A stretch of DNA of 64,000 bases from an uncultured Spirochaetota bacterium (GTDB taxonomy: Bacteria; Spirochaetota; Spirochaetia; SZUA-6; Fen-1364), in contig CAVTHO010000007.1 of the NCBI GenBank assembly GCA_963734545.1, positions 384,001 to 448,000 on the forward strand. The letters are read 5' to 3'. The notes under the pieces are model-generated. The model ran no database searches and was not told the origin of the DNA. It saw nothing but the letters and a program-made list of their open reading frames with translations. Within the stretch, counting starts at the first letter, position 1; each line of letters opens with the position of its first letter. Shown piece after piece: positions 1-64,000 of the stretch. A program made the position numbers and the translations under genes.

Positions 1-2187
1 CCTGATTCACCTTACCGGGAGGCCTCCACCTTTCGACTGGCCGATATTGCCTGGCGCGCCAGGAATGTTTCAGAGGCTCTTGTGCAGCTCGACGCGCTGC
101 AGAAGCAGTTTCCGGATGGCGCTTATCGCGGCAACGCACTCTGCATGGAAGGGGATATCCAATTCACGCAGAACGACTATGCGCGGGCCCTTTTCGAATA
201 TGAAAGCGCCATTGCGCGCTTGAAGGAAGGCCCCGGCCGGCAGACGGCCTGGTATGCGAAGGGACTCACCCTTCTCGCGCTGGGAAGGATTGGCGATGCA
301 CAGGCATCGTTCGCCATGGCTGCAGCGGGCGCTGCGCCTGATATAGCGGAAAAGGCGGGCTTTCGGCGCGCGGTGCTTCTCGCGGGCGCCGGCAACGATC
401 GAGATGCGGTGCCGGCCTTGAGCACGTTTCTGAAGCAATTTCCCGGCAGCGCCGAGACTGAGAAGGCCGCCGCGCTCATGGCGTCACTCCTGGTGAAAAG
501 CGGCGATTCAGCGGGAGCGCTCGCCCGCTGGGACTCGCTGGTGAAAGGCTTCCCCCTGTCCGATTCGTTGCCAGAATATCTCTACAAAAGGGGCCAGGCC
601 CTGGTCGCGCTGAACCGCGTCTCAGAGGCGCTGGACGATCTGCAGGCCGTCGTAACCCGATACCCACGCTCGCCCTGGAGCGCGCAGAGCTCCTACATGA
701 TAGGCTATGTCTACACCCGGCGCGCCGAGTATCCCCGGGCGCTGCCGTATTTCCAATCCGCGGCGCAGAGTTCCGCGGAGGAAGAGCTCTCCGAGCGCAG
801 TCTCTTTTCCATGGGGATCTGCCTGTTCAACATGGGCAGCTTCGACAGGGCGCTTGCGCGCTTTGAAGACCTCCGTTCCCGGAAGCCGAAGAGCATTTCC
901 GAGGGCACAATCGTCGTGTTGATCGGCAGGACCCTCTATCGCGTGGGGAGGCTGGAAGAGGCTGTCCTGCGCCTGGGCGAAGCGGCAAGGCTGCTCGCGG
1001 CTGATTCCCTCGCTGACAGGACACGTGACGCTGCGGACGGGTCCGATGCCGCGTACTGGCTCGGATGGGCGAACCTGCGCCTGGGGCGTCTCGTCGAGGC
1101 TCGGGATGCCTTTCTTGTCCTGGCCAGGGAGTACCCTGCTGACGCGCGGCGCGTCGAGTCGCTGCTTCGCGCCGGCATCTGTGAAACCATGCGGGCGGAG
1201 GACACGGCCGCCGTGCGGCTCTTTGATGAAGTCATTGCCGCTCCCCGGTCGGCCGGAAATGGCGACCCGCGGGAGCAGGCGCTCTACGAGGAAGGCAGGG
1301 CTCTCGGCAGGCTTGGCAAGGCGCAGGAGCGCGCGGATGTGTTCGAGCGTCTTGCCGCGGAATTTCCCGCAGGGAAACTGGCACCGCAGGCCTTTTTCAA
1401 GCTCGCCGAGGAGGCTCTCGCGGACGGCCGCTACGCAGCGGCCGAATCCGGCTTTCAGAGGGTTGTGCGGGATTTTCCGGCGAGCGGCCTCGCTCTGCAG
1501 GCGCTCTATTGGAAGGCGCACGCAGTCTGGGAAGCAGGCGATCCCCGCGCAGCGCTCGACGGTTTCTGGGAATGCCTCGCGCAGGGCGCCCGGGCCGGCC
1601 TGCTGACAACCGCAACGGACGCGTTTCGCTCCGCGCTTCGCGCGACAGGGGACCTGGAGCTCGCCCGAAAGTTCTCGGAAAGGGCTGTCGGAAGCAGGGG
1701 ACTTGCGGTCGAAGCCGCAGCCGGGATCCAGCTCGAATACGCGCAGATGCTCCTGGGATCCGACCCGGAAGCGGCGCGAGCCGTCATCGATGACGTGAGG
1801 CGTGCCATGCCCCCTGAGCCTCTTGCCGGAGAAGCGAGCCTTCTCCAGGGAAGGTACCTGGCCGCGGTGGGTGACTGGAAAAAGGCCGAGGACGTATTCA
1901 GGTCCCTGGAAAGCGCACGCACGGACGAAGTGGGAGCACGGGCGGCAGGCGAGCATGCGCGCGTCCTGGAATCTACCGGGCGAACCGCCGAGGCGATCGA
2001 TGCGTACGTGACGGTCTCCTCCCGGTTTCCGGAATTCCAGGACATTGCGGCCCAGGGGCTCTACGAAGCGCGAAGAGTTGCCCGTGCTCGTGGAAACATG
2101 GGCAGGGCAGCGGAGATCGAGGAACGCCTGAGAAAGGCCTACCCTGACAGCCCATGGGTCCGGAAGCTGGATGCGACTATTGAATAG
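1..2187 (+). CDS. Tetratricopeptide-repeat protein (BamD/CpoB-like repeats), 5' end outside the window
   Basis: Frame is open from base 1. Repeated TPR-like helices with FP.S turns (FPGS, FPLS, YPRS, FPAS, YPDS). Confidence 0.85.
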   Translation, partial: PDSPYREASTFRLADIAWRARNVSEALVQLDALQKQFPDGAYRGNALCMEGDIQFTQNDYARALFEYESAIARLKEGPGRQTAWYAKGLTLLALGRIGDAQASFAMAAAGAAPDIAEKAGFRRAVLLAGAGNDRDAVPALSTFLKQFPGSAETEKAAALMASLLVKSGDSAGALARWDSLVKGFPLSDSLPEYLYKRGQALVALNRVSEALDDLQAVVTRYPRSPWSAQSSYMIGYVYTRRAEYPRALPYFQSAAQSSAEEELSERSLFSMGICLFNMGSFDRALARFEDLRSRKPKSISEGTIVVLIGRTLYRVGRLEEAVLRLGEAARLLAADSLADRTRDAADGSDAAYWLGWANLRLGRLVEARDAFLVLAREYPADARRVESLLRAGICETMRAEDTAAVRLFDEVIAAPRSAGNGDPREQALYEEGRALGRLGKAQERADVFERLAAEFPAGKLAPQAFFKLAEEALADGRYAAAESGFQRVVRDFPASGLALQALYWKAHAVWEAGDPRAALDGFWECLAQGARAGLLTTATDAFRSALRATGDLELARKFSERAVGSRGLAVEAAAGIQLEYAQMLLGSDPEAARAVIDDVRRAMPPEPLAGEASLLQGRYLAAVGDWKKAEDVFRSLESARTDEVGARAAGEHARVLESTGRTAEAIDAYVTVSSRFPEFQDIAAQGLYEARRVARARGNMGRAAEIEERLRKAYPDSPWVRKLDATIE

Positions 2188-3616
2188 CGCGCGCGGAGAG
2201 CTCGCGGGTAAGGCTGAGGAGCTTAAGGCGCGTTCCGTCTCCCTGGGCAAGGCGTACGGACCTTCCCTGCAAACGCACCGGCAGGGGGACCACGTACCTT
2301 ATTTTCCCCTGGTACAATCCAAGCTTCAGGATCACCGAATCCTCACCGCCGTCAGTGCCATCCATTCCGGGAAAGACAAAGTTGCCGAGCGAATAGGCGA
2401 TCAGACTGCCCTGGAACACCTGCAGGCCCTGGAGAACGTGTGGATGCGACCCGACGACCAGGTTGGCACCCGCCCGGACCAGCTCCGCGTAGAGCTTCCT
2501 CTGACCGGCAGTCGGCAGCGAGCTCCATTCCTCGCCGCCATGGACGAGGGCGATGTTGAAGCAGCCCGGCGAGAATGCGCGGGCAGCAGCGGCGAGCCCT
2601 TCCTCGTCCAGCCAGAGCGTGCCCGGCCTGTCCGGAGTCGCGCGCGCTGTTTTTCGTCCGTCAAATCCAGTTCGATCCACGGGGTATGCGGCGAATGAGA
2701 GAATACGGACTTCAGTTACGCCGAAACGGGCGATAAATGGCAGCGACGCCTCCCCCGCATTGCCCCCGGCCCCCGAGGTGCCCAGACCCCATCGGGAGAG
2801 ATTGGTCAGCGTGTCGAGGAAGCCCTGCATGCCGAAGTCAAACGTGTGGTTGTTGGCGAGCGAAAGGTAAGAAAAGCCTGCCTGCCTCAGCGCGCCAAGG
2901 GCCGCAGGTGCAAACCGGAACGTATAGGTCTTTCTGGTCCTGGAGCCTGCCGAGGTGGCGGCTGACTCGAGGTTCCCGAGCAGCAGCGCGCACGACTGCA
3001 GCGTGGGCAGCGTATCGCGGAACACCCGTTGAACCCCGCCGGATGAAAGGAGGGCTTCGTCCACTCCGCGTGCAGGCATGATATCACCCACTGCTCCGAT
3101 CCAGAGGATGTCGGTATCAGCCGCCGCGGCGGAGGGAATCGAGTCGAACCACCCGCGGAGCTGCTGGTCGTCGCCCTGGAGACCCACGGCCGCTTCGCCG
3201 GCCAGCCGGTAGCCTGGCTGGTCCGGAAACAGACCATCCACGGGAAGCGCGACATCAGGGAGGGTGACGCTTTCCAGGGGAACAACATGAACGACGCCCG
3301 CCTGCACGGCGTCCAGACCAGCGCTTCCCTGGGGCTCTCCCATCCGTATGACAGGGGCGCGCACGACGCGTGCGAAGACCTTGAATCCAGGCTCTGCGCC
3401 GATCTTAAGGGTGATCCTGTTGATCGTATCATTCCGTGTCGATTGTTCTCCCTGCGCCACGCGCTCCTCGTGCACGCCGGAGGGGAGAGGGTGGACTGCC
3501 ATGAGCCGCTGCCAGGCCGGCCACAGCCCCTCTTCTGCCTGCACGAGCACGGTCATGCCGGTCGCGCGGACGACACCGATGAGAAATACGGCAAAGAATA
3601 TGACGAGTTGCCTCAT
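2177..3616 (-). CDS. CapA/PgsA family (poly-gamma-glutamate synthesis-like) metallophosphatase, secreted
   Basis: Motifs AVGDIM, GNLES, SLANNHTFDFG, HGGEE, VGSHPHVLQ, YSLGNFVF. Signal-like N-terminus MRQLVIFFAVFLIG. Confidence 0.85.
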   Translation of the reverse strand: MRQLVIFFAVFLIGVVRATGMTVLVQAEEGLWPAWQRLMAVHPLPSGVHEERVAQGEQSTRNDTINRITLKIGAEPGFKVFARVVRAPVIRMGEPQGSAGLDAVQAGVVHVVPLESVTLPDVALPVDGLFPDQPGYRLAGEAAVGLQGDDQQLRGWFDSIPSAAAADTDILWIGAVGDIMPARGVDEALLSSGGVQRVFRDTLPTLQSCALLLGNLESAATSAGSRTRKTYTFRFAPAALGALRQAGFSYLSLANNHTFDFGMQGFLDTLTNLSRWGLGTSGAGGNAGEASLPFIARFGVTEVRILSFAAYPVDRTGFDGRKTARATPDRPGTLWLDEEGLAAAARAFSPGCFNIALVHGGEEWSSLPTAGQRKLYAELVRAGANLVVGSHPHVLQGLQVFQGSLIAYSLGNFVFPGMDGTDGGEDSVILKLGLYQGKIRYVVPLPVRLQGRSVRLAQGDGTRLKLLSLTRELSARAIQ

Positions 3617-3681
3617 GCCCGGGGCGCAGAGCATACACGGTTCCCCGATAAATGTCACGAAACTCAACGGCATGCCGCGCA

Positions 3682-3710
3682 TTGCACGCGTAAACCAGAA
3701 CGGCTATCAT
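3682..3710 (+). promoter_or_regulatory. sigma70-type promoter, probably giving a leaderless leuA-like transcript
   Basis: TTGCAC-17 bp-TATCAT, with the ATG 5 nt downstream and no Shine-Dalgarno. Confidence 0.55.
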
Positions 3711-3715
3711 GAACC

Positions 3716-5116
3716 ATGGCCAGACGTATTGAAGTATTCGACACGACCTTGCGCGACGGAAACAAGCTTCCATTCGCGGTGCTCTCTCCCCTGGATCGGC
3801 TGCTGCTTGCGCATCAGCTCGCGCGCCTCGGCGTGGACGTGATAGAGACCGGGTTCCCCGCGGCCTCGGACGAGGAGGCGGGGTGCGTCTCCCGCATCTG
3901 CGCCGAGGTGGAGGGGCCGTTCGTGGCGGCGCTGGCACGCGCCATCGACAGTGACGTCGACAAGGCGCTGGAATGCATCCGCAAGGCCGGGAAACCTTAC
4001 CTGCACGTGTTCATGTCCGTGTCCCCCCAGTTTCTCTCGCAGGTGCTGAAGCAGAAGGAAGAGGAGGCGCTGAAGAGCATCTCGCGCAGCATCCGGGCAG
4101 CCAGCGCGGCGAAGGTGCGGGTGCAATTCTCCCTCAGCGAGGCGCCTCATGCGCGAAAGGAGTTTCTACGGGAGGCATGCCGCGCGGCCCGGGAGGCGGG
4201 GGCCGACGTGATCAACCTTGCGGACACGAATGGAATCCTCGTGCCGGAGGATATGGCCGCGCTCGTGACCGAAGTACGAGACCTTTTCCAGAAAGGGAAA
4301 TCGGGCGCGCCCTCGATCGGGGTCCATTGCCACAACGACCTGGGCCTGGCGACCGCGAACAGCCTCGCGGCAATCAGGGCGGGCGCCTCGCACGTCGAGG
4401 TGACCGTCGGCGGTTTCGGAGAGAGAGCGGGCAATGCGGCCCTGGAAGAGGTGGCGTTTCTTCTTTCGGCCTGGGGGGAACGCTATAACGTTTCCCACGG
4501 AATCCACCTGGAGGAGATCGCGCGTACTTCCCGGCTTTTCGACAGCCTCACGGGCATCCGGACTCACCCGAACAAGCCGATCATCGGCCAGTGCGCGTTC
4601 GTGCCTGCTCCAGGAGGCTTCACAGGCAAATCGCTAGATCCCCTCATGCGGGACCTGCTTCGGGAAAAAACCATCGGCGGGCCGCAGGATGTGGCTCTCC
4701 CCGAGCCCGAGTCCGCGGGACCCTACACGCTGGACGCCTTCAATGTACTGACGAGCTCTCATTCTCCGCCGGTAGGGGTGGTGGTGATCCGCCGGGCGGG
4801 AAAGACGCTCACACAGACCTCCCACGGAAACGGACCCATCGACGCGCTCTTTCGGGCCGTGGACAAGGCGCTCGGGTTCACGACGCGCATGATCCTTTAC
4901 TCGGTCTCCACCCTGGCCACGGGGACCGAAGCGAGGGCCGAGGTCATTGTGACCGTGGAGCTCCGGGGCCGCAGATTCCACGGCCGGCACACGAGCACGG
5001 ACGTGATCGGTGCGAGCCTCCAGGCCTACATGAACGCCTGCAACGCCATCGGCGAGTCCGGAGTCCTCGAAGGGCCGTCGGACTTTCACGTGGCGGGAGA
5101 ATATCTCTGGGAATGA
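3716..5116 (+). CDS. 2-isopropylmalate synthase (LeuA)-like DRE-TIM protein, divergent
   Basis: FDTTLRDG, LGVDVIETGFP, HCHNDLGLA, GERAGNA and a C-terminal regulatory domain (GNGPIDA, TDVIGAS). Several conserved residues are altered. Confidence 0.75.
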   Translation: MARRIEVFDTTLRDGNKLPFAVLSPLDRLLLAHQLARLGVDVIETGFPAASDEEAGCVSRICAEVEGPFVAALARAIDSDVDKALECIRKAGKPYLHVFMSVSPQFLSQVLKQKEEEALKSISRSIRAASAAKVRVQFSLSEAPHARKEFLREACRAAREAGADVINLADTNGILVPEDMAALVTEVRDLFQKGKSGAPSIGVHCHNDLGLATANSLAAIRAGASHVEVTVGGFGERAGNAALEEVAFLLSAWGERYNVSHGIHLEEIARTSRLFDSLTGIRTHPNKPIIGQCAFVPAPGGFTGKSLDPLMRDLLREKTIGGPQDVALPEPESAGPYTLDAFNVLTSSHSPPVGVVVIRRAGKTLTQTSHGNGPIDALFRAVDKALGFTTRMILYSVSTLATGTEARAEVIVTVELRGRRFHGRHTSTDVIGASLQAYMNACNAIGESGVLEGPSDFHVAGEYLWE

Positions 5117-5129
5117 GGCGCGGCCGGCA

Positions 5130-6347
5130 CTATCCACGAGGAAGGCGCAGGCAGGAAAGAATCGCGAGCAGAGGGAAAGCGCCCACGATCATCATCATCC
5201 CCGGCAATCCGATCAGCTCGCCTATACCGCCCAGGGGCACCATGGCAAGGCCCGCCAGGCCCCAGGAAAAGCCCATAATGAGGGAAGACGCCATGGCAGG
5301 GGAGTCACCTGAATGTCTCTGCGCCATGAGGATCAGGAGCGGATTCGAGAAAGTCAGCACGGTTCCGGCCAGGACGATAAGAATGCTTCCTGCCGGGCCG
5401 GGAAAGAGGAGATAGCCGGCGATGGCAAGGGGCGCGCCGGCTGCGAGGGATGTCAGAACCAGCACCCGCTTGCCCGTCCTTCGGGAGAGCGCGCTCACGA
5501 ATACTGAAATCGCCGCGCCGAGCGCCAGCATTACCGTAAACAACACACCGATCGAAGTCAGGGGCATGGACAGCTTGGCCATGTAGACGGGCAGGAACGT
5601 GCTCAGGCCTCGCACGGCAACGGTGAGGCAGAAGTTGATGAACACAAGCCTCAGAAGAACCGCGCGGTCCCGACGATTGGCGAACAGGCCTTTCCACGTG
5701 ACGCGCACGGCCGGGACTGTGCGCGCCTTGAGCTCACGGGCGGGCAGAAGGAGAAAAAGGGCCCCGGCCACCAGCGCCGCGGGGACCGCCAGGACGGGGG
5801 TCGACTGGAATCCCCACGCGGAAATGAAAAATGCAATCACAGCCGGTCCTGCCGCGAAACCGAGATTGCCGCCCGCGCTGAATATCGCCATTCCGATCTC
5901 TGGATGGCTTCCGCTCAGCGTCGGCGTGACGGAGGCGCCCTTGGGGTGGAACGCAGCGGATCCCAGACAGCCGAGAAAGAGAGACGCGAGAAAGAGGGGG
6001 TAGGTAGGAATGACACCGACGAGGCTCACGAGGATCGCCGTGAGCAGGGGAGCCAGGTACAGGGATGCGGTGAGGCCGAACCTGTCGAAGAGCATTCCAA
6101 AAAGGGGCTGGCTCAGCGCGGACGCAAGGGCCGCCACCATGGAAATCGCTCCGACCATGGACAGGGTGAGCCCGAACTTCTCCATGACGATGGGAAACAG
6201 GGGCGTGAAAAAGCCCACGTAGATGTCATTGAAAAAGTGAGCGGCCGCGACGAGGAAGAGAATCGGGGAGACAGCGATCAGCGCACCTGCCGCCCCGGGT
6301 GCCCGCAGGGCCTCTTCGGGCGGGCGTCCCCGCGTGTGTGGGATCAT
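5130..6347 (-). CDS. MFS transporter (Fsr/fosmidomycin-resistance-like)
   Basis: About 12 hydrophobic segments; HFFNDIY, SQPLFG.L.DRFG, AAFHP, GGNLGFAAGP. Confidence 0.85.
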   Translation of the reverse strand: MIPHTRGRPPEEALRAPGAAGALIAVSPILFLVAAAHFFNDIYVGFFTPLFPIVMEKFGLTLSMVGAISMVAALASALSQPLFGMLFDRFGLTASLYLAPLLTAILVSLVGVIPTYPLFLASLFLGCLGSAAFHPKGASVTPTLSGSHPEIGMAIFSAGGNLGFAAGPAVIAFFISAWGFQSTPVLAVPAALVAGALFLLLPARELKARTVPAVRVTWKGLFANRRDRAVLLRLVFINFCLTVAVRGLSTFLPVYMAKLSMPLTSIGVLFTVMLALGAAISVFVSALSRRTGKRVLVLTSLAAGAPLAIAGYLLFPGPAGSILIVLAGTVLTFSNPLLILMAQRHSGDSPAMASSLIMGFSWGLAGLAMVPLGGIGELIGLPGMMMIVGAFPLLAILSCLRLPRG

Positions 6348-6363
6348 CTTTCCCCTGCGCCTG

Positions 6364-6927
6364 CTATGAGTTGACCCTCTCCTGGTATTCCATTGTCTCC
6401 GTGTTGACGAGTATCTTGTCGCCCTGCTTGATGAAAAGAGGCACCTTGACCTTCAGACCCGTTTCGCAGGTGACCACTTTCGTCGCGCCGCTCACCGTGT
6501 CGCCGCGCTCCGCCTTCTCCGCGGCAGAGACCGTGAAGACCATCTTGGTGGGCAGCTTGATGTCGATCGGCGTCTGCTCCCAGAACACGACCTGGTAGTT
6601 TTCCCCGTCTTTCAGGAAGTCCCGCTTCTCTTCCTCTCCCTCGATGGGGATGGTGAACTGCTCGTAGGTCTTCGTATCCATGAACGCATAGTTTTCATTG
6701 TCCGCATACAGGAACTGTACTTCCTTGAATTCCACGGAAACATCTTCAAGAGTGTCCTGGACCTTGTTCGTCTGGCGCAGCACGCTGCCTGTCTTGATGT
6801 TTTTCAATTTCAGACGCACAAACGCCGACCCCTTGCCCGGATTCACGTACTCGCGCTCGACGCATACATGAGGCTGATTGTTGATGAGTACGAACGTGCC
6901 TTTCATAACGTCGCTGGCCCTGATCAT
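6364..6927 (-). CDS. efp: Elongation factor P
   Basis: NPGKGSAFVR loop (Lys type), RGDT, TGL..KVPLFIKQGDKI. Confidence 0.97.
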   Translation of the reverse strand: MIRASDVMKGTFVLINNQPHVCVEREYVNPGKGSAFVRLKLKNIKTGSVLRQTNKVQDTLEDVSVEFKEVQFLYADNENYAFMDTKTYEQFTIPIEGEEEKRDFLKDGENYQVVFWEQTPIDIKLPTKMVFTVSAAEKAERGDTVSGATKVVTCETGLKVKVPLFIKQGDKILVNTETMEYQERVNS

Positions 6928-6937
6928 GTGATTCCTT

Positions 6938-7942
6938 TCACCGTGTTTCGGATTGCCTGTCCAATATAGCTGAAAACGGGAACAAGATCACCCCCCGCAG
7001 AGAGCTTTCTCCGTTGAACACCATTTCAAGCCGGTCGACACCGAGCGCCGTACCGGAGCACGGAGGGAAGCCGGGAGGGAAGAGATCGGCCAGCCCCTCG
7101 TCGATGCGGTGGAGGACCCTGCACGACTTCTTCCTCTCCGATTCCTCCTTGATGAGGGCCCGCAAGGCCCGGGGATCGGTCTCCTCCGTATAACAGTTGG
7201 CAATCTCGACGCCGTCGACGTACAGCTCCCATCTTTCCGCCCAGGGCGTGCCCGGCTTGCGCCGGGCGGTCGTGGGCACGAGCGCGGGATAGTCCGTCAG
7301 CACCAGCGGCCGGCTCCTGGGCAGGCCCGGCTCCACAAGGGTAAGGAATACGATGTGGAACGCCTCTTCCCAGGTGAGGTCGGCCGACATCGCCACGCCC
7401 TGCCGGATCCCTGCCTCTCTCATCCTGCCCGCATCCTGGCAGGCGGCAAGCTCGATGCCGGCGAAACGGCGGAAGGCCTCCTCCATCGACACGCGGAGAA
7501 ACGGCGGCGCAAGCTGCTCCCGCGGCCGTCCCGGCGTGTTTTCCGCAAGCAGGCGGGAGAACAGATCTTCGGTCACGCCAATGGAATCGAGGTAGTCGGA
7601 GCCCGCCGTGTACCATTCCAGGAGCCTGAACTCGGGATTGTGCAACGGCCCGCCCAGGTCGCCGTTGCGGAAACTATGGCTGATCTGGAAGATGCTGCCG
7701 GAGCCCCGTGCGAGGAGTCTCTTCATCCACAGCTCGGGGGAGGGCGCGAGCCAGAGGGGCACGGCGGCACCCCGCGAGGCCAGGTACTCTGTACGAAATA
7801 CCTCGATGGCCGGCTCGGGGATGAGGTACGGGCTGAGGCAAGGAGTGTCCACCTCCGCATATCCATGATCGGCAAAGCATGAGCGGATGGACCGGATGAA
7901 TCGCGCGTGCGCGTGAAGGCTGCTGCGTATGGGACCTGCCAT
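6938..7942 (-). CDS. epmA: EF-P lysine aminoacylase (GenX/PoxA)
   Basis: SPELWMKRLL, FRNGD...HNPEFRLLEWY, ERWELYVDGVEIAN, GTALGVDRL. LysRS catalytic domain only, adjacent to efp. Confidence 0.9.
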   Translation of the reverse strand: MAGPIRSSLHAHARFIRSIRSCFADHGYAEVDTPCLSPYLIPEPAIEVFRTEYLASRGAAVPLWLAPSPELWMKRLLARGSGSIFQISHSFRNGDLGGPLHNPEFRLLEWYTAGSDYLDSIGVTEDLFSRLLAENTPGRPREQLAPPFLRVSMEEAFRRFAGIELAACQDAGRMREAGIRQGVAMSADLTWEEAFHIVFLTLVEPGLPRSRPLVLTDYPALVPTTARRKPGTPWAERWELYVDGVEIANCYTEETDPRALRALIKEESERKKSCRVLHRIDEGLADLFPPGFPPCSGTALGVDRLEMVFNGESSLRGVILFPFSAILDRQSETR

Positions 7943-8026
7943 GGAGGGCGAGTATAGCACGAACAAAACCCGCGCGTTTCCCGTCTCGTAGACACGGGAA
8001 GGCACGATCCGTATATTCATAGCGCA

Positions 8027-11005
8027 ATGGAAACCCGTGACAGGATCGGCGCATTCGACGTGCTTTCCCGACGCGAAATACCCGAGTATCGCGCGCGCGG
8101 CGTGCATCTTCGGCACACGCGCACCGGCTGCGAGGTCATGCACCTCGAGGCGGCGGATACCGAGAACCTGTTCGCGTTCTGCTTTGCCACCCCGCCGCGT
8201 GACGACACGGGTGTTTCGCACATCATCGAGCACTCCGTCCTGAGCGGCTCCCGCGCGTACCCGCTCAAGGAGCCGTTCTCCGCGCTCATGAAAGGAAGCA
8301 TGCACACCTTCCTCAACGCCCTGACCTATCCGGACAGGACCGTCTACCCGGCGGCAAGCTGCAATCGCGCGGACTTCTTCAATGTGCTCTCCGTGTATGG
8401 TGACGCGGTATTTCATCCCCTGCTCCGAAAGGAAACGTTCATGCAGGAGGCATGGCGCCTGGAGGAGGAGGGGAATGGAACCGGCGGTTTGAAATATGCC
8501 GGAATCGTCTACAATGAGATGAAGGGAGTCTACTCGAGTCCTGATTCCATCGTTGCGGAATTGACGACACGGTCGCTTTTTCCCGACACGCCCTACCGGT
8601 TCGATTCGGGCGGGGATCCCCGCTCCATACCCTCTCTCACGCTGGAGTCGGCACGCGAGTTTCACGCACGCTACTACCACCCCTCGAACTGCAAGATCTT
8701 CCTCTACGGTGATATCCCGCTGCCGGACGTCCTCGGATTCCTTGAGGAAAAATTCCTTTCGGATTTCGACGCGTCACGCATTGACGCCGGTATACCCGCG
8801 CAAAGACGCTGGGACAGCCCGCGGCGGCTGGAGAAGACCTACCCGGTCAAGCCGGATACCCCCCTGGAGGGAAGGACGAGCGTGACGGTGAGCTGGCTGC
8901 TGCCTGCCGTCACCGACTCGGTGGCGCTGGTGACGCATGAAGTCCTCTCCGAGGTTCTCATAGAGAGCGCCGGTTCTCCGCTCCGAAAAGCACTCGTCGA
9001 TTCCGGGCTGGGAGAGGATCTGTCCCCTGTCAGCGGGCTGGAAACTGACCTGAAGGAGATGATTTTTGCGGTAGGCCTGCGAGGGGCCGAGCCGGACAGG
9101 GAAAAGAAGATCGAATCGCTCATCCTGGACACTCTGCATGCACTCTCGAAGGACGGGCTGGATCGGAATCTTGTCCAGTCCATGATCAATCGGGTGGAGT
9201 TCAGGCACCGGGAGATAAGGGGCAATGGGTCCCCCTATGCGCTCCGCCTCATGGGCCGCGCGCTCCGCGGGTGGGTTCACGGCATGGATCCTTTTTCCTC
9301 CCTCGAGTTCTCCGCTTCAATGAAGGAATTGAAGGCGCGGTTCGCCGGGAACCCGCGGTACCTGGAGGAGTGCCTTGACCGGAGCTTTTTCTCCAATCCG
9401 CATCGACTCACCCTTCTTGTCCGTCCTGACAGGGGCCAGGAGGCGCGGGAGGCGGCGGAGGACAAGGAGCGTCTGGACGCAGCCATACGAAGCCTTTCCG
9501 CGGAACAGATGGAGGCGGTGCGGAGCGAAGCGCGGCTGTTCCGCGCGTACCAGCTGGCCCCGGATTCGCCGCAATCTCTGGCGCTCATCCCCTCCCTTCG
9601 ACGCGCCGACCTCCCGCGGGAGGTGGAGAAGATCCCGATCGTCGATACCCGGACCCCGTCGGGTATTCCACTGGCCCTGCATGACATTTTTACCAACGAG
9701 ATTGTCTACCTGGACCTCGCTTTTCCCACGAACGACTTGACGGGTGAGCTTTCACTCCTGCTCCCGCTCTTCGGCAAGACCGTGTGCGGGACCGGTCTCC
9801 CCGGCCTGCGCTACGACCAGGTTGCGCTGGAGCTCTTCCGCCTGACCGGCGGGTTTTCCGCTGCCCTTGATGCCGGGGGAATCGTCGGACAGCCGGACGG
9901 CATTGGCCAATATGCGTTCTTCCGGTTCCGTTGTCTGCGCCAGAATCTCCCCGAAGCGGCGAACCTGGTGGCCCGGCTGGTCCAGGCAGCCGATTTTCGC
10001 GACCTCGCGCGGCTTCGCGACATACTGGTCGAGCTCCGCAATGACATGAAAGCCGCCCTCGTTCCGGGAGGCCACCAGTTCGCGATGCTCCGGGCGGCCA
10101 GCATGCTCTCCGCATCGGTTGCGCGGGAAGAAGAGTGGCGCGGCATCACCCAGCTCCTTTTCCTGGAGGGGCTGGTGGAGGGTATAGACGAGAAGCTGCC
10201 CCGTATCGCCGAGCGGCTCGAGGAAATCCGCCGGACTCTCCTGGTCCGGCCCCGGCTGATCGCCAATGCCACCGCGGGGAGCGATTCATTCGCGCAGGTC
10301 GCCCGGGCGGTAGATCTCATTGCGGCAGGCTGCGCGGAGCGGCTCCCTGCGGGGGAGCATGGCAATGCATCGTCGCGGCCGGCGGCCCAGGCACCGCAGC
10401 AGGAAAAAATCCGCGCGGAATCGTTCCTTGCAAGCGCTTCCGTCGGGTACATTGCCCGTGCCATTCCCGGCTTCCACTACGACCACCCGCTGAACGGCCC
10501 GGGCGCGGTCCTCGGCCATCTTCTCTCGACGGGGTACCTCTGGGAAAAGGTGCGCATGGAAGGAGGCGCCTACGGGGCGTTCTCCTACCCGCGCAACACG
10601 GACGGGCTTTTCCTGTTCGGCTCCTACAGGGACCCGCATATCACGCACACCCTCCACGCCTTCGGCGACGGTTTGCAGCTGATGGAGAATGGCGAGCTTG
10701 CCGACACGGAGGTTGAGAAAGCGGTCATAGGCACGATCGGCCGGGAAGACCGACCCATCGACCCGGGGGAGAAGGGATTCGTCAGCCTGCAGCGCAAGCT
10801 GCACGGCGTCACCGACGCTGCCCGGCAGGCCCGCCGGGAGAGGCTCCTCGCGGTGGACAGGCGCGCGGTGGGTCGGGCTGCGGCGGCGCTCCAGGAAGGG
10901 TTCGCTCAGGGCTTCACGGCCATCATCGCCAACCGCCAGACGGTGGCGGATGCGGCGGTGGAAATGCCCGAGCTCGGCCGCAGGGTCGTCGATCTTCCCG
11001 AGTAG
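8027..11005 (+). CDS. M16C insulinase-family metallopeptidase (presequence protease PreP-like)
   Basis: HIIEH zinc motif, FLNALTYPDRTVYP, VYNEMKG, VRMEGGAYGA. Confidence 0.92.
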   Translation: METRDRIGAFDVLSRREIPEYRARGVHLRHTRTGCEVMHLEAADTENLFAFCFATPPRDDTGVSHIIEHSVLSGSRAYPLKEPFSALMKGSMHTFLNALTYPDRTVYPAASCNRADFFNVLSVYGDAVFHPLLRKETFMQEAWRLEEEGNGTGGLKYAGIVYNEMKGVYSSPDSIVAELTTRSLFPDTPYRFDSGGDPRSIPSLTLESAREFHARYYHPSNCKIFLYGDIPLPDVLGFLEEKFLSDFDASRIDAGIPAQRRWDSPRRLEKTYPVKPDTPLEGRTSVTVSWLLPAVTDSVALVTHEVLSEVLIESAGSPLRKALVDSGLGEDLSPVSGLETDLKEMIFAVGLRGAEPDREKKIESLILDTLHALSKDGLDRNLVQSMINRVEFRHREIRGNGSPYALRLMGRALRGWVHGMDPFSSLEFSASMKELKARFAGNPRYLEECLDRSFFSNPHRLTLLVRPDRGQEAREAAEDKERLDAAIRSLSAEQMEAVRSEARLFRAYQLAPDSPQSLALIPSLRRADLPREVEKIPIVDTRTPSGIPLALHDIFTNEIVYLDLAFPTNDLTGELSLLLPLFGKTVCGTGLPGLRYDQVALELFRLTGGFSAALDAGGIVGQPDGIGQYAFFRFRCLRQNLPEAANLVARLVQAADFRDLARLRDILVELRNDMKAALVPGGHQFAMLRAASMLSASVAREEEWRGITQLLFLEGLVEGIDEKLPRIAERLEEIRRTLLVRPRLIANATAGSDSFAQVARAVDLIAAGCAERLPAGEHGNASSRPAAQAPQQEKIRAESFLASASVGYIARAIPGFHYDHPLNGPGAVLGHLLSTGYLWEKVRMEGGAYGAFSYPRNTDGLFLFGSYRDPHITHTLHAFGDGLQLMENGELADTEVEKAVIGTIGREDRPIDPGEKGFVSLQRKLHGVTDAARQARRERLLAVDRRAVGRAAAALQEGFAQGFTAIIANRQTVADAAVEMPELGRRVVDLPE

Positions 11006-11018
11006 GATACGGCAACAG

Positions 11019-11945
11019 ATGAATCTCGAAGCATTCGTACTTGGCACCGGCGGCATGATGCCCCTGCCCGGCAGGGGGCTGACGTCCGTCCTCGTGCGGA
11101 GGGAAGGGGAGCTGTTCCTCTTCGACTGCGGGGAGGGCACGCAGATCGGCCTCCGGCGGTTGAACCTGCGATGGAAGAAAATCACGAGCATTTTCATCTC
11201 TCACACGCATGCGGATCACGTGACCGGCCTTCCCGGCATCCTTATGCTCTCTTCCCAGGTGGATCGGGACGAGCCGCTCTATATCTACGGGCCTCCGAAA
11301 ATCCGGGATTTTGTCGAGGCAATGCGGCGGACGCTCGACATGTACATCAACTATGAAATCGTCGTGCGGGAAGTGGAAGGGAGCCTGGTCCTCGTACAGG
11401 CCGAGGACTACGCAATCCGCTGTCACCCACTCGTCCATACGAAGCCGTGTCTCGCGTACAGCATCGAGGAGAACATGAGGCCGGGCATCTTCTTTCCCGA
11501 AAAGGCCCAGGCCCTCGGCGTGCCGCGCGGTCCGATGTGGTCCCAGCTTCAGGGGGGAGAGAATGTGTGCCTCCCGGATGGAACGGTCGTGCAGCCCGCC
11601 CAGGTCATGGGAAGCGAGCGGAAGGGGAGGAAGTTCTGCTTTGCCACGGACACGGTCGTCGCTCCCGGTCTCGCGGAGTTTGCGAGAAACGCTGATCTGT
11701 TCATTTGCGAAGGAATGTTCGCGGACGAGCTGGCGGAAAGCGCCGCGGACAAGAAGCACCTGACGGCGACCCAGGCAGCGCGCATTGCGAGGGAAGGCGC
11801 CGTGAAACAGCTCGGCCTCATCCACTACAGCCCGCGCTATTCCGAGCGGGAGCTGAAGAAACTACTGGGGGAGGCGCGCGAGATATTCCCCGCGTCGTTT
11901 CTCACAAAGGACCTTCAACACATCGAGATGCCCTTCGACGATTAA
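11019..11945 (+). CDS. rnz: Ribonuclease Z
   Basis: LGTGGMMP, FDCGEGTQ, SHTHADHVTG, exosite GVPRGP, HYSPRY. Confidence 0.95.
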   Translation: MNLEAFVLGTGGMMPLPGRGLTSVLVRREGELFLFDCGEGTQIGLRRLNLRWKKITSIFISHTHADHVTGLPGILMLSSQVDRDEPLYIYGPPKIRDFVEAMRRTLDMYINYEIVVREVEGSLVLVQAEDYAIRCHPLVHTKPCLAYSIEENMRPGIFFPEKAQALGVPRGPMWSQLQGGENVCLPDGTVVQPAQVMGSERKGRKFCFATDTVVAPGLAEFARNADLFICEGMFADELAESAADKKHLTATQAARIAREGAVKQLGLIHYSPRYSERELKKLLGEAREIFPASFLTKDLQHIEMPFDD

Positions 11946-11972
11946 CCTGTACCGGGCAGACGAAGTCCGCCC

Positions 11973-12716
11973 TCAACAATTCGAGCGGTGCCCCGCGTTG
12001 GCCTCGTACGCCGATATCCTCGCGGCAAACCCTGCCAGGGCGTCGAACGTCTCTTTCCGGGCGGCTGCCGCGTCACCCGCGAGCACGGCGGCCGCGATCC
12101 TTCGGTTGGCAGGCAGGACCTCGGCATTATAGGCGATCTCTTCGGGCGTCATGCCCACGTCCCCGATGGACAGGGAGAACTCCGCGTCCATGAACAGGCG
12201 CATCAGAAGCTCCTCCACGACCTTGAGGAGCCGGTTTCCCGTGAGCTCTGCCAGAAGGATGTAGAACTCCCATCCTCTCTTCGAGCCGCCGTGGGTCCTG
12301 AAATCGCATTCGTGTGCCGCAAGGAGAGAGGAGATTCTCGCGGCCCCCTCCGGGGTCATCTGCCGGGCCGCGGCTTCCGCGATCACGGGCTCGATAAGCT
12401 GCCGGGCCTGCATCAGATCGGCGAGAGAAAGGTGCGTCAGGCTCAGGTAGTTGGCAAGCACGCTGATTCCCATTGTAGGGGCCATGTCGAGCACTATGTT
12501 CCCCCCGCCGGGTCCGCGCTTGCGCGTGATATGCCCGTATTTTTCCAGGGTCTGGAGGGCCTCACCGAGGACGGTCTTGCTCACGTGAAATCGCTCGACC
12601 AGGTTGAACTCCGGCGGCAGGCGGTCCCCCGGCTTCAATTTGCCTTCCAGGATCATTTTCCATATCTCTTCGACAATCAGATCGGATTCTTTTTGCGGCG
12701 CACTCGCGCTTCTCAT
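11973..12716 (-). CDS. GntR/FadR family transcriptional regulator
   Basis: LKPGDRLPPE..L..RFHVSKTVLGEAL wHTH followed by an FCD-like C-terminal domain. Confidence 0.9.
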   Translation of the reverse strand: MRSASAPQKESDLIVEEIWKMILEGKLKPGDRLPPEFNLVERFHVSKTVLGEALQTLEKYGHITRKRGPGGGNIVLDMAPTMGISVLANYLSLTHLSLADLMQARQLIEPVIAEAAARQMTPEGAARISSLLAAHECDFRTHGGSKRGWEFYILLAELTGNRLLKVVEELLMRLFMDAEFSLSIGDVGMTPEEIAYNAEVLPANRRIAAAVLAGDAAAARKETFDALAGFAARISAYEANAGHRSNC

Positions 12717-12717
12717 T

Positions 12718-12756
12718 TGCGCAGATAGTAGATTCTGCGCAGCCGCTTGTCTACAA
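12718..12756. promoter_or_regulatory. GntR promoter (- strand) overlapped by candidate operator palindromes
   Basis: Minus-strand TAGACA-17-TACTAT. Inverted repeat TGCGCAGA-N8-TCTGCGCA and near-palindrome TTGTCTACAA (12747-12756) over the -35 box. Confidence 0.5.
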
Positions 12757-12837
12757 AAATCCCCGGCCGGGCAATTGCTCAGGCATCGTGCGGCCCGGGC
12801 TCTGGACGAGAGGGCGAAGGCCCTTTAGGCTGACCGG

Positions 12838-13762
12838 ATGAAGATTGCCATGATCGGGTCGGGGGCCATGGGCTCCCTTTTCGGGGGAAAGCTTTCGCTC
12901 GCCGGACATGAAGTCGTCCTCTACGACGTGTACGAGGAGCATGTGGAAAAGGTCGCGCGGGACGGGCTTTGCATCGAGGATGCCGCCACGGGTGCGGTCA
13001 CCACGGCCCGCCCTCGGGCGAGCGTTGACCCCGGAGCCGTCGAGGGATCAGAGGTTCTCGTGTTCTTCGTCAAGTCGACGGCAACCGGGCAGGCGGCGGC
13101 CCAATTTGCGCCGTTCGCGGGAAAAGATACAATCGCTCTCACACTCCAGAACGGCCTGGGCAATGAGGGGATCATCCGCCGCTTCTTCGGCCCCGAGAGA
13201 ACAGCGGCAGGGGTCACCTCCCAGGGTGCGACATTCCTCGGTCCCGGCCGCATCCGGCATGCCGGCAAGGGACCCACCCATATCGCCATGTCGGACGGGA
13301 AGAACGAGAAGCTCGCCGCACTTGCGGAGGCTCTGGGCAGGGCCGGATTCGAGACTCACGTGGAGAAAGACGTGGCCGCGCTCGTGTGGAGCAAGCTGGT
13401 GATCAATGTGGGCATCAACGCGCTCACGGCAATCAGCGGGCAGCCCAACGGGAAGCTGCTGGAGTCCGAGGAAGCGAAGGCTGTCATGGCGGACCTCGTG
13501 GCAGAAGCGGTGGCGGTGGCCAGGGCGAGCGGCATCCGCATTGCCTACGAGGACCCGCTTGCCACTGTCTACGGCGTGGCGGGAAGAACAGGGGCAAACC
13601 GCTCTTCCATGCTGCAGGATTTCGACAAGGGGCGTCGAGACGGAAATCGACTTCATGAACGGCGCAATCGTTCGGGAGGCTGCCGCCCGGGGCGTCGCGG
13701 TGCCCGTGAACCTCACCATCACCCGGCTGATCAAAATGCTGGAGAAGGCGGGGAAGGCGTGA
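12838..13762 (+). CDS. panE: 2-dehydropantoate 2-reductase, with a +1 frameshift near 13630
   Basis: GSGAMG, VKS, LQNGLG, WSKLVINVGIN.LTA, SSMLQD; continues in another frame as TEIDFMNGAIV to the stop at 13762. Confidence 0.88.
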
Positions 13763-15006
13763 TCAATGCGCGGGAAAAGAAGCTTCTCTCGCGTATCGAC
13801 CGGGATGAGCTCGTGCGCCTCACCTCGGATCTCGTGCGCATCGATTCCGTCATCCGGCCCGAAACAGGCGGCACCGAGCGGGACGTCGTCACCCATATCG
13901 CGGGCTGGATCAGACGCGAGCTCGCCCTGGAGCCATTGATCGATGAGGTGGAACCGGGCAGGCAGAACATCATCGTCACCCTCGATTCGGGCGTGCCGGG
14001 ACCGTGCCTCATGCTGGAAGGTCACACGGACGTGGTGAGCGAAGGCAGCCGGGAGAGCTGGACGCACGATCCCTTCGGAGGGGAAGTCATTGACGGGCGG
14101 ATCTACGGCCGGGGTGCCTGCGACATGAAAGCGGGGATCGCGGTTGCCCTCGCCGTCGTCAAGGCCTTCCGCACGGCGGGTGTCCCGTGGGCCGGCAGGA
14201 TCCGGCTGGGTCTCGTGTGTGATGAGGAAGGAATGATGCTCGGCATCAAGCATTTCATCCGCAAGGGGCACGCGGATGACGTCAATGCCTGTCTTGTGCC
14301 CGAGCCCGAAGAGAACAATCTCTGCCTCAGCATGAAGGGGGCTATCCGGGCCGTCCTGCGGGTGCACGGCAGGATGGCGCATGGAGCAATGCCGCTCGCG
14401 GGAATCAATCCCAACACGCGATTGGCGAGGATCATCCTCGCCTTCGAGCGGTTCGAGGCGGAAGAAAAGACCCGCTGCGGGAAGGACGAGTTCCTCGGGC
14501 TGCCCTCCGTCACTTTCACGGTGGTACAGAGTCCTCCGGCGGGAAGCCCTGCGCAGCTCAATGTCATGCCGGGCGAGGCACAGGCGTTCATCGACATCCG
14601 CACCACCCTGGCGCAGAACCATGATGCGGTCAGGGAGAACCTTCGCAGGATCCTCCGTGACCTTGCGGCGGCGGATCCTGACTTCAGCGCAGACTTGGAT
14701 TTCATCGAGGACCGCCCCGTGGTCGGTATCTCGAAGGAAGAGCCGATCGCCAGGGTGTCGGCGGAGGCATTCAGGGAGATAACGGGCAGGGAGCCGGTCT
14801 GGAACGGCGTGCCGGGCGCAACGGATGGCACCTTTCTCAGCTCCGAGAAGCACATCCCATGCCTGGTCAATGGTCCAGGCCCGCGCCACATTCCCCACCA
14901 GGCCGACGAGTACGTGGAGATCGACGAGCTGGAGGAATGCGCAAAGATCTACGTGCTTTCGGTGTCCAGGTACCTGTCTCAGACTGATATCTCAGGGACG
15001 CGTTGA
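13759..15006 (+). CDS. M20 family amidohydrolase (ArgE/DapE-like)
   Basis: GTG start overlaps the panE stop (GTGA). EGHTDVV, GRGACDMKAG, DEE, EPE, GATDG, HQADE. Confidence 0.9.
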   Translation: MINAREKKLLSRIDRDELVRLTSDLVRIDSVIRPETGGTERDVVTHIAGWIRRELALEPLIDEVEPGRQNIIVTLDSGVPGPCLMLEGHTDVVSEGSRESWTHDPFGGEVIDGRIYGRGACDMKAGIAVALAVVKAFRTAGVPWAGRIRLGLVCDEEGMMLGIKHFIRKGHADDVNACLVPEPEENNLCLSMKGAIRAVLRVHGRMAHGAMPLAGINPNTRLARIILAFERFEAEEKTRCGKDEFLGLPSVTFTVVQSPPAGSPAQLNVMPGEAQAFIDIRTTLAQNHDAVRENLRRILRDLAAADPDFSADLDFIEDRPVVGISKEEPIARVSAEAFREITGREPVWNGVPGATDGTFLSSEKHIPCLVNGPGPRHIPHQADEYVEIDELEECAKIYVLSVSRYLSQTDISGTR

Positions 15007-15031
15007 CACGGGAGTACTGATTTTCTAAACT
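15003..15031 (+). promoter_or_regulatory. sigma70-type promoter for the ABC operon
   Basis: TTGACA-17 bp-TAAACT overlapping the M20 stop codon. Confidence 0.65.
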
Positions 15032-15043
15032 CCGCTCAACGAT

Positions 15044-15811
15044 ATGGACGGCTGCCTGTTGCAAGTCACGGGTTTGAGCAAGTACTTCGGCGCCATCCAG
15101 GCGCTGAACGGAGTCGATATCGGCATTGCGGAAGGCAGCATACACGGGATCATCGGACCGAACGGGTCCGGGAAAACGACACTTTTCAATTGCGTGACAG
15201 GCCTGCTCAAGCCCACGGCCGGCCGGGTACTGCTGGAAGGCCGGGACATTACCCATCAGAGGCCGTCTCACATCGCGCACATGGGCGTCAGGCGCACATT
15301 CCAGGCAGGCAAGCTGGTCCCCGGCCTGACTGTGATCGAGAACGTGATGGCCGGGGTCAACGACGCGATAGGCAGGGCAACGGTCGATGCCGCCCTTCGG
15401 CTCCCATTCGTGCGTTCCCGGCGCGAGTCGGAAATAAGGGAGCGCGCGGCGCGCATTCTCGGGCTCGTCGGCATGGAGGAGAGCGCGGAACGCTGGGCAA
15501 GCGACCTGGTGTGGACAGAGCGGCAGCTCGTGCAGATCGCGCGCGCTCTTGTTGCAGAGCCGAAGCTTCTCCTCCTGGACGAGCCGGGCTCGGGCATGGG
15601 CCGCCGGGAAATCCAGAAGGTCGAGGAAATCATTCGCCGCATCCGGGACATGGGCATCACGGTCGTTGTGGTCAGCCACGACGTGAAGATGCTCATGAAC
15701 CTTTCGGATCTCGTCACGGTGCTGAACTTCGGGTTGAAGATCGCGGAAGGCGTGCCTGCCGAAATCCAGGCGGATCCCCGGGTGCTGGAGGCGTATCTTG
15801 GCGCTGAATAG
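15044..15811 (+). CDS. Liv-type ABC transporter ATP-binding protein (LivG-like)
   Basis: GPNGSGKTT, RTFQ, LLLLDEP, SHD, V.EAYLG. Confidence 0.92.
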   Translation: MDGCLLQVTGLSKYFGAIQALNGVDIGIAEGSIHGIIGPNGSGKTTLFNCVTGLLKPTAGRVLLEGRDITHQRPSHIAHMGVRRTFQAGKLVPGLTVIENVMAGVNDAIGRATVDAALRLPFVRSRRESEIRERAARILGLVGMEESAERWASDLVWTERQLVQIARALVAEPKLLLLDEPGSGMGRREIQKVEEIIRRIRDMGITVVVVSHDVKMLMNLSDLVTVLNFGLKIAEGVPAEIQADPRVLEAYLGAE

Positions 15812-16517
15812 CACGCCCCTGCTGTCCGTGGACAATCTTTCGGTCTCGTACGGGCACATCAATGCGCTGAAGGGCGCGACCCTCCAGGTGTTCCCCGGAG
15901 AGATCGTGGTGCTGATCGGCGCCAATGGGGCGGGCAAGACGACCCTCCTGGAGACGGTGCTCGGAATCAACGCGCTCACGACCGGCAGCATCAACTTCGA
16001 CGGCGCCTCCATCGGCGGGGTCAACGCGGACCGCAATGTGCGCGCGGGGCTGTGCCTCGTGCCGGAAGGCCGCGGAGTCTTTTCCTCGATGAACGTCCTG
16101 GACAACCTTCTCCTGGGCGCCCATCACAACATGCGCAATGTGGCCAGGAATCTGCGCCGCGTGTTCGACTGGTTTCCCATTCTCGAGAAGCGGCGGAACC
16201 AGATTGCGCGGACATTGAGCGGCGGGGAGCGCCAGATGCTGGCCATCGGCAGGGCGCTCATGTCCGCGCCGAAGCTCATCATGGTTGACGAGCCCTCCAT
16301 CGGGCTTGCCCCCATAGTCGTGAACGACATTTTCACCATCCTTGCGCGGCTCAACCACGAGGGATATGCAATTCTGCTCTCGGAGCAGAACGCCTACAAG
16401 GCCTTGAAATGCGCGCATCGCGGGTACGTGCTGGAAACAGGGGTGGTCACCCTCTCCGGAACCGCCGATGAGCTTCTGAATGACCCCGGCGTCAAAGAAG
16501 CGTATCTGGGAGCATAG
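15798..16517 (+). CDS. Liv-type ABC transporter ATP-binding protein (LivF-like)
   Basis: GANGAGKTT, VPEGRGVF, LSGGERQMLAIGRAL, EQNA. Confidence 0.92.
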   Translation: MALNSTPLLSVDNLSVSYGHINALKGATLQVFPGEIVVLIGANGAGKTTLLETVLGINALTTGSINFDGASIGGVNADRNVRAGLCLVPEGRGVFSSMNVLDNLLLGAHHNMRNVARNLRRVFDWFPILEKRRNQIARTLSGGERQMLAIGRALMSAPKLIMVDEPSIGLAPIVVNDIFTILARLNHEGYAILLSEQNAYKALKCAHRGYVLETGVVTLSGTADELLNDPGVKEAYLGA

Positions 16518-16519
16518 GA

Positions 16520-17404
16520 ATGCAGGTCTTCATTGCCCAGGTCATCAACGGATTGTCGCTCGGCAGCATATACGTGCTCCTTGTCACCGGCTTCAACCTT
16601 CTCCTCCTCGTTGCCATGATCATCCATTTCTCCTACCCGCAAGTCGTCGTATTCTCGATGTACATCGTGTGGGTCGTGCTGCGGGCCACGGGCAACAACC
16701 TGGTCCTCGGCATCCTGGCAGGAGTCGTCTCCTCTGTTGTGATCAACCTCATCTCGGCACCCCTGTTCCAGAAAGTGATGAAGAAACGCGGAGAGGTCGA
16801 CATCAACAGCACCATGGTCCTTTCGATGGGGATCGGGATGATCATCACGGATGTCCTCTCCCACACTTTCAACCAGGGATTGCCTATCGCGTTTCCCGAC
16901 GCTCTTGCAAGCGATGCGCCCATCGTGCGCCTCGGGCTCATCAGTGTCCTCACCGGACAGGTGTGGTCTCTTGCGGTCGGCATCGCGGCAGTCTCCGCTT
17001 TCTTCCTGCTTCTCTACAGGACCCGGCCGGGCAGGGCATTCCGCGCCATCGCGGAGGACCCGAACGGCGCGCGCCTGGTGGGAATTCCGCTCCTTCGGAC
17101 GGGACTGTACAGCTATGCGCTTTCGGGGGTGCTGGGCGGGGTCATCGCCGTGCTCCTTGCCATGCTTCTGGGATCCGCTTCGCCGGGGCTGGGCGAGCAG
17201 GTGGCGCACAAGGTGCTCGCCGTCTCCATCATCGCCGGACTGGGCCATCTCGCCGGCGGCTTGGTGGTAGGCCTCTTTCTGGGTATTCTTGAGGCAATCG
17301 TGCAGGGCTATATATCAGGCACATGGTCTGACGCGATTGCGTTCGTCATCATGCTGGTGGTGATACTGGCGAGGCCGAAGGGCCTTTTCGGCACCAAGCT
17401 CTAG
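16520..17404 (+). CDS. Liv-type ABC permease (LivH-like)
   Basis: INGLSLGSIY, T..GRAFRAIAED, RPKGLFG; hydrophobic. Confidence 0.9.
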   Translation: MQVFIAQVINGLSLGSIYVLLVTGFNLLLLVAMIIHFSYPQVVVFSMYIVWVVLRATGNNLVLGILAGVVSSVVINLISAPLFQKVMKKRGEVDINSTMVLSMGIGMIITDVLSHTFNQGLPIAFPDALASDAPIVRLGLISVLTGQVWSLAVGIAAVSAFFLLLYRTRPGRAFRAIAEDPNGARLVGIPLLRTGLYSYALSGVLGGVIAVLLAMLLGSASPGLGEQVAHKVLAVSIIAGLGHLAGGLVVGLFLGILEAIVQGYISGTWSDAIAFVIMLVVILARPKGLFGTKL

Positions 17405-17414
17405 GGAGGACGAC

Positions 17415-18305
17415 GTGCCGCTGCCTTTGTACTATTTTCTCGCCATCACGGCCGTCAACGTGCTCATGGCATGGGCGCTGTACCTCCCTTACCGCGTGGG
17501 CCACCTGCACTTCATCACCGTTGCCAACATGGCGATATCGGGCTACACGGCTGCCTGGCTCGTGATGTCCCTGCACGTGCCGTTCGGATGGGCCCTTCTC
17601 GTCGGTTTTGCCCTCGGCGGGATCCTGGGATACATCGTTTCTCTTTTCATCGGTGATGCCCCCACATTCGCCGTGGTGATCGTCGGGTTCACTTTCATCT
17701 ACATAACCCGTACCGTCATCGAAAACCTCAAGGCCGTGGGCGGGACCATGGGAATGTTCGGCCTGCCCAATATCGCCGGAAATCCCGCTGCCCACAGGTG
17801 GATCATCCTCGCGATCCTGTACGGCCTGCTGCTTCTGGTGGGATTTCTCATCCATCGCTTCGACCATTCGCAGCTGGGCCGGGCCGCCTCCGCGGTGTTC
17901 GTTGACAAGGACCTGGCCGCGTCTCTCGGCGTGGATATCCGAAGGCTCGGCATGCAGCTGCAGACGTTCAGCTGCACGATCGCGGGCGGGTGCGGAGTTC
18001 TGTACGGCTTCATCTACAAGAGCTTCCACCTGGATTTCTTCACGTTCGCGCTCGTCGGCATCGCCATGACGATAATCTTCGTGGGCGGGTACGCGACGAT
18101 GTGGGGTTCTCTCGTCCTCGCGCCCATCCTGTACGGTGTCCCGCTCCTGTTTCCGCCCGCCATCCAGTCCTGGCGGATCGTGATCTATGGCGCGCTCCTG
18201 ATTCTCGTGCTCGTGCTGAAACCGGAAGGGTTTGTCACACGGCGGTTCGTCTATTCCCTTGAATCCTTTCTTTCGGGAACCCGGAAGAAAAGAAATACTC
18301 TGTGA
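17415..18305 (+). CDS. Liv-type ABC permease (LivM-like)
   Basis: Hydrophobic; S.LGRA, A.SLGVD, VGG, KPEG. Confidence 0.88.
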   Translation: MPLPLYYFLAITAVNVLMAWALYLPYRVGHLHFITVANMAISGYTAAWLVMSLHVPFGWALLVGFALGGILGYIVSLFIGDAPTFAVVIVGFTFIYITRTVIENLKAVGGTMGMFGLPNIAGNPAAHRWIILAILYGLLLLVGFLIHRFDHSQLGRAASAVFVDKDLAASLGVDIRRLGMQLQTFSCTIAGGCGVLYGFIYKSFHLDFFTFALVGIAMTIIFVGGYATMWGSLVLAPILYGVPLLFPPAIQSWRIVIYGALLILVLVLKPEGFVTRRFVYSLESFLSGTRKKRNTL

Positions 18306-18314
18306 GGAGGATAT

Positions 18315-19474
18315 ATGAAGAAAGCTCTCGGTGTGCTTCTCGCTGCAGCGCTGCTTCTCGCCTTTGTCGGGTGCCAGCAGCCGGCACCAAAGGAATGGAC
18401 CGTTCCGTTCCTGAACTCCCTCACCGGCCAGATTGCGAGCATAGGTGAGTACCTCGAGTGGGGCGCGGAACGCGCTGCCAAGGAGATCAATGACGCCGGC
18501 GGAATCAAAGGCAAGCCGGTCAGGGTGGTCGGAGTGGACACCGCTCTGGACCCGCAGAAGGGCTCTGTTGAAATGGCCCGGCTGGTGAAGGATACGCTGG
18601 TCGCGCTGGGACCCGTGCCCGAGCCCGTCATCATGGCGGCCATGCCCATCGCGGTCGAGAACGGCATGGTGTCCATGACCGCGACGACCTCGCTGGAGTA
18701 TGCGCAGAAGTTCTTCCCCTGGACGGTGAGCTGGTTCCCCTCCACGGAAGAACGGCTTGCTCCGCTGGTAGCAGCGTGGGCCAAGCAGTTCCCTGAGATG
18801 AAGCAGGTCGTGCAGTTCGTCGAGCCGTACGGACCGTGGCCTGGAATGGCGGACGCGCACGTGAAGGGACTGGAAGGCCTTGGCCTCAAGGTTCTGGACA
18901 AGGTCGAGGTGCCCGACGAACGCCGTCACATTCGGACCGCTCGTCGTGAAGGCCCTCAATGCGAAGCCTGACGGCATGGTGTTCGTATGCAATGCCGACG
19001 GCAACGGCAAAGCTCATCAAGGAGCTCAAGAGCCGTGGATGGAAGAAGATGGACCACCTGCTGGTCTTCAGCAGCGGCGACGCTCCCGAGCTCTACGCGA
19101 CCGGCGGCAAGGACATCAACGGGGTGGAAATCTACAACTACATCAACCCGAATCTCGACAATCCCCGCTGGAACGCCTTCAAGGAGGCCTACGCGGCCGC
19201 GCACAACGGCAACCAGCCCCCGAGCCTCTCCACCAACTACTATGACGCCCTGTACATGATCAAGGATGCAATCGAAAAGACGGGTGTCACGGGCAGCCCG
19301 AGCAAGCTCAAGGCGGAGCGCAAGTTGATCGCGGATTACCTCCAGAATGTAAAGGGGTTCCACGGCATCATGTTCGACTGGGACATGAAGGACGGAGTCC
19401 CCACGAACAAGCCGACCTTTATCTTCCAGATCGAGGACGGCAAGAAAGTCCTCGTGCAGGAAGTGAAGGGCTGA
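18315..19474 (+). CDS. Liv-type ABC substrate-binding lipoprotein, with frameshifts near 18913 and 19000
   Basis: Lipobox FVGC, SLTG, EINDAGGIKG. Three overlapping frames join into one type I periplasmic-binding protein (YYDALY). Confidence 0.82.
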
Positions 19475-19513
19475 GGGTTTTCGAAGCGGGTGCTTTCACC
19501 TGCTGAAAATGAC

Positions 19514-19541
19514 AGGGCGCCGCTGACGGCGCCCTTTTTTT
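19514..19541 (+). terminator. Rho-independent terminator
   Basis: AGGGCGCCG-CTGA-CGGCGCCCT hairpin followed by a T run. Confidence 0.85.
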
Positions 19542-19569
19542 GTGCGCGCCGCTCTGCGCGCGCCCTTTC

Positions 19570-20568
19570 CTATGCGTGCCGCCGGGGGCCAGTCTGATCC
19601 TGCGTGCGGCCGATTTCCCTGCAGCCGGGAACACCGAACAGGGTATCGGCGGCGCGGATTGCATTCACCACGGCCTGCGCCATGACCCAGGCGGCAAGCG
19701 CCCCGACCCTGTTCACATCCGCCGAGACACCCCCTGTGCCCAGGGTGAAAATCACGTCTCCATCCCCGAGGGTATGGATGGGATTGATCGTCCGGGCATA
19801 TCCGTCATGCGCCATCAAAGCGACTCTTGCTGCCGCGGATTTTGTCAGGATGGCGTTCGACGCCACGACGCCAATGGTCGTGTTGGTCGGGAACACCTCC
19901 TTGTACGTGCCAGTAGTGCCCATCAACAAGCCCATGGCGCCTGCGACGCGCGCGCGATCCGGTGTCAGCGTTCCTGCCAGAACTTCACCCGTTTCAGGAT
20001 CCGAGACGTCGCCGTTGCAATTCACGGCGACGATGGCCCCGACCACCAGCTCGCCGACACGGACGCTCGCGGTTCCCAGTCCTCCCTTCACCATTCCCTT
20101 CAAGTTGCCGGACAGTCTTCCCACGGCTGCGCCCGTGCCCGCTCCGACGTTTCCCTGCCGGGACTCACGCGCGCTTGCATCCTGGCACGCCCGGTAGCCC
20201 ATGGCGGCATCGGGCCGGGCCCTGCCGCCCGTGAATGCCAGATCGTTCAGGACAGCTCCGGCAACGATCGGCACGACGGTCACCCCCACGTCGAAGCCGA
20301 TCTTCCGCTCCTCCAGAAAGCTCATGATTCCCGTGGCGCAGGCGAGGCCGTAGGCGCTGCCGCCGGACAGGAAGATGGCGTGGGCAGCGGGGACCACATT
20401 TTCCGGACGGAGGCAGTCTGTCTCCCGTGTGCCCGGGGCCCCGCCGCGTGCATCGACGCCGGGTACGGCCCCGGCCCTGCAGAGAATGACGGTGCAGCCG
20501 GTCATTCCGGAGGGATCCTGGGCATGCCCGACCTCGATGCCGGGAACATCGGTAATACTGCCGCTCAT
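19570..20568 (-). CDS. DmpA/OAT-superfamily Ntn hydrolase with an N-T-T autocleavage site (ThnT/NylC-like)
   Basis: SITDVPGIEVGH, RGGAPGTRET, GGSAYGL, GNVGAGTG, KGGLG, TNTTIGVV, HT..DGD. Confidence 0.88.
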   Translation of the reverse strand: MSGSITDVPGIEVGHAQDPSGMTGCTVILCRAGAVPGVDARGGAPGTRETDCLRPENVVPAAHAIFLSGGSAYGLACATGIMSFLEERKIGFDVGVTVVPIVAGAVLNDLAFTGGRARPDAAMGYRACQDASARESRQGNVGAGTGAAVGRLSGNLKGMVKGGLGTASVRVGELVVGAIVAVNCNGDVSDPETGEVLAGTLTPDRARVAGAMGLLMGTTGTYKEVFPTNTTIGVVASNAILTKSAAARVALMAHDGYARTINPIHTLGDGDVIFTLGTGGVSADVNRVGALAAWVMAQAVVNAIRAADTLFGVPGCREIGRTQDQTGPRRHA

Positions 20569-20619
20569 TGGTACGCCTCTCTGGATTGGCTCCGCGTGCA
20601 ACGCGGTGTGAACAAAGGC

Positions 20620-20741
20620 ACGTTAATGGCCCGCATGCGGTTTGTCAATGCGGATTGAAAAGCGGCTCCATATTACCGCGGCGCGCCAGAATCCGCGGAT
20701 TACCGCGATGCCTTGTGCGCGACCCGGTTTTTCGCTACGCT
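20620..20741. promoter_or_regulatory. Divergent promoters for the Ntn hydrolase and panB, with an ATTACCGCG direct repeat
   Basis: Minus strand TTGACA-17-TAACGT (20648-20620); plus strand TTGTGC-17-TACGCT (20713-20741); ATTACCGCG at 20672 and 20699. Confidence 0.5.
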
Positions 20742-20770
20742 GTTTTCACACCAGAGGAGGACAAACCACC

Positions 20771-21628
20771 GTGAGCGACATCAAGAAGCTGATGATCCCC
20801 GACCTGCACGCCATGAAGAAGGAAGGGAAGAAGATCTCCATGATCACCGCCTACTCGTATCCGCAGGCCCAGTGCGTCGATGAGGCGGGCATCGACATCA
20901 TTCTCGTGGGTGACAGCCTCGGGATGGTCGAGCTGGGATACAAGGACACGGTTCCCGTGACCATGGAGGAGATGCTCAACCACACCAAGGCCGTCATGCG
21001 GGGTGTGGCGCGCGCGCATGTCGTGGGTGACATGCCCTTCATGTCCTACAACATCTCGAAGGAACAGGCGATCACGAACGCGGGCATCCTGTACAAGGAC
21101 GGTGGAGCAGACTCCATCAAGCTGGAAGGCGGGCAGGAGATGGCGGCTTCGGTGAACGCCATCGTGAAGGCGGGGATCCCTGTGTTCGGCCACATCGGCC
21201 TCACGCCCCAGACAGCGGGAATGCTGGGAGGATTCAAGGTGCAGGGCAAGTCGCTCGACCAGGCCCGGAAGGTGATGGACGACGCGATTGCGCTGGAGGA
21301 GGCGGGCGTATTCGCGATCGTGCTCGAGGCCATACCCCGGCAGCTTGCCGCCCTCATCACGGAGAGGCTCAAGATCCCGACGATCGGGATCGGCGGCGGA
21401 ATGGACTGCGACGGGCAGGTCCTGGTGCTGCACGACATGGTGGGGCTCTTCAAGCGGTTCACGCCGAAGTTCGTCAAGGTCTATGCCGACCTTTACTCCG
21501 TCCAGCTCGATGCCGTCAAAAAATACGTCGGGGAAGTGAAGAACGGGACGTTCCCGTCGGAGGAACACACCTTCACGATGAAAGAGGAAGCGGTGGCGGA
21601 GCTCCGCAAATCGCTGGGAATGAAGTAG
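20771..21628 (+). CDS. panB: 3-methyl-2-oxobutanoate hydroxymethyltransferase
   Basis: MITAY, LVGDSLGM, GDMPF, KLEGG, GHIGLTPQ, DGQVLV.HD, PKFVK. GAGGAGG Shine-Dalgarno before the GTG. Confidence 0.97.
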   Translation: MSDIKKLMIPDLHAMKKEGKKISMITAYSYPQAQCVDEAGIDIILVGDSLGMVELGYKDTVPVTMEEMLNHTKAVMRGVARAHVVGDMPFMSYNISKEQAITNAGILYKDGGADSIKLEGGQEMAASVNAIVKAGIPVFGHIGLTPQTAGMLGGFKVQGKSLDQARKVMDDAIALEEAGVFAIVLEAIPRQLAALITERLKIPTIGIGGGMDCDGQVLVLHDMVGLFKRFTPKFVKVYADLYSVQLDAVKKYVGEVKNGTFPSEEHTFTMKEEAVAELRKSLGMK

Positions 21629-21656
21629 GGAACCGGGGAGGGCGCGGACCGGGGAA

Positions 21657-23003
21657 TCAGGTCCGCGCGGTGCTCAGAGAGTCTCGATACCGGGCGGGAT
21701 CCGCGCGGAAGCCCATGACCTGGTTCCCGCCTTCTCGTGTGGCCTTTGCCGCTGACACACTGGCCTCTTCGAGAAGCGTGATGTCCTCGATGAGGCGTCC
21801 TCCGCGCGAGCTCACGCCGATGGAGACGGTCCGGTTTCTCCCCTCGATCACCGTGTCCGCCACCTTGCCGCGGAACTCGTCGAGGACACGCACGGCAGCG
21901 TCCACCTCGTTGTCCGGCAGAAGAAGAGTGTAGGAATCGTCGCCCGCCTCGAATATCAGGTCGTGGAGAGGGAAGGTCTCTCTGAGAAGCCTCGCTATTG
22001 CGGTATAGACCTTCGGCAGCCGGGAATCGACGAACGGCTCATCGATCTGGACCCGCGCCAGCGCGACGTCCTGATCCGCCACGGCGGCCCGTTCAAGCTC
22101 GGCATGCAGCCGCGGCTCGAGGTGCTCTGCCCAGACAAGACCGGTGCGCGGGGACGTGAGACCCCTGGTCAAAGGCTGCGGCGATTCCTGCCGCGGCGGC
22201 TCCGGCTGCGGTTCCGGCTGCGGCTCTGGCATCATCGGTGCCAGTATCCGAGGTTCCGGACGCAGCGGTTCCGGGCGAGGCGGCGGGGCTCGCAGCGGTT
22301 CCGGCTGTGGTTGTGCCGCCTGAGGCTGCGCAGGCGGGACAGTCGAATAGCTCTGCTCACGCGGAGGAGCCCGGTCAGGCGCCTGAAAATCCGGGGGGGT
22401 CGGCGCGGGCGAGTAGCCAGAAACGCCGGAGCGTCCACGGGTCTCTGATGAGCTTTCCTGGATGCTCGTGACGATCAGTATGATCACACCGCAGACCAGC
22501 AGAAACGCGAGGAAAAGGTAAAGGTCGTCACGCACAATCGGGTAGAGATCTTCCCTGCCCATGATGACGAACATCGCGTCGAGAGCCAGGGGAGCCTGGT
22601 CGTTGCCGATCTCCCTGCTGAGAAGCAGCTCATATCCCTTGCTCACCTGATAGACCGGTGTGCCGCGCCAGGCAGGCGTAACGGGGCTCGGCTCTTTCAT
22701 GTACGTTCTGTTGCGCGCCACCAGGTAGAGGATGCCATCCTGCGTGGAATGCACGGAGAGCAGGAGCAGCCGCGGCTCCTCGTCGAAGACATCCCGCATG
22801 TCCTTCTTGAACTGGGGAGCATCGAAGCCGCCCGTGCTGTCCCGGATCGACAGGGTTTTGGACGCAAGCCCGGGCAGGCGCTCCCGCGCGGCTGCGGCGT
22901 TGGTCGTTCGGGCATTCTCGATCCTGTAACCGGTAAGGCCGACGATGAATATGAAGAACACCGCGCTCAAAGCGAGAAAAAACCAGGAAAAACCCTTATT
23001 CAT
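21657..23003 (-). CDS. Membrane protein with a Pro-rich linker and degenerate GGDEF domain
   Basis: Two TM segments, a PEPQ/PEPLR linker and a C-terminal GGDEF fold (AGDDS at the signature, TVSIGVS, A...GGNQV). Confidence 0.75.
   Translation of the reverse strand: MNKGFSWFFLALSAVFFIFIVGLTGYRIENARTTNAAAARERLPGLASKTLSIRDSTGGFDAPQFKKDMRDVFDEEPRLLLLSVHSTQDGILYLVARNRTYMKEPSPVTPAWRGTPVYQVSKGYELLLSREIGNDQAPLALDAMFVIMGREDLYPIVRDDLYLFLAFLLVCGVIILIVTSIQESSSETRGRSGVSGYSPAPTPPDFQAPDRAPPREQSYSTVPPAQPQAAQPQPEPLRAPPPRPEPLRPEPRILAPMMPEPQPEPQPEPPRQESPQPLTRGLTSPRTGLVWAEHLEPRLHAELERAAVADQDVALARVQIDEPFVDSRLPKVYTAIARLLRETFPLHDLIFEAGDDSYTLLLPDNEVDAAVRVLDEFRGKVADTVIEGRNRTVSIGVSSRGGRLIEDITLLEEASVSAAKATREGGNQVMGFRADPARYRDSLSTART
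22195..22310 (-). repeat. Short intragenic tandem repeats encoding PEPQ/PEPLR
   Basis: Recurrent GCGGTTCCGG(CT) units on the + strand. Confidence 0.6.
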
Positions 23004-23098
23004 GCTCTTCCCCCGCCGCATTGTGGAGTATAATCAGGGGCGCGCCTGCCGCGGAGCTCCGGGCGGAGCGCGGAAAGAAAAGTGGTTCGGAGGTGCCC

Positions 23099-23926
23099 AT
23101 GCGTGTGCGAAGAAGGTACCTGCCGCCGGGGTGGTATCCGGGCGCCGAAGAGAAGGCCCGGGAAGCAGTCGAGGACATGGAGAGATCCATCGATCCCGAG
23201 CCGGCCCATGGGATTGCGGGCATCGTGCCGCACGCGGGATGGGAGTTCTCGGGCAATCTGGCGTTCGAGGTTTTTTCGCGCATTTCGCGTACCATGGATA
23301 CCATCGTAATTATCGGCGGACACCTGGGCCCGGCTGACGGAATCTTGTGCGCATTCGAAGACTCCTACGAAACCCCTTTCGGGCAGCTCCCGGCGGATCT
23401 CGAGCTTCTTGCTGCTCTCCGCGCAGCCGTGCCTGTTTCCGAGGACCGGTCGGCTGATAATACGGTCGAGGTTCAGCTCCCCTTCGTGAAATACCTTTTT
23501 CCCAACGCAAGAGTGCTCGGCATGCGCGTATCTCCGTCACGCGACGCGGATCGGCTGGGCAAGGCGCTCGCGGAGGCAGCGCGAGGTCTCAAGAGAAGTG
23601 TCGGTGTCGCAGGATCGACCGACCTCACGCACTACGGGTCGAGCTATGGTTTCGCTCCCGCGGGAAGCGGCAACAAGGCGCTGCGATGGGTGCGGGAGGT
23701 CAACGACCATCGATTCATCGAGAGCGTCCTTGCCATGGAGTTCGACACTGCGCTGGAGCGCGCACTGAAGGAGAGGTCGGCCTGCTCTGCCGGCGGCGCC
23801 CTGGCGGCACTGAGCTTCGCGCGTGAAAATGGTGTCCGGCAGGGGAAGCTTCTGCGCTATTCGACCAGCTTCGATGTGCATCCCGGCGACTCTTTCGTAG
23901 GGTACGCGGGCATCCTCTACTCCTGA
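23099..23926 (+). CDS. AmmeMemoRadiSam system protein B (MEMO1 family)
   Basis: GWYP, IVPHAGW.FSG, DNTVEVQLPF, STDLTHYG, SFVGYAG. Confidence 0.9.
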   Translation: MRVRRRYLPPGWYPGAEEKAREAVEDMERSIDPEPAHGIAGIVPHAGWEFSGNLAFEVFSRISRTMDTIVIIGGHLGPADGILCAFEDSYETPFGQLPADLELLAALRAAVPVSEDRSADNTVEVQLPFVKYLFPNARVLGMRVSPSRDADRLGKALAEAARGLKRSVGVAGSTDLTHYGSSYGFAPAGSGNKALRWVREVNDHRFIESVLAMEFDTALERALKERSACSAGGALAALSFARENGVRQGKLLRYSTSFDVHPGDSFVGYAGILYS

Positions 23927-25606
23927 AACGACCGGGACCCTTCGATCAACCGTGAAATCCGGGAGAGCGTCCATTGTCGGGCGCCGTCGAGCGCCGCGGC
24001 TCCCGGCGGAGTCTCGGGAGATTCCATGAGCACACGCGCCGCAACGGGAAGGAGCGTTCCCCAGAGCTCCTTTTCCGATGCCCGAAGCATCCGAAATGAG
24101 CTCCCGCCGGGGTGCGTGAGCAGAGGCAGCGCAGCAAGATCTCCCGCATAGTCGGCAATGAACCGGCGCCAGCTGCATCGCGGCTCCGACTCCCTCCAGC
24201 CGTCTTCCCCGGAGACCGTGCTCCGCGGCACATGGTTTTCCTCCGCGTGGTCCAGCGCCAGCCCCGCTCCCGGCACGCTCACCACCTCGGCAGGGATTGC
24301 CTCCATGAGACGGATAAGGCGTTCCCGGTAAGCGAGCATGACGTCGGTCGTATACCGGAAGCTCGTGCCCGCGCGCTCCTTGCGCGTGTCGGGTGTCCGA
24401 TAGAGGAAGGAAAAGAATCTGCTCTCCGGAGGCGCAAGACCGGGTCTGGCTCGACTCGAAGAGATCATACAGGTAGGTGCCGCGTGAATACGGTTTCCCT
24501 TCGGGGTACGAGAAGTCCGCCCCGTAGACGGTGATGGTGCGCGCCCCGAGACGGTGCGCCAGTGACACGGCAGCATGCGTGACGTTTCCACCGGAAGTAT
24601 CCATTTTGGGAAACCTCTTCCACCGCGCGTCCAGGTAGACGGCAAAGGGATGCCCGCTTGCAGCGAAGAGGGGGCGCGCCGATCCTCGCGCAAGGAAGGG
24701 GGGAGAAGCGAGGTCGAGGAAGAGGATGGATTGCGGGTGAATGCCCTGGAGAAAATGGTGGTACCCGTGGCTCTGGCAGTCGATGGAGAGCACGGCGTTC
24801 GGCTGAATGCCGGCCCGGCGAAGGGCGGGCAGGGAAGTGTCGGAGGCGATGAGGAAGCCCGCGTCGTCGCGGGCGGCGATCATGGCGAGCTGGCCTTCCA
24901 GGGAAGGACCGGCGGCTGTCACATGGGCGTGCGTGATGAGAGGGAGACCCGTGGCGCCGGTTGACGCAGGCTCCATGTTGAGGAGCATGTTCGTGAACCA
25001 GCGCTTTCCGAAGTGGGCCTGCACGCTGTAGTCTGCGCGCATCTCATCCACCACCGTGCGAAGCTCCGCGGTCGCTGCGGTGAAGAAAAGATTTTCCCTC
25101 TCACACCAGGGCCGGAGCGGCGCCGTCACAAGGCCTCCCATGAGGGCCGGCTGCCAGGCGGCAAGCAGGGCAGACCGTATCCCCTTCAGGCCGGCGGCCA
25201 CAAAGACGCGCGAATCCTGAAGGATCGCTGCAATCGGAAGATTCTCCATGAGCGCGCGCAGGATCGATGCATCCTTTTCGATCACGAGGACCGACGAGAC
25301 CCCCTTGTCCTCGAGAGAAGCGGCAATCGTGAACCCGGCGCCCATGCCGAGCGCGACGACGCACCCCGCACCGCGCAGACCCGCCATGATCTTTCTGGAC
25401 TCGCCCATGGGATCGTACAGCGAATGCAGCGGCGCTTTTCCGTCTGGGAGCCGCACGGCGGGGACGAGCGCGCCGTTCCGGGCATTCACGAAGGTGAGGG
25501 AGGGGTCGGCTGCACTCGCGCGCACCGCGGAGGCCAGCGCTTGATTTCCGCGCGCCAGCGCGGCCAGGTTTGTTTCGAGAACGCGGGCTGAATCAGGCCG
25601 CGGCAC
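23917..25606 (-). CDS. Maf/MptE-like (DUF115) motility-associated factor, with a frameshift near 24440
   Basis: LHSLYDP, LGMGAG, AAGPSL, ASDTSL, GGNVTH, GADFSY. C-terminus lies in a second frame ending at 23917. Confidence 0.75.
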
Positions 25607-27251
25607 CCGTCTTCTCCGCGATCTCCCGCAGGAAATCCACGCACCCGTCGAGCATCTCCCTGGCCGCCTCCCGCGCGCCCGTGGAGTCCCCCTGTCGCGA
25701 TTTTCTTCTTGCCTCGAGCAGCCGTCGGGGCTCGATGTAGTAGGCAAGAGAAAGAAGTGACGGCGAGCGGCCGAGCAGTTCCAGCCTTTCGGAGGACACG
25801 GCCGCCGCACGCGCCCGGGAAAGCTCGGCGGTCCACCCTTGAAGAAGACCTCCGATGATCCTGTGCCGCTGTTCACGCCCGGGAAACTCGTCCTCCCTGC
25901 GCAGACGGGGACCCCGGGGCGCTTCGGCACGGCCCTCGAGCAGCTCCCGGAGGGAGACCGCATCCAGGGCCCGCATGCCCTCGAGCGCAATGCGGGAAGG
26001 GAGCAGCCTGTAGACACGCCCCGCGTGATCGCCGCGCGTCTCATTGAACCAGCCGGCATAGGTGCTGAGGGACGGTGAGGCGCGCACTCCCTCGATGCCG
26101 GGGACCGGCTCGACCCGCTGCGTCGCCGCCCTCTGGAAGCTGAGGCTGTAGTGCGGGGAGAGCCGGGTGGACTGGAGATGGAGCAGCCGGTCGAAAGCGC
26201 CGGGCCTGGCGTGAAGGGAGATGTCACGCGTGCACATGTCGAGACCGGCAACGATGACAGGCCCCCGGGTGCTGGCGAGCGCGAGATCGAGCGCGGTTGC
26301 CGCGACGGTGCCATGCGGCGCGATCAGGGGCGCGTGCACCCCTGCCTCTTCCAGGAGCGATTTCTCGAAGAAGCCGGGCTGCGCGAGGAGGAACGGTGCG
26401 GCGTCAGCCTCCTGGACGCCCCTCCGGGAGAAAGACCACGCTCCCCGGGCCGCGGAAAGAGGCATGGCGAGGGGACACCCGTGAGATGAGAATTGGATGT
26501 GGTGCAGGGAATAGTATCCAGGATCGGTCATGACAAGGAGGTCGGGAGAAAGATCCCTGTCCTGGAGCAGAAGGGAGCTGGAGGGAAGCGCCCACAGCTC
26601 CACTCGGGAGCGGACTTCAGCGATCAACCCGGCCGCTTCTTCCAGGCTCGGTCCCGGAGCCGCGAGAAGGACAGGTCTGTCCGTCGGGCAAAGCTCCCCG
26701 ACAAGGGCGGAATCGATGGCGAGAAAATTGGTGATTGCGTTGCGTATCCACAGACGTCCCGCTGCCACCGTGGTCACCAGGCTGCCGTTCAGCTCCTGCA
26801 CCACCTGGCGAACCGATTGATTCACGGTTCGCGACAGGACGGGGAAAATGCGCGCTGAGGGCGGCCATTCGACCAGGCGAAGGCCTTCCAGATCGAGCTC
26901 CCCGAAAGATCCGGCGAGGAACGAAGTGATCCCCGCTTTCATCCCGGGGCACCAGGCGGGGGCGGCTCCGCCGGGCGCGGCGGTTCCCGCCGCGCGGGCA
27001 TTCCCGATCGTCATGATCTCCGCTGAATAGAAGATCCTGATCACACGGACGCCGGGATACAGACTTTCGACAGCGGCCGAGACATAACCCAGCCCTTCCC
27101 CGAGGATCACCACGGCGGAAGGGGTATCCGGGCCGACATTGGCTTCCACAAAACGCCTGGCCTCCCGGACAGGGTCGTAGGGCGAATGGAGCGCGACGCC
27201 GTCGACCCGGGCGGTCAGCGCTCCCGATCTTGCTGTGAATGTCTCGATCAT
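25593..27251 (-). CDS. Maf/MptE-like (DUF115) motility-associated factor
   Basis: LHSPYDPVREA, GEGLGY, APGPSL, TDPGYYS, HGTVAATA, GLD. Confidence 0.78.
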   Translation of the reverse strand: MIETFTARSGALTARVDGVALHSPYDPVREARRFVEANVGPDTPSAVVILGEGLGYVSAAVESLYPGVRVIRIFYSAEIMTIGNARAAGTAAPGGAAPAWCPGMKAGITSFLAGSFGELDLEGLRLVEWPPSARIFPVLSRTVNQSVRQVVQELNGSLVTTVAAGRLWIRNAITNFLAIDSALVGELCPTDRPVLLAAPGPSLEEAAGLIAEVRSRVELWALPSSSLLLQDRDLSPDLLVMTDPGYYSLHHIQFSSHGCPLAMPLSAARGAWSFSRRGVQEADAAPFLLAQPGFFEKSLLEEAGVHAPLIAPHGTVAATALDLALASTRGPVIVAGLDMCTRDISLHARPGAFDRLLHLQSTRLSPHYSLSFQRAATQRVEPVPGIEGVRASPSLSTYAGWFNETRGDHAGRVYRLLPSRIALEGMRALDAVSLRELLEGRAEAPRGPRLRREDEFPGREQRHRIIGGLLQGWTAELSRARAAAVSSERLELLGRSPSLLSLAYYIEPRRLLEARRKSRQGDSTGAREAAREMLDGCVDFLREIAEKTGAAA

Positions 27252-27257
27252 CGTCCG

Positions 27258-28509
27258 TCAGGTGGAGAGAAACTCAAGCAGCTCACGGACATCTCCCCCA
27301 TCCTCGGGCCAGTCACGCGTTTTCAGGATCTTCGGTCCTGTTGTGGCACCCGACTTCCCATTGCCCCCGAAAAGACCGCGGAGAAAGGAAGAAAGCTGGT
27401 GCAGAAAGAGGTCGAGATCCGTCGCATCAAAGCCTTGGAGGGCGACGAGAAAGAGTCCCTGTCGAATCGGGATTGCCAGCCCCAGGTCGACGACAAAGGA
27501 GTCGAGGAAATAGTGGAGGTCCTCGTGCAGGCGGAAAGGGTCCAGGTGCGCGTGCGCGGCAATGATATGCCGCGAGTATTGCTCCAGCGAAAGGGCGAAG
27601 AAACAGGATCCTCGTGCCCGCCGAGCCAAAGGAGGATATGTATCGGCCGACCTCTTCCTCCGGTGACGCGCCAGGGCGCATCCCCTGCGCGCCCACCCTG
27701 CGCAGTTTCTTCTCGCGGGCTTTCTGGACGCGCGGTGAGCCGGCATCCGCGATGCTCTTCAGGCACGGGAGAAGCTGCGCGTCCCCTTCGAACGGCGGCT
27801 TCAGCGCCGTGAAGAGGAGCACGCCGATGAGCTTTTCCGCCGCAATGAAGGGTGTCAGCAGGATCCTTGAGAGAGTGGAAAACTCACGCGCGGAGAAGTA
27901 TTGCTCGTATGCTGCCAGGGCGGAAGTGCCCTCCACGATAACCGGGCTGCCGTTGGCCAGCTCGTTGAAGGTGCCGTTCGCGCCGAGGGGGATGCGCATT
28001 CGGTGAAGGGTGGTCTGATCGTAGCCCTGACTTGCCCAGGGAGCATAGACAAGGCGAATAGGATCGAACAGCAGGAGCGCGCCCTTTTGTACCGACAATC
28101 GCGCGGTGAGCACGGTGAAAAGGTGGGACGGGAGCTCCACGCCGTCAGGCAGCGCCTGGATGGCGGCAACGATCCCGCGGGCAGCCTGTTCAGGATCCAG
28201 CGTCTTGCCGGGTTCCTGCGCATCCTGCATGCCGGCGCGAGCCCGTTTCCTGGCCGCGTCTCTCGGCCGGGGCGGAGCGGCGAGCTCGACGCCGAGGGGG
28301 CTGCGCAGCCTTTCCGCGACAATGGCCAGGCTTTTTCGGAGCAGTCCGCGCCGGGGAGCAGCGGCCGCAATCCGGGAAGCCCGCGCGGTCACGGAGGCGG
28401 CGATTCGGAAAACGCGATCTTCGGGTGATGCAGGGACGGAGTAAGGGGCCTCTATGCTTCCTTCAGCATCGCGGGTGGCGGCGTGCGCAGCCTTCCGGAG
28501 AAGACCCAT
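27258..28509 (-). CDS. Hypothetical protein with a GAF-like central domain, with a frameshift near 27600
   Basis: Starts directly after the upstream stop. KGALLLFDP...LTPFIAAEKLIGVL pattern; C-terminus is in the frame ending at 27258. Confidence 0.6.
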
Positions 28510-30343
28510 CTACTCACCTATGCCGAGGTCCTCGAAAAGCTTCTTGTACATGACAAAATAGTCGGAGCTGGCGAACTCCTGGATTTTCTCATCGGGAAGC
28601 GCCTCGAGGAGCTTGTCCATGTACCCGAGCACCGTCCGAAGTTCATCCTTGAGGTTGTCCGGAATTCCCGCCGCGCTGTCCGAAGAAGTCGGGGACGCAG
28701 CCGGTTCCACATCCAGAACCTCTTCGGCCTCGAGGATCTGGTCACCAGTATCCAATCCGCTGCCTTTGGCGGACTTCGAGGAAGGCTGCGACAGAACATC
28801 CGGCTCACTTTCGAATGCGATCTCGATCTCCTTTTCAGATGACTCGGCCGCTTCCTCGTCTTCCGACACGCTCTCCAGCTCGCCGATCTCCAGATCCTCC
28901 GCAGGTGCGAATGCCGCGTCATCCCCGAGCGTTTCCGCTTCGGAGGCCAGCGCTTCGAGGTCGACTTCCGGCGCACCGGAGCCTACGCTGCCCGCGGCAT
29001 CTTCGTCCAGTGCCTCGGCCTCTGGAATGGCCTCCAGATCCTCGACCTGTTCCGGAACCGCCTCGATGACGGTGGGCTCTTCGCCCAGGTCGAGCGTTTC
29101 GAGGTCTATCGTCTCGTCGCTGCGCTCGCTCTCCGCGCGCGCCGCGCCGCCAGATGCGGAAAGGGCTTCCGGGGCTTCCGTCTCGATCTCTTCTATCCCT
29201 TCCATATCGAGGCCGGGCAACTCTTCAACATCTTCCGCGGGCGCCGGCTGAGCGGTGAGCGGTTCCGCGTCAAGCTCCTCGAGGACGAGCTCGGTGGGAA
29301 GCTCTTCCAGGGTCGCGGTCCCTCCCTCATCACCGACCTCTTCCGCAAGGGGAATAGTGTCGTCCGCGGCGAGGGCCTCTGAGGAGGATCCCAGATCGTC
29401 CATGGCCGGGACAAGCGCATCCTCCTCCAGCGAAGGAGCATTCGTATCTCGAGGCATCCCTGGCCGGTCCCGCCTCCTCCGCCTCCTCGACGAGACCCAG
29501 CGCGTCCAGGCCCGATTCGACGCGCGGCGTCTCCGCCGCCTCTTCCGTGATGTCTGCCGTATTGAGGATATTGTCCAGCTCGTCTCCCGTGAGCGCGATT
29601 GTTTCATCCTCGTCTTCGTCGAAGAACCCGCTCGGTGCCTCGGCGCCCGCCGCCGGCGCTTCCACCGCAGGGGCGCTCGCGCCCTTGCGCAGTCCGGAGA
29701 GCTCGCCGCGCAACTCGGTAAGGTCTCTCCTGATCGAACGCAGCTCGTCCTCGATTTTTGCGAGTATTTCAGCGGACGATGACGAAGCCTTCTGCGTGGA
29801 AGTGGTGACGGAGGCGAGCTCGCTCTCCAGCGCCTCCAGATCGTCGAACCGGTCTTCCTCGAGGGCGTCTTCCGAGAGAGTCACCTCCACCTCGCCCGAA
29901 TCCCGGGTCCGGGAACTCCTCTGCCCGCCGGCTCGCGCGCCCCGGGCCGGCGGGACCTCTTCCAGATCAGGCAGCTCTTCGATCCCTGCATCTTCGTACG
30001 CGGGAGCGGTGCCTTCCCCGCCCACTGTCTCGATGTCGGGAAGCTCCTCCTCTTCGGCAAGGAGCGGTTCTTCCTCCGGAACACCGACCTCGGCAGATGC
30101 CTCTTCAGGGCCGAGCTCGCTTTCCAGCTCGTTCAGCAACTTCTCCTCATCGTCGGTCAGGGTACTTTCGTCGGACGCTGCTCTGCCGATCGAGGCGCTT
30201 TTCGGCGTTTCCAGGTCGGAGAGCTCGAAGGACGACTCGCTCTCAGGGAGCTCGGATACCTCCCGCGGCTTGACCTTCACCCAGACGCCGTATTGTTCGA
30301 GTTTTTTTTCACCCGCAGGGCTGCCCTGTGTTTCCCTTGCCAT
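28510..30343 (-). CDS. Very acidic, largely disordered protein with folded terminal motifs, with a frameshift near 29460
   Basis: AGGAGATAGG Shine-Dalgarno region. N-terminal LEQYGVWVK, central coiled coil, E/D-rich linkers, C-terminal LKDELRTVLGYMDKLLEALP helices. Confidence 0.7.
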
Positions 30344-30380
30344 TCCTATCTCCTGAGGATGCGGTTTTGCGCTATCCCGA

Positions 30381-30407
30381 TTATCGGCAAAAGGCGCCCT
30401 CACTTTC
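30381..30407 (-). promoter_or_regulatory. sigma28 (FliA)-type promoter
   Basis: GAAAGTGA-N11-GCCGATAA against the consensus TAAAGTTT-N11-GCCGATAA. A separate TTGACA-18-TACATT lies upstream (30456-30427). Confidence 0.65.
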
Positions 30408-30537
30408 GTGCAATCCGCACTAGGCTAATGTAATCCGGGTGTTTCCGGGTTGTCAATGGCGGGATCGGGCGCGGCAGGGGAGGGCACCTTTCCGCTCATT
30501 ATTATGTCGCCGGCAGCCGTTATGAGGAAAGAAGGCT

Positions 30538-30987
30538 ATGCGGCGTCTCTCCCCCATCCTCATCGTCATTTTCCTGGTCGCCTCTGTCCTGATCTTTCTC
30601 TTCGGGGACTCGGGCGTGCTTGCTTTCAGAGACCTGGAGAGCTACCGCCAGAGGCTGGCGCTGAATGTCGAGAGCCTTCAGCAGCACAACAGGAGCCTGA
30701 CGGCCGAGCTCGCGGATCTCAAAGAGAATGCCGAGCTGAATATCGTCCTTGCCCGGCGCCTGGGTCTGTACAGACCGGGCGACGCAGTGGTAAGGCTCGA
30801 AGGCCTGTCCACATCCCGGGTGGAGCGCTACGTCGTGGGGGACCTCCTGAAGCTCAGGAAGAGCGGCGGGGCACGGAGCGCGGTGGTGAAGACCGTCGCA
30901 ATATGTCTTTCGATGCTGCTCACCTTCTACGCTCTTCTTTCCGCCCGCGCGCTGCGAAGAAAAGCCCGTGGTAGTCAAGGCGGCTAG
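30538..30987 (+). CDS. Septum formation initiator (FtsB/DivIC family)
   Basis: N-terminal TM, FGDSG, coiled coil, ARRLGLYRPGD. Confidence 0.75.
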   Translation: MRRLSPILIVIFLVASVLIFLFGDSGVLAFRDLESYRQRLALNVESLQQHNRSLTAELADLKENAELNIVLARRLGLYRPGDAVVRLEGLSTSRVERYVVGDLLKLRKSGGARSAVVKTVAICLSMLLTFYALLSARALRRKARGSQGG

Positions 30988-31534
30988 CCCGGAAGCCTTC
31001 CGCTCGCTCGTACGGGTCCTCGCCTCCGGGGGCGTGGCAATCGCTCCCGGAGACACGATGTACGGCCTGGTGGGCATTGCTCCCGATTCGGGAGACCGGA
31101 TCCGGGAGATCAAGGGCAGGGGAGAGGACAAGCCGTTTCTCCAGCTCCTCCCGGATCCATCCTGGGTAGCGAAGTTTTCCCCGCTCGCCGCGCCTGCGAA
31201 CCTCCTGAAGCACTGGCCGGGCCCCCTGACACTCGTGTTTCCCGCCCGCGAGGGGGGGACGGTCGCCCTTCGCGTCCCTGACTCGCATTTTCTCCGGGAA
31301 CTGCTCGAGGCTGTCGGGCGACCGCTCTATTCCACGAGCGTGAATCGGGCGGGCGCTGCTCCCCTCCAGAGGGTGGAAGAAATGCGGCGGGAGTTTGAAG
31401 ACGTGGTGGATCTCATCTACGACGCAGGAGATCTCCCGCCCGGCCCTCCTTCCACGCTGGTGGACGTCACCTCCCGGCCCTGCAGGGTCCTCCGCCCCGG
31501 TGCTCTGCTGCTTTCCCCCGACGATCTCGCCTGA
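30968..31534 (+). CDS. tsaC: L-threonylcarbamoyladenylate synthase (TsaC/YrdC)
   Basis: DTMYGL, KGR..DKP, WPGPLTLV, RVP, STSVN, PSTLVD. Confidence 0.9.
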   Translation: MVVKAASPEAFRSLVRVLASGGVAIAPGDTMYGLVGIAPDSGDRIREIKGRGEDKPFLQLLPDPSWVAKFSPLAAPANLLKHWPGPLTLVFPAREGGTVALRVPDSHFLRELLEAVGRPLYSTSVNRAGAAPLQRVEEMRREFEDVVDLIYDAGDLPPGPPSTLVDVTSRPCRVLRPGALLLSPDDLA

Positions 31535-31538
31535 GCCT

Positions 31539-33878
31539 TCAGAAAATCAAGCCCATGACATCTTCCATCGTGGACACCGGTTGAAACGTGATGCCCTCCC
31601 GTACGTGATCGGGAATCTCGTCGAGGTCCTTCTGGTTTGCCTGGGGATATATCACCTTTCTTATCCTGTTCCGCCGCGCGGCGATCACTTTCTCCTTGAG
31701 CCCGCCGATGGGGAGAACACGGCCCACGAGTGACAGTTCGCCCGTCATGGCGAGCGATTTCTGGATCTTCTTCCCCGTCGCAAGGGACAACAGCGCGGAT
31801 GCCAGCGTGATGCCCGCGGAAGGTCCATCCTTCGGGGTTGCGCCGGCAGGCACGTGGAGGTGGATGAGATTCTTCTCCCAGAAATCGGCGCTCACCCCGT
31901 GCCCCGCGGCTATGTGCCGCACGTAGGAGTAGGCGATGTTCGCGGATTCCTGCATCACTTCACCCAGTTTTCCCGTCAGCTTGAACCCTTCCTTGCCTTC
32001 ATTGGCAATCGCCTCGATCGTGAGCACGGCGCCGCCCAGCTCGGTCCAGGCCAGCCCCGTGGCCATGCCGGGCTTGTTGGGCTGCGCGAGCTCCTCTTCG
32101 TGGAAAACAGGCTTTCCCAGGTAGTCGGCAAGCGTCTCTTTCTTGAGCTCGACGGGCAGCTTCACAGCCCCTTCAATGCTCTTCCGTGCGATCTTTCGAT
32201 GGACCTTGTCCAGGGCCTTTTCGAAGTTCCGCAAACCGGCTTCCCGCGCATAACCGTCCGCGATGGCGATGAGGGCCGGCGTGTCGTACTTGACGCTGGC
32301 CTTCGACAGACCGGCGCGCTCGAGTGACTTCGGTATGAGATATTTCCGGGCAATGGCCACTTTCTCCTTGTCGATGTAGCCGGAGAGGCGGATGACCTCC
32401 ATGCGGTCGAGCAGCGGCGCGGGTATGGAGTCCAGCGTATTGGCGGTTGTGACGAAAAGGATGTGCGAGAGATCGAACGGCAGGTCCAGGTAGTGATCGC
32501 GGAAGGCCACGTTCTGCTCCGGATCCAGAACTTCGAGGAGGGCGGAGGACGGGTCTCCCTGGTAGGACGCGCCGAGCTTGTCTATCTCGTCGATCATGTA
32601 GACCGGGCTCTTCGTCTTCACGATCTTGAGACCTTGAATGATCTTGCCCGGCATTGCGCCGATATACGTCCGCCTGTGGCCCTTGATCTCCGCCTCGTCA
32701 CGCATGCCGCCGACCGAAAAGCGGAAAAACTTCCTGCCGAGGGCACGGGCGATTGATTTTCCCACCGAGGTTTTTCCGACACCGGGGGGGCCGACAAGGC
32801 AGATGATGGAGCCCTTGTCGTCCCGCTTGAGCTTCCTCACTGCCAGGTATTCGACGATTCGCTCCTTCACGTCGTCCAGCCCGTAATGGTCCTCATTGAG
32901 GATGGCAAGCGCCTTTTCGATGTCGATCGACTCCTTCGAATCGTCATTCCATGGGAGCGCGACAATGGTCTCCAGATAGTTGCGGGAAACGGTGAACTCC
33001 GGGGAGTTGGCATCCATGAGGGAGAATTTCTCCAGCTCCTGCATCACCTGCTCTTTCACCTCGCCCTGGAGGTCGAGTTTTTCAACGATGTCCTTGAACC
33101 TCTGGTACTCTGCCGTCTTTGCATCCACCGCAAGACCCAGCTCGCCCTTGATTGCTTTCAATTCCTCCTTGAGGAAGTATTCACGCTGGCTCTTGGTTAT
33201 CTTTTCATTGAGCTGCCCCTGGATTTTTTTCTGGATTTTGAGCAGCTCCTGCTCCTTTTTTATGAATATGAGCACATATTCCATGCGCGCCCGCACGTCC
33301 GTCATTTCCAGGATTTTCTGCTGCTCCGCCCGGTCCAGATTGAGTATGGAGGTGATGAAATCCGCGATCTTGCCCGGGTGGTCAATGTTGACCATCGAAA
33401 GACGCATTTCCTCGGAAAAGAGCGGGTTGTCTTCCGAAATCTGCCTCATCTCGCTGATCAAGGCGCGCGTCATTGCCTTCACCTCGACGGTGTCGTAATT
33501 CTCGTCCTCCATATATTGGACGACGACGCTGACCGGAGCGCTTCCCTGCAGCACGCGCTTGATGCTGAAACGCTTCAATGTGGAAATGAAGATGTTCACG
33601 CCGCCGTCGGGCAGATTGATCCGGCGCACGATCTTGGCCGCGGTCCCCACCGTATAGAGGTCCTCCGCGGACGGGTTTTCCGTGTCTCCCGACTTGGTAA
33701 GGACGAGGCCGAGGAAGCTGTCCGCGCTGATGGCCTTCTCGACCGTGTCCGCGTCCGAGGCGGAAGGCAGCATGAGCGGGGTGAGGAGGCCCGGAAATAT
33801 CGGCTTTCCATGAAGGGGAAGGAGGAACAGCCTCGCGGGCAGTATTTGGTCGGCAGGGATGATCTGATGGTCGCTCAT
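31539..33878 (-). CDS. lon: ATP-dependent protease La
   Basis: GPPGVGKTS, DEIDK, HVPAGATPKDGPSAG, IGGLKEK. Confidence 0.97.
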   Translation of the reverse strand: MSDHQIIPADQILPARLFLLPLHGKPIFPGLLTPLMLPSASDADTVEKAISADSFLGLVLTKSGDTENPSAEDLYTVGTAAKIVRRINLPDGGVNIFISTLKRFSIKRVLQGSAPVSVVVQYMEDENYDTVEVKAMTRALISEMRQISEDNPLFSEEMRLSMVNIDHPGKIADFITSILNLDRAEQQKILEMTDVRARMEYVLIFIKKEQELLKIQKKIQGQLNEKITKSQREYFLKEELKAIKGELGLAVDAKTAEYQRFKDIVEKLDLQGEVKEQVMQELEKFSLMDANSPEFTVSRNYLETIVALPWNDDSKESIDIEKALAILNEDHYGLDDVKERIVEYLAVRKLKRDDKGSIICLVGPPGVGKTSVGKSIARALGRKFFRFSVGGMRDEAEIKGHRRTYIGAMPGKIIQGLKIVKTKSPVYMIDEIDKLGASYQGDPSSALLEVLDPEQNVAFRDHYLDLPFDLSHILFVTTANTLDSIPAPLLDRMEVIRLSGYIDKEKVAIARKYLIPKSLERAGLSKASVKYDTPALIAIADGYAREAGLRNFEKALDKVHRKIARKSIEGAVKLPVELKKETLADYLGKPVFHEEELAQPNKPGMATGLAWTELGGAVLTIEAIANEGKEGFKLTGKLGEVMQESANIAYSYVRHIAAGHGVSADFWEKNLIHLHVPAGATPKDGPSAGITLASALLSLATGKKIQKSLAMTGELSLVGRVLPIGGLKEKVIAARRNRIRKVIYPQANQKDLDEIPDHVREGITFQPVSTMEDVMGLIF

Positions 33879-34046
33879 TTTTTTCTCCGTTGTGGATTCA
33901 ACTTAAGAATTCGCGCTCCCCGGGTCAAGCGTAGGCATGGATGCCGAGGGCCGACGAGCGCAGGGATGCACGAAAGGAGGCCCTGCGGGCGGGCGTGTTG
34001 CCATGGGCCGCGTATCTCCACTACTATGAGGGCGGAAGCGCAAGGA

Positions 34047-34802
34047 ATGTATCGAAGCATCTCCACCCAGGCGATAGTGATCCGCAGGGAACGGTTCGGA
34101 GAATTCCACAAGAGCCTCACGCTCCTGACGTCCGACCTTGGCCTGATCACCGCCACCGCGTACGGCGCCTACAAGATGCACAGTCACCTTCGCGTGGGGA
34201 GCGAGCCGTTCACGTGGTCGTCCACCGTGCTGTACCACAATCCGGTGAAGAAGAGCTACAAGGTCACCGACCTCGATATTCGGGAGTCGTTTCCCGGCCT
34301 GCAGAGCGATCTCTCCCGGATCGCCGCCGCCTCGCTCTGGGCTGAGGTCGTCCAGAAATCCTACGGCGCCGGAGAAGTCTCCAGCATGCTCTTTCGTCTT
34401 TTTCTGGACTGCCTGCGCCTGTTGAACGCGCCGGACCTCGTTCGGGAACCGTACGTCACCATGCAATTCCTGTGGCGTTTTCTCTCTCTGGCCGGCTACC
34501 AGCCCGAGACGAGGACCTGCGAGAGATGCGGAGCCGCCCACGGAGAGGCAAAGCCCGCATACTACTCCTCTCTTTCCCACGCCATTCTCTGCCCCGCGTG
34601 CCGGGGCCCGCTTGACGATGCCCTTCCCGCGGGCTCGTTGCGCTATCTGGACGCGAGCTCCGTGCTTCCGCTTGAAAGGTCGATCGAAGTCCGGCTCGAG
34701 CCGGCAGGTCTGCGCGCGTTGCGGGAGACCCTCCCGCGCATGGTGCAATCCGTCCTCGAAGGTGAGCTTGCTTCCCTGCGCTGGGTGGGGGCTTCCCTTT
34801 GA
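34047..34802 (+). CDS. recO: DNA repair protein RecO
   Basis: N-terminal OB fold and CERC...CPAC zinc finger. Confidence 0.88.
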   Translation: MYRSISTQAIVIRRERFGEFHKSLTLLTSDLGLITATAYGAYKMHSHLRVGSEPFTWSSTVLYHNPVKKSYKVTDLDIRESFPGLQSDLSRIAAASLWAEVVQKSYGAGEVSSMLFRLFLDCLRLLNAPDLVREPYVTMQFLWRFLSLAGYQPETRTCERCGAAHGEAKPAYYSSLSHAILCPACRGPLDDALPAGSLRYLDASSVLPLERSIEVRLEPAGLRALRETLPRMVQSVLEGELASLRWVGASL

Positions 34803-35353
34803 GAGTGTTTGCCGCTCTCCCTCTTCCGCCGGCCGTCGTGGGCTCCCTCGATTCGGCGCTGGCCCCCGCCCGCCGCGCGTACACGGGGCTTCGCTGGGTT
34901 TCCGCCGGCGGGTTTCACGTGACGCTGCACTTCTTCGGCGAGGTGACCGAACCCGGTGTCGCCGCCCTCCGGCAGGTGTTCGATGATCCGGACCTCCGGG
35001 TGCCGGCCATTCCCGCGCGGCTCGGGAAAATCGGCCAGTTTCCTCCGCGGGGAAAGCCGAGAGTTCTCTGGGTGGGGCTGGCGCGCGGAGAGCCGGAGAT
35101 GAGGGCGTACTGGACTCTCCTCGAAAAGAAAATAGCCCCTCTTGGCTGGAGCGCCGATGAAAGGGGATTTTCGGCCCACATCACGGTCGCGCGGGCAGGG
35201 AAATCGGCCGTTGCAGGCGGGGATGTGATGGTGGAAATACCCGGGACTGATTTTTTCGTGGAAGAGTGCGTGCTCTTTCAATCCATCCTCGGACGTGACG
35301 GCGCGCAGTATGTGCCATTGAAAAAGATCCCTCTGGAGAGGGGGCCAGGATGA
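34799..35353 (+). CDS. thpR: RNA 2',3'-cyclic phosphodiesterase (2H family)
   Basis: MRVFAAL, HVTLHF and HITVAR 2H motifs. Confidence 0.9.
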   Translation: MRVFAALPLPPAVVGSLDSALAPARRAYTGLRWVSAGGFHVTLHFFGEVTEPGVAALRQVFDDPDLRVPAIPARLGKIGQFPPRGKPRVLWVGLARGEPEMRAYWTLLEKKIAPLGWSADERGFSAHITVARAGKSAVAGGDVMVEIPGTDFFVEECVLFQSILGRDGAQYVPLKKIPLERGPG

Positions 35354-36660
35354 GGCCTGTCGACCTGATCATGAAGAAACGGGACGGGGGTGTATTCTCC
35401 CCGGAGGAGATCGACTTCCTCGTGCAGGGCTTCACACGCGGTGAGATCCCCGACTATCAATTCGCCGCGCTCCTCATGGCAATCGTGCTGAAGGGCATGG
35501 TCCCCGAAGAGACGGCGCGGCTGACCCGCGCAATGATCGAGTCGGGGGACGCGTGGGACCTCGCCGGCGTTCCGGGCCCGCTCGTGGACAAGCATTCCAC
35601 CGGAGGGGTGGGTGACAAGATCTCACTCACCCTCGCGCCGCTCGCCGCCGCGTGCGGGATCCGGGTGCCGATGATGAGCGGCAGGTCCCTGGGGCACACG
35701 GGCGGCACGCTGGACAAGCTGGAATCGATCCCCGGCTACCGGACCGACCTGCCCCTGGCGAAATTCAGGAGCGGGCTGGAAGAAGTCGGGTTCGCCATGA
35801 TCGGACAGAGCGAGACGGTCGTTCCCGCGGACCGCCGCATGTACGCCCTGCGCGACGTCACGGGCACCGTGGAGTCGATCCCGCTCATCACCGCGAGCAT
35901 CATGTCGAAGAAGTTCGCGGAGGGCGCGCAGTCGCTCGTCTTCGACGTGAAGTGCGGGGCGGGCGCGTTCATGAAGAGCCGCGACCAGGCGCGGGCCCTG
36001 TCCCGCTCTCTCGTTGCAACGGGAGCCGGTCTGGGCCGCCGGGTGGTGGCGCTCATCACGGACATGGACCGGCCGCTGGGGCGAAAGATCGGCAACTTCC
36101 TCGAGGTCGAGGAGACCATCGACTGCCTGCAGGGAAAAGGGCCGGTGGACGAGATGGACCTGACCTTCCGCCTGGTCGGCTGGATGCTCACCCTCGGGGG
36201 CCTTTGCCCGGATCCGCAAACCGGAGAGGCGCGCGCCCGGGAGAAACTGGCGGACGGCTCGGCCTGGAAGGTTTTCCTGCGGAATGTCGCCTTCCAGGGC
36301 GGGGACGTCGAGGCGGTGCTCCATCCTGAAAAGGTCCCTCACGCAAGAATCACCGCGCCGCTGGGAGCGCGCGCGGAAGGGTGGCTTGCCCGCATCGACG
36401 CGTACAAGGTCGGCATCGCTTCCGTGATACTCGGAGCGGGCCGCTCCCGGCAGGGCGACATGGTCCTGCCGGGGGTCGGCATCACGCTGCTCAAGGAGCA
36501 GGGAGACGCCGTTGTCCGGGGGGAAGAGTTGTGCCTCGTGCATGGAGAAGATGAGGCAAGGGTGGCGGAGGCCCTGGGGGTGCTCGAATCTGCCTTTGAA
36601 ACAGGGAACGTCAGGCGCATACCGGGCCCGCGGGTCCTGGAGGAGATCACCCAGGCATGA
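35350..36660 (+). CDS. pdp: Pyrimidine-nucleoside/thymidine phosphorylase
   Basis: DKHSTGGVGDK, SGRSLGHTGGTLDKLE, RDVTGTV. Confidence 0.93.
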   Translation: MRPVDLIMKKRDGGVFSPEEIDFLVQGFTRGEIPDYQFAALLMAIVLKGMVPEETARLTRAMIESGDAWDLAGVPGPLVDKHSTGGVGDKISLTLAPLAAACGIRVPMMSGRSLGHTGGTLDKLESIPGYRTDLPLAKFRSGLEEVGFAMIGQSETVVPADRRMYALRDVTGTVESIPLITASIMSKKFAEGAQSLVFDVKCGAGAFMKSRDQARALSRSLVATGAGLGRRVVALITDMDRPLGRKIGNFLEVEETIDCLQGKGPVDEMDLTFRLVGWMLTLGGLCPDPQTGEARAREKLADGSAWKVFLRNVAFQGGDVEAVLHPEKVPHARITAPLGARAEGWLARIDAYKVGIASVILGAGRSRQGDMVLPGVGITLLKEQGDAVVRGEELCLVHGEDEARVAEALGVLESAFETGNVRRIPGPRVLEEITQA

Positions 36661-38759
36661 TCTGGAACAAGACCCCCGTCGACGCGCAGGCGGTCAAGGA
36701 TCTCGCCCGCCGGTATGAAATCGAGCTGCTGGCTGCCGCCATACTCACCCGGAGGGGGATTACCGCGCCGGAACCCCTGCGATTCGTCCTGGAGAGCGAT
36801 CCCCGGTTCCTGCACAATCCATTCCTCATGGCATCGATGGGCGAGGCGGTGGAGAGAATCGATGCGGCGGTGGACAGCGGTGAGAAAATCCTGATCTTCG
36901 GCGATCGTGACGTGGACGGCATCACTGCCACGGTGCTGCTCTATGAGGCGCTCGCGGAAATGGATGCCGACGGTTCAGTGGATGCTTCCTGAGGGAGATG
37001 CGACCTACGGTCTGTCGGAGAAGGTGATAGACGAGGCTCTTGCGGCCGGCATCGGCCTTCTCATCACGGTGGATTGCGGCATATCGAACGTGGACGAGAT
37101 CCGCTATGCGGCGGAAAAGGGCCTCGATACAATCGTCTTCGACCACCACAATCCGCCGTCCGAGCTCCCGGCCGCTTTCGCCCTCGTGGACCCCAAGCTC
37201 CCCGGATACCCTTTCCGGGACCTGTGCGGGTGCGCCGTGGCGTCCAAGGTGGAGTGGGCGCTCCGTTTTTCCCGGTCTCCTTTCTTCGGCGTCTCTGTCT
37301 GCCTCCTGAACGCCCGGCCCGCCAATGAAACATTCGTCGTGGAGGCGGTGCGCCTGACAAACCTCGTCGAGACCGGCCGGATCATGGAGAACGTCGTGCC
37401 GGGTCTCGTCGCATTCGAGGGTTCACGCCTTGCCGGTTTCATCGGCCAGGACGAAGTGCTGGTCATGGACGCCCCCGCGCACGCGCGCCTCCTCGACCGG
37501 GCGTTCGGATCAGTGCCCGTCCCTCTCTCCGACCTCTCCCCGCTGATCGCTCAGTTCCTTCCGGCGCTCGCGGGGAAATCACTCCTGCGCATCCAGGAAT
37601 CCTCGCGCTCGGCGCGCTACTGCTCGAAGGCGCTCACCGAGATCGACACTCTCGAGGAGCTCTTCATCTCCCTCGTGCTCAAGCGTGAGGAGGCGCGCCT
37701 GGCGCCCGCGCTCTCCCGTCTGGATCTCGTGACCCTTGGCACACTCGCCGACCTGATGCCGCTGGTGGACGAGAACCGGATCCTCGTGCGCCGGGGGCTC
37801 GCGCTGCTGCGGGCATCGGAGCGCAGCGGTCTTCGCCAGGTGTTCAAGCGCAAGGACCTGCTGGGAAAACGGATCAGCACCACGGACATCGCCTGGCAGG
37901 TTTCACCGCTTCTCAATTCGGCGGGGCGCATGGGGGAGCCGGGCATCGCGACGAACCTGTTCCTCGCAAAGACGGCGGAGGAAGCGGAAGCCATCGTCAA
38001 CCAGCTCTTCGCCCTGGACGGCCAGCGCAAGAACGTGGGGGAGAACACCTGGAACCTCATGCTGGAGCAGGCCAAGGAGTCCCTGGAAAGGACCGGGGGA
38101 AGATGCGTGCTGGTGCACGATGCGCGCATCCAGCGCGGCATCACCGGAATCATGGCGTCGCGGCTGCAGGGTTTCTTCAAGACCCCGGCAATCGTCATAG
38201 CGGAGTCGGACGATACGGCAGTGGGTTCGATCAGGTGCAATCGCGAAAAAGTGATCGCCGAATTCTTCGCCCGTCACTCCGGCGACTTTCTTACCCACGG
38301 CGGACACGATTTCGCCGCGGGGTTCAGCATCGAGCCCTCGCGACTGGCGCCTTTCCTTGACGCCTTCTTCTCCCGCGTGGAAGAGATCGCCTTGCCCGCG
38401 CCGGGTGAGGAGACCATTGCGATAGACGCGGAGATCCCGGCATCGTTCCTGTCCCCCGATCTCCAGAAGACCGTCGACCTTTTCGAGCCGTACGGCGAGG
38501 GAAATCCGCAGCTCACGTTTCTCACGCGGGGAATGCGCATCTCGCAGTGCGAGCTCATCGGCAGGAAGGACCTCAATCATCTGAAGCTTCTTCTCGATTC
38601 GGGCAAGACCAGGTGGCCGGCCGTCTACTGGAACGCCGCATCGCGCTTTCCCGGAGACTTCGCAATTGGAGACGTGGTGAACGTCGTGTACCGGCTGGGG
38701 AGGAACTCCTACGCCGGGGGGAGAATCTCCAGCTCACCATTCTGGACCTTCAGAAATGA
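36657..38759 (+). CDS. recJ: Single-stranded-DNA exonuclease RecJ, with frameshifts near 36971 and 38718
   Basis: GDRDVDG, TVDCG, DHH, GTLADLMPL, NSAGR, GGH..AAG, EPYGEGNP. Confidence 0.88.
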
Positions 38760-39854
38760 ACCGCCTCCCGGGCCGCGCCGCGCTTTTCGCGTTTCTTCTT
38801 CTGCTCGTGCGCCCCCTCGGGGCGGGAACACTGCTCCTCAACGATCCGTATCTCATGCTCTGTGTGACGGACCCCGGTGCCCGCTATACGGTCGTGGATG
38901 GCGCTCTTCACGCCGCACAGGGTCTCTTCTCGTTCTTCCCGCCATGGGGGCGGCCTCTTGAGCCGCGGATCCAGGTCCCCTCGCAGGGACGTCCGGGAGA
39001 TCTCCTGCAGGTGTTCATATCTTCCGATGAGCCGCTGGGATCCGTCACGGTGACGCTGCGGGAGACGGGAAAACAGGAGTTGTCACGGACCGCGGGGTTC
39101 CGCGTTTCGTCGGACCGGGCGCGGGACACATGGGCTGCTCTCATCGGCGTGCCTGCCGGCGCAGCCGTCCGCGAGTACTCTCTCGGGCTCCGTATTGCGG
39201 CCGGGCAGCGAAGCTGCCTCCTGCTGAAGCCGTTCAGCCTCCAGCCGCGGAGCTTCTTCTCCGAGCGGATCGGGCTCACAAAGGATCTGACGGCGCTCTA
39301 CGCGGTTCCCGATCCCCGCAAGGCTGCGGAATACCGCGTGCTTTCCCGGATCCTGTCGACGCCGCATCCTGACGCCCTGTATGAGACGGGACCGATGCTG
39401 CTCCCGCTTCCGACAGCACGCCGCACATCAGGATACGGTGACAGGCGCGTCTACCTGCTGGCGGACGCGAGCCGGCGAGCTCTCGATCCACGAGGGCATC
39501 GATCTCGCCGAGCCCATCGACACCCCTGTACCCGCGTGCGGCCGGGGAAGGGTCGTGTTTGCCTCCAGCAGGATGCTCACAGGGAACACGCTCGTCATCG
39601 AGCACCTCCCCGGCCTGTTCTCGATCTACTACCATCTGTCCGCCCTGATGGCGGCGGAAGGCGACCTTGTGGAGAAAGGTCAGATCATCGGCAAGGTCGG
39701 GATGACCGGATTCGCCACGGGCCCGCACCTCCACTGGGAGGTCCGGTCAATGGGTTGTGCGGTGGATCCGGATGAGCTGACCCAGGGTCCCCTCCTTGAC
39801 AGAAAGGCCGCTTTTCAGGACATTGAACAAAGCAAGAGCACCGAAGGGAGGTGA
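38756..39854 (+). CDS. M23 family metallopeptidase, with a frameshift near 39472
   Basis: Signal peptide; HEGID, YYHLS and [15 protein letters not shown] lie in the second frame. Confidence 0.85.
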
Positions 39855-40069
39855 TTGCCATAGCTTATATAGAAGTAAGCGACGATGAGCCCCTGGAGAA
39901 AGCCATCAAGCGTTTCAAACGCCAGGTCGAGAAGGAGGGGATCATCCGGGAATGGAAGAAGAGGGAGTTCTTCGAGAAGCCCTCGGCCATTCTCAATCGC
40001 AAGAAAAAGGCCCTTGAGCGCAAGCGCATGAAGAGAGCGCGCAAGGTCTCTGCGATGAAGAGCTATTGA
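39851..40069 (+). CDS. rpsU: 30S ribosomal protein S21
   Basis: [11 protein letters not shown]...REFFEKPS. Confidence 0.95.
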
Positions 40070-40090
40070 CGGCACTGATCTTTGACTAGG

Positions 40091-40115
40091 AAAGGCCCCC
40101 GCTCAGGGGGCCTTT
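40091..40115. terminator. Hairpin terminator between convergent genes
   Basis: AAAGGCCCCC-GCTCA-GGGGGCCTTT. Confidence 0.75.
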
Positions 40116-40177
40116 GCATGTGCCCGTTCGAATCAGCGGTTAAGGCGAGCCCGATGTGCGCCCCGCGGCCCGATTTT

Positions 40178-40909
40178 CTACAATATGTGCTTGAGGAAGC
40201 GCTGAGTCCGCTCCTCCTGCGGCGCAGCAAAGACAGCCTCCGGCGGGCCCCTCTCAATGATCTCGCCATTGTCCATGAAAACGACCGTGTGAGCCGCGGC
40301 CCTTGCGAATCCCATTTCATGGGATACGACCAGCATTGTCATGCCTTCCTTCGCGAGCTCCACCATGACGTCGAGAACCTCCTTGATCATCTCGGGATCA
40401 AGGGCGGAGGTGGGCTCGTCGAACAGCATGACCTTGGGGCTCATGGCCAGGGCCCGGGCTATTGCCACGCGCTGCTGCTGGCCGCCGGAGAGCTGCTCGG
40501 GGTACGCGCCTTCCTTCTCCGAGAGGCCGACACGTGCGAGAAGGCTGCGGCCGAGGTCTTTCGCCTCCGGTTCCGGGGTTTTTTTGACCACGCGCGGGGC
40601 GAGTATGATGTTTTCCAGCGCCGTCAGATGAGGGAAAAGGTTGAAGGACTGGAAAACCATCCCCACCTCTTCCCTGATCTTGCGGATATCCGACTTGCGA
40701 TCCGTGACCTGGTCTTCATCGACCCAGATCTGGCCGGAGGTAAGGTTCTCCAGCCGGTTGATGCAGCGCAGCATCGTGCTCTTCCCGCTTCCCGACGGCC
40801 CGATGACGAGCACGACCTCGCCCGGCTTCACGGAGAGGGTTGCGTTCTTCAGCGCGATGATCCTGCCGAAGTTCTTGCAGGCATCGATAATCCGCACCCT
40901 ATCTGCCAC
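40178..40909 (-). CDS. Polar amino acid ABC transporter ATP-binding protein (GlnQ-like)
   Basis: [37 protein letters not shown]. Confidence 0.95.
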
Positions 40910-41762
40910 TGCGGTTCATCCTTTGTTCCATGAGCGCGACGAGTCGGGAGAAGAAAAGGGTCATGACGAGGTAGACAAGCGCGACGACGGTGAATGCTTC
41001 GAAATAGTCAAAGGTCTTGGAAGCGTACTCCCTTCCCCGCCGCAGCAGATCCGAAACGGCCAGGATCGACACAAGGGATGAGTCCTTCAGCAGGGCGATG
41101 AACTCATTGCCCAGAGGCGGGAGCACCACCCGGACGGTCTGGGGAAGGATGATCCTGCGCAGTGCCTGCCCGCGCGAAAGCCCGAGAGCGATGGCAGCCT
41201 CCATCTGACCCTTGTGGATGGACTGGATGCCGGCTCGGAAGATTTCCCCAAGGTATGCGCCATAGCAGACGGTCATGGCGATCACCGCGGCGAAGATGTC
41301 GGGGACCTGGACGATTTTTCCCATTGCATAGTAGATGTAAAAAATCTGGACCAGCAGAGGGATGCCCCTGACTACCTCCACGTAGATCGTGGCAATCCTG
41401 TTGATGAGGACGATCCGTGAAATCCTCCCCACACCCGTGAGCAGCCCCACGACCAGCGCGCACGCGATGGACATGAGGGTGACCTCGAACGTCTTCAGGA
41501 TCCCGTCCGGCAGGAAGAGCATGATGTCCCGATAGGGATGGGGTTTTGCGAAAAAGAGTACTACAAGAAGGGCGAGAGCCCCGAAAAAGGAGATCCGCCA
41601 GGCTGAGAAAGTCGACTTCTCTCCTCGTCCGGGGATCAATGCCCCGTCGGTGACCTCGATCCGCGTTTCCCGCGTTTCTCGGCGGGGGGACTGCGGCGCT
41701 CCTTTCGGAACGCCGCCTGGCCGTTCGGCAGTCGAGTCCCCCGTTATCCTTATTTCAGCCAC
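40899..41762 (-). CDS. Polar amino acid ABC transporter permease
   Basis: [18 protein letters not shown]...GQMEAA, LKDSSL. Confidence 0.93.
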
Positions 41763-42505
41763 TGGGCCTCAATCGCCTTGTTCGCACCTGAATCCAGGAC
41801 CTTCTTCAGGCCGGCGTTGATGACATCGAGGACTTTCGTATTGCCCTTCTTGACCGCCACGCCGTAGAACTCCTCGGTGAAGCGATCTCCCACGATCTTC
41901 AGCTTGCCCTTGTAGGTGTCGTTCTGCAGGGCATACTGGGCAGCGGTCGGATTGTCGCACACGACGGCGGCGATTCTCCCGTTGGCAAGGTCGGCGAACG
42001 CAAGCCCGATCTCGTCGTAGGTCTTCTCGGTGATGTTGCCGGCCGCCTTGACCTTGTCGATCTCGAACGCGCCGGTCGTTCCGATCTGCGCTCCGACGGT
42101 CTTGCCTTTCAGGTCCTCGAGCTTCGTGACGCCCTCTGTTTCACTCTTGACCACGAGGATCTGGCCCGCGTTGATGTAGGGGAGGGAGAAGTCCATCGTC
42201 TTCTTCCGCTCATCCGTGATGGTCACGGACGACATGACCGCGTCGTACTTGCCGTTCTCGAGGCCGGCGAAAATCCCGTCCCATGCGGTGTTCTTGAACT
42301 CGACGATGAATCCGCCCGCCTTGGCCGCTGCGTTCATCAGGTCGATGTCGAACCCGACGATGTTCTTGTTCGTGTCGACCATTTCCATGGGCGGCCATGT
42401 GGCGTCCGTGGCGATGGTGATCTTCGCGGGTTCCTTCTTCGCGCACGACATCACGCCGAGGAAGAGGGATGCCAGCATGAGCCCGGTGATAAGCTTCCTG
42501 AGCAT
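41750..42505 (-). CDS. Polar/basic amino acid ABC substrate-binding lipoprotein
   Basis: Lipobox VMSC, WPPME, GFDIDL, ITDERK, GAQIGTTG. Confidence 0.93.
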   Translation of the reverse strand: MLRKLITGLMLASLFLGVMSCAKKEPAKITIATDATWPPMEMVDTNKNIVGFDIDLMNAAAKAGGFIVEFKNTAWDGIFAGLENGKYDAVMSSVTITDERKKTMDFSLPYINAGQILVVKSETEGVTKLEDLKGKTVGAQIGTTGAFEIDKVKAAGNITEKTYDEIGLAFADLANGRIAAVVCDNPTAAQYALQNDTYKGKLKIVGDRFTEEFYGVAVKKGNTKVLDVINAGLKKVLDSGANKAIEAQWLK

Positions 42506-42612
42506 AAATACCTCCTGTTCGTATTTTTATTCGTTATTCACTGAATGAGCCCGAATGTCAAGGGCGAGTCCCGCTCGGATGTCGCAAAAACGGAAGAGCC
42601 AGGCGCGCATGC

Positions 42613-42641
42613 TTGACAATCAGGGATGATCGTTCTATATT
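42613..42641 (+). promoter_or_regulatory. sigma70 promoter of tRNA-fMet
   Basis: TTGACA-17 bp-TATATT. Confidence 0.8.
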
Positions 42642-42652
42642 CTTTCACGCGA

Positions 42653-42725
42653 CGCAGGGTAGAGCAGTTGGCAGCTCGTCGGGCTCATAACCCGGAGGTC
42701 GCAGGTTCAAATCCTGCCCCTGCTA
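42653..42725 (+). tRNA. tRNA-fMet (CAT), initiator
   Basis: Cloverleaf, anticodon CAT, three consecutive G-C pairs in the anticodon stem, unpaired C1, GGTTCAAATCC T-arm; CCA not encoded. Confidence 0.95.
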
Positions 42726-42754
42726 TACAAGCCCTTACGGTGTAGGGGATTACA

Positions 42755-42853
42755 GACCGGTGCATGAAAATCGGCGCGATCCGCGCGTCAGTGCAGGTGG
42801 CATGCAGATGCCACCCAGGGGCGCGGATATGCGCTGTTTTTCATTGCATGGTC
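42755..42853. repeat. About 100-nt imperfect inverted repeat (long hairpin)
   Basis: Nested pairings GACC/GGTC, TGCA/TGCA, TGAAAA/TTTTCA, CGGCGC/GCGCTG, ATCCGCGC/GCGCGGAT, GGTGGCAT/ATGCCACC around a GCAG loop. Confidence 0.75.
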
Positions 42854-43116
42854 ATCGTGCATTGTCCGATGGCCCTGGCGCTTCAACCTGGTCACGCGGA
42901 CAGCTCTCCCCGGCGAAACTGGACTGAAAGAACGACCTTCTCCAATCCGAACACGTGTTAGACGATAATACTCGAGGCGGCATCCTCCTGCCGGGGGCAT
43001 CCTCGGCACGCCCCTGCATGCCAGGACATCCGGCTTCATATGCGCGCTTGTGCCGGGCGGGTTTGCATCGTAGAATGCCCGGGTTCACATCAATAATGCC
43101 ACGAGCGGAGGAACAA

Positions 43117-44364
43117 ATGTCGGAACTCAATCCCTTCAAGATTGCCCAGAGCCAGCTCGATACCGCGGCAGCCACCCTCGGCCTGGACGACGCTACTCAC
43201 CAGCTCCTGCGCTGGCCCCAGCGCGAGCTGCGCGTCACCATCCCCGTGCGCATGGACGACGGGAAGGTGCGCGTGTTCAATGGCTACAGGGTGCAGTACA
43301 ATTCGGCCCGGGGCCCTGCAAAGGGGGGACTGCGCTGGCACCCGGACGAGACGATCGACACGGTGCGCGCTCTGGCGGCATGGATGACGTGGAAGACCGC
43401 GGTGGTGGATCTGCCGCTGGGGGGCGGCAAGGGCGGGGTGACCTGCAATCCAAAGGAATTGTCGTCAACCGAGAAGGAGCGGCTGGCACGGGCATACATC
43501 AGGGCAATCGGCCAGTTCATCGGCGACCGCAAAGACGTGCCTGCCCCGGATGTCTACACCACGCCTGAGATCATGGGATGGATGCTGGATGAGTACGAGA
43601 TCCTGGTCGGCCAGCACCAGCCAGGGGTGATCACGGGCAAGCCGTTGCCGCTGGGCGGGTCTGCGGGGCGCGACGATGCCACTGCGCGCGGCGGCATCTA
43701 CGTGACCCGTGAGGCCGGACGCGCCCTCGAGCTCGAGCTTACCGACCAGACGATGGCGATACAGGGCTTCGGCAACGCGGGGCAGCACGCCGCTCTCCTG
43801 GGGACGGAGCTTCTGGGAATGAAGCTCGTCGCCTGCTCCGACACACTGGGCGGGATCTACAACCCCCGAGGGATCGACGCCAGGGCCGTGGTCGACCACA
43901 AGAACAGGACCGGAAGCCTGGAGGGGCTGCCCGGGGTCGACCGGATCACCAATGAGCAGCTCCTGGAGTTGAACGTGCGTGTCCTTTTCCCCGCGGCGCT
44001 GGAAAACACGATTACCGATGCCAATGCGGCGAAGGTCAAGGCAAGGATCGTCTGCGAGCTTGCCAACGGACCGACCACTCCGGAGGCGGACAAGATACTC
44101 TTCGATAATGGCGTCTTCGTGCTTCCGGATTTCCTTGCCAACGCGGGTGGGGTGACGGTGTCATACTTCGAGCAGGTGCAGAACGCGTACAATTTCTACT
44201 GGGAGCTGGGCCTCGTCCACGAAAGGCTCGACGAAAAAATGACGAGGGCCTTTCTCGGCGTATACGAGATGCAGAAGCGTCAAAAAGTGAACATGCGGGA
44301 AGCGGCCTACCTCGTGTCGGTGAGCCGTGTCGCCGAAGCATGCCGGATGCGGGGGTGGGTCTGA
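43117..44364 (+). CDS. gdhA: Glu/Leu/Phe/Val dehydrogenase, most likely glutamate dehydrogenase
   Basis: [52 protein letters not shown] Shine-Dalgarno; TTGTGC-17-TAGAAT upstream. Confidence 0.92.
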
Positions 44365-44511
44365 GGATCGATTTTGTAGGCCGGCAACAATATCCAAAAA
44401 AAACATAATCATGCATTGACGTTTGCGGAAGAGTATGCTAACGTTGGCCCGCCGTTTCCGGCACGTTCTCACGCGAAGACTATAACGCCAGGAAAAACAG
44501 TGGAAGTCAGA

Positions 44512-44979
44512 ATGCACGAGACGATCGATGGGATCATCTCCCGTCATGGGACAGACCGCACCCGACTGGTCGAAATCCTTCACGACCTGCAGCATGAGTG
44601 CCGGTATCTGCCGGAGGACGCGCTGCGGACCGTTGCCAGGAAGCTCGCCATTCCACTCATAGAAGTCTACAAGGTCGCGACCTTCTACAAGGCGTTTACC
44701 CTCGAGCCGAGGGGCAGGCACCTGCTGACGCTCTGTACGGGCACCGCGTGCCACGTCAGAGGCTCACCCAAGCTGCTGGACGAGGTGCAGGGACTCTGCG
44801 GCATCGCTCCCGGGGAGACCACCCCTGACGGGAACCTCACCCTGGAAACCGTGAACTGCCTCGGTGCGTGCGCGCTGGGTCCTGTCGCTGTCCTGGACGA
44901 GACCTACCATCACCACATGAGCTGGGCCAGGCTGAAGACCCTTCTCGGCACGATCATCCACGGAAGGGCTCAAGCATGA
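44512..44979 (+). CDS. NuoE/HydC-like [2Fe-2S] subunit
   Basis: VATFY, CTGTACH, CLGAC. Confidence 0.9.
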   Translation: MHETIDGIISRHGTDRTRLVEILHDLQHECRYLPEDALRTVARKLAIPLIEVYKVATFYKAFTLEPRGRHLLTLCTGTACHVRGSPKLLDEVQGLCGIAPGETTPDGNLTLETVNCLGACALGPVAVLDETYHHHMSWARLKTLLGTIIHGRAQA

Positions 44980-46837
44980 AGAGCATGCCGGCGCTCGAGT
45001 CGTTTGCAGATCTGAGACACCTCGCTGAGAAATGCCTCAAAAAGGATAGAAAATACGCGCGAACAGCGATCGTGTGCGGCGGCACGGGGTGCAGCGCGTG
45101 CGGCTGCCGCGCAATCAGGGAGAACCTGGACAAGGAAGTAGCGAAGCAGGGCCTCGGCAAGAGGGTCAAGGTGAAGTCCACAGGATGCCATGGCTTCTGC
45201 GAGCAGGGCCCGCTCGTCATCATCGAGCCCGAGGGTTTCTTTTACTGCAAGCTGGCACCGGAGGATGTTTCTGAGATCGTCACGGAGACCCTTGGAGCAG
45301 GCAAGGTCGTGGAGCGGCTCCTGTACGCGGACCCCCGCTCAGGGCAGAGGGTGGCACGGGAGGCTGACATCCCGTTCTACAAGGCGCAGGATCGCGTTCT
45401 CCTGGACCGCAATCGGCTCATCGATCCGCGGGACATCCGGGAAGCTGTCGCGCAGGGCGGCTATGCGGCCTTCCTCAAAGCGCTCACCGGCATGACGCCC
45501 GAAGGCGTCATCGCCGAAATCGCCGCGGCGGGATTGCGCGGGCGGGGGGAGCCGGCTTTCCCACGGCAAAGAAATGGGAATCCTGCAGGCGCGCCCATGG
45601 CCGGCCGAAGTACGTTGTCTGCAACGCGGACGAGGGCGACCCGGGCGCATTCATGGATCGCAGTCTCCTGGAGGGCAACCCCCACGCCGTGATCGAAGGC
45701 ATGCTCATCGGCGCCTACGCAATCGGCGCTGAGCACGGGTTTATCTATGTACGCAAGGAATACCCCCTGGCCGTCGAGAATACGAAAATCGCAATCAGGC
45801 AGGCCGAGGAGCTGGGTCTCCTGGGCGCCAACATCCTGGGGACGAAGTTCTCATTCGACGTCAAGGTGGCGCGGGGCGGAGGAGCCTTCGTGTGCGGGGA
45901 ATCCACTGCCCTCATGGCGTCCCTGGAGGGACGGGTCGGAGAGCCCCGGCCCAAGGACATCCACACGACCGAGCGAGGCTTCCTGAACCTGCCGACCAAT
46001 CTCAACAACGTCGAGACCTGGGCGAATGTGCCCCTGATCATCGCCCGGGGAGCATCGTGGTTTGCGGCCAAGGGCACCGCGCACAGCAAGGGAACCAAGA
46101 TCTTCGCCCTGACAGGCGCGGTCCGTAATACGGGCCTCGTCGAGGTCCCCATGGGGACAACGCTCCTGCATATCCTCCACGACATCGGCGGCGGCTCGGC
46201 AAATGGAAAGCCCATCAAGGCCATTCAGATAGGCGGTCCCTCAGGCGGGTGCCTGCCCGAAGGCATGTTCTACCTCCCGGTGGACTTCGAGGAGCTGACC
46301 CGCAGCGGCGCCATGGTCGGATCCGGCGGGCTCGTGGTCATGGACGAAGGCACGTGCATGGTGGACGTGGCCCGCTACTTTCTCAACTTCCTGCTCGATG
46401 AATCCTGCGGGACGTGCGTGCCCTGCCGGGTAGGCGTCCGCAGGCTGCACGAGCTGGTCTGTGACATCGCAGAGGGTCGGGCAACAGACGCCACGCTCGC
46501 GCTGATAGAGGAGACCGCGGAGACCGTCGCCACGGCATCCATCTGCGGTCTTGGCAAGACCGCGCCGAATCCGCTCCTTACCGCGCTTCGCTACTTCCGG
46601 GAGGAGTACCTTGCCCACGTGCGCGAGAAGCGATGCCCGGCGGGCGTCTGCAAGGCGTTGATCAGATTTGAGATCGATCAGACCGCGTGCAATGGCTGCG
46701 GTGCCTGCGCCAAGGCCTGCCCGCACCGCGCCATCAGTCAACCCGGCCCAAAGGAGTACCGGATCGAGACGGAACAGTGCCGAAAATGCGGGATCTGCAA
46801 AGACGCGTGCAGGCACGCTGCGGTCCGGGTAGCGTGA
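44976..46837 (+). CDS. NuoF/HydB-like FMN/NAD(H) subunit with N-terminal [2Fe-2S] and C-terminal 2[4Fe-4S] domains, with a frameshift near 45548
   Basis: CGGTGC..CHGFC, RGRG(G)AGFP, NADEGDPGAFMDRS, GGPSG, ESCGTCVPCR, H...RCPAGVC and two ferredoxin-type Cys motifs. Confidence 0.9.
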
Positions 46838-46847
46838 GGGAGGACCC

Positions 46848-47546
46848 ATGGCAGAGCAGGTGACGCTGCGGATCGATGGCTCGCAGGTGCGGGCCCCCCA
46901 GGGTACGTCGGTGCTGGAAGCAGCCCTGGAATACGGGATCTGCATCCCTCACCTCTGCCACATGAAGGGAGTAACGCCGTCGGGAGTCTGCCGGCTGTGC
47001 ATCGTGGAGGTCGAGCGGCACGGGACCTCGCGGGTGACCTCCTCCTGCACGCTGGAAGCCGAGGAGGGGATGATCGTTCACGCGCACACGGAGCGCATCA
47101 TCCGCATCCGCAGGAACCTTGCCGAGCTTCTCGTTGCCGAGGCTCCCAACTCGCGGGCCATCCAGGACGTTGCAGCCCGGTGCGGCGTGAACGTCGTCCG
47201 TTATCCCTTCCGACATGAGAGCTGCGTCCTCTGCGGCAGGTGCGTGAGAGTCTGCAAAGAGGTCTGGCAGGCCGCAGCGCTGGGCACCGTGGGCCGTGGA
47301 GAACGGCTGCGGGTATCTCTTCCTTTTGGAAAGCGTCCGGATACGTGCAAGCGCTGCAACGCGTGCTTTACCGTCTGCCCTATGACCATTACTCCCTGCG
47401 ACGGGCCCATGCGCCCGGGCGAGGAGTACCTCTGCAACAAGTGCGCCTCCCAGCTCAGCATGAGCGCGGAATCTCCGGACAGCTGCGTCCGCTGCCGACT
47501 GGGCAAGGGCTTCGACTGCATCCGGCGGGTGCCGATCAACTACTAG
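46848..47546 (+). CDS. NuoG/HydA N-terminal-like Fe-S protein without a catalytic domain
   Basis: IPHLC..GVCRLC..SC [2Fe-2S], CVLCGRCVRVC, CKRCNACFTVCP and an extra Cys-rich tail. Confidence 0.85.
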   Translation: MAEQVTLRIDGSQVRAPQGTSVLEAALEYGICIPHLCHMKGVTPSGVCRLCIVEVERHGTSRVTSSCTLEAEEGMIVHAHTERIIRIRRNLAELLVAEAPNSRAIQDVAARCGVNVVRYPFRHESCVLCGRCVRVCKEVWQAAALGTVGRGERLRVSLPFGKRPDTCKRCNACFTVCPMTITPCDGPMRPGEEYLCNKCASQLSMSAESPDSCVRCRLGKGFDCIRRVPINY

Positions 47547-47565
47547 CGCCAAAGGAGAAAAGACG

Positions 47566-49155
47566 ATGAACCTGCAAAGACCCAATGCCAACGACGTGAC
47601 ACAGACAGCCAACCGGTCCGAAAGCGTCGTGCCGGGCAGCGGGCTGTGCACCCGTTGTATTGACGGGTGCCGAGGCAACTGCGAGGTATTCCGTGCGTCG
47701 TTCCGCGGCCGCGAGGTGATCTACCCGGGTCCCTTTGGCGAGATAAGCGCAGGAGGGGACAAGAACTATCCCGTCGATTACTCCCACCTCAATATCCAGG
47801 GCTATGCGATGGGCGCCGCGGGTCTGCCCGATGGTGTGGAGCCGGGCCCGGATACTGCAATCTTCCCCGCCGTGGACACGCGGACAGAGTACGGATGGAG
47901 CTCCAAGGTGCCGATGCGGCTGCCGGTCTTCACCGGCGCGCTCGGGTCCACCGAGATTGCCCGCAGGAACTGGGAGCACTTTGCCATCGGCGCCGCCATC
48001 TCGGGCATCACCCTGGTGTGCGGAGAGAACGTGTGCGGCATCGACCCCGGCCTCGAGCTGAATGCAAATGGAAAGATCTCCAAATCGCCTGACATGGACC
48101 GCCGCATAGAAACCTACAAGAGGTTCCACGAAGGCTTTGGCGAGATCCTCGTGCAGATGAACGTGGAGGACACGCGGCTGGGCGTCGCGGAGTATGTCCG
48201 CGCAAAGCACGACCTGAAAACCATCGAGCTGAAGTGGGGTCAGGGGGCCAAATGCATCGGCGGTGAGATCAAGGTGAAAAGCCTCGAACGCGCGCGGGAG
48301 CTGAAGTCCCGCGGATATATCGTCACGCCGGACCCGACCCTCGAGCCCGTGGAAAAGGCATTCCGCGACGGCGCGATCAAGGAGTTCGAGCGGCACTCGC
48401 GCCTGGGGTTCGTGAGCGAGGAGGGCTTCTTCAAGGAGATCGAGCGGCTGCGCGGCCTCGGCTTCGCGCGCATCACCCTGAAAACCGGCGCGTACTCCAT
48501 GCGCGAGCTCGCCATGGCGCTGCGATACGCCTCCGAGGCCGGGATCGACCTGCTCACGATCGACGGCGCGCCCGGCGGAACCGGAATGAGCCCATGGAGA
48601 ATGATGGAGGAGTGGGGTGTCCCCACGTTCTACCTGCAGTCCCTCGCCTGGGAGTTCTGTGAAAAGCTGATGGCGCGCGGCCTTCGCGTTCCCGACATCG
48701 CCATCGCCGGAGGATTCTCCACGGAGGACCACATCTTCAAGGTGCTCGCCATGGGCGCCCCCTATGTGAAGGCGGTCTGCATGGGCCGGGCCATGATGAT
48801 CCCCGGAATGGTGGGCAAGAACATCTCCTATTGGCTCCAGGGCAATGACCTGCCCTCCACCGTGTCCCGTTTCGGCAGCTCACCGCAGGAGATCTTCGTC
48901 TGCTACGACGAGCTCGCGGAAAAGTACGGGGCCCGCATGAAAGAGATCCCTTTTGGCGCTATCGGAATCTACAGCTTTGCCCAGAAGCTTAAGGTAGGCC
49001 TCCAGCAGCTCATGGCAGGCACGCGGAACTTCCGACTCTCCACGATCAGCAGACGGGATCTCATGTGCCTGACCGAGGAGGCGGCGAAAATCTCCGGGCT
49101 GCCCTATATCATGGAAGCCTATCGCGCGGAGGCGGAGCAGATTCTCGCTCGCTGA
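47566..49155 (+). CDS. Stand-alone glutamate synthase FMN-binding domain family protein
   Basis: ELKWGQGAK..GG, LKTG, IDGAPGGTGMSP, AGG, GRAM; N-terminal CTRCIDGCRGNC. Confidence 0.85.
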   Translation: MNLQRPNANDVTQTANRSESVVPGSGLCTRCIDGCRGNCEVFRASFRGREVIYPGPFGEISAGGDKNYPVDYSHLNIQGYAMGAAGLPDGVEPGPDTAIFPAVDTRTEYGWSSKVPMRLPVFTGALGSTEIARRNWEHFAIGAAISGITLVCGENVCGIDPGLELNANGKISKSPDMDRRIETYKRFHEGFGEILVQMNVEDTRLGVAEYVRAKHDLKTIELKWGQGAKCIGGEIKVKSLERARELKSRGYIVTPDPTLEPVEKAFRDGAIKEFERHSRLGFVSEEGFFKEIERLRGLGFARITLKTGAYSMRELAMALRYASEAGIDLLTIDGAPGGTGMSPWRMMEEWGVPTFYLQSLAWEFCEKLMARGLRVPDIAIAGGFSTEDHIFKVLAMGAPYVKAVCMGRAMMIPGMVGKNISYWLQGNDLPSTVSRFGSSPQEIFVCYDELAEKYGARMKEIPFGAIGIYSFAQKLKVGLQQLMAGTRNFRLSTISRRDLMCLTEEAAKISGLPYIMEAYRAEAEQILAR

Positions 49156-50006
49156 GCGGCATCGTCCGCCGATTCGTCCAACCCGGCTTTTCGCGCAAAT
49201 GTCAGCGCAAGCATGCCGAAAAGCAGCCTCTTCTGACGCACCCGGCGAAAACCGATTCGTGTCATCATCCGGGGCAGCTCGACGAAGTCCGGATAGTAGG
49301 AAAGGCTCTTCGAGATGTAGCTGTAGACCTCAGGGTTCCCATGGAACAGCCACCCCCAGAAGCCGCCCCAGAAGCCCAGCAGCCTGAGCTGGATATTTCG
49401 CAGGCGGGGAACATGTGAGGCGGAGAAATCGAGAAATGCCGCCGTGCCGCCCGGTTTCAGCACTCGATAGATCTCCTGAAAGGTAGTGGCGAGATGGGGT
49501 GAGTTTCGCAGCGCATACCCGCCGGTAACGATATCGTAGGACGCATCGTCAAAGGGAAGCTCGTTCATGTCCGCCTGATGAAACCTGATGTTCGCAAGAT
49601 CCGTCCGCAACCGTGCGCGGCGAAGCATCTCGGGGTTCAAATCTACTGCATCGATTCTGCCGTATGGATACTGGTGTGCAAGAAGCCGGCTGATGTCTCC
49701 GGTGCCGCAGGCCAGATCGAGGCAGGCGAATAATTGTGGCGTCGAAGCTGCGTCACGCGCGGAGTCTCTCGGAAGCCTTGCCAGCATGATCTTTTTCCAG
49801 CGCCCGTCCCGTCCAAAGGAGAGTAGACGCGTGATGACATCATACCGGACAGCAACGACAGAGAAGACTTTTCGTGTGTAGTCCAGCTTACTGCGCGGCG
49901 CCGAAAGGTCGAAATCCTTCAGGCGATATCGGAATCGGGAACGAAGGTCATCCTGCGCTGTGCCATGGACGATGTGCCTGCCGTCAGACGTCTGCTTCGC
50001 GCGCAT
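49119..50006 (-). CDS. UbiE/MenG-like class I SAM methyltransferase
   Basis: F..VA.RYD....LSFG.D..WK, LDLACGTGD, LPFDDASYD, EIYRVLKPGG, YSYI..S. Start codon uncertain. Confidence 0.85.
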   Translation of the reverse strand: MRAKQTSDGRHIVHGTAQDDLRSRFRYRLKDFDLSAPRSKLDYTRKVFSVVAVRYDVITRLLSFGRDGRWKKIMLARLPRDSARDAASTPQLFACLDLACGTGDISRLLAHQYPYGRIDAVDLNPEMLRRARLRTDLANIRFHQADMNELPFDDASYDIVTGGYALRNSPHLATTFQEIYRVLKPGGTAAFLDFSASHVPRLRNIQLRLLGFWGGFWGWLFHGNPEVYSYISKSLSYYPDFVELPRMMTRIGFRRVRQKRLLFGMLALTFARKAGLDESADDAAQRARICSASAR

Positions 50007-50051
50007 GGCGGATTGCCTTTCTCATCCTGATAACCTAACTTCTGCAGTAGA

Positions 50052-51227
50052 ATGTCGTCAACAACTCTCGCCCCGGTCGTGGCGCCGGCACACACAACAG
50101 CGGCTGCAATTTACGGGATTTCCACAAGCGTCCCCACGACATCCTATACACAGCAGTTCGCCGTAGATTTTCTGCAGAAGCTTTCGGTCTTCTCCGATAA
50201 GCAGCGTCGGTTTCTTCGGCGTCTCTACCAGAACACGGCAATCGACAAGAGGCATACAGTCATCGACGATTACGGGAAAGATCCCTCCACGCACACCTTC
50301 TACCCGAAGAACGATCAGCTGCTGCCTGAGCCGGGGTTGGAGGCTCGCAACGACGTGTTCATTCGCGAATCCAATCGCCTGTCAGAACAGGCGGCACGAT
50401 CGCTTCTTTCATCACTGCCGCTGTTCGACCCGCACAAAATCACTCACCTCATTACGGTCACGTGCACCGGCTTTTCGGCTCCCGGATTCGACTATCACCT
50501 CGTGAATGCGCTGGGGCTTCGACAGGACATCAAGCGCTCCCACATCGGCTTCATGGGGTGCTATGCGGGGTTTCCCGCCATGAGGCTCGCCCGCGATATC
50601 TGTGTCGCGAACCCCGGTGCTCACGTGCTGATAGCAGCCGTGGAGCTGTGTTCCCTGCATTTCCAGCAAAAGACGGATCTTGATTTCATGATTGCCAATG
50701 CGCTTTTCGCAGACGGCGCCGCGGCTGTTCTTGTCGGGCCGGCCTCGGATGCCGAGCGGGGACAAAGCGAGGGCGGGTACTTCAGACAGGGCGCGCAGTT
50801 GGTGCTCAACGGCTTCGCGTCGCGGATTATTCCTGAAAGCGAACAGGACATGGCCTGGAAAATCGGCGAACACGCCTTTGACATGCGCGTGTCTGCCTAT
50901 GTCCCTCGACTCATCGAACAGAATATTCGATCGATAGTTGACGGCCTCCTCGGCGCCACGGATGCGACATTCGGCGATATCGACATTTGGGCCATACATC
51001 CGGGCGGCCGCGCAATTCTCGACCGAAGCGCGGCTGCGTTGGGCATCCCCGCGTCTGCGCTGATTCATTCGTACGAAGTCTTGCGCGAGTACGGGAACAT
51101 GAGCTCGGCAACCATTTTTTTTGTTCTCCAGCGAATTCTGAAAAGCAGCGAGCCCGGTACCGTTTTCGCCACCGCATTCGGTCCCGGGCTTACCGTAGAA
51201 TCAGGGCTCTTTCGAAAGCTCCCGTGA
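50052..51227 (+). CDS. Type III polyketide synthase
   Basis: Catalytic triad in MGCYAG, IHPGG and YGNMSS; also ELCSLH, LFADGAAA, FGPGL. Confidence 0.95.
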   Translation: MSSTTLAPVVAPAHTTAAAIYGISTSVPTTSYTQQFAVDFLQKLSVFSDKQRRFLRRLYQNTAIDKRHTVIDDYGKDPSTHTFYPKNDQLLPEPGLEARNDVFIRESNRLSEQAARSLLSSLPLFDPHKITHLITVTCTGFSAPGFDYHLVNALGLRQDIKRSHIGFMGCYAGFPAMRLARDICVANPGAHVLIAAVELCSLHFQQKTDLDFMIANALFADGAAAVLVGPASDAERGQSEGGYFRQGAQLVLNGFASRIIPESEQDMAWKIGEHAFDMRVSAYVPRLIEQNIRSIVDGLLGATDATFGDIDIWAIHPGGRAILDRSAAALGIPASALIHSYEVLREYGNMSSATIFFVLQRILKSSEPGTVFATAFGPGLTVESGLFRKLP

Positions 51228-52012
51228 CGCGCCCGCCGTTTCCATTCGTGCGCGGGAGAAGCAGGCTGCCTGAGCTGATGGACGGCCCGGACAGCGACCG
51301 TTGCCGCCTCCTTGCTACGCTGGCGCAGTTTCGACTGACGAACCGTTTGTTCTCCCGATATCGAACGTTCCTTACCCGGTATGTCATGCGCGACATGGAA
51401 TCGCTGCTGCGAGAGGGACCCGGACTTTCCAACAGGGAGCACAGCAGTTCGGGCCGGTCGTTCACGGTGCTCGAAATCGGCGCGGGCGGCTGCGATGTGG
51501 CGATCTGGCTGGCAGGAGCCTGCCGGAAGCGCGGAATCCAGGCGCACATAACCTGCATAGACAACGATGCGAGAATCGTGAGCTATGCGAGGCACCGAAT
51601 CCTGGCCTCCGGCGTTTCCGACAGGATCGAGATCCTGCAGCTTTCAGCGTTCGATGTCGACCAGCTCCCGGATTACGACTACGTGATCTGCCGGAACACC
51701 CTGCATCATTTTACTGAAGACCAGGCCTGCACGCTGCTTCGGCTGATGAGCAAGAAGGCGGCTCGATTGTTCTTTGCCAGCGATCTTGCACGATCGCGAG
51801 CCGCATGGATCGCATTCTGGGCCTTTTCCTCGATATTTCTTCACGGCAGCTTCGCGCGCTACGACGGACTGCTCTCCCTCGCGCGCGCCTTTGTCCGGAC
51901 CGAGCTTCACGCGCTGATACCCGCTGCAGGCACTCGATACCAGCCGCGTGTCCGCCGTTTCTTCCCTGCTTTGCTTTGTGTTGTCGGAGCAGGCACGGCG
52001 GGGGGAAGTTGA
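51224..52012 (+). CDS. SAM-dependent methyltransferase, PKS-associated type
   Basis: GTGA overlap with the PKS stop; ELMD, VLEIGAGG, LHHF, DL.RS, DGLLS..RAF. Confidence 0.85.
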   Translation: MTRPPFPFVRGRSRLPELMDGPDSDRCRLLATLAQFRLTNRLFSRYRTFLTRYVMRDMESLLREGPGLSNREHSSSGRSFTVLEIGAGGCDVAIWLAGACRKRGIQAHITCIDNDARIVSYARHRILASGVSDRIEILQLSAFDVDQLPDYDYVICRNTLHHFTEDQACTLLRLMSKKAARLFFASDLARSRAAWIAFWAFSSIFLHGSFARYDGLLSLARAFVRTELHALIPAAGTRYQPRVRRFFPALLCVVGAGTAGGS

Positions 52013-52114
52013 CGGACCGCACATCGCGGGGCCGTTTTCAGCAGGGTGAACGAGACCGCGCTGTACGCCATTCCCGCGCGTGCGGGGCAGAACAATCAGG
52101 GAAATGCTCTCATT

Positions 52115-52187
52115 TAGCGGCGAGGGGACTCGAACCCTTGACACTGCGGATATGAGCCGCATGCTCTACCATCTGAGCTACGCCGCC
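52115..52187 (-). tRNA. tRNA-Met (CAT), probably elongator
   Basis: GGCGGCGTAGCTCAG...TGCGG-CTCATAT-CCGCA...GGTTCGAGTCC...GCCGCTA. An Ile2 (lysidine) identity is not fully excluded. Confidence 0.9.
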
Positions 52188-52206
52188 ATGATATTCTTGC
52201 GCCGGG

Positions 52207-52235
52207 ACTATAGCGGCGGGTGGTGTATTTGTCAA
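52207..52235 (-). promoter_or_regulatory. sigma70 promoter of tRNA-Met
   Basis: TTGACA-17 bp-TATAGT on the minus strand. Confidence 0.8.
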
Positions 52236-52358
52236 TCGTTGCAGCCGCGATACCTCACTTGACCCCGCTCCGGCCTGAAAGTAAGATGCTCGAAATGGCG
52301 TCGCCTCCCGATTCGACGAATCGCAGTCCCGCGGACGCTCTTGCCCGAAGGGACCGCC

Positions 52359-52751
52359 GTGGAGCATAAGTGCGGACTCACGGTCCGGTCATACGAGTGC
52401 GATGGATACGGTCACGTCAACAATGCCAATTACCTTCATTACCTCGAGTTTGCGCGGCATGAATATCTGCGCGACAACGGCATATCCCTCTCGGAGCTGC
52501 GCGAATCCGGCTACGGGCTCGTCGTTGCCCGCATTGCCATCGATTTCCGACGGCCGTCAACGACTGACGACTCTCTCCTCATCCTGACCCATCCATTGCG
52601 CAAGACCAGGATCGGGGGAGTTCTTGCCCAGCGAATCATGCGTGAAGCGGAGACCGTTGCCGAGGCGGAGGTGACCTGGGTCTGTGTCGATGCGCGCGGC
52701 AAGCTCGCGCGGCTTCCCGCGGCGTTCGACCGCGAGGGCCTGTCACCGTGA
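52359..52751 (+). CDS. Acyl-CoA thioesterase (YbgC/FcbC hotdog family)
   Basis: VRSYECDGYGHVNNANYLHYLEFAR; promoter TTGACC-17-TAAGAT at 52259-52287. Confidence 0.9.
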   Translation: MEHKCGLTVRSYECDGYGHVNNANYLHYLEFARHEYLRDNGISLSELRESGYGLVVARIAIDFRRPSTTDDSLLILTHPLRKTRIGGVLAQRIMREAETVAEAEVTWVCVDARGKLARLPAAFDREGLSP

Positions 52752-53671
52752 AGGTGCCGGCGCGGTTGTCCACGCTCTTCATCAGCGCCCTTTCCCAGTC
52801 GATGTCGGTGGAGCTGATGGAAAAGGTTGCACGGACTGTTATCCCGGACTATGACGTGCACGAGCGCTCGGGGTTTCCTTCCAATATCCCCATGCCGCGG
52901 GCGGACGCGGCGCGGCACATCCTCAAGGATATTACGCAGGAAGGCTACTTCCTCAAGCTCATCGAGGCACTGATCGAGGTCACCTCCCGCGGCGACATGG
53001 GCAGGGAGGTGCGGATACCTCTTCTCTCCCGCATCGTGTCCGAGGTGGAGGACCAGGGCTACAGCTACAGCAGGGAAAAAGGGGTCTTCATAGAAGCGGG
53101 CAAGGGCGCGCGCACAATGGGGTGGGGGACCTTGCGGGAGGGGAGGTCGTACGAGTTCGCTTTGCTCCGCGTGGACATTGCAGGCAATTCAGAGCTCGTC
53201 CGCCGCTATCCGAAGACGCGCATAGACGCCGTGTTCGGGACCCTGAGAGAGCTCGTGACGAGGATCGTGGAAAAACGGGACGGCCGCATCTGGAGCTGGG
53301 AAGGTGACGGCGGACTTGCGGCCTTCTATTTCATGGACAAGACGATCCAGGCCACGCTGTGCGGGATGGAGGTCGTCCATGAGCTCCTGCTGCAGAACCT
53401 GCTCTCCGGGGCGCTCCCGGAGCCTTTGCTTGTGCGGCTCGCCGTGCACGCCGGTCCGTGCCGGTTCCTGGCCTCCGCCAAGGAGTCCGGGGGTGACACC
53501 ATACGCAGGGTGGAAATGCTGGAGTCCGCCTACACAGCACCCGGCAGCCTGACCGTATCGCCGGGGGTTTTCACTGACCTCGGAAGCAAGCTTTCCCCGC
53601 TTTTCGTTGCAGTGCCCGGACCTGACAACAGCAGCGTCTTCAGATACGCCCTGGAGTGGGAGAAGAAATGA
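52748..53671 (+). CDS. Class III nucleotide cyclase domain protein with an N-terminal helical domain
   Basis: LRVDIAGNS, WEGDGGLAAF, VRLAVHAG. Confidence 0.75.
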   Translation: MKVPARLSTLFISALSQSMSVELMEKVARTVIPDYDVHERSGFPSNIPMPRADAARHILKDITQEGYFLKLIEALIEVTSRGDMGREVRIPLLSRIVSEVEDQGYSYSREKGVFIEAGKGARTMGWGTLREGRSYEFALLRVDIAGNSELVRRYPKTRIDAVFGTLRELVTRIVEKRDGRIWSWEGDGGLAAFYFMDKTIQATLCGMEVVHELLLQNLLSGALPEPLLVRLAVHAGPCRFLASAKESGGDTIRRVEMLESAYTAPGSLTVSPGVFTDLGSKLSPLFVAVPGPDNSSVFRYALEWEKK

Positions 53672-54690
53672 AGGTACTCGTCTTTTCCAGAGCTCCCGCT
53701 GCCATCCTCCGCATGCTTTCGGCCCGTGTGCGGAAAGATATGAATCTCGAAGTATTCTCCCTCTCCGCGCTGCGACAATCCCTCCCTTCCCCTGCGGAGA
53801 CAGCCCTTGTCTACGTGGATGTCCGCGGCCTCAGCGACAAGGAGCGGGGGAAGGCGTTGTCCGAGATCGCGAAGAATCCGAAGGTGTGCTTCGGCGTGCT
53901 CGATCCCATGGGCACCGTGAAGGACATTGCGGCCCTGTTCCATTCAGGCGCGGTGGACTATATCGGGAAGAAGCTCACCCTCGCGGCATTCACTGCGAAG
54001 CGCGCGGCGGCGGTAGCAGAGTACGCGCGCAGCGCCTATGGCGGGCAGGACGGCGCCGGAACGGGGAATGGGGAGACGCCCGAGTCCGTCCCCGCCTCGG
54101 ACGGGTGGCTGGATGTCGTGCCGGGCAGGGAACACCGCTTCGCATTCCTTTTCGTGGAGGTCGATGACGCGGAGGAGCTGAAGAAAAAGCACGAGCCGGA
54201 AAATCTCGCAAACGCCATGGAGACTTTTCGCGGTTTCGTCGAGAGGGTAGTCCAGCAGCACGGCGGCAGGCTCTGGATGTGGGGCCGATTCGGCGGGCTC
54301 GCGCTTTTCCCCCTGCGCAACTCGACGTGCGCGGCTCCGCTGTGCGGACTCCGCATCATCCTGTCGCGCGTATTCTATGACGTCGAAGAATCGCTTCTGC
54401 CGGGGCGCCTTGTTTTCCACATGGCACTCTCCGTAGGAACCACCGTCTATCAGAAAGGCGATACCGGAAGGATCGTCTCGGACGGTGTCAATTCGATCTT
54501 TCATCTGGGCCGCAAATACGCGCAACCGGGGCAGTTCCTGCTCACCGCGGAGGCGAGCGAGCTCGCCCCCTCGGCGCTGCGCGCCTACCTGGTTCCCGCG
54601 GGGTCCTTCGAAGGCAGCCGCATCATGCGCATGCTGCGGCCGCGGCCCTCCCGCGCCGCACGGGCCGGCAGTTCCTCATGGGAGACCTGA
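53668..54690 (+). CDS. Receiver-like domain plus degenerate class III cyclase domain protein
   Basis: GAVDYI.K receiver-like end; FAFLFVEVDD, HGGRLW, MALSVG, DGVNSIFHL. Confidence 0.65.
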   Translation: MKVLVFSRAPAAILRMLSARVRKDMNLEVFSLSALRQSLPSPAETALVYVDVRGLSDKERGKALSEIAKNPKVCFGVLDPMGTVKDIAALFHSGAVDYIGKKLTLAAFTAKRAAAVAEYARSAYGGQDGAGTGNGETPESVPASDGWLDVVPGREHRFAFLFVEVDDAEELKKKHEPENLANAMETFRGFVERVVQQHGGRLWMWGRFGGLALFPLRNSTCAAPLCGLRIILSRVFYDVEESLLPGRLVFHMALSVGTTVYQKGDTGRIVSDGVNSIFHLGRKYAQPGQFLLTAEASELAPSALRAYLVPAGSFEGSRIMRMLRPRPSRAARAGSSSWET

Positions 54691-56684
54691 GGGCGCTTCT
54701 GAGAGTGCAGCAGAGGTTTCTGCTGCTCGTCATCCTGTGTCTTGCGTTTACCGCCGTGGCGGGGGTTTTCTTCGTGCGGTCCCTCCTGAAGCCGGAAACA
54801 GGCCTTGTCGGATACTACCCCGAGGTCGAGGTGCAGGGGGACGATGTGGTCTATTCCCCCACCGCGCCCTTCTCCCCTGCCATGATGAGCGGGCTCCTCC
54901 CGGGGAGGGACTCAATTCTCTCCCTGAACGGTGTGCCTGTTGCCGGAAGCCGGGACCTCCTCCGCGCTCTCTCGACGGTAACGCGGTTCGAGCCCGTTCC
55001 CGTCACCGTGCGCAGGGACCGGGATGCCGTGCTGACGCTGCAGCTGCATCCGGTCTTTGTCCCGACCAGGATCGACTGGGCTTTTGTTCTTATCTTCTGC
55101 CTTGCGCTGGCGACCGCTGCATTCACGCTTTCCTGGCGTCTCCCTCAGGAGCCAGGCACCCCGGCCCTCGTGCTGTCCGCGCTCCTCACTCTCCTTTTTA
55201 CGTGCGTGAAACCCTTCGCGTACGAAGGCGTCGTCTCGAATCTGCTCTTCAATCTGGGGAACGTTTCTGCCTGGCTTCTCGTCGTCTTCGCAATGCACTT
55301 TCCGCGGGAGCGCGGCCCGAGGGCGATCCGTGCGGGTGTCGTCTCTCTCCTGCTCGGCCTCTACGCCGTGTTTTGCGCTTTGAGGGTCACCCTGTACGCG
55401 CGATGGATGGCGGGCGGTCTGGAGTCGACGCTCACCGACTACAAGCTCATCGGTCAGATAGGCAACTTCTCGGACGGGGTTTCCTACGCGGTTCTCGCCG
55501 TGCTCCTGGTAACCGCCTACAGAAAGGCCGCCGTTTCCCGTGACCGCACGATGCTGCAGTGGCTGATCGCGGGCATGCTCCTTTCCCTCCCGCCCTACTT
55601 CTTCTTTGATCAGCTTCCGCTGATCATCGGAGGGACGACCATGCGTGTCGGTCTGGGTTCGATTGCGCAGCTTTTTCTGTCCATTCTGCCCGTATTCCTG
55701 ATGATCGGGCTTACGCGCTACCGGGCCTTCAATTTCAGATTCTTCATGAATCGTTACGCCCTCTATGGCACTCTTTTCCTCCTGATGATCACGCTGTTCG
55801 CCGTGCTGTACCTGCCGCTGAGGGCCGCTCTGGAGAGGGGGTACACGGTCGGTGCGCCTCTGCCCGAGCTGTTCGCCGCAGGCACCATCCTGATCATGCT
55901 TGCACTCCTGCGGATCCCGCTCGAATGGCTGATCTCGAGGTGGACATGGCTTGCCCCGCGCGGATTCCCGCGTGCGGCGGCCGACGGCTCCGTGCCCATC
56001 GTGCCGACTCACCGGCGGGAAGAGGGGCAATCGCCGCACGCACGGAAACTCGCGGAGGTGCGCGCGATCATGCGCGGATTCGTCGGCGCCTTGCGCGATC
56101 CCGTCCGCCGGCTGACCCTGCCGCTCCCGCAGAAGGGCACGCGCGAGCAGCAGGAAGCCGGAGCCCTGGTCAGCGACCTTCTGTCCACGCTCGATTCGCT
56201 CGCCGGCTCCGCTTCCACCATCCGCGGCTCAGCGACGGCGGAATCGGTGGCCCTCAGGGCGGTACAGCGCGTGCGAAGTCGTTTCGCGTCCACGGAGTTC
56301 CAGGTCACGGGAGGCTGCTCCGTGCGTCTGACCTGGTATCCGGAGGAGCTCGTCCAGGCTGTGTGCTGCGTGCTGGCAAACGCGGCAGAGGCGCAGGATC
56401 GAGACGCGCACCCGATCGTGGTCGGGGTGTCGTCCGATTCCGAGCGCGTGTGGATTGAAGTGACAGATTGCGGCCCGGGAATCGATCCGAGGGCCCAGCG
56501 AAAGTTGTTCACCCCGTTTTTTACGACCAAGCCCGGCCACCATGGAATCGGACTGTACTTCGCCCGGCTCATAGTCGAGAGAAACCAGGGGACCATCGAA
56601 ATCAGGCCGAGCGAGGCAGGCGGCACGCGCGTGGTGCTCGCATTCCCCCGTGAGGCCGCCGGGGGCTCGAGGGAGACGCCGTGA
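54678..56684 (+). CDS. Membrane sensor with periplasmic PDZ, multiple TMs and a HATPase domain (histidine-kinase-like)
   Basis: SPA..SGL.PG.D.I..LNG PDZ; N box LANAAEA, G1 DCGPGI, F box FTPFFTTK, G2 GIGL. Confidence 0.82.
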   Translation: MGDLRALLRVQQRFLLLVILCLAFTAVAGVFFVRSLLKPETGLVGYYPEVEVQGDDVVYSPTAPFSPAMMSGLLPGRDSILSLNGVPVAGSRDLLRALSTVTRFEPVPVTVRRDRDAVLTLQLHPVFVPTRIDWAFVLIFCLALATAAFTLSWRLPQEPGTPALVLSALLTLLFTCVKPFAYEGVVSNLLFNLGNVSAWLLVVFAMHFPRERGPRAIRAGVVSLLLGLYAVFCALRVTLYARWMAGGLESTLTDYKLIGQIGNFSDGVSYAVLAVLLVTAYRKAAVSRDRTMLQWLIAGMLLSLPPYFFFDQLPLIIGGTTMRVGLGSIAQLFLSILPVFLMIGLTRYRAFNFRFFMNRYALYGTLFLLMITLFAVLYLPLRAALERGYTVGAPLPELFAAGTILIMLALLRIPLEWLISRWTWLAPRGFPRAAADGSVPIVPTHRREEGQSPHARKLAEVRAIMRGFVGALRDPVRRLTLPLPQKGTREQQEAGALVSDLLSTLDSLAGSASTIRGSATAESVALRAVQRVRSRFASTEFQVTGGCSVRLTWYPEELVQAVCCVLANAAEAQDRDAHPIVVGVSSDSERVWIEVTDCGPGIDPRAQRKLFTPFFTTKPGHHGIGLYFARLIVERNQGTIEIRPSEAGGTRVVLAFPREAAGGSRETP

Positions 56685-57145
56685 GTGAGAGCATCGAGAT
56701 CTGGACCGACGGAGGGTGTCAGGGCAATCCGGGGCCCGGCGGCTGGGCCTACGTGATCAGCTCTGCGCAGGGGACCAGGGAGCGCATGGGGTTCGAGCCT
56801 CTGACGACCAACAACAGGATGGAATTGACCGCGGTGCGTGAAGCACTGAAAGAGCTCTCCGCGAATGCGCGATGGCGCGGGCTCCCCGTCACTATCAGCA
56901 CGGATTCCCAATACGTGCAGAAGGGGATCACCGAATGGATCCACGCGTGGGCCCGCAATGGGTGGAAGACCAGCGCGAAAAAGCCGGTGAAAAATGTCGA
57001 GCTCTGGTCTGAGCTGTGGAATCTCTCCGGAAATCTCCCGCTTCGGTGGATCTGGGTGATGGGACACGCGGGCAACGCGATGAACGAACGCTGCGATTTT
57101 CTCGTCCAGCAGGCAATTGCGCAGGGGCTCAAGCGGCAGGACTGA
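56681..57145 (+). CDS. rnhA: Ribonuclease HI
   Basis: TDGGC.GNPGPGG, TTNNRMEL, TDSQY, GHAG...NERCD. Confidence 0.96.
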   Translation: MSESIEIWTDGGCQGNPGPGGWAYVISSAQGTRERMGFEPLTTNNRMELTAVREALKELSANARWRGLPVTISTDSQYVQKGITEWIHAWARNGWKTSAKKPVKNVELWSELWNLSGNLPLRWIWVMGHAGNAMNERCDFLVQQAIAQGLKRQD

Positions 57146-57174
57146 CCTCCCCGTCCATTGGAAGGGGAGGAGAC

Positions 57175-58764
57175 ATGCTCGCTGTCGTCTCGAGCCATGC
57201 CCCCATCGGCATGGAGGGAGAGCTCGTTTCCGTGGAAGTGGACATCCGCCGCGGTCTGCCGGGGATCGACGTGGTCGGCCTTCCGGACGGAGCGGTGCGG
57301 GAATCGAAGGACAGGGTCCGGGTCGCAATTCGCAACAGCGGCTTTTCGTTTCCGCCGGAGAGAATTCTCATATCACTTGCGCCTGCCGGAGTGCGCAAGG
57401 AAGGCGCCTCGTTCGATCTTCCAATCGCGCTCGGAATCCTGGCGGCATCTGGTCAGATCCTGCCAGAAGGCATCGGGTATGCAATGGTGCTCGGAGAGCT
57501 CAACCTGGGCGGCGGGGTCCGTCCGGTCCACGGAGTCCTCTCGGCGGTGGGCACCGGGCTGGCGGCGGGCCTCCGCACCTTTCTCGTGCCAAGGGAGAAT
57601 CTCCGGGAAGCGCGCGCACTGGGGAAAGGGACGGTGGCCGGCATCGGCTCGCTGAGGGAAGCGGCGCTCGCCCTTTCGCAACCGGGAATCGAGAATACCG
57701 GAGCCGTGCCCGGTGTCGGGGAACCTGAGCCTGCGCCTGCGGCGGCGGACTGGTACGAGGGCGGAGACCTTTCTGACATTCGAGGGCATGCACAGCTCAA
57801 AAGGGCGCTCGAGGTGGCAGCGGCGGGAAGACACCATGTGCTGCTGTTCGGGCCCCCGGGCAGCGGGAAGACCATGGCTGCGCGGCGCCTTCCCTCCCTT
57901 CTGCCGCTTCTGGACCGGGAGGAGGCGCTGGCGGTGACCCGCATACACTCCATCGCCGGGGCGCTGCCTGCGGACGCGGGCCTCGTGCAGCGGCCTCCGT
58001 TCCGCATGCCGCACCATACCGCGTCGAGTGAAGGGATCATAGGCGGGGGCAGGCTGCTCAAGCCGGGAGAAGCCTCGCTCGCCCACCATGGCATCCTGTT
58101 CCTGGACGAGGCGCCCGAGTTCGGAATGCGTCTTCTCCAGAGCCTGCGGGAGCCCATCGAGGACGGCTGGATATCGATTGCGCGCGCCGGATCGACCGTG
58201 CGGTACCCCGCGTGTCTTCAGCTTGTGCTCGCCTTCAACCCCTGTCCATGCGGCAACCTCGGCAGGGCACATCACGCCTGTATCTGCAGCCCCACGGAAG
58301 TGCACCGGTACTGGCGGCGCGTCGGCGGCGCTCTGCTGGACAGGATCGACGTGCGCGTTCCCCTTTCTCCGGTCCCTCCTGCAGAAATGTGCGCCCCTGT
58401 CCGGCCCGGCGCATCAGATGAGGCGAGACTGCGCGTCAGGCAGGCCATTGCCCTCCAGAAAAAGAGATTCGCAGGGCTGGGATTCTGCACAAATGGCCGC
58501 ATTCCCGCCGGACTGATGGAGAAATTCTGCCCTCTTGATGAAGAATGTCGGCGCGTGCTCCAGAAAGCCTCGGGTACGCTCGGCGTGTCTTCCCGTGCCT
58601 TTCATTCGATTCTGCGGATGGCACGCACGATAGCGGACCTGGAGGGGGCGGAGAGGATCGCGGAATCGCATCTGCGGGAAGCAATCCAGCACAGGCGGTA
58701 CGGGGATGGGGATTTCTACTGGGTGAAGGCGCGGCGGGAGGGGGCCTCAGGCACCGGAGATTGA
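57175..58764 (+). CDS. comM: YifB/ComM Mg-chelatase-like AAA+ ATPase
   Basis: VGLPD.AVRES, FDLPIA, GPPGSGKT, PHHT, LFLDE, NPCPCG, LLDRID. Confidence 0.92.
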   Translation: MLAVVSSHAPIGMEGELVSVEVDIRRGLPGIDVVGLPDGAVRESKDRVRVAIRNSGFSFPPERILISLAPAGVRKEGASFDLPIALGILAASGQILPEGIGYAMVLGELNLGGGVRPVHGVLSAVGTGLAAGLRTFLVPRENLREARALGKGTVAGIGSLREAALALSQPGIENTGAVPGVGEPEPAPAAADWYEGGDLSDIRGHAQLKRALEVAAAGRHHVLLFGPPGSGKTMAARRLPSLLPLLDREEALAVTRIHSIAGALPADAGLVQRPPFRMPHHTASSEGIIGGGRLLKPGEASLAHHGILFLDEAPEFGMRLLQSLREPIEDGWISIARAGSTVRYPACLQLVLAFNPCPCGNLGRAHHACICSPTEVHRYWRRVGGALLDRIDVRVPLSPVPPAEMCAPVRPGASDEARLRVRQAIALQKKRFAGLGFCTNGRIPAGLMEKFCPLDEECRRVLQKASGTLGVSSRAFHSILRMARTIADLEGAERIAESHLREAIQHRRYGDGDFYWVKARREGASGTGD

Positions 58765-58824
58765 GATTCCGATATTGAAGGTCGTGCCGAGTTGCGGCTA
58801 TTATTTCACCCAGAGGTGATGACC

Positions 58825-60030
58825 ATGAAACTGTACAGCAGACGACGAGTGATTGTTCTCTGCGCCCTGCTCGTCACGTGCGCGCTTGCCGCAGGCGGGC
58901 TGGTCACAGACCTTCTCATCGTCCCGCGTCAGACGCGGCATGCGGCGGGGTCATCCAGGAGTGAGACACCCCTCTCCGTTACGCCCGTGCAGTTCACCAG
59001 CACCGTTCCCGCGCTCAAATCAGGAGACCTGACCCCGGACGAGCTGAACAATATCCAGATCTACGACAAGGCGAACAAGGCTGTCGTCTATGTGACGACG
59101 GTGACCATGCAGTACACCTGGTTCTACCAGGCCGCTCCCCAGGAAGGGACGGGATCAGGCGTCATCATCGACCAGCAGGGTCATGTCCTTACCAACTACC
59201 ACGTGATCAGCGGCGCGGACAAGATCAGCATTTCCCTCGCCGACGGCACCGTTGCGGACGGGAAGGTCACCGGCACGGACGCGGAAAATGACCTGGCCGT
59301 TGTCCAGTTCAATCCCCGGGGAAAAACGCTGACCACCATACCATTCGGGGATTCCTCGACCCTTCGGGTGGGAATGAAGGTCCTTGCCATCGGCAACCCG
59401 TTCGGCCTGGATCGAACCCTCACAATGGGAATCGTCTCAGGGCTCGCCCGGCCCCTGCAGACCGAAGACGGATTCCTGATCCGGGAGACCATTCAAACGG
59501 ACGCGGCCATCAACCCGGGCAACTCCGGGGGACCTCTCTTGAACTCGCACGGGGATCTCATCGGCATCAATTCCGCCATCAAGTCTCCCAGCGGCGCCTC
59601 CGCCGGCGTGGGGTTCGCAATCCCCGTCAACATCGCCAAGCGCATCGCGGATGAGCTGATCAGGTACGGGGTGGTCAGGCGGGGCTGGATCGACATCGAT
59701 CCCATCCAGCTTTTCCCCCAGCTCGTGGACTACTTCGACCTGCCTGTGCAGAAAGGCGTGCTTGTCAACGCGGCGGGCGCTGCTGCCCAGCAGTCCGGCC
59801 TCCGCGGCGGAGATCAGAACAAGGCGGTGCGGTCGGGGAGAAAGATCATCTATGGCGGCGGGGACATCATCGTCGCGGTCAACGGCCAGCCCGTTGAAGA
59901 GCTGACAGACCTGTACAATGCGCTGGAGAGCACAAAGCCCGGAGAAATCGTGCAGGTAAAAGTCGTGAGGGGAGGCCAGACCAGGACCCTCAATGTGAAG
60001 CTCGTGACCGCCCCGGCGGGCAGCCAATAG
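58825..60030 (+). CDS. htrA: HtrA/DegP-family serine protease with PDZ domain
   Basis: GSG, TNYHV, DLAV, QTDAAINPGNSGGPL. Confidence 0.93.
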   Translation: MKLYSRRRVIVLCALLVTCALAAGGLVTDLLIVPRQTRHAAGSSRSETPLSVTPVQFTSTVPALKSGDLTPDELNNIQIYDKANKAVVYVTTVTMQYTWFYQAAPQEGTGSGVIIDQQGHVLTNYHVISGADKISISLADGTVADGKVTGTDAENDLAVVQFNPRGKTLTTIPFGDSSTLRVGMKVLAIGNPFGLDRTLTMGIVSGLARPLQTEDGFLIRETIQTDAAINPGNSGGPLLNSHGDLIGINSAIKSPSGASAGVGFAIPVNIAKRIADELIRYGVVRRGWIDIDPIQLFPQLVDYFDLPVQKGVLVNAAGAAAQQSGLRGGDQNKAVRSGRKIIYGGGDIIVAVNGQPVEELTDLYNALESTKPGEIVQVKVVRGGQTRTLNVKLVTAPAGSQ

Positions 60031-60042
60031 CGGACGGCTCCC

Positions 60043-62034
60043 GTGCCGAAGCTCAAGGCGGTGTCAGGTTTCTCCCCGGCGGGAGACCAGGGGCAGGCAA
60101 TCGCACTGCTTGCCAAGGGGGTGAGGGAGAACACCCGATTCCAGACCCTCAAGGGCGTGACAGGGTCCGGCAAGACCTTCACCATGGCCAAGATCATCGA
60201 GGACGCGCAGCTCCCGACGCTCGTGCTGTCGCACAACAAGACTCTGGCGGCCCAGCTCTATCGCGAGTTCAAGGATTTCTTCCCTGAAAACGCCGTGGAG
60301 TACTTCGTGTCCTACTACGACTACTATCAGCCCGAGGCGTATGTGCCGGGCAAGGATCTGTACATCGAGAAGGACGCGTCGATCAACCAGGAGATCGAGC
60401 GCATGCGGCTTTCCGCCACCACGTCGCTCATGGAGCGGCGCGACGTGATCGTGGTCGCGACGGTTTCCTGCATCTACGGATTGGGGAACCCGGAAGATTA
60501 CCGCGAAATGCGCATCGAGCTGAAAAAGGGCGACACGGTGGACATGAGGGAGATCATGCGCCGCCTGGTCTCCCTCCAGTACGAGCGCAATGATGTCGCG
60601 TTCGAGAGGTCGCGGTTCAGGGTGCGCGGCGACGTGCTGGAGATATTCCCTTCCTACGCGCGGGATGCGGTCCGGATCGAGTTCTTCGGTGACGAGATCG
60701 AGAAGATTCGCAAGATCGATCCTCTCTCGGGCGCGGCGGTAGAGGAGATGGAGTTCGCCACCGTCTACCCGGCCAAGTACTTCGTGATGCCCCAGGAGCG
60801 CCTGCGGAACGCGCTTGCCCTGATTCGCGACGAGCTCGCGCAGCGCTACAAGCAGTTCTGTGACGAAGGCAAGCCCCTGGAAGCGGAACGGATCAAGACG
60901 CGTACCGAATATGACCTGGAAATGCTCGAGCAGATGGGCTACTGCTCGGGCATCGAGAACTATTCGCGGCACCTGAGCGGCCGGAAAGAGGGGGAGCGGC
61001 CTGCCGTTCTTCTCGATTTCTTCCCGGAGAAGTTCCTGGCTTTCATCGACGAATCGCATGTCTCCCTGCCGCAGGTGCGCGGCATGTACGAGGGGGACAG
61101 GTCGCGCAAGCTGTCCCTCGTGAAGTACGGTTTCCGGCTGCCCTCGGCGCTGGACAACCGGCCGCTGATCTACAACGAGTTCGAGTCGCTCCTCGACCGC
61201 GCCATATTCGTGTCCGCCACGCCGGGAGAAGAGGAGGCGGCAAAGTCACGCCGGCTCGCCGAGCAGATCATCCGCCCGACGGGGCTCCTGGACCCTCAGC
61301 TGGAAGTGCGCCCGACGGAGGGGCAGATGGAGGACCTCTACCGGGAGATCCAGGTGCAGGTGAAACAAGGCGAGCGGACCCTGGTCACGACTCTCACCAA
61401 GAGGATGGCGGAGGACCTGACGGACTACCTCGGGGAGCTGGGGCTGAAGGTGCGCTACCTCCATTCCGAGATCGAGACGATCGAGCGCGTCGAGATCCTG
61501 AGGGACCTCCGCACGGGCGCCTTCGACGTTCTCGTCGGCATCAACCTGCTGCGCGAGGGATTGGACCTCCCGGAGGTCTCCCTCATCGCCATCCTGGACG
61601 CTGACAAGATCGGATTCCTGCGCTCCGCCACGTCACTCATCCAGACCATCGGCCGCGCGGCGCGGAACGTCAACGGGAGGGTGATCATGTACGCCGACAG
61701 GATGTCGGATGCCATGAAGATCGCCATCCAGGAAACCGGCCGACGGAGGCTGGTCCAGGAGACGTACAACACGGAGCACGGCATCACGCCGACGACCATC
61801 TCAAAGTCCATCCAGGACATCCTGGTCCGCAAACGGGAGGAGAAGCGCAAGTCGGAGGAAGTGAACATCGAGGTGCTCACCAGGAGCTACAATGTCCTTG
61901 TGCCCACGGAGAAGCGCCAGCTCATCCGGGCGCTGGAGGAAGAAATGTTCGAGCTGGCCAAGAACCTCGAATTCGAGCGCGCGGCCGTGGTGAGGGACGA
62001 AATCAGGAAGATCAAGGAAATGTCCTCCACCTGA
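60043..62034 (+). CDS. uvrB: Excinuclease ABC subunit B
   Basis: [36 protein letters not shown] and a UVR tail. Confidence 0.98.
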
Positions 62035-62086
62035 TGGCGCGGGGAACCGGTTGTCCTGTTGACGAAAATGAGGAATAGTAGAGACC

Positions 62087-62476
62087 GTGAGTGCCCTCAA
62101 AGCTGCTTTCCTGGCGCTCGTGGTTGCTGCGCCCCTGGCTTCGCTCGTCTCCTGTAACCGCTCGAGAGGGACGGAGCGCGTCATCCTGCCTCCCACTCCT
62201 GTCCTCAGCATCAGGTCCACCTGGGCCGTTGTAAAATCGCCCCTGCTGAGGGTGCGGCAGGATCCTACCAACCAGGCCACTGTCCTCTCGCACATCCGGC
62301 TCGGAGCCATTGTCGAGGTGCTCACCAAGTCGGACAAGGAAGAGTCCCTGGAGAACGAGTCCTCCTTCTGGTACCGCATCGACTACCAGGGCCTCAAGGG
62401 ATGGGTCTTTGGCACGTATATCGAGATATTCGACTCACGGGCCAAGGCGGAAAGCTATGCGGTCAAGCTGCAGTGA
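62087..62476 (+). CDS. SH3 domain lipoprotein
   Basis: Lipobox LVSC; LRVR..P, WYRI...G..GWVFG. Confidence 0.8.
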   Translation: MSALKAAFLALVVAAPLASLVSCNRSRGTERVILPPTPVLSIRSTWAVVKSPLLRVRQDPTNQATVLSHIRLGAIVEVLTKSDKEESLENESSFWYRIDYQGLKGWVFGTYIEIFDSRAKAESYAVKLQ

Positions 62477-62601
62477 GAGCGCGGGAGGGGCTTTTCTCAC
62501 ATTCAAAATGGTCAATCCTGTTTCTTCCTCGGCACACCGCCGCATGAGACGGCGCTGGCATTGACCCCAAACCGATTTTACCGTAGATTGCTGGAACGAC
62601 A

Positions 62602-63639
62602 ATGTCCGCGGTGAATGTCTTGATCGTGGAAAGCGACAGCGAGTGCCTGGCTCTCGAGGAGCAGGCGCTGCAGGATGAGGGGTACGTCCTCCACACCGCG
62701 CGGACGCGGGAGGAGGCGCTGCAGCTGCTCTCCACCCGGGAGATCCAGATTGTCCTCCTTTCCACCGATCTTCGCGCGGAGGACGGATACGAGCTCGCGC
62801 GCACGCTCCGCAAGGAGCAGAAGGAAAAATCGTTTCAACTCCTTCTCCTGGCCCCGGCCCGGGCAGGGGAGGAGATGCGGCAATCGGTAGACGCAGGCTC
62901 GGACGACTTCATTCATAAGCCCTTCGATCAGCACGAGCTGCGGGCGCGCATGCGCGCTGCGCAGAACCGCTGGCAGAATCAGGCGAACCTCGTGAAGGAG
63001 CGTGAGTTCTACCGGATCGCAGTCGCGGAGGAGGAGCGGCTTTCCTCTCTCGTGCTCGACCAGAACCAGAACCTGAAAGACGCATATGACAAGATCCGCA
63101 GGCTGAACGCGGAGCTGGAAAAAGCGAACAGGGAGCTGGAGCAGATCGCTGCGTATGACAGCCTCTCCGGGCTGCTCAACCGGCGGAGCCTCTTTACCCG
63201 GATTTCAATCGAGATCGAGCGGAGCCTTCGGCTCGACGTTCCCCTCACCGGTCTCATGATCGACATCGACCGGTTCAAGAGCATCAACGACAACTACGGC
63301 CACCAGTGCGGGGACACGGTCCTGCACGAGATCGGGGGTCGTCTCCAGGCCGGGCTGCGCAAGTACGACTACGCGGGCCGGTACGGAGGGGAAGAGTTCT
63401 TCGTCGTCCTCTCCAATTCGACCGAGCAGCAGGCATTCGGAATCGGCGAGCGCTTCCGCAAGGACATGGAGGATTCGCAGTTTTCCTGCAGCGGGGAGAG
63501 CTTTACGATAACGGTGTCAATCGGCGTGGCGCGCTACGTGCCGGGTGAAAGCCAGGAATCCTGGATCGAGCGGGCAGACCGCGCCATGTACCAGGCAAAG
63601 CAGGCGGGCCGAAACAAGATCCTGTCCAGCTCGCCGTGA
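62602..63639 (+). CDS. Receiver-coiled coil-GGDEF diguanylate cyclase
   Basis: DSLSGLLNRR, DIDRFK.INDNYGH..GD, RKYD I-site, GGEEF; promoter TTGACC-17-TAGATT at 62561-62589. Confidence 0.93.
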   Translation: MSAVNVLIVESDSECLALEEQALQDEGYVLHTARTREEALQLLSTREIQIVLLSTDLRAEDGYELARTLRKEQKEKSFQLLLLAPARAGEEMRQSVDAGSDDFIHKPFDQHELRARMRAAQNRWQNQANLVKEREFYRIAVAEEERLSSLVLDQNQNLKDAYDKIRRLNAELEKANRELEQIAAYDSLSGLLNRRSLFTRISIEIERSLRLDVPLTGLMIDIDRFKSINDNYGHQCGDTVLHEIGGRLQAGLRKYDYAGRYGGEEFFVVLSNSTEQQAFGIGERFRKDMEDSQFSCSGESFTITVSIGVARYVPGESQESWIERADRAMYQAKQAGRNKILSSSP

Positions 63640-63645
63640 GGCATG

Positions 63646-63999
63646 TCACTCGGGCAGCACGAGACAACGCGCGGGGTCGACCCATACTTCCCTGAGCCCG
63701 TCCCCGGGCTGAGGGTGGCCAGAGTTGCCCGTCCCCGGCAGCATGCATTCCAGCTCGCCCTCCTGCCCGTTTTTCCCCTCCAGCGCTATCCTGATCGCGA
63801 TGCCCGCGGGCTTGAAAACGCGGGAAATGACGTGTGCGTTCGTTCTCACCGTGCGCGGCTGCGGCGCCATTTGGACCGCCTCGGGCCGGACAAGCAGCTT
63901 CTGACCAAGCGGTGGAGGAACGCGCGGAAGCAGCGCGCCCGGATCCGGTGCGGGGAAAACGCCGATTTGAGTGTCCAGGACCCAGGATTCTCCCAGGCG
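63646..63999 (-). CDS. C-terminal TOBE-like region of an ABC ATP-binding protein (partial)
   Basis: Frame is open to the window edge; LLVRPEAV followed by OB-like strands. Confidence 0.6.
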   Translation of the reverse strand, partial: RLGESWVLDTQIGVFPAPDPGALLPRVPPPLGQKLLVRPEAVQMAPQPRTVRTNAHVISRVFKPAGIAIRIALEGKNGQEGELECMLPGTGNSGHPQPGDGLREVWVDPARCLVLPE

Positions 64000-64000
64000 C

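Follow-up and report, generated by a model that had tools for sequence, protein, structure and literature searches.

All the genes that an initial annotation had listed between positions 11973 and 21628 of the window (the whole 64,000-nucleotide stretch of DNA analysed here) were found in the sequence and by profile searches. On the minus strand lies a GntR regulator with an FCD domain, of the FadR subfamily type (11973-12716; Pfam GntR 52.7 bits, FCD 50.4 bits), which matched no NCBIfam equivalog at or above cut-off. It is divergent from panE, whose start is at 12838, and the 121 bp between the two genes contain a perfect inverted repeat, TGCGCAGA-N8-TCTGCGCA (12718..12741), a candidate operator. 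The plus strand then encodes a PanE/ApbA-family 2-dehydropantoate 2-reductase homologue (12838..13762; ApbA and ApbA_C domains, TIGR00745 216 bits against a cut-off of 141) and an M20 metallo-amidohydrolase of the ArgE/DapE deacylase subfamily (13759..15006; TIGR01910 226 bits, cut-off 217.6). These are followed by the parts of a Liv-type (HAAT) ABC importer: LivG-like and LivF-like ATPases (15044-15811 and 15798-16517; both with ABC_tran and BCA_ABC_TP_C domains), LivH-like and LivM-like permeases (16520-17404 and 17415-18305; BPD_transp_2 104.6 and 51.1 bits) and a periplasmic binding lipoprotein (18315..19474; Peripla_BP_6) with a lipobox visible in the translation. The ATPases match the LivG and LivF equivalogs best, but with scores below the cut-offs (217.6 vs 362 and 248.7 vs 441). 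A terminator-like hairpin on the plus strand, with 9-nt perfect arms followed by T7 (19514-19542), closes the operon that runs from panE to the binding-protein gene. Beyond it, a ThnT-like Ntn amidohydrolase of the S58 (DmpA/OAT) superfamily (19570..20568, minus strand; PF03576 153 bits) is divergent from PanB, 3-methyl-2-oxobutanoate hydroxymethyltransferase (20771..21628, plus strand; TIGR00222 340 bits, cut-off 207.6; NF001452 381.7, cut-off 272). The S58 gene probably starts at ATG 20568, its ORF extending to TTG 20601, and panB probably at GTG 20771, with GGAGG just upstream; the region between these two genes holds no motif resembling the gntR-panE inverted repeat. As annotated, profile search found neither panC nor panD in the locus.

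The assembled sequence contains three single-base insertions that the initial annotation did not report: one lies in panE, the other two in the gene for the binding protein. The one in panE, an extra T at 13635, puts the gene out of frame (true C-terminal frame, 13640-13762), so that panE and the M20 gene are assembled as a single 722-aa ORF, and an extra G at each of 18915 and 18997 splits the binding-protein gene into ORF pieces covering Peripla_BP_6 profile positions 2-173 and 200-342. Taken at face value, the three frameshifts would make panE and the binding-protein gene true pseudogenes in a cluster decaying in this strain; this reading, like one in which the adjacency is functionally meaningless, we hold to be very improbable. 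All three insertions sit in CGTCG/CGACG and the extra bases are missing from all five relatives compared (G002, G014, G017, G007, G006); they are therefore probably assembly or sequencing errors. Decay is further opposed by a fourth split gene, RecJ (~36968), which has the same context (CCGACGG), and by the comparison with G002, in which the insertions are the sole uncompensated frameshifts within 12838-19474 (6.6 kb of coding sequence) and the orthologues are ~86-97% identical at the protein level. The insertions were also checked against environmental (wetland) contigs from four runs. Both extra bases in the binding-protein gene are missing from every covering contig in three of the four runs, and partly in the fourth (X3), where the base at 18915 is retained and the one covering contig omits the base at 18912 (3.3/3.3), while the base at 18997 is omitted at depth 5.3/14.1 and that at 18995 at 5.75/39.7. 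The panE site speaks for a real frameshift: the extra base is missing from only one environmental contig, and in two runs that cover the site no deletion is seen. Translational coupling of panE to the M20 gene, claimed in the initial annotation, is seen in the overlap of the panE stop (TGA, 13760-13762) with the M20 GTG start at 13759 (GTGA), and holds only if the T at 13635 is an error. Similarly, LivG, LivF, LivH, LivM and the binding protein are all encoded on the same strand, as expected for the complete importer described there, with a binding protein that is intact only if its insertions are errors.

Conservation of the cluster argues against chance or decay. The order RNaseZ-PanE-M20-LivGFHM-SBP-(S58)-PanB is kept in seven of eight fetched genus loci, the eighth being cut by a contig end, and M20 and S58 orthologues were found in 19/19 and 17/19 genus genomes and PanB in 19/19. 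The S58 alleles within the genus form two divergent classes. The GntR/FCD regulator is not a core part of the cluster, since, of the nine species whose loci were examined, only the one analysed here and its near relative G002 carry the gene; among the fetched genus loci it is found in one of eight (L029). Two more families of the order have the parts of the cluster in other arrangements. In G025, from one of these families, S58-PanE-M20 form an operon to which a binding-protein gene is convergent, and at a second locus LivGFHM is directly followed by PanB on the same strand; a formate-tetrahydrofolate ligase gene adjoins the module. In G030, S58 and PanB form a divergent pair, and the M20 orthologue is found among purine and folate genes, away from PanE.

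Outside the order we surveyed 11 loci (L038-L048) whose M20 is at least 40% identical, and found S58 in nine, a PanE homologue in three and PanB in three. At least five further phyla have an S58-M20 pair next to an importer, and in three cases PanE and PanB are there too. The full set of parts occurs in a Spirochaetales MAG. In a deltaproteobacterial MAG a single strand carries genes for S58, Dpp-type importer components, M20, PanE and PanB; a Thermomicrobiales MAG has M20-PanE-PanB, and the Brevibacillus order is EcfA-EcfA-EcfT-S component-S58-M20. Importers of three different families accompany the S58-M20 pair. The panC-panB genes of Rhodobacteraceae are flanked by an S58 gene and a distant M20 (~30% identity, NCBIfam NF009558). 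The neighbourhood survey that the initial annotation had proposed thus reveals linkage throughout the genus and also in two more families of its order and several other phyla, and we conclude that the genes are functionally linked and not a chance arrangement.

PanB is canonical by equivalog score, and its nearest solved structures are the M. tuberculosis and E. coli PanB. For an intact PanE orthologue (L028:4298-5236), the nearest solved structures are the ketopantoate reductases 3hwr (1e-45) and 5hws (1e-40), and it also matches the ApbA-family entry 3wfi (4.7e-31), which we take to be a mandelate dehydrogenase. The S58 protein is a close relative of ThnT (3.4e-47 in the PDB search) and carries the N-T-T site noted in the initial annotation; this NTT lines up with the NTT of ThnT, at its N-T processing site, and with NCT of a ThnT mutant entry. 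M20 orthologues are 66-88% identical (genus, G025, G030), and the expected His, Asp and Glu motifs, presumably metal ligands by comparison with DapE, are invariant in six orthologues. The nearest solved structure of M20 is the DapE-like 7uoi (8.6e-41), and in the NCBIfam profile search every DapE and ArgE equivalog stayed below its cut-off. We regard M20 as a candidate pantothenate (N-pantoyl-beta-alanine) hydrolase. For the importer, a PDB search with an intact binding-protein orthologue gave no close solved relative (best 2.9e-13) and no likeness to a solved protein of known ligand.

These same comparisons leave a doubtful, though not negligible, place for a different amide, unconnected with vitamin B5, as the substrate (for instance an N-acyl amino acid, a beta-peptide or a small compound resembling a peptide), with PanE as a general 2-hydroxyacid/2-oxoacid dehydrogenase and PanB in another 2-oxoacid or one-carbon role. 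The ApbA family includes non-pantoate dehydrogenases, as the 3wfi match illustrates; among solved structures, S58 comes nearest to nylon-oligomer hydrolases and an aminopeptidase/esterase; and M20 falls under the cut-off of every named equivalog. Six of the 11 closest loci (in Brevibacillus, Neobacillus, Actinomycetota and Meiothermus) have S58-M20 without PanB or PanE, beside peptide-type (SBP_bac_5) or ECF importers. Second PanB paralogues in the genus adjoin aminotransferase and IclR genes and other Liv systems. Against such a substrate stand the canonical score of PanB, its co-direction with importer genes in G025 and its position beside the module in four lineages (the window's order, the deltaproteobacterial and Thermomicrobiales MAGs and, with the distant M20, Rhodobacteraceae); moreover, apart from the B5 vitamers no natural pantoyl compound is known to us.

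Gene content of the CoA pathway bears on the direction in which PanB and PanE would work. The search of the genome for further panBCD copies, also suggested by the initial annotation, gave a single PanB hit, that of the cluster; no PanC, PanD, archaeal phosphopantothenate synthetase (PPS) or CoaB turned up in this genome (89% complete), and CoaX, CoaD and CoaE are present. PanC, PPS and CoaB were each found in 0/19 genus genomes by searches whose controls picked up these families in the reference genomes where they were expected. PanC and CoaB were likewise not found in the Spirochaetales MAG with the full module; G025 keeps CoaB, and PanC and PPS were not found there. With PanC, PPS and CoaB not found, neither the pantoate of PanB and PanE nor pantothenate can feed CoA synthesis by known routes, which favours a catabolic direction. 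Lacking both PanC and PPS, the genus has no known use for beta-alanine, so the idea that the cluster imports beta-alanyl compounds to replace PanD is not supported. PanB retention in the order is not strictly tied to the module, since G023 and G027 have PanB without PanC, PPS or CoaB and without an M20 orthologue.

A role in synthesis or salvage would have PanB and PanE make pantoate, the importer and hydrolases supply beta-alanine, pantothenate or pantetheine, and an unrecognised ATP-dependent ligase and a CoaBC substitute complete the route. We judge this unlikely: two unknown enzymes (for PanC/PPS and for CoaBC) would be needed in 19/19 genomes, no ligase-like gene belongs to the conserved cluster, and both beta-alanine and pantothenate are without a known consumer in the genome. 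The reading gains from the fact that PanB and PanE are biosynthetic by family and that pathway replacement is known in the order, where families f2 and f5 have PPS and G022 has a PLP-decarboxylase-PanB-PPS-GHMP kinase operon of the archaeal type. It would also suit the retained CoaB of G025, the M20 and S58 genes flanking panC-panB in Rhodobacteraceae, the ECF importers elsewhere, which typically serve vitamin uptake, and the G030 M20 gene beside serine hydroxymethyltransferase and folate genes, which could supply PanB with methylene-tetrahydrofolate.

Our tentative preference, with a probability of roughly 40%, is that the cluster may be a catabolic uptake-and-breakdown module for pantoyl amides, namely pantothenate and probably pantetheine or pantethine. 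Import of the pantoyl compound would fall to the Liv-type ABC importer and its binding lipoprotein; the ThnT-like S58 and the ArgE/DapE-type M20 would cut its two amide bonds to release cysteamine, beta-alanine and pantoate; the PanE homologue would oxidise pantoate to ketopantoate, as ketopantoate reductase running backwards; and PanB would cleave ketopantoate to 2-oxoisovalerate and 5,10-methylene-tetrahydrofolate, its reversible aldol-type reaction also running backwards. 2-Oxoisovalerate could then enter fermentation, for example via 2-oxoacid:ferredoxin oxidoreductase. We infer the substrate, the bond cut by each hydrolase and the direction of PanE and PanB; an S58 near the pantetheine hydrolase ThnT, an M20 in an N-acyl-amino-acid deacylase subfamily and an equivalog-level PanB would fit this scheme. 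Subunits of 2-oxoacid:ferredoxin oxidoreductase adjoin PanB in G030, G023 and the Spirochaetales MAG and, like the formate-tetrahydrofolate ligase gene in G025, fit a sink for the product; the oxidoreductase genes fit reductive 2-oxoisovalerate synthesis equally well. Catabolism of vitamin B5 by reversed biosynthesis, first put forward in the initial annotation, has linkage, ThnT likeness and the missing anabolic outlet on its side; the PanD-replacement alternative offered with it is not supported. Several points weigh against breakdown. Ketopantoate reductase strongly favours pantoate formation, so reverse flux needs a downstream pull. B5 vitamers are scarce nutrients, so that scavenging would explain a dedicated ABC importer as well as catabolism does. 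The two S58 classes, a binding protein unlike any solved protein of known ligand, the G030 M20 gene away from PanE, and PanB kept in G023 and G027 without the M20 orthologue count on the same side. The genus needs pantetheine for CoA and yet would carry a pantetheine hydrolase; G025, with CoaB and without PanC and PPS, would degrade a vitamin that it needs; and the Rhodobacteraceae arrangement around biosynthetic panC-panB fits a supply or recycling role. A passage of PMC10393543, which references literature on pantothenase (EC 3.5.1.22), states that the protein and gene for this enzyme were unknown in 2023, and the cluster accordingly offers testable candidates for the pantothenase gene.

Among known systems, ThnT of the thienamycin cluster (PDB 3tm1, 3s3u, 4ihd) shares the S58/DmpA-OAT fold family with the window hydrolase over residues 13-304, and the N-T self-cleavage/nucleophile site is aligned. 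The window protein is shorter (332 aa vs 419), has nylon-oligomer hydrolase 9cxr (3.7e-59) as a closer solved relative, and is partnered by an importer, M20, PanE and PanB, whereas ThnT works with ThnR and ThnH; profile searches revealed no ThnR- or ThnH-type genes in the cluster. The DmpA/BapA beta-aminopeptidases, which release N-terminal beta-amino acids such as beta-alanine, are of the same S58 family but process at G-S or N-S sites, in contrast to the N-T site of the window protein, and a supply of beta-alanine would lack a consumer in the genus. The window M20 shares TIGR01910, a dimerisation domain and the conserved His/Asp/Glu motifs with ArgE/DapE deacylases; unlike them, it is paired with S58 or PanE, not with lysine or arginine genes.

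With canonical panB-panE-panC-panD biosynthesis the cluster shares an equivalog-level PanB and a family-level PanE homologue. It differs in that these genes stand among those for an importer and two amidohydrolases, in a genome where PanC and PanD, and in a genus where PanC, were not found and CoaBC is absent too. The archaeal-type pantoate kinase/PPS route accounts for PanB without PanC in f5 and f2 of the same order, but PPS was found neither in this genome nor in the genus (0/19). A further parallel is pantothenate degradation in Pseudomonas, described in the literature of the 1960s-70s, in which pantothenase is followed by oxidation of pantoate to 2-oxoisovalerate. In common with our scheme, pantothenate first gives pantoate and beta-alanine, and the end point is 2-oxoisovalerate. 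The classical route oxidises C4 of pantoate via aldopantoate and dimethylmalate, whereas the route proposed here would run PanE and PanB in reverse and yield a tetrahydrofolate-bound one-carbon unit.

Genes of the window, which has a GC content of about 0.58-0.66 (2-kb windows), were called by ORF listing and profile scans, and the gene inventory and coordinates of the initial annotation were borne out. An RNase Z gene on the plus strand (10950-11945) is followed by a GntR/FCD regulator on the minus strand (11973-12716), in which both the GntR winged-helix and the FCD domains were matched. The plus strand then carries a PanE/ApbA homologue (from 12838), an M20 deacylase of the ArgE/DapE subfamily (13759-15006), LivG-like (15044-15811) and LivF-like (15798-16517) ATPases, LivH-like (16520-17404) and LivM-like (17415-18305) permeases and a Peripla_BP_6 binding lipoprotein (18315-19474). 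An S58 (DmpA/OAT) hydrolase on the minus strand (19570-20568) precedes PanB on the plus strand (20771-21628) and a weakly GGDEF-like protein on the minus strand (21657-23021). As proposed, panE and M20 are translationally coupled: the TGA stop (13760-13762) overlaps the M20 GTG start at 13759. A perfect 9-nt hairpin followed by seven T residues lies 3' of the binding-protein gene. Two genes from PanB, a 925-aa protein (23537-26314) has an MptE-like (6-hydroxymethylpterin diphosphokinase-like) region as its sole domain match; farther along the window, the genes for a UbiE/COQ5-type methyltransferase and a chalcone/stilbene synthase-like type III polyketide synthase are divergently oriented (49119-51227).

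The GntR/FCD gene is found in two of the nine genus genomes with the locus examined, and in one of the eight fetched genus loci, that of the near relative G002. The palindrome beside gntR (12718-12741) was considered as a possible common operator, but nothing like it occurs in the S58-panB intergenic region, which leaves co-regulation of both cluster halves by GntR unsupported. That region has a possible regulatory site of its own (20672-20707), in which two exact copies of ATTACCGCG, directly repeated and spaced 27 nt apart, flank the palindrome AATCCGCGGATT; it bears no relation to the gntR palindrome.

In the assembly, panE and M20 read as a single 722-aa ORF and the binding-protein gene is broken up, owing to three one-base insertions, a T at 13635 and a G at both 18915 and 18997. 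Each is absent from all five aligned relatives (G002, G014, G017, G007 and G006), all three sit within CGTCG or CGACG, and comparison with G002 shows no other uncompensated frameshifting indel in 12838-19474. Contigs of four environmental runs labelled as wetland metagenomes (X1-X4) were aligned to the window. In X1, X2 and X4 the covering contigs omit the bases at 18915 and 18997 at their full depth. In X3 the sole contig covering 18915 does not omit that base but one at 18912 (3.3 of 3.3), and omissions are seen at 18997 (depth 5.3 of 14.1) and at 18995 (depth 5.75 of 39.7). At 13637 a base is missing in one contig only (X1, depth 7.47 of 20.7), and X2 and X3 have depth at this position without the deletion. 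We read the three extra bases as systematic assembly errors, the one in panE mainly because the relatives are without it. The marker completeness of the genome, 89% despite only 10 contigs, fits such errors. Elsewhere in the window, RecJ (36657-38961) is split into two ORFs with frames offset by +1, and the junction near 36968 has the context CCGACGG, as at the binding-protein frameshifts. Taken with those in the cluster, this split suggests a systematic insertion error at CGACG-type motifs genome-wide, possibly a methylation-linked basecalling artefact. For a NuoF-like (Complex1_51K) protein (44868-46837) the profile match does not begin until position 44, and no domain was matched in the ORF before it; this gene may be split, and no CGACG motif was found in the stretch of the junction examined.

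By family, PanB of the window is canonical, scoring 340.3 bits against the TIGR00222 equivalog (cut-off 207.55) and 381.7 against NF001452 (cut-off 272) and matching Pfam positions 2-259 of 259. The PanE homologue reaches 216.1 bits against the TIGR00745 subfamily (cut-off 141.35), the frameshift notwithstanding. It has an N-terminal Rossmann ApbA domain and ApbA_C, of which the assembled frame reaches position 90 of 125 only; both domains are matched in full in an intact orthologue (locus L028). The solved proteins nearest to it are annotated ketopantoate reductases, and the PanE/ApbA family also contains other dehydrogenases. The M20 protein, with Peptidase_M20 and M20_dimer domains, passes TIGR01910 (ArgE/DapE subfamily; 226.2 bits, cut-off 217.6), and all six orthologues compared share its conserved His, Asp and Glu motifs without change. 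It scores below the cut-off of every DapE/ArgE equivalog (NF006365, 213 vs 289; TIGR01892, 139.8 vs 297.7; TIGR01246, 117.7 vs 361.8; NF009558, 186.6 vs 428). These scores, the five further M20 paralogues of the genome and the persistent pairing with S58 led us to reject a housekeeping DapE or ArgE. The S58 protein (153.3 bits against PF03576) is predicted to be a self-processing Ntn hydrolase of the DmpA-OAT type: the N-T-T site seen earlier aligns with the processing-site N-T-T of ThnT and with the N-T-T of nylon hydrolase 9cxr.

The initial annotation had also described a complete Liv-type importer. Two BCA-motif ATPases, two BPD_transp_2 permeases and the Peripla_BP_6 protein agree with this, the binding-protein gene being intact only if its two extra bases are errors. 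All components score below the LivFGHMJ equivalog cut-offs (LivG, 217.6 vs 362; LivF, 248.7 vs 441; LivH, 74.8 vs 379; LivM, 35.6 vs 366; binding protein against the LivJ/LivK type, 41.2 vs 477). Searching the PDB with an intact binding-protein orthologue gave a best match of 2.9e-13, to generic amino-acid/amide binders, none of them close or informative as to the ligand. The importer is predicted by its domains to be of the HAAT (LIV) type; at the equivalog level it falls outside the LivFGHMJ branched-chain amino acid transporter proper.

The M20 orthologue is present in this genome and in all 18 other genomes of its genus among the 31 drawn from the order, fragmented in three low-quality assemblies. 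Beyond the genus it occurs in one genome from each of two further families, G025 (66% identity) and G030 (69%). The remaining 10 genomes have only M20 paralogues at about 23-33% identity. Seven of eight fetched genus loci share the arrangement RNaseZ-PanE-M20-LivG-F-H-M-binding protein-(S58 opposite)-PanB, and the eighth stops inside the binding-protein gene at a contig end. In G025, S58, PanE and M20 are co-directional, PanE and M20 overlap and a binding-protein gene is convergent; a second locus holds LivG-F-H-M with PanB directly after. G030 has kept the divergent S58/PanB pair. Such conservation and the error signature at the frameshifts together contradict the view that the cluster is a meaningless adjacency or contains real pseudogenes, which we find scarcely credible.

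Further variation was seen around these loci. In G030 the M20 orthologue (L027, G030:C43, 2217-9211) heads a co-directional one-carbon/folate row without PanE or S58, in which it is followed by a split PurH-like pair, a thymidylate-synthase-like protein, serine hydroxymethyltransferase, GTP cyclohydrolase FolE2 and an uncharacterised protein. S58 orthologues at the genus locus form two classes, 69-79% and 55-59% identical to that of the window; the G002 S58 is in the 58% class, the other G002 cluster genes being about 86-97% identical. From these identities, the two classes look like S58 allele replacement within a conserved locus. Several genus genomes, this one not among them, have a second PanB paralogue at about 50% identity (L124-L129), in varying contexts: an IclR regulator, an aminotransferase of class I/II immediately downstream, or another Liv-type ABC system.

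Species-representative genomes were then scanned with the M20 alignment, which gave 11 loci outside the order at 40% identity or above (L038-L048) and 69 more distant ones at 27-34%. An even draw of 150 other genomes of the phylum yielded no M20 orthologue at E <= 1e-90, so the distribution is patchy. The 11 closest loci include S58 in nine cases, a PanE homologue in three and PanB in three; one has none of these. A Spirochaetales MAG has every part of the module, a deltaproteobacterial MAG carries S58, SBP_bac_5 and permease genes, M20, two ATPases, PanE and PanB on one strand, and a Thermomicrobiales MAG has M20-PanE-PanB. S58-M20 lies behind two ECF-type ATPase genes in Brevibacillus and Neobacillus, with a complete EcfA-EcfA-EcfT-S component confirmed in B. 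reuszeri, and is also found in Meiothermus and Actinomycetota. The gene-neighbourhood survey that the initial annotation called for therefore shows parts of the cluster recurring in the genus, in other families of the order and beyond it. Among the 69 distant loci, PanB is found in 10 and S58 in 12. Three Rhodobacteraceae loci (L055, L081 and L100, by Pfam) have M20, panC-panB on the opposite strand and then S58, with a Dpp-type importer ahead in one; we gave them less weight because their M20 belongs to another NCBIfam family, NF009558. A PanB tree was built from the loci fetched here only, leaving out L010 and L032-L037 as overlapping loci or further genus copies. In it, the PanBs linked to the module within the order fall into one clade (100/100), with the deltaproteobacterial and Thermomicrobiales PanBs at its base, branching without resolution; the tree cannot show a 'catabolic PanB' subfamily moving with the module. 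The S58-M20 pairs without PanB are what would be expected if the hydrolases acted on another amide substrate and PanE and PanB had other roles, but the recurrent PanB linkage does not fit this explanation, which we regard as rather unlikely.

We searched for the CoA pathway families, with controls that found each family in the expected reference genomes. PanC (PF02569), PanD, the archaeal phosphopantothenate synthetase (PPS, PF02006) and CoaB (DFP domain, PF04127; control, 14/14 reference genomes) were not found in the genome; CoaX, CoaD, CoaE and a single PanB were. The available sequence around CoaX and a second ApbA gene was too short to show their neighbours. The lack of panC and panD noticed at the locus thus extends genome-wide. 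Across the genus, PanB in 19/19 genomes vs PanC, PPS and CoaB in 0/19 constitutes an unusual genomic state; among the 31 genomes of the order, PanB occurs in 26, CoaB in six, PPS in four (families f2 and f5) and PanC in one (G024, adjoining panB). MAG incompleteness limits single absences and does not explain the 0/19 pattern. PanC and CoaB were likewise not found in the Spirochaetales MAG with the full module; the Thermomicrobiales MAG has CoaB and PanC was not found in it, and the deltaproteobacterial MAG and Brevibacillus have both. In a sister family, a single operon of G022 (L122, G022:C2, 7027-10839) encodes a PLP-dependent decarboxylase, PanB, PPS (PPS_PS) and a GHMP kinase; by their predicted functions these make up a bacterial instance of the archaeal phosphopantothenate route and this family's answer to the PanC gap. 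PPS also occurs in G019, G026 and G029, the first two without PanB.

As judged from gene content, pantoate, beta-alanine and pantothenate are not usable by known routes in this genome, and the genus, being without PanC, PPS and CoaB, would seem to depend on pantetheine for its CoA, with PanB and a PanE homologue nevertheless retained. Import of beta-alanyl compounds in place of PanD, the second proposal of the initial annotation, loses its purpose here: beta-alanine has no known consumer in the genus, and its supply for PanC was rejected as PanC and PPS were not found. An anabolic or salvage cluster completed by unrecognised enzymes would need two such enzymes in 19/19 genomes and appears improbable. 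The retention of PanB, the PanE homologue, CoaX, CoaD and CoaE, with nothing known in between, could also point to a bypass in which M20 and/or S58 build amide bonds and replace PanC and CoaBC. More specifically, PanB and PanE would make pantoate, and M20 or S58, as ATP-free amide synthase or transamidase, would join it to imported beta-alanine, beta-alanyl-cysteamine or a related amine, with CoaX kinase pulling the equilibrium. This would be a previously undescribed route to pantetheine and CoA in bacteria without PanC, PPS and CoaBC; we consider it very improbable.

Our preferred reading, to which we give a probability of roughly 40%, is that the cluster serves the uptake and breakdown of pantoyl amides via reversed PanE and PanB. 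It is the only one giving every conserved part a role without invented enzymes. The importer would take up a pantoyl amide (pantothenate, perhaps pantetheine or pantethine), S58 and M20 would hydrolyse the amide bonds, and reversed PanE and PanB would yield 2-oxoisovalerate and methylene-tetrahydrofolate. The bonds are tentatively assigned from family chemistry: ThnT cleaves the cysteamine amide and ArgE/DapE enzymes cleave N-acyl amino acids. A downstream pull on the reversed steps would fit PanB adjoining 2-oxoacid:ferredoxin oxidoreductase subunits (POR_N/PFOR_II, POR gamma) in G030, G023 and the Spirochaetales MAG (L120, L131 and L038), the formate-tetrahydrofolate ligase adjoining the module in G025, and pantothenate without vitamin use in a cell without CoaB. 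On the other side, the equilibrium of ketopantoate reductase disfavours the reverse reaction, B5-type substrates are scarce in nature and G025 would degrade a vitamin that it needs itself. In addition, the Rhodobacteraceae neighbours are biosynthetic genes, the G030 M20 is in a purine/folate operon, and G023 and G027 keep PanB without an M20 orthologue. The catabolic reading of the initial annotation is thus supported in part, and the absence of PanC, PPS and CoaB strengthens it.

Pantothenase (EC 3.5.1.22) activity has been known since the 1960s, and for this activity the cluster offers two candidate pantothenate-splitting enzymes, the M20 deacylase and the S58 Ntn hydrolase, and suggests a simple route in which both pantoate-forming enzymes run backwards. 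Automatic annotation would assign these genomes 'partial B5 biosynthesis', and their vitamin needs and cross-feeding would be mispredicted; contigs near-identical to these genomes come from runs labelled as wetland metagenomes. S58-M20 with an ECF importer in cultured Brevibacillus strains makes the chemistry testable in tractable organisms. A 2023 article states that the pantothenase protein was unidentified, and shows that bacteria split pantothenate and reuse its beta-alanine (PMC10393543). A 2025 review of bacterial CoA metabolism does not contain 'catabol' and mentions pantetheinases for the host only, and our literature search, with subscription journals outside its coverage, found no gene-level account of pantothenate breakdown. 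Compared with known systems, the S58 protein has the nylon-oligomer hydrolase as its nearest solved relative (3.7e-59), with an aminopeptidase/esterase also among the nearest; it resembles ThnT at 3.4e-47, a similarity from which pantetheine hydrolysis is predicted. The parts belong to known families, and their combination and direction as proposed would be new.

Follow-up and report, generated by a model that had tools for sequence, protein, structure and literature searches.

Does the gene cluster that follows gdhA in an uncultured Spirochaetota bacterium encode an electron-bifurcating enzyme whose third substrate is handled by a flavoprotein related to glutamate synthase? The original prediction, made from a 64,000-nucleotide stretch of DNA (here the window), proposed such a module from NuoE-, NuoF- and short NuoG-like genes followed by a GltS-like FMN gene. 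A Bfu-GltSF enzyme appears to be the best reading of the locus, held tentatively and with somewhat less than even confidence. A literature search found no printed description of an enzyme of this type, in agreement with the earlier remark that no biochemical description was known.

Gene order and the interrupted bfuB

All genes of the cluster lie on the forward strand, and the gene set and order originally proposed were confirmed by Pfam, NCBIfam and coordinates. The first gene, gdhA (43117..44364), encodes a glutamate dehydrogenase of 415 aa that matches Pfam ELFV_dehydrog (247 bits) and ELFV_dehydrog_N (185 bits) and, over residues 1-415, NCBIfam GdhA_Arch at 595 bits, which is under the equivalog cut-off of 750. 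It ends about 148 bp 5' of bfuC, and in the AT-richer spacer (44365..44511) neither a terminator-like nor a promoter-like site was called; the consensus GGAA-N6-TTCC is absent from it. The bfuC gene (44512..44979; PF01257, 156 bits) encodes a NuoE/HydC-like thioredoxin-like [2Fe-2S] subunit of 155 aa when read from the ATG at 44512; the ORF is open already from a TTG at 44416, and homologues in related loci have 157-167 aa. Its stop overlaps the start of bfuB (44976..46837), encoding the NuoF/HydB-like FMN and NAD(H) subunit, in an ATGA. Spacers of 10 and 19 bp, each with a strong ribosome-binding site, then precede bfuA (46848..47546), encoding a short Fe-S adaptor of 232 aa like NuoG and the N-terminus of HydA (Fer2_4 and Fer4 families), and gltSF (47566..49155), encoding a GltS-like FMN TIM-barrel protein of 529 aa. 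No terminator-like site was called between the genes from gdhA to gltSF. The bfuC-bfuB-bfuA-gltSF genes are a single operon with gdhA directly 5', and these junctions bear out the tight coupling noted earlier. A Pfam scan of the 51 longest non-overlapping ORFs of the window and a few extra frames returned no hydrogenase (hoxYH included), FDH, POR, GltB or GltD families, as had been claimed for hydrogenase and FDH.

The bfuB gene is out of frame as assembled, which the original prediction overlooked. The upstream frame is in sense to 45548 (...GLRGRG) and the downstream frame from there (GAGFPT...), and three-frame translations place the change in a run of six G (45544..45549) that is one G short; a -1 shift restores GLRGRGGAGFPT, and GLRGRGG[GA]GFPT is read through this point in all eight intact relatives. 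The break is probably an assembly error, because at least two further genes of the window are broken, a binding-protein gene at about 18960 and a ketopantoate-reductase gene at about 13640. These two genes would equally suit a pseudogene-accumulating genome, in which the frameshift would be genuine, the operon decaying and the module dead in this organism. Such decay seems very unlikely, however: the loss of one base from a homopolymer is a classic assembly error, the two halves of bfuB are otherwise fully conserved with every cofactor motif kept, and the downstream genes are intact, with best matches at 92% (GltSF) and 90% (BfuA) identity.

The BfuCBA subunits and the GltSF flavoprotein

The Bfu (HydABC-type) family is defined by the domains of BfuB, BfuC and BfuA in Schut et al. 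2022 (PMC9304861). All of these domains were found by Pfam in the window genes and, judged by its sequence, BfuCBA is a member of the family as published. The two pieces of BfuB together carry an N-terminal thioredoxin-like 2Fe-2S domain, Complex1_51K, SLBB, NADH_4Fe-4S and a C-terminal Fer4 domain (2x[4Fe-4S]). The fingerprints that led the original prediction to liken this subunit to bifurcating HydB (GDPGAFMDRS, GGPSG, VDF and CPAGVC) are all present in the translation, and the C-terminal piece aligns end to end with bifurcating HydB/NfnB chains (1-426/428; 585 bits with 7t2r_B), whereas NuoF/FdsB chains align over 1-354/362 only, at about 310 bits or less. Counterparts of 7t2r_B C438, H525, C531 and C536 are conserved and that of C476 is Ala, and the B2/Zn site has the H525-equivalent His and three Cys; the family-defining paper gives this His as absent from non-bifurcating homologues. 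In NCBIfam, BfuC matches HoxE, NuoE and FDH gamma best, each time under cut-off.

BfuA carries a [2Fe-2S] motif, two CxxCxxCxxxC motifs and a C-terminal CxxC...CxxC tail with no catalytic domain; as expected for a subunit said to lack an H-cluster or Mo/W domain, only Fer2_4 and 4Fe-4S dicluster domains were found by Pfam. Invariant in 69 aligned sequences are Cys 37, 48, 51 and 67; 126, 129, 132 and 136; 167, 170, 173 and 177; and 196, 199 and 216, and Cys213 is kept in at least 90% of them. The best PDB match (9mqx_A; 111 bits, residues 3-184) is WorA, and the His/Cys cluster motif after the 2Fe-2S domain is absent from both proteins. These features suggest that BfuA is most like a WorA-type adaptor for a separate catalytic module.

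For GltSF, the likeness to glutamate synthase is clearer in fold than in sequence. PF01645 matches at 56.9 bits and only in part (residues 282-412, profile positions 185-309 of 369), NCBIfam gave no match, a profile search of PDB sequences returned nothing at E<=0.01, and hhalign to canonical GltB aligned only 33 columns, with a GGTG-SP-type motif common to both. The AF2 model (pLDDT 87.7, pTM 0.90) has as its top Foldseek matches Fd-GltS 1ofd_A (E 9.4e-10, TMq 0.48), 1llw and 7mfm_G, with FMN 2-hydroxy-acid oxidases next; TMq is 0.47-0.49 for GltS against 0.39-0.45 for FMN 2-hydroxy-acid oxidases and type II IPP isomerase, and GltS is the best fold match in both models. The earlier designation as a GltS FMN domain thus stands for the fold, and the sequence likeness behind it is weak. 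The protein has neither an amidotransferase nor a GXGXG domain, and its N-terminal C28-x2-C31-x3-C35-x3-C39, with all four Cys invariant in 100 of 100 sequences, is presumed to be an Fe-S site. Relatives 70-92% identical occur over many phyla of Bacteria and Archaea, and paralogues exist at 47-58% identity; no fused GltSF forms of 927 aa or more were found, which is weak evidence against a Bfu-GltSF enzyme. GltSF is an as yet uncharacterised flavoenzyme that is strongly conserved and only a distant relative of glutamate synthase.

In 80 related GltSF loci, surveyed over the flanks available, the neighbourhoods are dominated by genes of glutamate, glutamine and ammonium metabolism and by NrpR: neighbours include NrpR (23 loci), GAF-ANTAR (14), gdhA relatives (11, of which 8 are strong matches), GltB (8), GlnA (7), GltD (7), CPSase (6) and Amt (4). 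As canonical GltB and GltD stand beside GltSF in some of these loci, it is no simple replacement for them. Beside GltSF also stand a PadH-like NAD(P)H flavoprotein (6 loci) and a HydN-like 4Fe-4S protein (5 loci), so that it fits a catalytic unit with exchangeable donor modules. PORg-cluster (2-oxoacid:ferredoxin oxidoreductase gamma-subunit) genes lie less than 5 kb away in 4 of the 80 loci; the one checked, in L041, is of the pyruvate/2-ketoisovalerate type.

With so distant a resemblance to GltS, GltSF may act on a substrate other than 2-oxoglutarate even if the complex is real, for example a different imine, 2-oxo acid or 2-hydroxy acid, or a metabolite that contains nitrogen. The short GltB alignment, the partial Pfam and missing NCBIfam matches, the missing amidotransferase and GXGXG domains, the paralogues and the nearly equal fit of the oxidase and isomerase folds all agree with such a substrate, as does an 875-aa uncharacterised PPDK_N-domain protein that is the immediate neighbour of GltSF in 14 loci. 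The top rank of GltS in both models, the nitrogen-gene neighbourhoods and the proximity of gdhA, adjoining here as well as near GltSF elsewhere, argue against it, and this alternative appears rather unlikely. The choice of 2-oxoglutarate, for its part, draws on the remote fold likeness and the nitrogen-gene neighbourhoods only, and should be regarded as provisional.

Linkage of BfuB with GltSF and the possible reaction

The pairing of Bfu and GltSF genes is found repeatedly, in lineages unrelated to one another and with the genes variously oriented. BfuB was found in the flanks of 9 of the 80 GltSF loci: in L016 the bfu genes adjoin gltSF on the same strand, with translational coupling of all four, L012 and L055 have a GltSF paralogue on the same strand directly after bfuA, in the archaeal L025 and L032 BfuB and GltSF are divergent, in L037 they are convergent, and in L028 nrpR stands between them. 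For 12 of the best 120 GltSF matches, the longest contig is identical in bp to that of one of the best 120 BfuA matches (including 2792, 4302 and 4312 bp), and the 12-row GltSF clade of the window has seven rows with matching GltSF/BfuA contigs. Synteny and phylogeny of the B subunit were among the checks put forward with the original prediction. One clade holds nine of the ten GltSF-near BfuBs with support 99 (134-row FastTree, 55-row IQ-TREE), none of 500 label shuffles was as clustered as these BfuBs, and all ten as one group were not rejected (AU p 0.52).

Two separate enzymes, merely co-regulated and neighbours because both draw on the ferredoxin pool, are a less probable but still serious alternative. 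GltSF would then be a self-contained ferredoxin-dependent nitrogen-assimilation flavoenzyme that takes electrons through its N-terminal Cys4 site, and BfuCBA would pair with a POR, hydrogenase or FDH elsewhere or act alone. No BfuB was found in the available flanks of 71 of the 80 loci, and of the 23 loci whose flanks reach 9 kb or more on each side just 2 have one; GltSF therefore generally works without a Bfu module nearby. In two Dehalococcoidales loci (L053, L065), BfuCBA of the same clade comes immediately after POR genes of the pyruvate type (PorB scoring 412-415 bits, the cut-off being 405), with GltSF 5-8 kb off, an arrangement already predicted in print as Por-Bfu (PMC9304861). Pairwise distances of BfuB and GltSF in the ten linked pairs are uncorrelated (Mantel r 0.03, p 0.40), and one GltSF cluster has been named automatically in the Atlas as 'putative Ferredoxin-dependent glutamate synthase'. 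Against separate enzymes stand the translational coupling of the four genes in the window and in L016, the GltSF paralogues directly after bfuA, the recurrence of the linkage over several orientations and phyla, the lack of an active site in BfuA, which resembles an adaptor in need of a partner, and the failure to find another redox partner in the window. The original prediction of a bifurcating enzyme is partly supported: it is favoured by the Bfu signatures, the adaptor-like BfuA, recurrent synteny and the BfuB clade, and weakened by the many loci that have no BfuB, the POR linkage and the lack of distance co-variation.

For the Bfu-GltSF enzyme, the operon product would most likely be of Type 2. 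In BfuBC, NAD(H) would bind at FMN, and ferredoxin at the 2x[4Fe-4S] domain in the C-terminal part of BfuB; BfuA would be a short WorA-like wire that lacks an active site, and GltSF, an FMN TIM-barrel with its four-Cys site, would be the catalytic module. There, 2-oxoglutarate and free ammonia would be reductively aminated to glutamate, jointly driven by NADH and reduced ferredoxin (confurcation). The physical association of BfuCBA with GltSF, the substrate and the direction of electron flow are all inferred, and the whole reading is advanced with corresponding reserve. The glutamate couple, with an E0' taken as about -140 mV, stands far above NAD(H), and so ferredoxin coupling would be needed only at low ammonium. 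Computed with this assumed value and assumed metabolite concentrations, E' of the 2-oxoglutarate + NH4+/glutamate couple is -338 to -406 mV at 100 to 1 uM NH4+, and at micromolar ammonium it would come to lie below NAD(H) and above ferredoxin. In this it would resemble the third substrates of middling potential (H2, formate, NADPH and F420) that Schut 2022 (PMC9304861) tabulates for Bfu enzymes.

The same complex could conceivably run in reverse, with NADH as donor, 2-oxoglutarate + NH4+ as high-potential acceptor and a second electron pair going uphill to ferredoxin (2 NADH + 2-OG + NH4+ + 2 Fd(ox) -> 2 NAD+ + Glu + 2 Fd(red)), so that glutamate synthesis would supply reduced ferredoxin to, for instance, pyruvate synthase. 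The standard potential and the POR and PORg-cluster genes mentioned above are consistent with this direction. It is nonetheless a purely inferred and improbable one: in all Bfu enzymes described in the sources consulted, NAD serves as the high-potential leg and the electrons of the A branch are mid-potential, and the NrpR link implies low ammonium, under which the couple loses its high potential. Confurcation, if true, would let the cell assimilate ammonium with high affinity and save the ATP that GS-GOGAT consumes, and the module beside GltSF suggests, without proving, that anaerobes have a further, novel means of driving this assimilation.

Comparison with known systems

The HoxEFU diaphorase of bidirectional [NiFe] hydrogenase supplies the top NCBIfam matches of BfuC (HoxE, 146 bits) and BfuA (HoxU, 119 bits), but these scores are far under the equivalog cut-offs of 224 and 333 and the window has no hoxYH. 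Canonical glutamate synthases (Fd-GltS 1OFD/1LLW, NADPH-GltS GltBD, GltAB-GudB 7MFM) share with GltSF the FMN TIM-barrel as nearest solved fold, the GGTG-SP-type motif and the nitrogen-assimilation link; the title of the 7MFM entry indicates that a GltS can bind a glutamate dehydrogenase. GltSF differs from them in having no amidotransferase, central or GXGXG domain and in its N-terminal Cys4. The Nfn-Bfu transhydrogenase NfnABC (StnABC; PMC12018979, PMC11829005) likewise combines a Bfu core with a glutamate synthase-derived third-substrate part; that part is a GltD/NfnL-like small-subunit NADPH/FAD domain fused to BfuA (PMC12018979), whereas in the window it is a separate protein akin to the large-subunit FMN domain. 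Por-Bfu is a predicted, uncharacterised enzyme that Schut et al. 2022 (PMC9304861) place in Chloroflexi and syntrophic Proteobacteria. It is related in that the POR-linked BfuBs of L053 and L065 sit in the same 12-row clade as the BfuB of the window, but here POR genes are lacking and gltSF follows bfuA.

WorABCSL, the tungsten aldehyde oxidoreductase-Bfu of Acetomicrobium mobile (PDB 9MQX), shares a BfuBC core and a short BfuA ending in a Cys4 element. PMC12318220 describes WorA as a short BfuA of about 240 aa with neither an A3 cluster nor a catalytic domain, whose C-terminal Cys4 zinc finger and tail recruit the catalytic module and place cluster A4 within 10.7 A of the module's cluster. 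WorA is the best solved match of BfuA, and WorB matches BfuB at 553 bits; the C-terminal CxxC...CxxC of BfuA and the N-terminal Cys4 of GltSF are both invariant, zinc being only putative in BfuA. The catalytic module of WorABCSL, as described there, consists of tungstopterin WorL and polyferredoxin WorS, whereas the window would use an FMN TIM-barrel with one N-terminal Cys4, and its proposed third substrate would be a nitrogen-assimilation metabolite in place of an aldehyde.

Gene layout and the Bfu module

The five genes named in the original prediction, gdhA, bfuC, bfuB, bfuA and gltSF, were confirmed in this order on the plus strand at 43117-49155, and every motif that it quoted was found in the translation. 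The product of gdhA (43117-44364, +) carries both ELFV domains, the dimerisation and the catalytic one (184.9 and 247 bits in Pfam), and its residues 1-415 match the NCBIfam family GdhA_Arch. After a spacer of 148 bp follows bfuC (+, from the ATG at 44512 to 44979), which encodes a NuoE-type 2Fe-2S protein and whose end overlaps the start of bfuB (44976-46837, +) in ATGA; bfuA (46848-47546, +; 232 aa) begins 10 bp after bfuB and is preceded by GAGGGAGGA, and gltSF (47566-49155, +; 529 aa) begins 19 bp after bfuA and is preceded by AAAGGAG. No terminator-like site was called between any of these genes. An amino-acid ABC transporter (Pfam) is encoded upstream of the gdhA-gltSF stretch. The Pfam scan of the window, covering its 51 longest non-overlapping ORFs and some extra frames, recovered no hydrogenase, formate dehydrogenase, POR, GltB or GltD, in line with the earlier statement that no hydrogenase or formate dehydrogenase gene is nearby. 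Directly 3' of gltSF lies a gene for a UbiE/COQ5-type methyltransferase (49119-50006, - strand), and further downstream are genes for a type III polyketide synthase with chalcone/stilbene synthase domains (50052-51227), a second methyltransferase (50987-52012) and a 4HBT thioesterase (52341-52751); judging from these domains, the genes at 49119-52748 resemble a small cluster for lipids of the alkyl-resorcinol or pyrone type.

In the available text of Schut et al. 2022 (PMC9304861), the HydABC-type electron-bifurcating (Bfu) family is defined by four InterPro domains in BfuB (Nuo51 FMN, SLBB, NuoF 4Fe-4S region and 4Fe-4S ferredoxin-type; IPR011538, IPR019554, IPR019575 and IPR017896), one in BfuC (NuoE-type thioredoxin-like [2Fe-2S], IPR002023) and at least two in BfuA (minimally a 2Fe-2S and a 4Fe-4S ferredoxin-type domain). 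In Pfam, BfuC matches PF01257 (156.3 bits), BfuB matches PF01512 (134.9 bits), PF10531 (27.9) and PF10589 (100.1) and holds Fer4 families at residues 375-424 of its C-terminal piece, and BfuA matches Fer2_4 (70.1 bits) together with several Fer4 dicluster families. An N-terminal [2Fe-2S] site (B5) is indicated in BfuB by PF01257 at 31.7 bits and by a match to a clostridial 2Fe-2S ferredoxin model, and a C-terminal 2x[4Fe-4S] region (B3, B4) by the alignment of its C-terminal piece with HydB and NfnB chains, which reaches residue 426/428. Over residues 1-426/428 this piece aligns best with the NiFe-HydB chain of Acetomicrobium mobile (7t2r_B, 585 bits), followed by the bifurcating chains 9bov_B, 7q4w_B, 9n5u_B, 8a6t_B and 7p5h_B, whereas NuoF and formate-dehydrogenase beta chains align no further than residues 354-362, at about 310 bits or less. 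The histidine of the B2/Zn site (H525 in A. mobile NiFe-HydB), described in the same text (PMC9304861) as kept in nearly all BfuB and missing in non-bifurcating homologues, is retained relative to 7t2r_B, as are C438, C531 and C536, with C476 replaced by alanine. The Bfu domains, the H525 equivalent and the end-to-end match to bifurcating chains bear out a HydB-type rather than NuoF-type B subunit, as had been predicted; by the published domain criteria and the B2/Zn histidine, the products of bfuC-bfuB-bfuA are, at the level of sequence, a Bfu module. Among representatives clustered at 50% identity, the nearest to BfuB is a protein of 774 aa (P0242; 64% identical, match from residue 346 onward) whose N-terminus is about 155 aa longer than those of the other BfuB representatives and which, from its length, may be a BfuC-BfuB fusion; several further representatives have 740-1055 aa.

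Bfu membership also calls for intact genes for the three subunits, and bfuB is out of frame as assembled, a break that the original prediction overlooked even though the genes that it described are real. The frame of the N-terminal 2Fe-2S domain reaches ...GLRGRG at 45548 and that of GAGFPT...GDPGAFMDRS... begins at the same base; from the frame translations, the G-run at 45544-45549 has one G too few, and 8/8 intact relatives read GLRGRGG[GA]GFPT at the break. Elsewhere in the window, a Peripla_BP_6 solute-binding gene (+) comes as two ORFs, 18315-18971 (profile positions 2-173) and 18959-19474 (positions 200-342), and a PanE/ApbA ketopantoate reductase gene (+, about 13600-13770) loses its frame near 13640 and therefore appears fused to the next M20 peptidase ORF (12838-15003). 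The window thus has three breaks within 64 kb, each in a gene that is conserved apart from the break and one at a homopolymer, which indicates assembly indels; the bfuB frameshift is probably an assembly error, real decay being the less probable cause. That the operon is dead, as the bfuB break taken at face value would suggest, seems very improbable. The classical heptamer of programmed frameshifting has the form X XXY YYZ; none is present in the incoming frame and other window genes are broken too, so a programmed frameshift in bfuB was set aside.

BfuA had been predicted to lack an H-cluster or Mo/W domain, and it indeed holds Fer2_4 and Fer4 families only. Its motifs (an N-terminal 2Fe-2S site, two CxxCxxCxxxC and a C-terminal CxxC...CxxC) show almost no variation across 69 sequences, most of them none. 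The best solved relative is WorA (9mqx_A; 111 bits, residues 3-184), the short BfuA of the tungsten aldehyde oxidoreductase-Bfu WorABCSL of A. mobile, and in neither protein is the 2Fe-2S domain followed by a His/Cys cluster motif. Type 2 Bfu enzymes, in the available portions of the Bfu literature, have a short BfuA without the A3 and A5 sites, and their cluster A4 is fed by an extra catalytic subunit. According to the accessible text of PMC12318220, WorA is without cluster A3 and the usual C-terminal domain, bears a Cys4 zinc finger and recruits a separate catalytic module through its C-terminal end, which brings A4 to within 10.7 A of the cluster in that module. The BfuA of the window likewise lacks A3 and a C-terminal catalytic/A5 domain and has a C-terminal Cys4 element; because of this WorA-like short BfuA, the module can be classed as a Type 2 Bfu, a bifurcating core awaiting a partner. 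Synteny is what points to GltSF as the putative binding partner of BfuA.

GltSF and its genomic neighbourhoods

The partner gene had been read as a stand-alone glutamate synthase (GltS) FMN domain, a likeness that proved weaker than stated. Residues 282-412 of GltSF match PF01645 at 56.9 bits (gathering score 20.4), over only profile positions 185-309 of 369, and a structure model built from 100 sequences (pLDDT 87.7, pTM 0.90) has glutamate synthases as its top Foldseek matches, namely 1ofd_A (E 9.4e-10, TMq 0.48, 497 columns), 1llw, 7mfm_G and 1ofe_A. Close behind (TMq 0.39-0.45) are FMN-dependent lactate/glycolate/mandelate oxidases, flavocytochrome b2 and type II IPP isomerase. This model replaced, together with its fold search, a poor earlier one from 16 near-identical sequences (pLDDT 58.7). 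On the other side, NCBIfam returned no family for GltSF or for a paralogue in locus L012, so that no curated equivalog model recognises either, PDB sequences searched with the GltSF family profile gave no match at E<=0.01, and hhalign against the canonical GltB of locus L004 aligned 33 columns at a probability of 33%, around ...TIDGAPGGTGMSP... GltSF is therefore only remotely GltS-like. Unlike the canonical glutamate synthase large subunit (GltB/GlsF), it has no class II glutamine amidotransferase, central or GXGXG domain in its 529 aa, and these are absent from the Pfam-scanned window as well; fused forms of 927 aa or more were not found, in a search that is itself weak evidence. An N-terminal C-x2-C-x3-C-x3-C element is invariant in 100/100 sequences, including paralogues at 47-58% identity. 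No biochemical description of GltSF was found in the literature.

All 7999 scored candidates of the GltSF search were significant, the best 120 being 78-92% identical, and in a one-genome-per-species collection 569 stretches encode relatives, of which the best 80 (loci L001-L080) are 70-80% identical. Carriers among these 80 include Omnitrophota, Planctomycetes, Dehalococcoidales, Thermodesulfobacteriota, Nitrospirota and Actinomycetota, as well as Methanoperedens, Methanotrichaceae, Bathyarchaeia, Altiarchaeales and others, and identities of 70-92% extend from Omnitrophota and Dehalococcoidales to Methanoperedens and Bathyarchaeia. When all ORFs within 7 kb of GltSF were clustered and the cluster representatives run through Pfam and NCBIfam, the recurrent neighbours at the 80 loci were nitrogen-assimilation genes. 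NrpR was counted in 23/80 loci, a GAF-ANTAR regulator, an 875-aa PPDK_N-domain protein and hisF in 14 each, gdhA relatives in 11 (8 of them strong matches), hisH in 10, canonical GltB in 8, GlnA and GltD in 7 each, a PadH-like NAD(P)H flavoprotein and carbamoyl-phosphate synthase in 6 each, a HydN-like 4Fe-4S protein in 5, and Amt and the POR gamma subunit in 4 each. Being very widespread, highly conserved and found in nitrogen regulons, GltSF is notable in its own right. Its fold and neighbourhoods favour the reductive amination of 2-oxoglutarate with free ammonia as the reaction that it would catalyse; a substrate other than 2-oxoglutarate, to which the oxidases and the isomerase close behind in the fold search could point, seems improbable.

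Several of these neighbourhoods have features of their own. In Dehalococcoidales, GltSF lies between hisF and hisH (e.g. L053:8159-11590, L040, L041, L049, L059 and L070), often with nrpR directly upstream and overlapping hisF; hisH is also beside GltSF in L042, L046, L058 and L060. The idea that the flanking hisF and hisH form a special ammonia-delivering pair is unsupported, both passing the ordinary NCBIfam HisF/HisH equivalog cut-offs. The 875-aa protein (L020:4514-7138, and e.g. L042, L043, L044, L051, L058, L060, L072 and L078) is encoded on the same strand about 0-30 bp from GltSF in most of its 14 loci; its PPDK_N ATP-binding match is limited to the middle and far under the PEP-synthase cut-offs, and it could serve GltSF as a partner or regulator. 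The PadH-like flavoprotein just downstream of GltSF in 6 loci scores 281 bits, below cut-off, to the phenylglyoxylate dehydrogenase epsilon subunit, and PadH-like and HydN-like proteins (e.g. L058:7830-9218, L060:5179-5652 and L032:4636-6000) may be alternative electron-input modules. Paralogues of GltSF with 47-58% identity and the Cys4 element kept are encoded at L012:7997-9574, L055:7810-9384, L048:11684-13255 and L068:2217-3797; the paralogue comes after GltSF in L048 and L068, with nrpR next in L048. The entry title of 7mfm_G reads 'glutamate synthase, glutamate dehydrogenase counter-enzyme complex', and gdhA adjoins gltSF here and in 11/80 loci, which makes a contact between GltSF and GdhA conceivable. 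The palindromic sequence GGAA-N6-TTCC, which we take to be the NrpR operator consensus, occurs six times in the window (3758, 6711, 7357, 24047, 48351 and 52939) against 1.35 expected, a count reached in 0/100 shuffles; all six sites are outside the stretches just before gdhA and bfuC.

Linkage between GltSF and Bfu genes

BfuB was identified in the flanks of 9/80 GltSF loci, these flanks totalling 978 kb, and in 2 of the only 23 loci whose flanks reach 9 kb or more on each side. The order C-B-A-GltSF of the window recurs in L016; in L012 and L055, C-B-A is followed by the GltSF paralogue and then by GltSF, so that the paralogue, not the conserved orthologue, stands directly after bfuA. In L028, nrpR on the opposite strand separates C-B-A from GltSF, while BfuCBA and GltSF are divergent in L025 and L032 (Methanoperedens, Methanosarcinales) and convergent in L037. 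In L053 and L065 (Dehalococcoidales), pyruvate-type POR genes precede C-B-A, and GltSF is 5-8 kb off. A 2-oxoglutarate synthase was rejected as the identity of this POR, since PorB passes the pyruvate-synthase equivalog cut-off and scores 71-75 bits to the 2-oxoglutarate-synthase model against a cut-off of 579. Among the 120 best GltSF matches, 12 have a longest contig of exactly the same size as that of one of the 120 best BfuA matches, some of these contigs being only 2.8-4.3 kb long and co-location being deduced from equal sizes alone; in a 205-row GltSF tree, the 12-row clade of the window (support 99) has 7 size-matched rows.

A BfuB tree of 134 rows was built from the window, the nine locus BfuBs and 124 representatives, the latter covering at least 340 residues and drawn from the 150 best 50%-identity representatives of the C-terminal piece (26 dropped). 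One 12-row clade (support 99) contains 9/10 of the BfuBs near GltSF, with L012 just outside, and the label was as clustered in 0/500 shuffles. The same clade was recovered by IQ-TREE from 55 rows (a 50-row neighbourhood and 5 outgroups) with an SH-aLRT of 99, and a constraint uniting all ten BfuBs was not rejected (AU p 0.52). Because the representatives had been collapsed at 50% identity, this clade amounts to whatever lies within about 55-72% of the window, and the two POR-linked sets (L053 and L065) are among its members. BfuB and GltSF distances are not correlated over the ten linked pairs (Mantel r 0.03, p 0.40), and the partners therefore appear not to have been inherited as one block.

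Synteny and phylogeny of the B subunit, proposed in the original prediction as a check, thus gave a divided answer, with recurrent linkage and 9/10 BfuBs in one clade on one side, and 9/80 loci and POR-linked sets inside the clade on the other. BfuCBA and GltSF may be independent enzymes that are merely co-regulated, a reading with which the uncorrelated distances and POR-linked sets would agree and to which the repeated C-B-A-GltSF order is less congenial; we consider it rather unlikely, though far from negligible. The existence of a physical Bfu-GltSF enzyme is quite possible without being probable. Of the predicted bifurcating enzyme there remains a Bfu module recurrently linked to a GltS-like gene, but the GltS likeness is remote, loci holding BfuB are few, and some of the Bfu sets are POR-linked.

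Proposed chemistry and comparison with known systems

By analogy with WorABCSL, the best-supported reading is that GltSF would be the extra subunit of a Type 2 Bfu enzyme. For Bfu-GltSF as a whole we infer a mechanism in which cluster A4 of BfuA would exchange electrons with the N-terminal Cys4 site of GltSF, the path continuing to the GltSF FMN. The 2-oxoglutarate/glutamate couple has an E0' of -140 mV, and the objection that it is too positive to need ferredoxin is valid only at standard conditions. With this E0', 0.1 mM 2-oxoglutarate and 50-100 mM glutamate assumed, the computed E' is -338 mV at 100 uM NH4+, -368 mV at 10 uM and -406 mV at 1 uM, while NADH (-280 mV) and ferredoxin (-500 mV) average -390 mV. 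Scarce ammonium could therefore be assimilated by confurcation without ATP, which fits the link to NrpR. A complex that runs in reverse and reduces ferredoxin appears highly unlikely. The computed E' also falls in the range of the mid-potential third substrates of Bfu enzymes in the available Table 1 of PMC9304861.

More broadly, energy-limited anaerobes of both domains could have an undescribed, high-affinity way of assimilating ammonium that needs no ATP and has GltSF as its catalytic core, a proposal that we regard as speculative and on the whole improbable. In such a system GltSF would use low-potential electrons to aminate 2-oxoglutarate with free ammonia; in most lineages the electrons would come straight from ferredoxin or small donor modules, and in the lineage of the window they would be supplied by a Bfu core through confurcation of NADH and reduced ferredoxin. 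Assimilation at micromolar NH4+ would be paid for by the low potential of ferredoxin instead of the ATP of glutamine synthetase, and NrpR would turn the system on when nitrogen is limited. If true, a third substrate from nitrogen assimilation would be a new kind of link between electron bifurcation and biosynthesis, and could explain how anaerobes that live close to the thermodynamic limit obtain scarce ammonium at no cost in ATP. The window offers a compact four-gene operon suited to direct expression and assay.

A full-text literature search found no paper in which a GltS FMN-domain protein works with a module of the Bfu or NuoEF type, and the words 'glutamate', 'GltB' and 'GOGAT' have 0 occurrences in the main text of Schut et al. 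2022 (PMC9304861). In the available text of that survey, 17 BfuB clades are left unassigned, and the known or predicted third substrates of Bfu enzymes are H2, formate, NADPH, aldehydes, pyruvate, CO, F420, quinones and peroxide. The sole 'glutamate synthase' link in the Bfu literature consulted is the GltD/NfnL-like domain of NfnA (PMC12018979, as far as its accessible text goes), which represents another part of glutamate synthase than that of GltSF. What is described here would combine a known modular family with a putative new third module, taken from a very widespread, uncharacterised flavoenzyme family, and WorABCSL, in the available text of PMC12318220, provides a structural precedent for the wiring from A4 to a catalytic module that is proposed for Bfu-GltSF.
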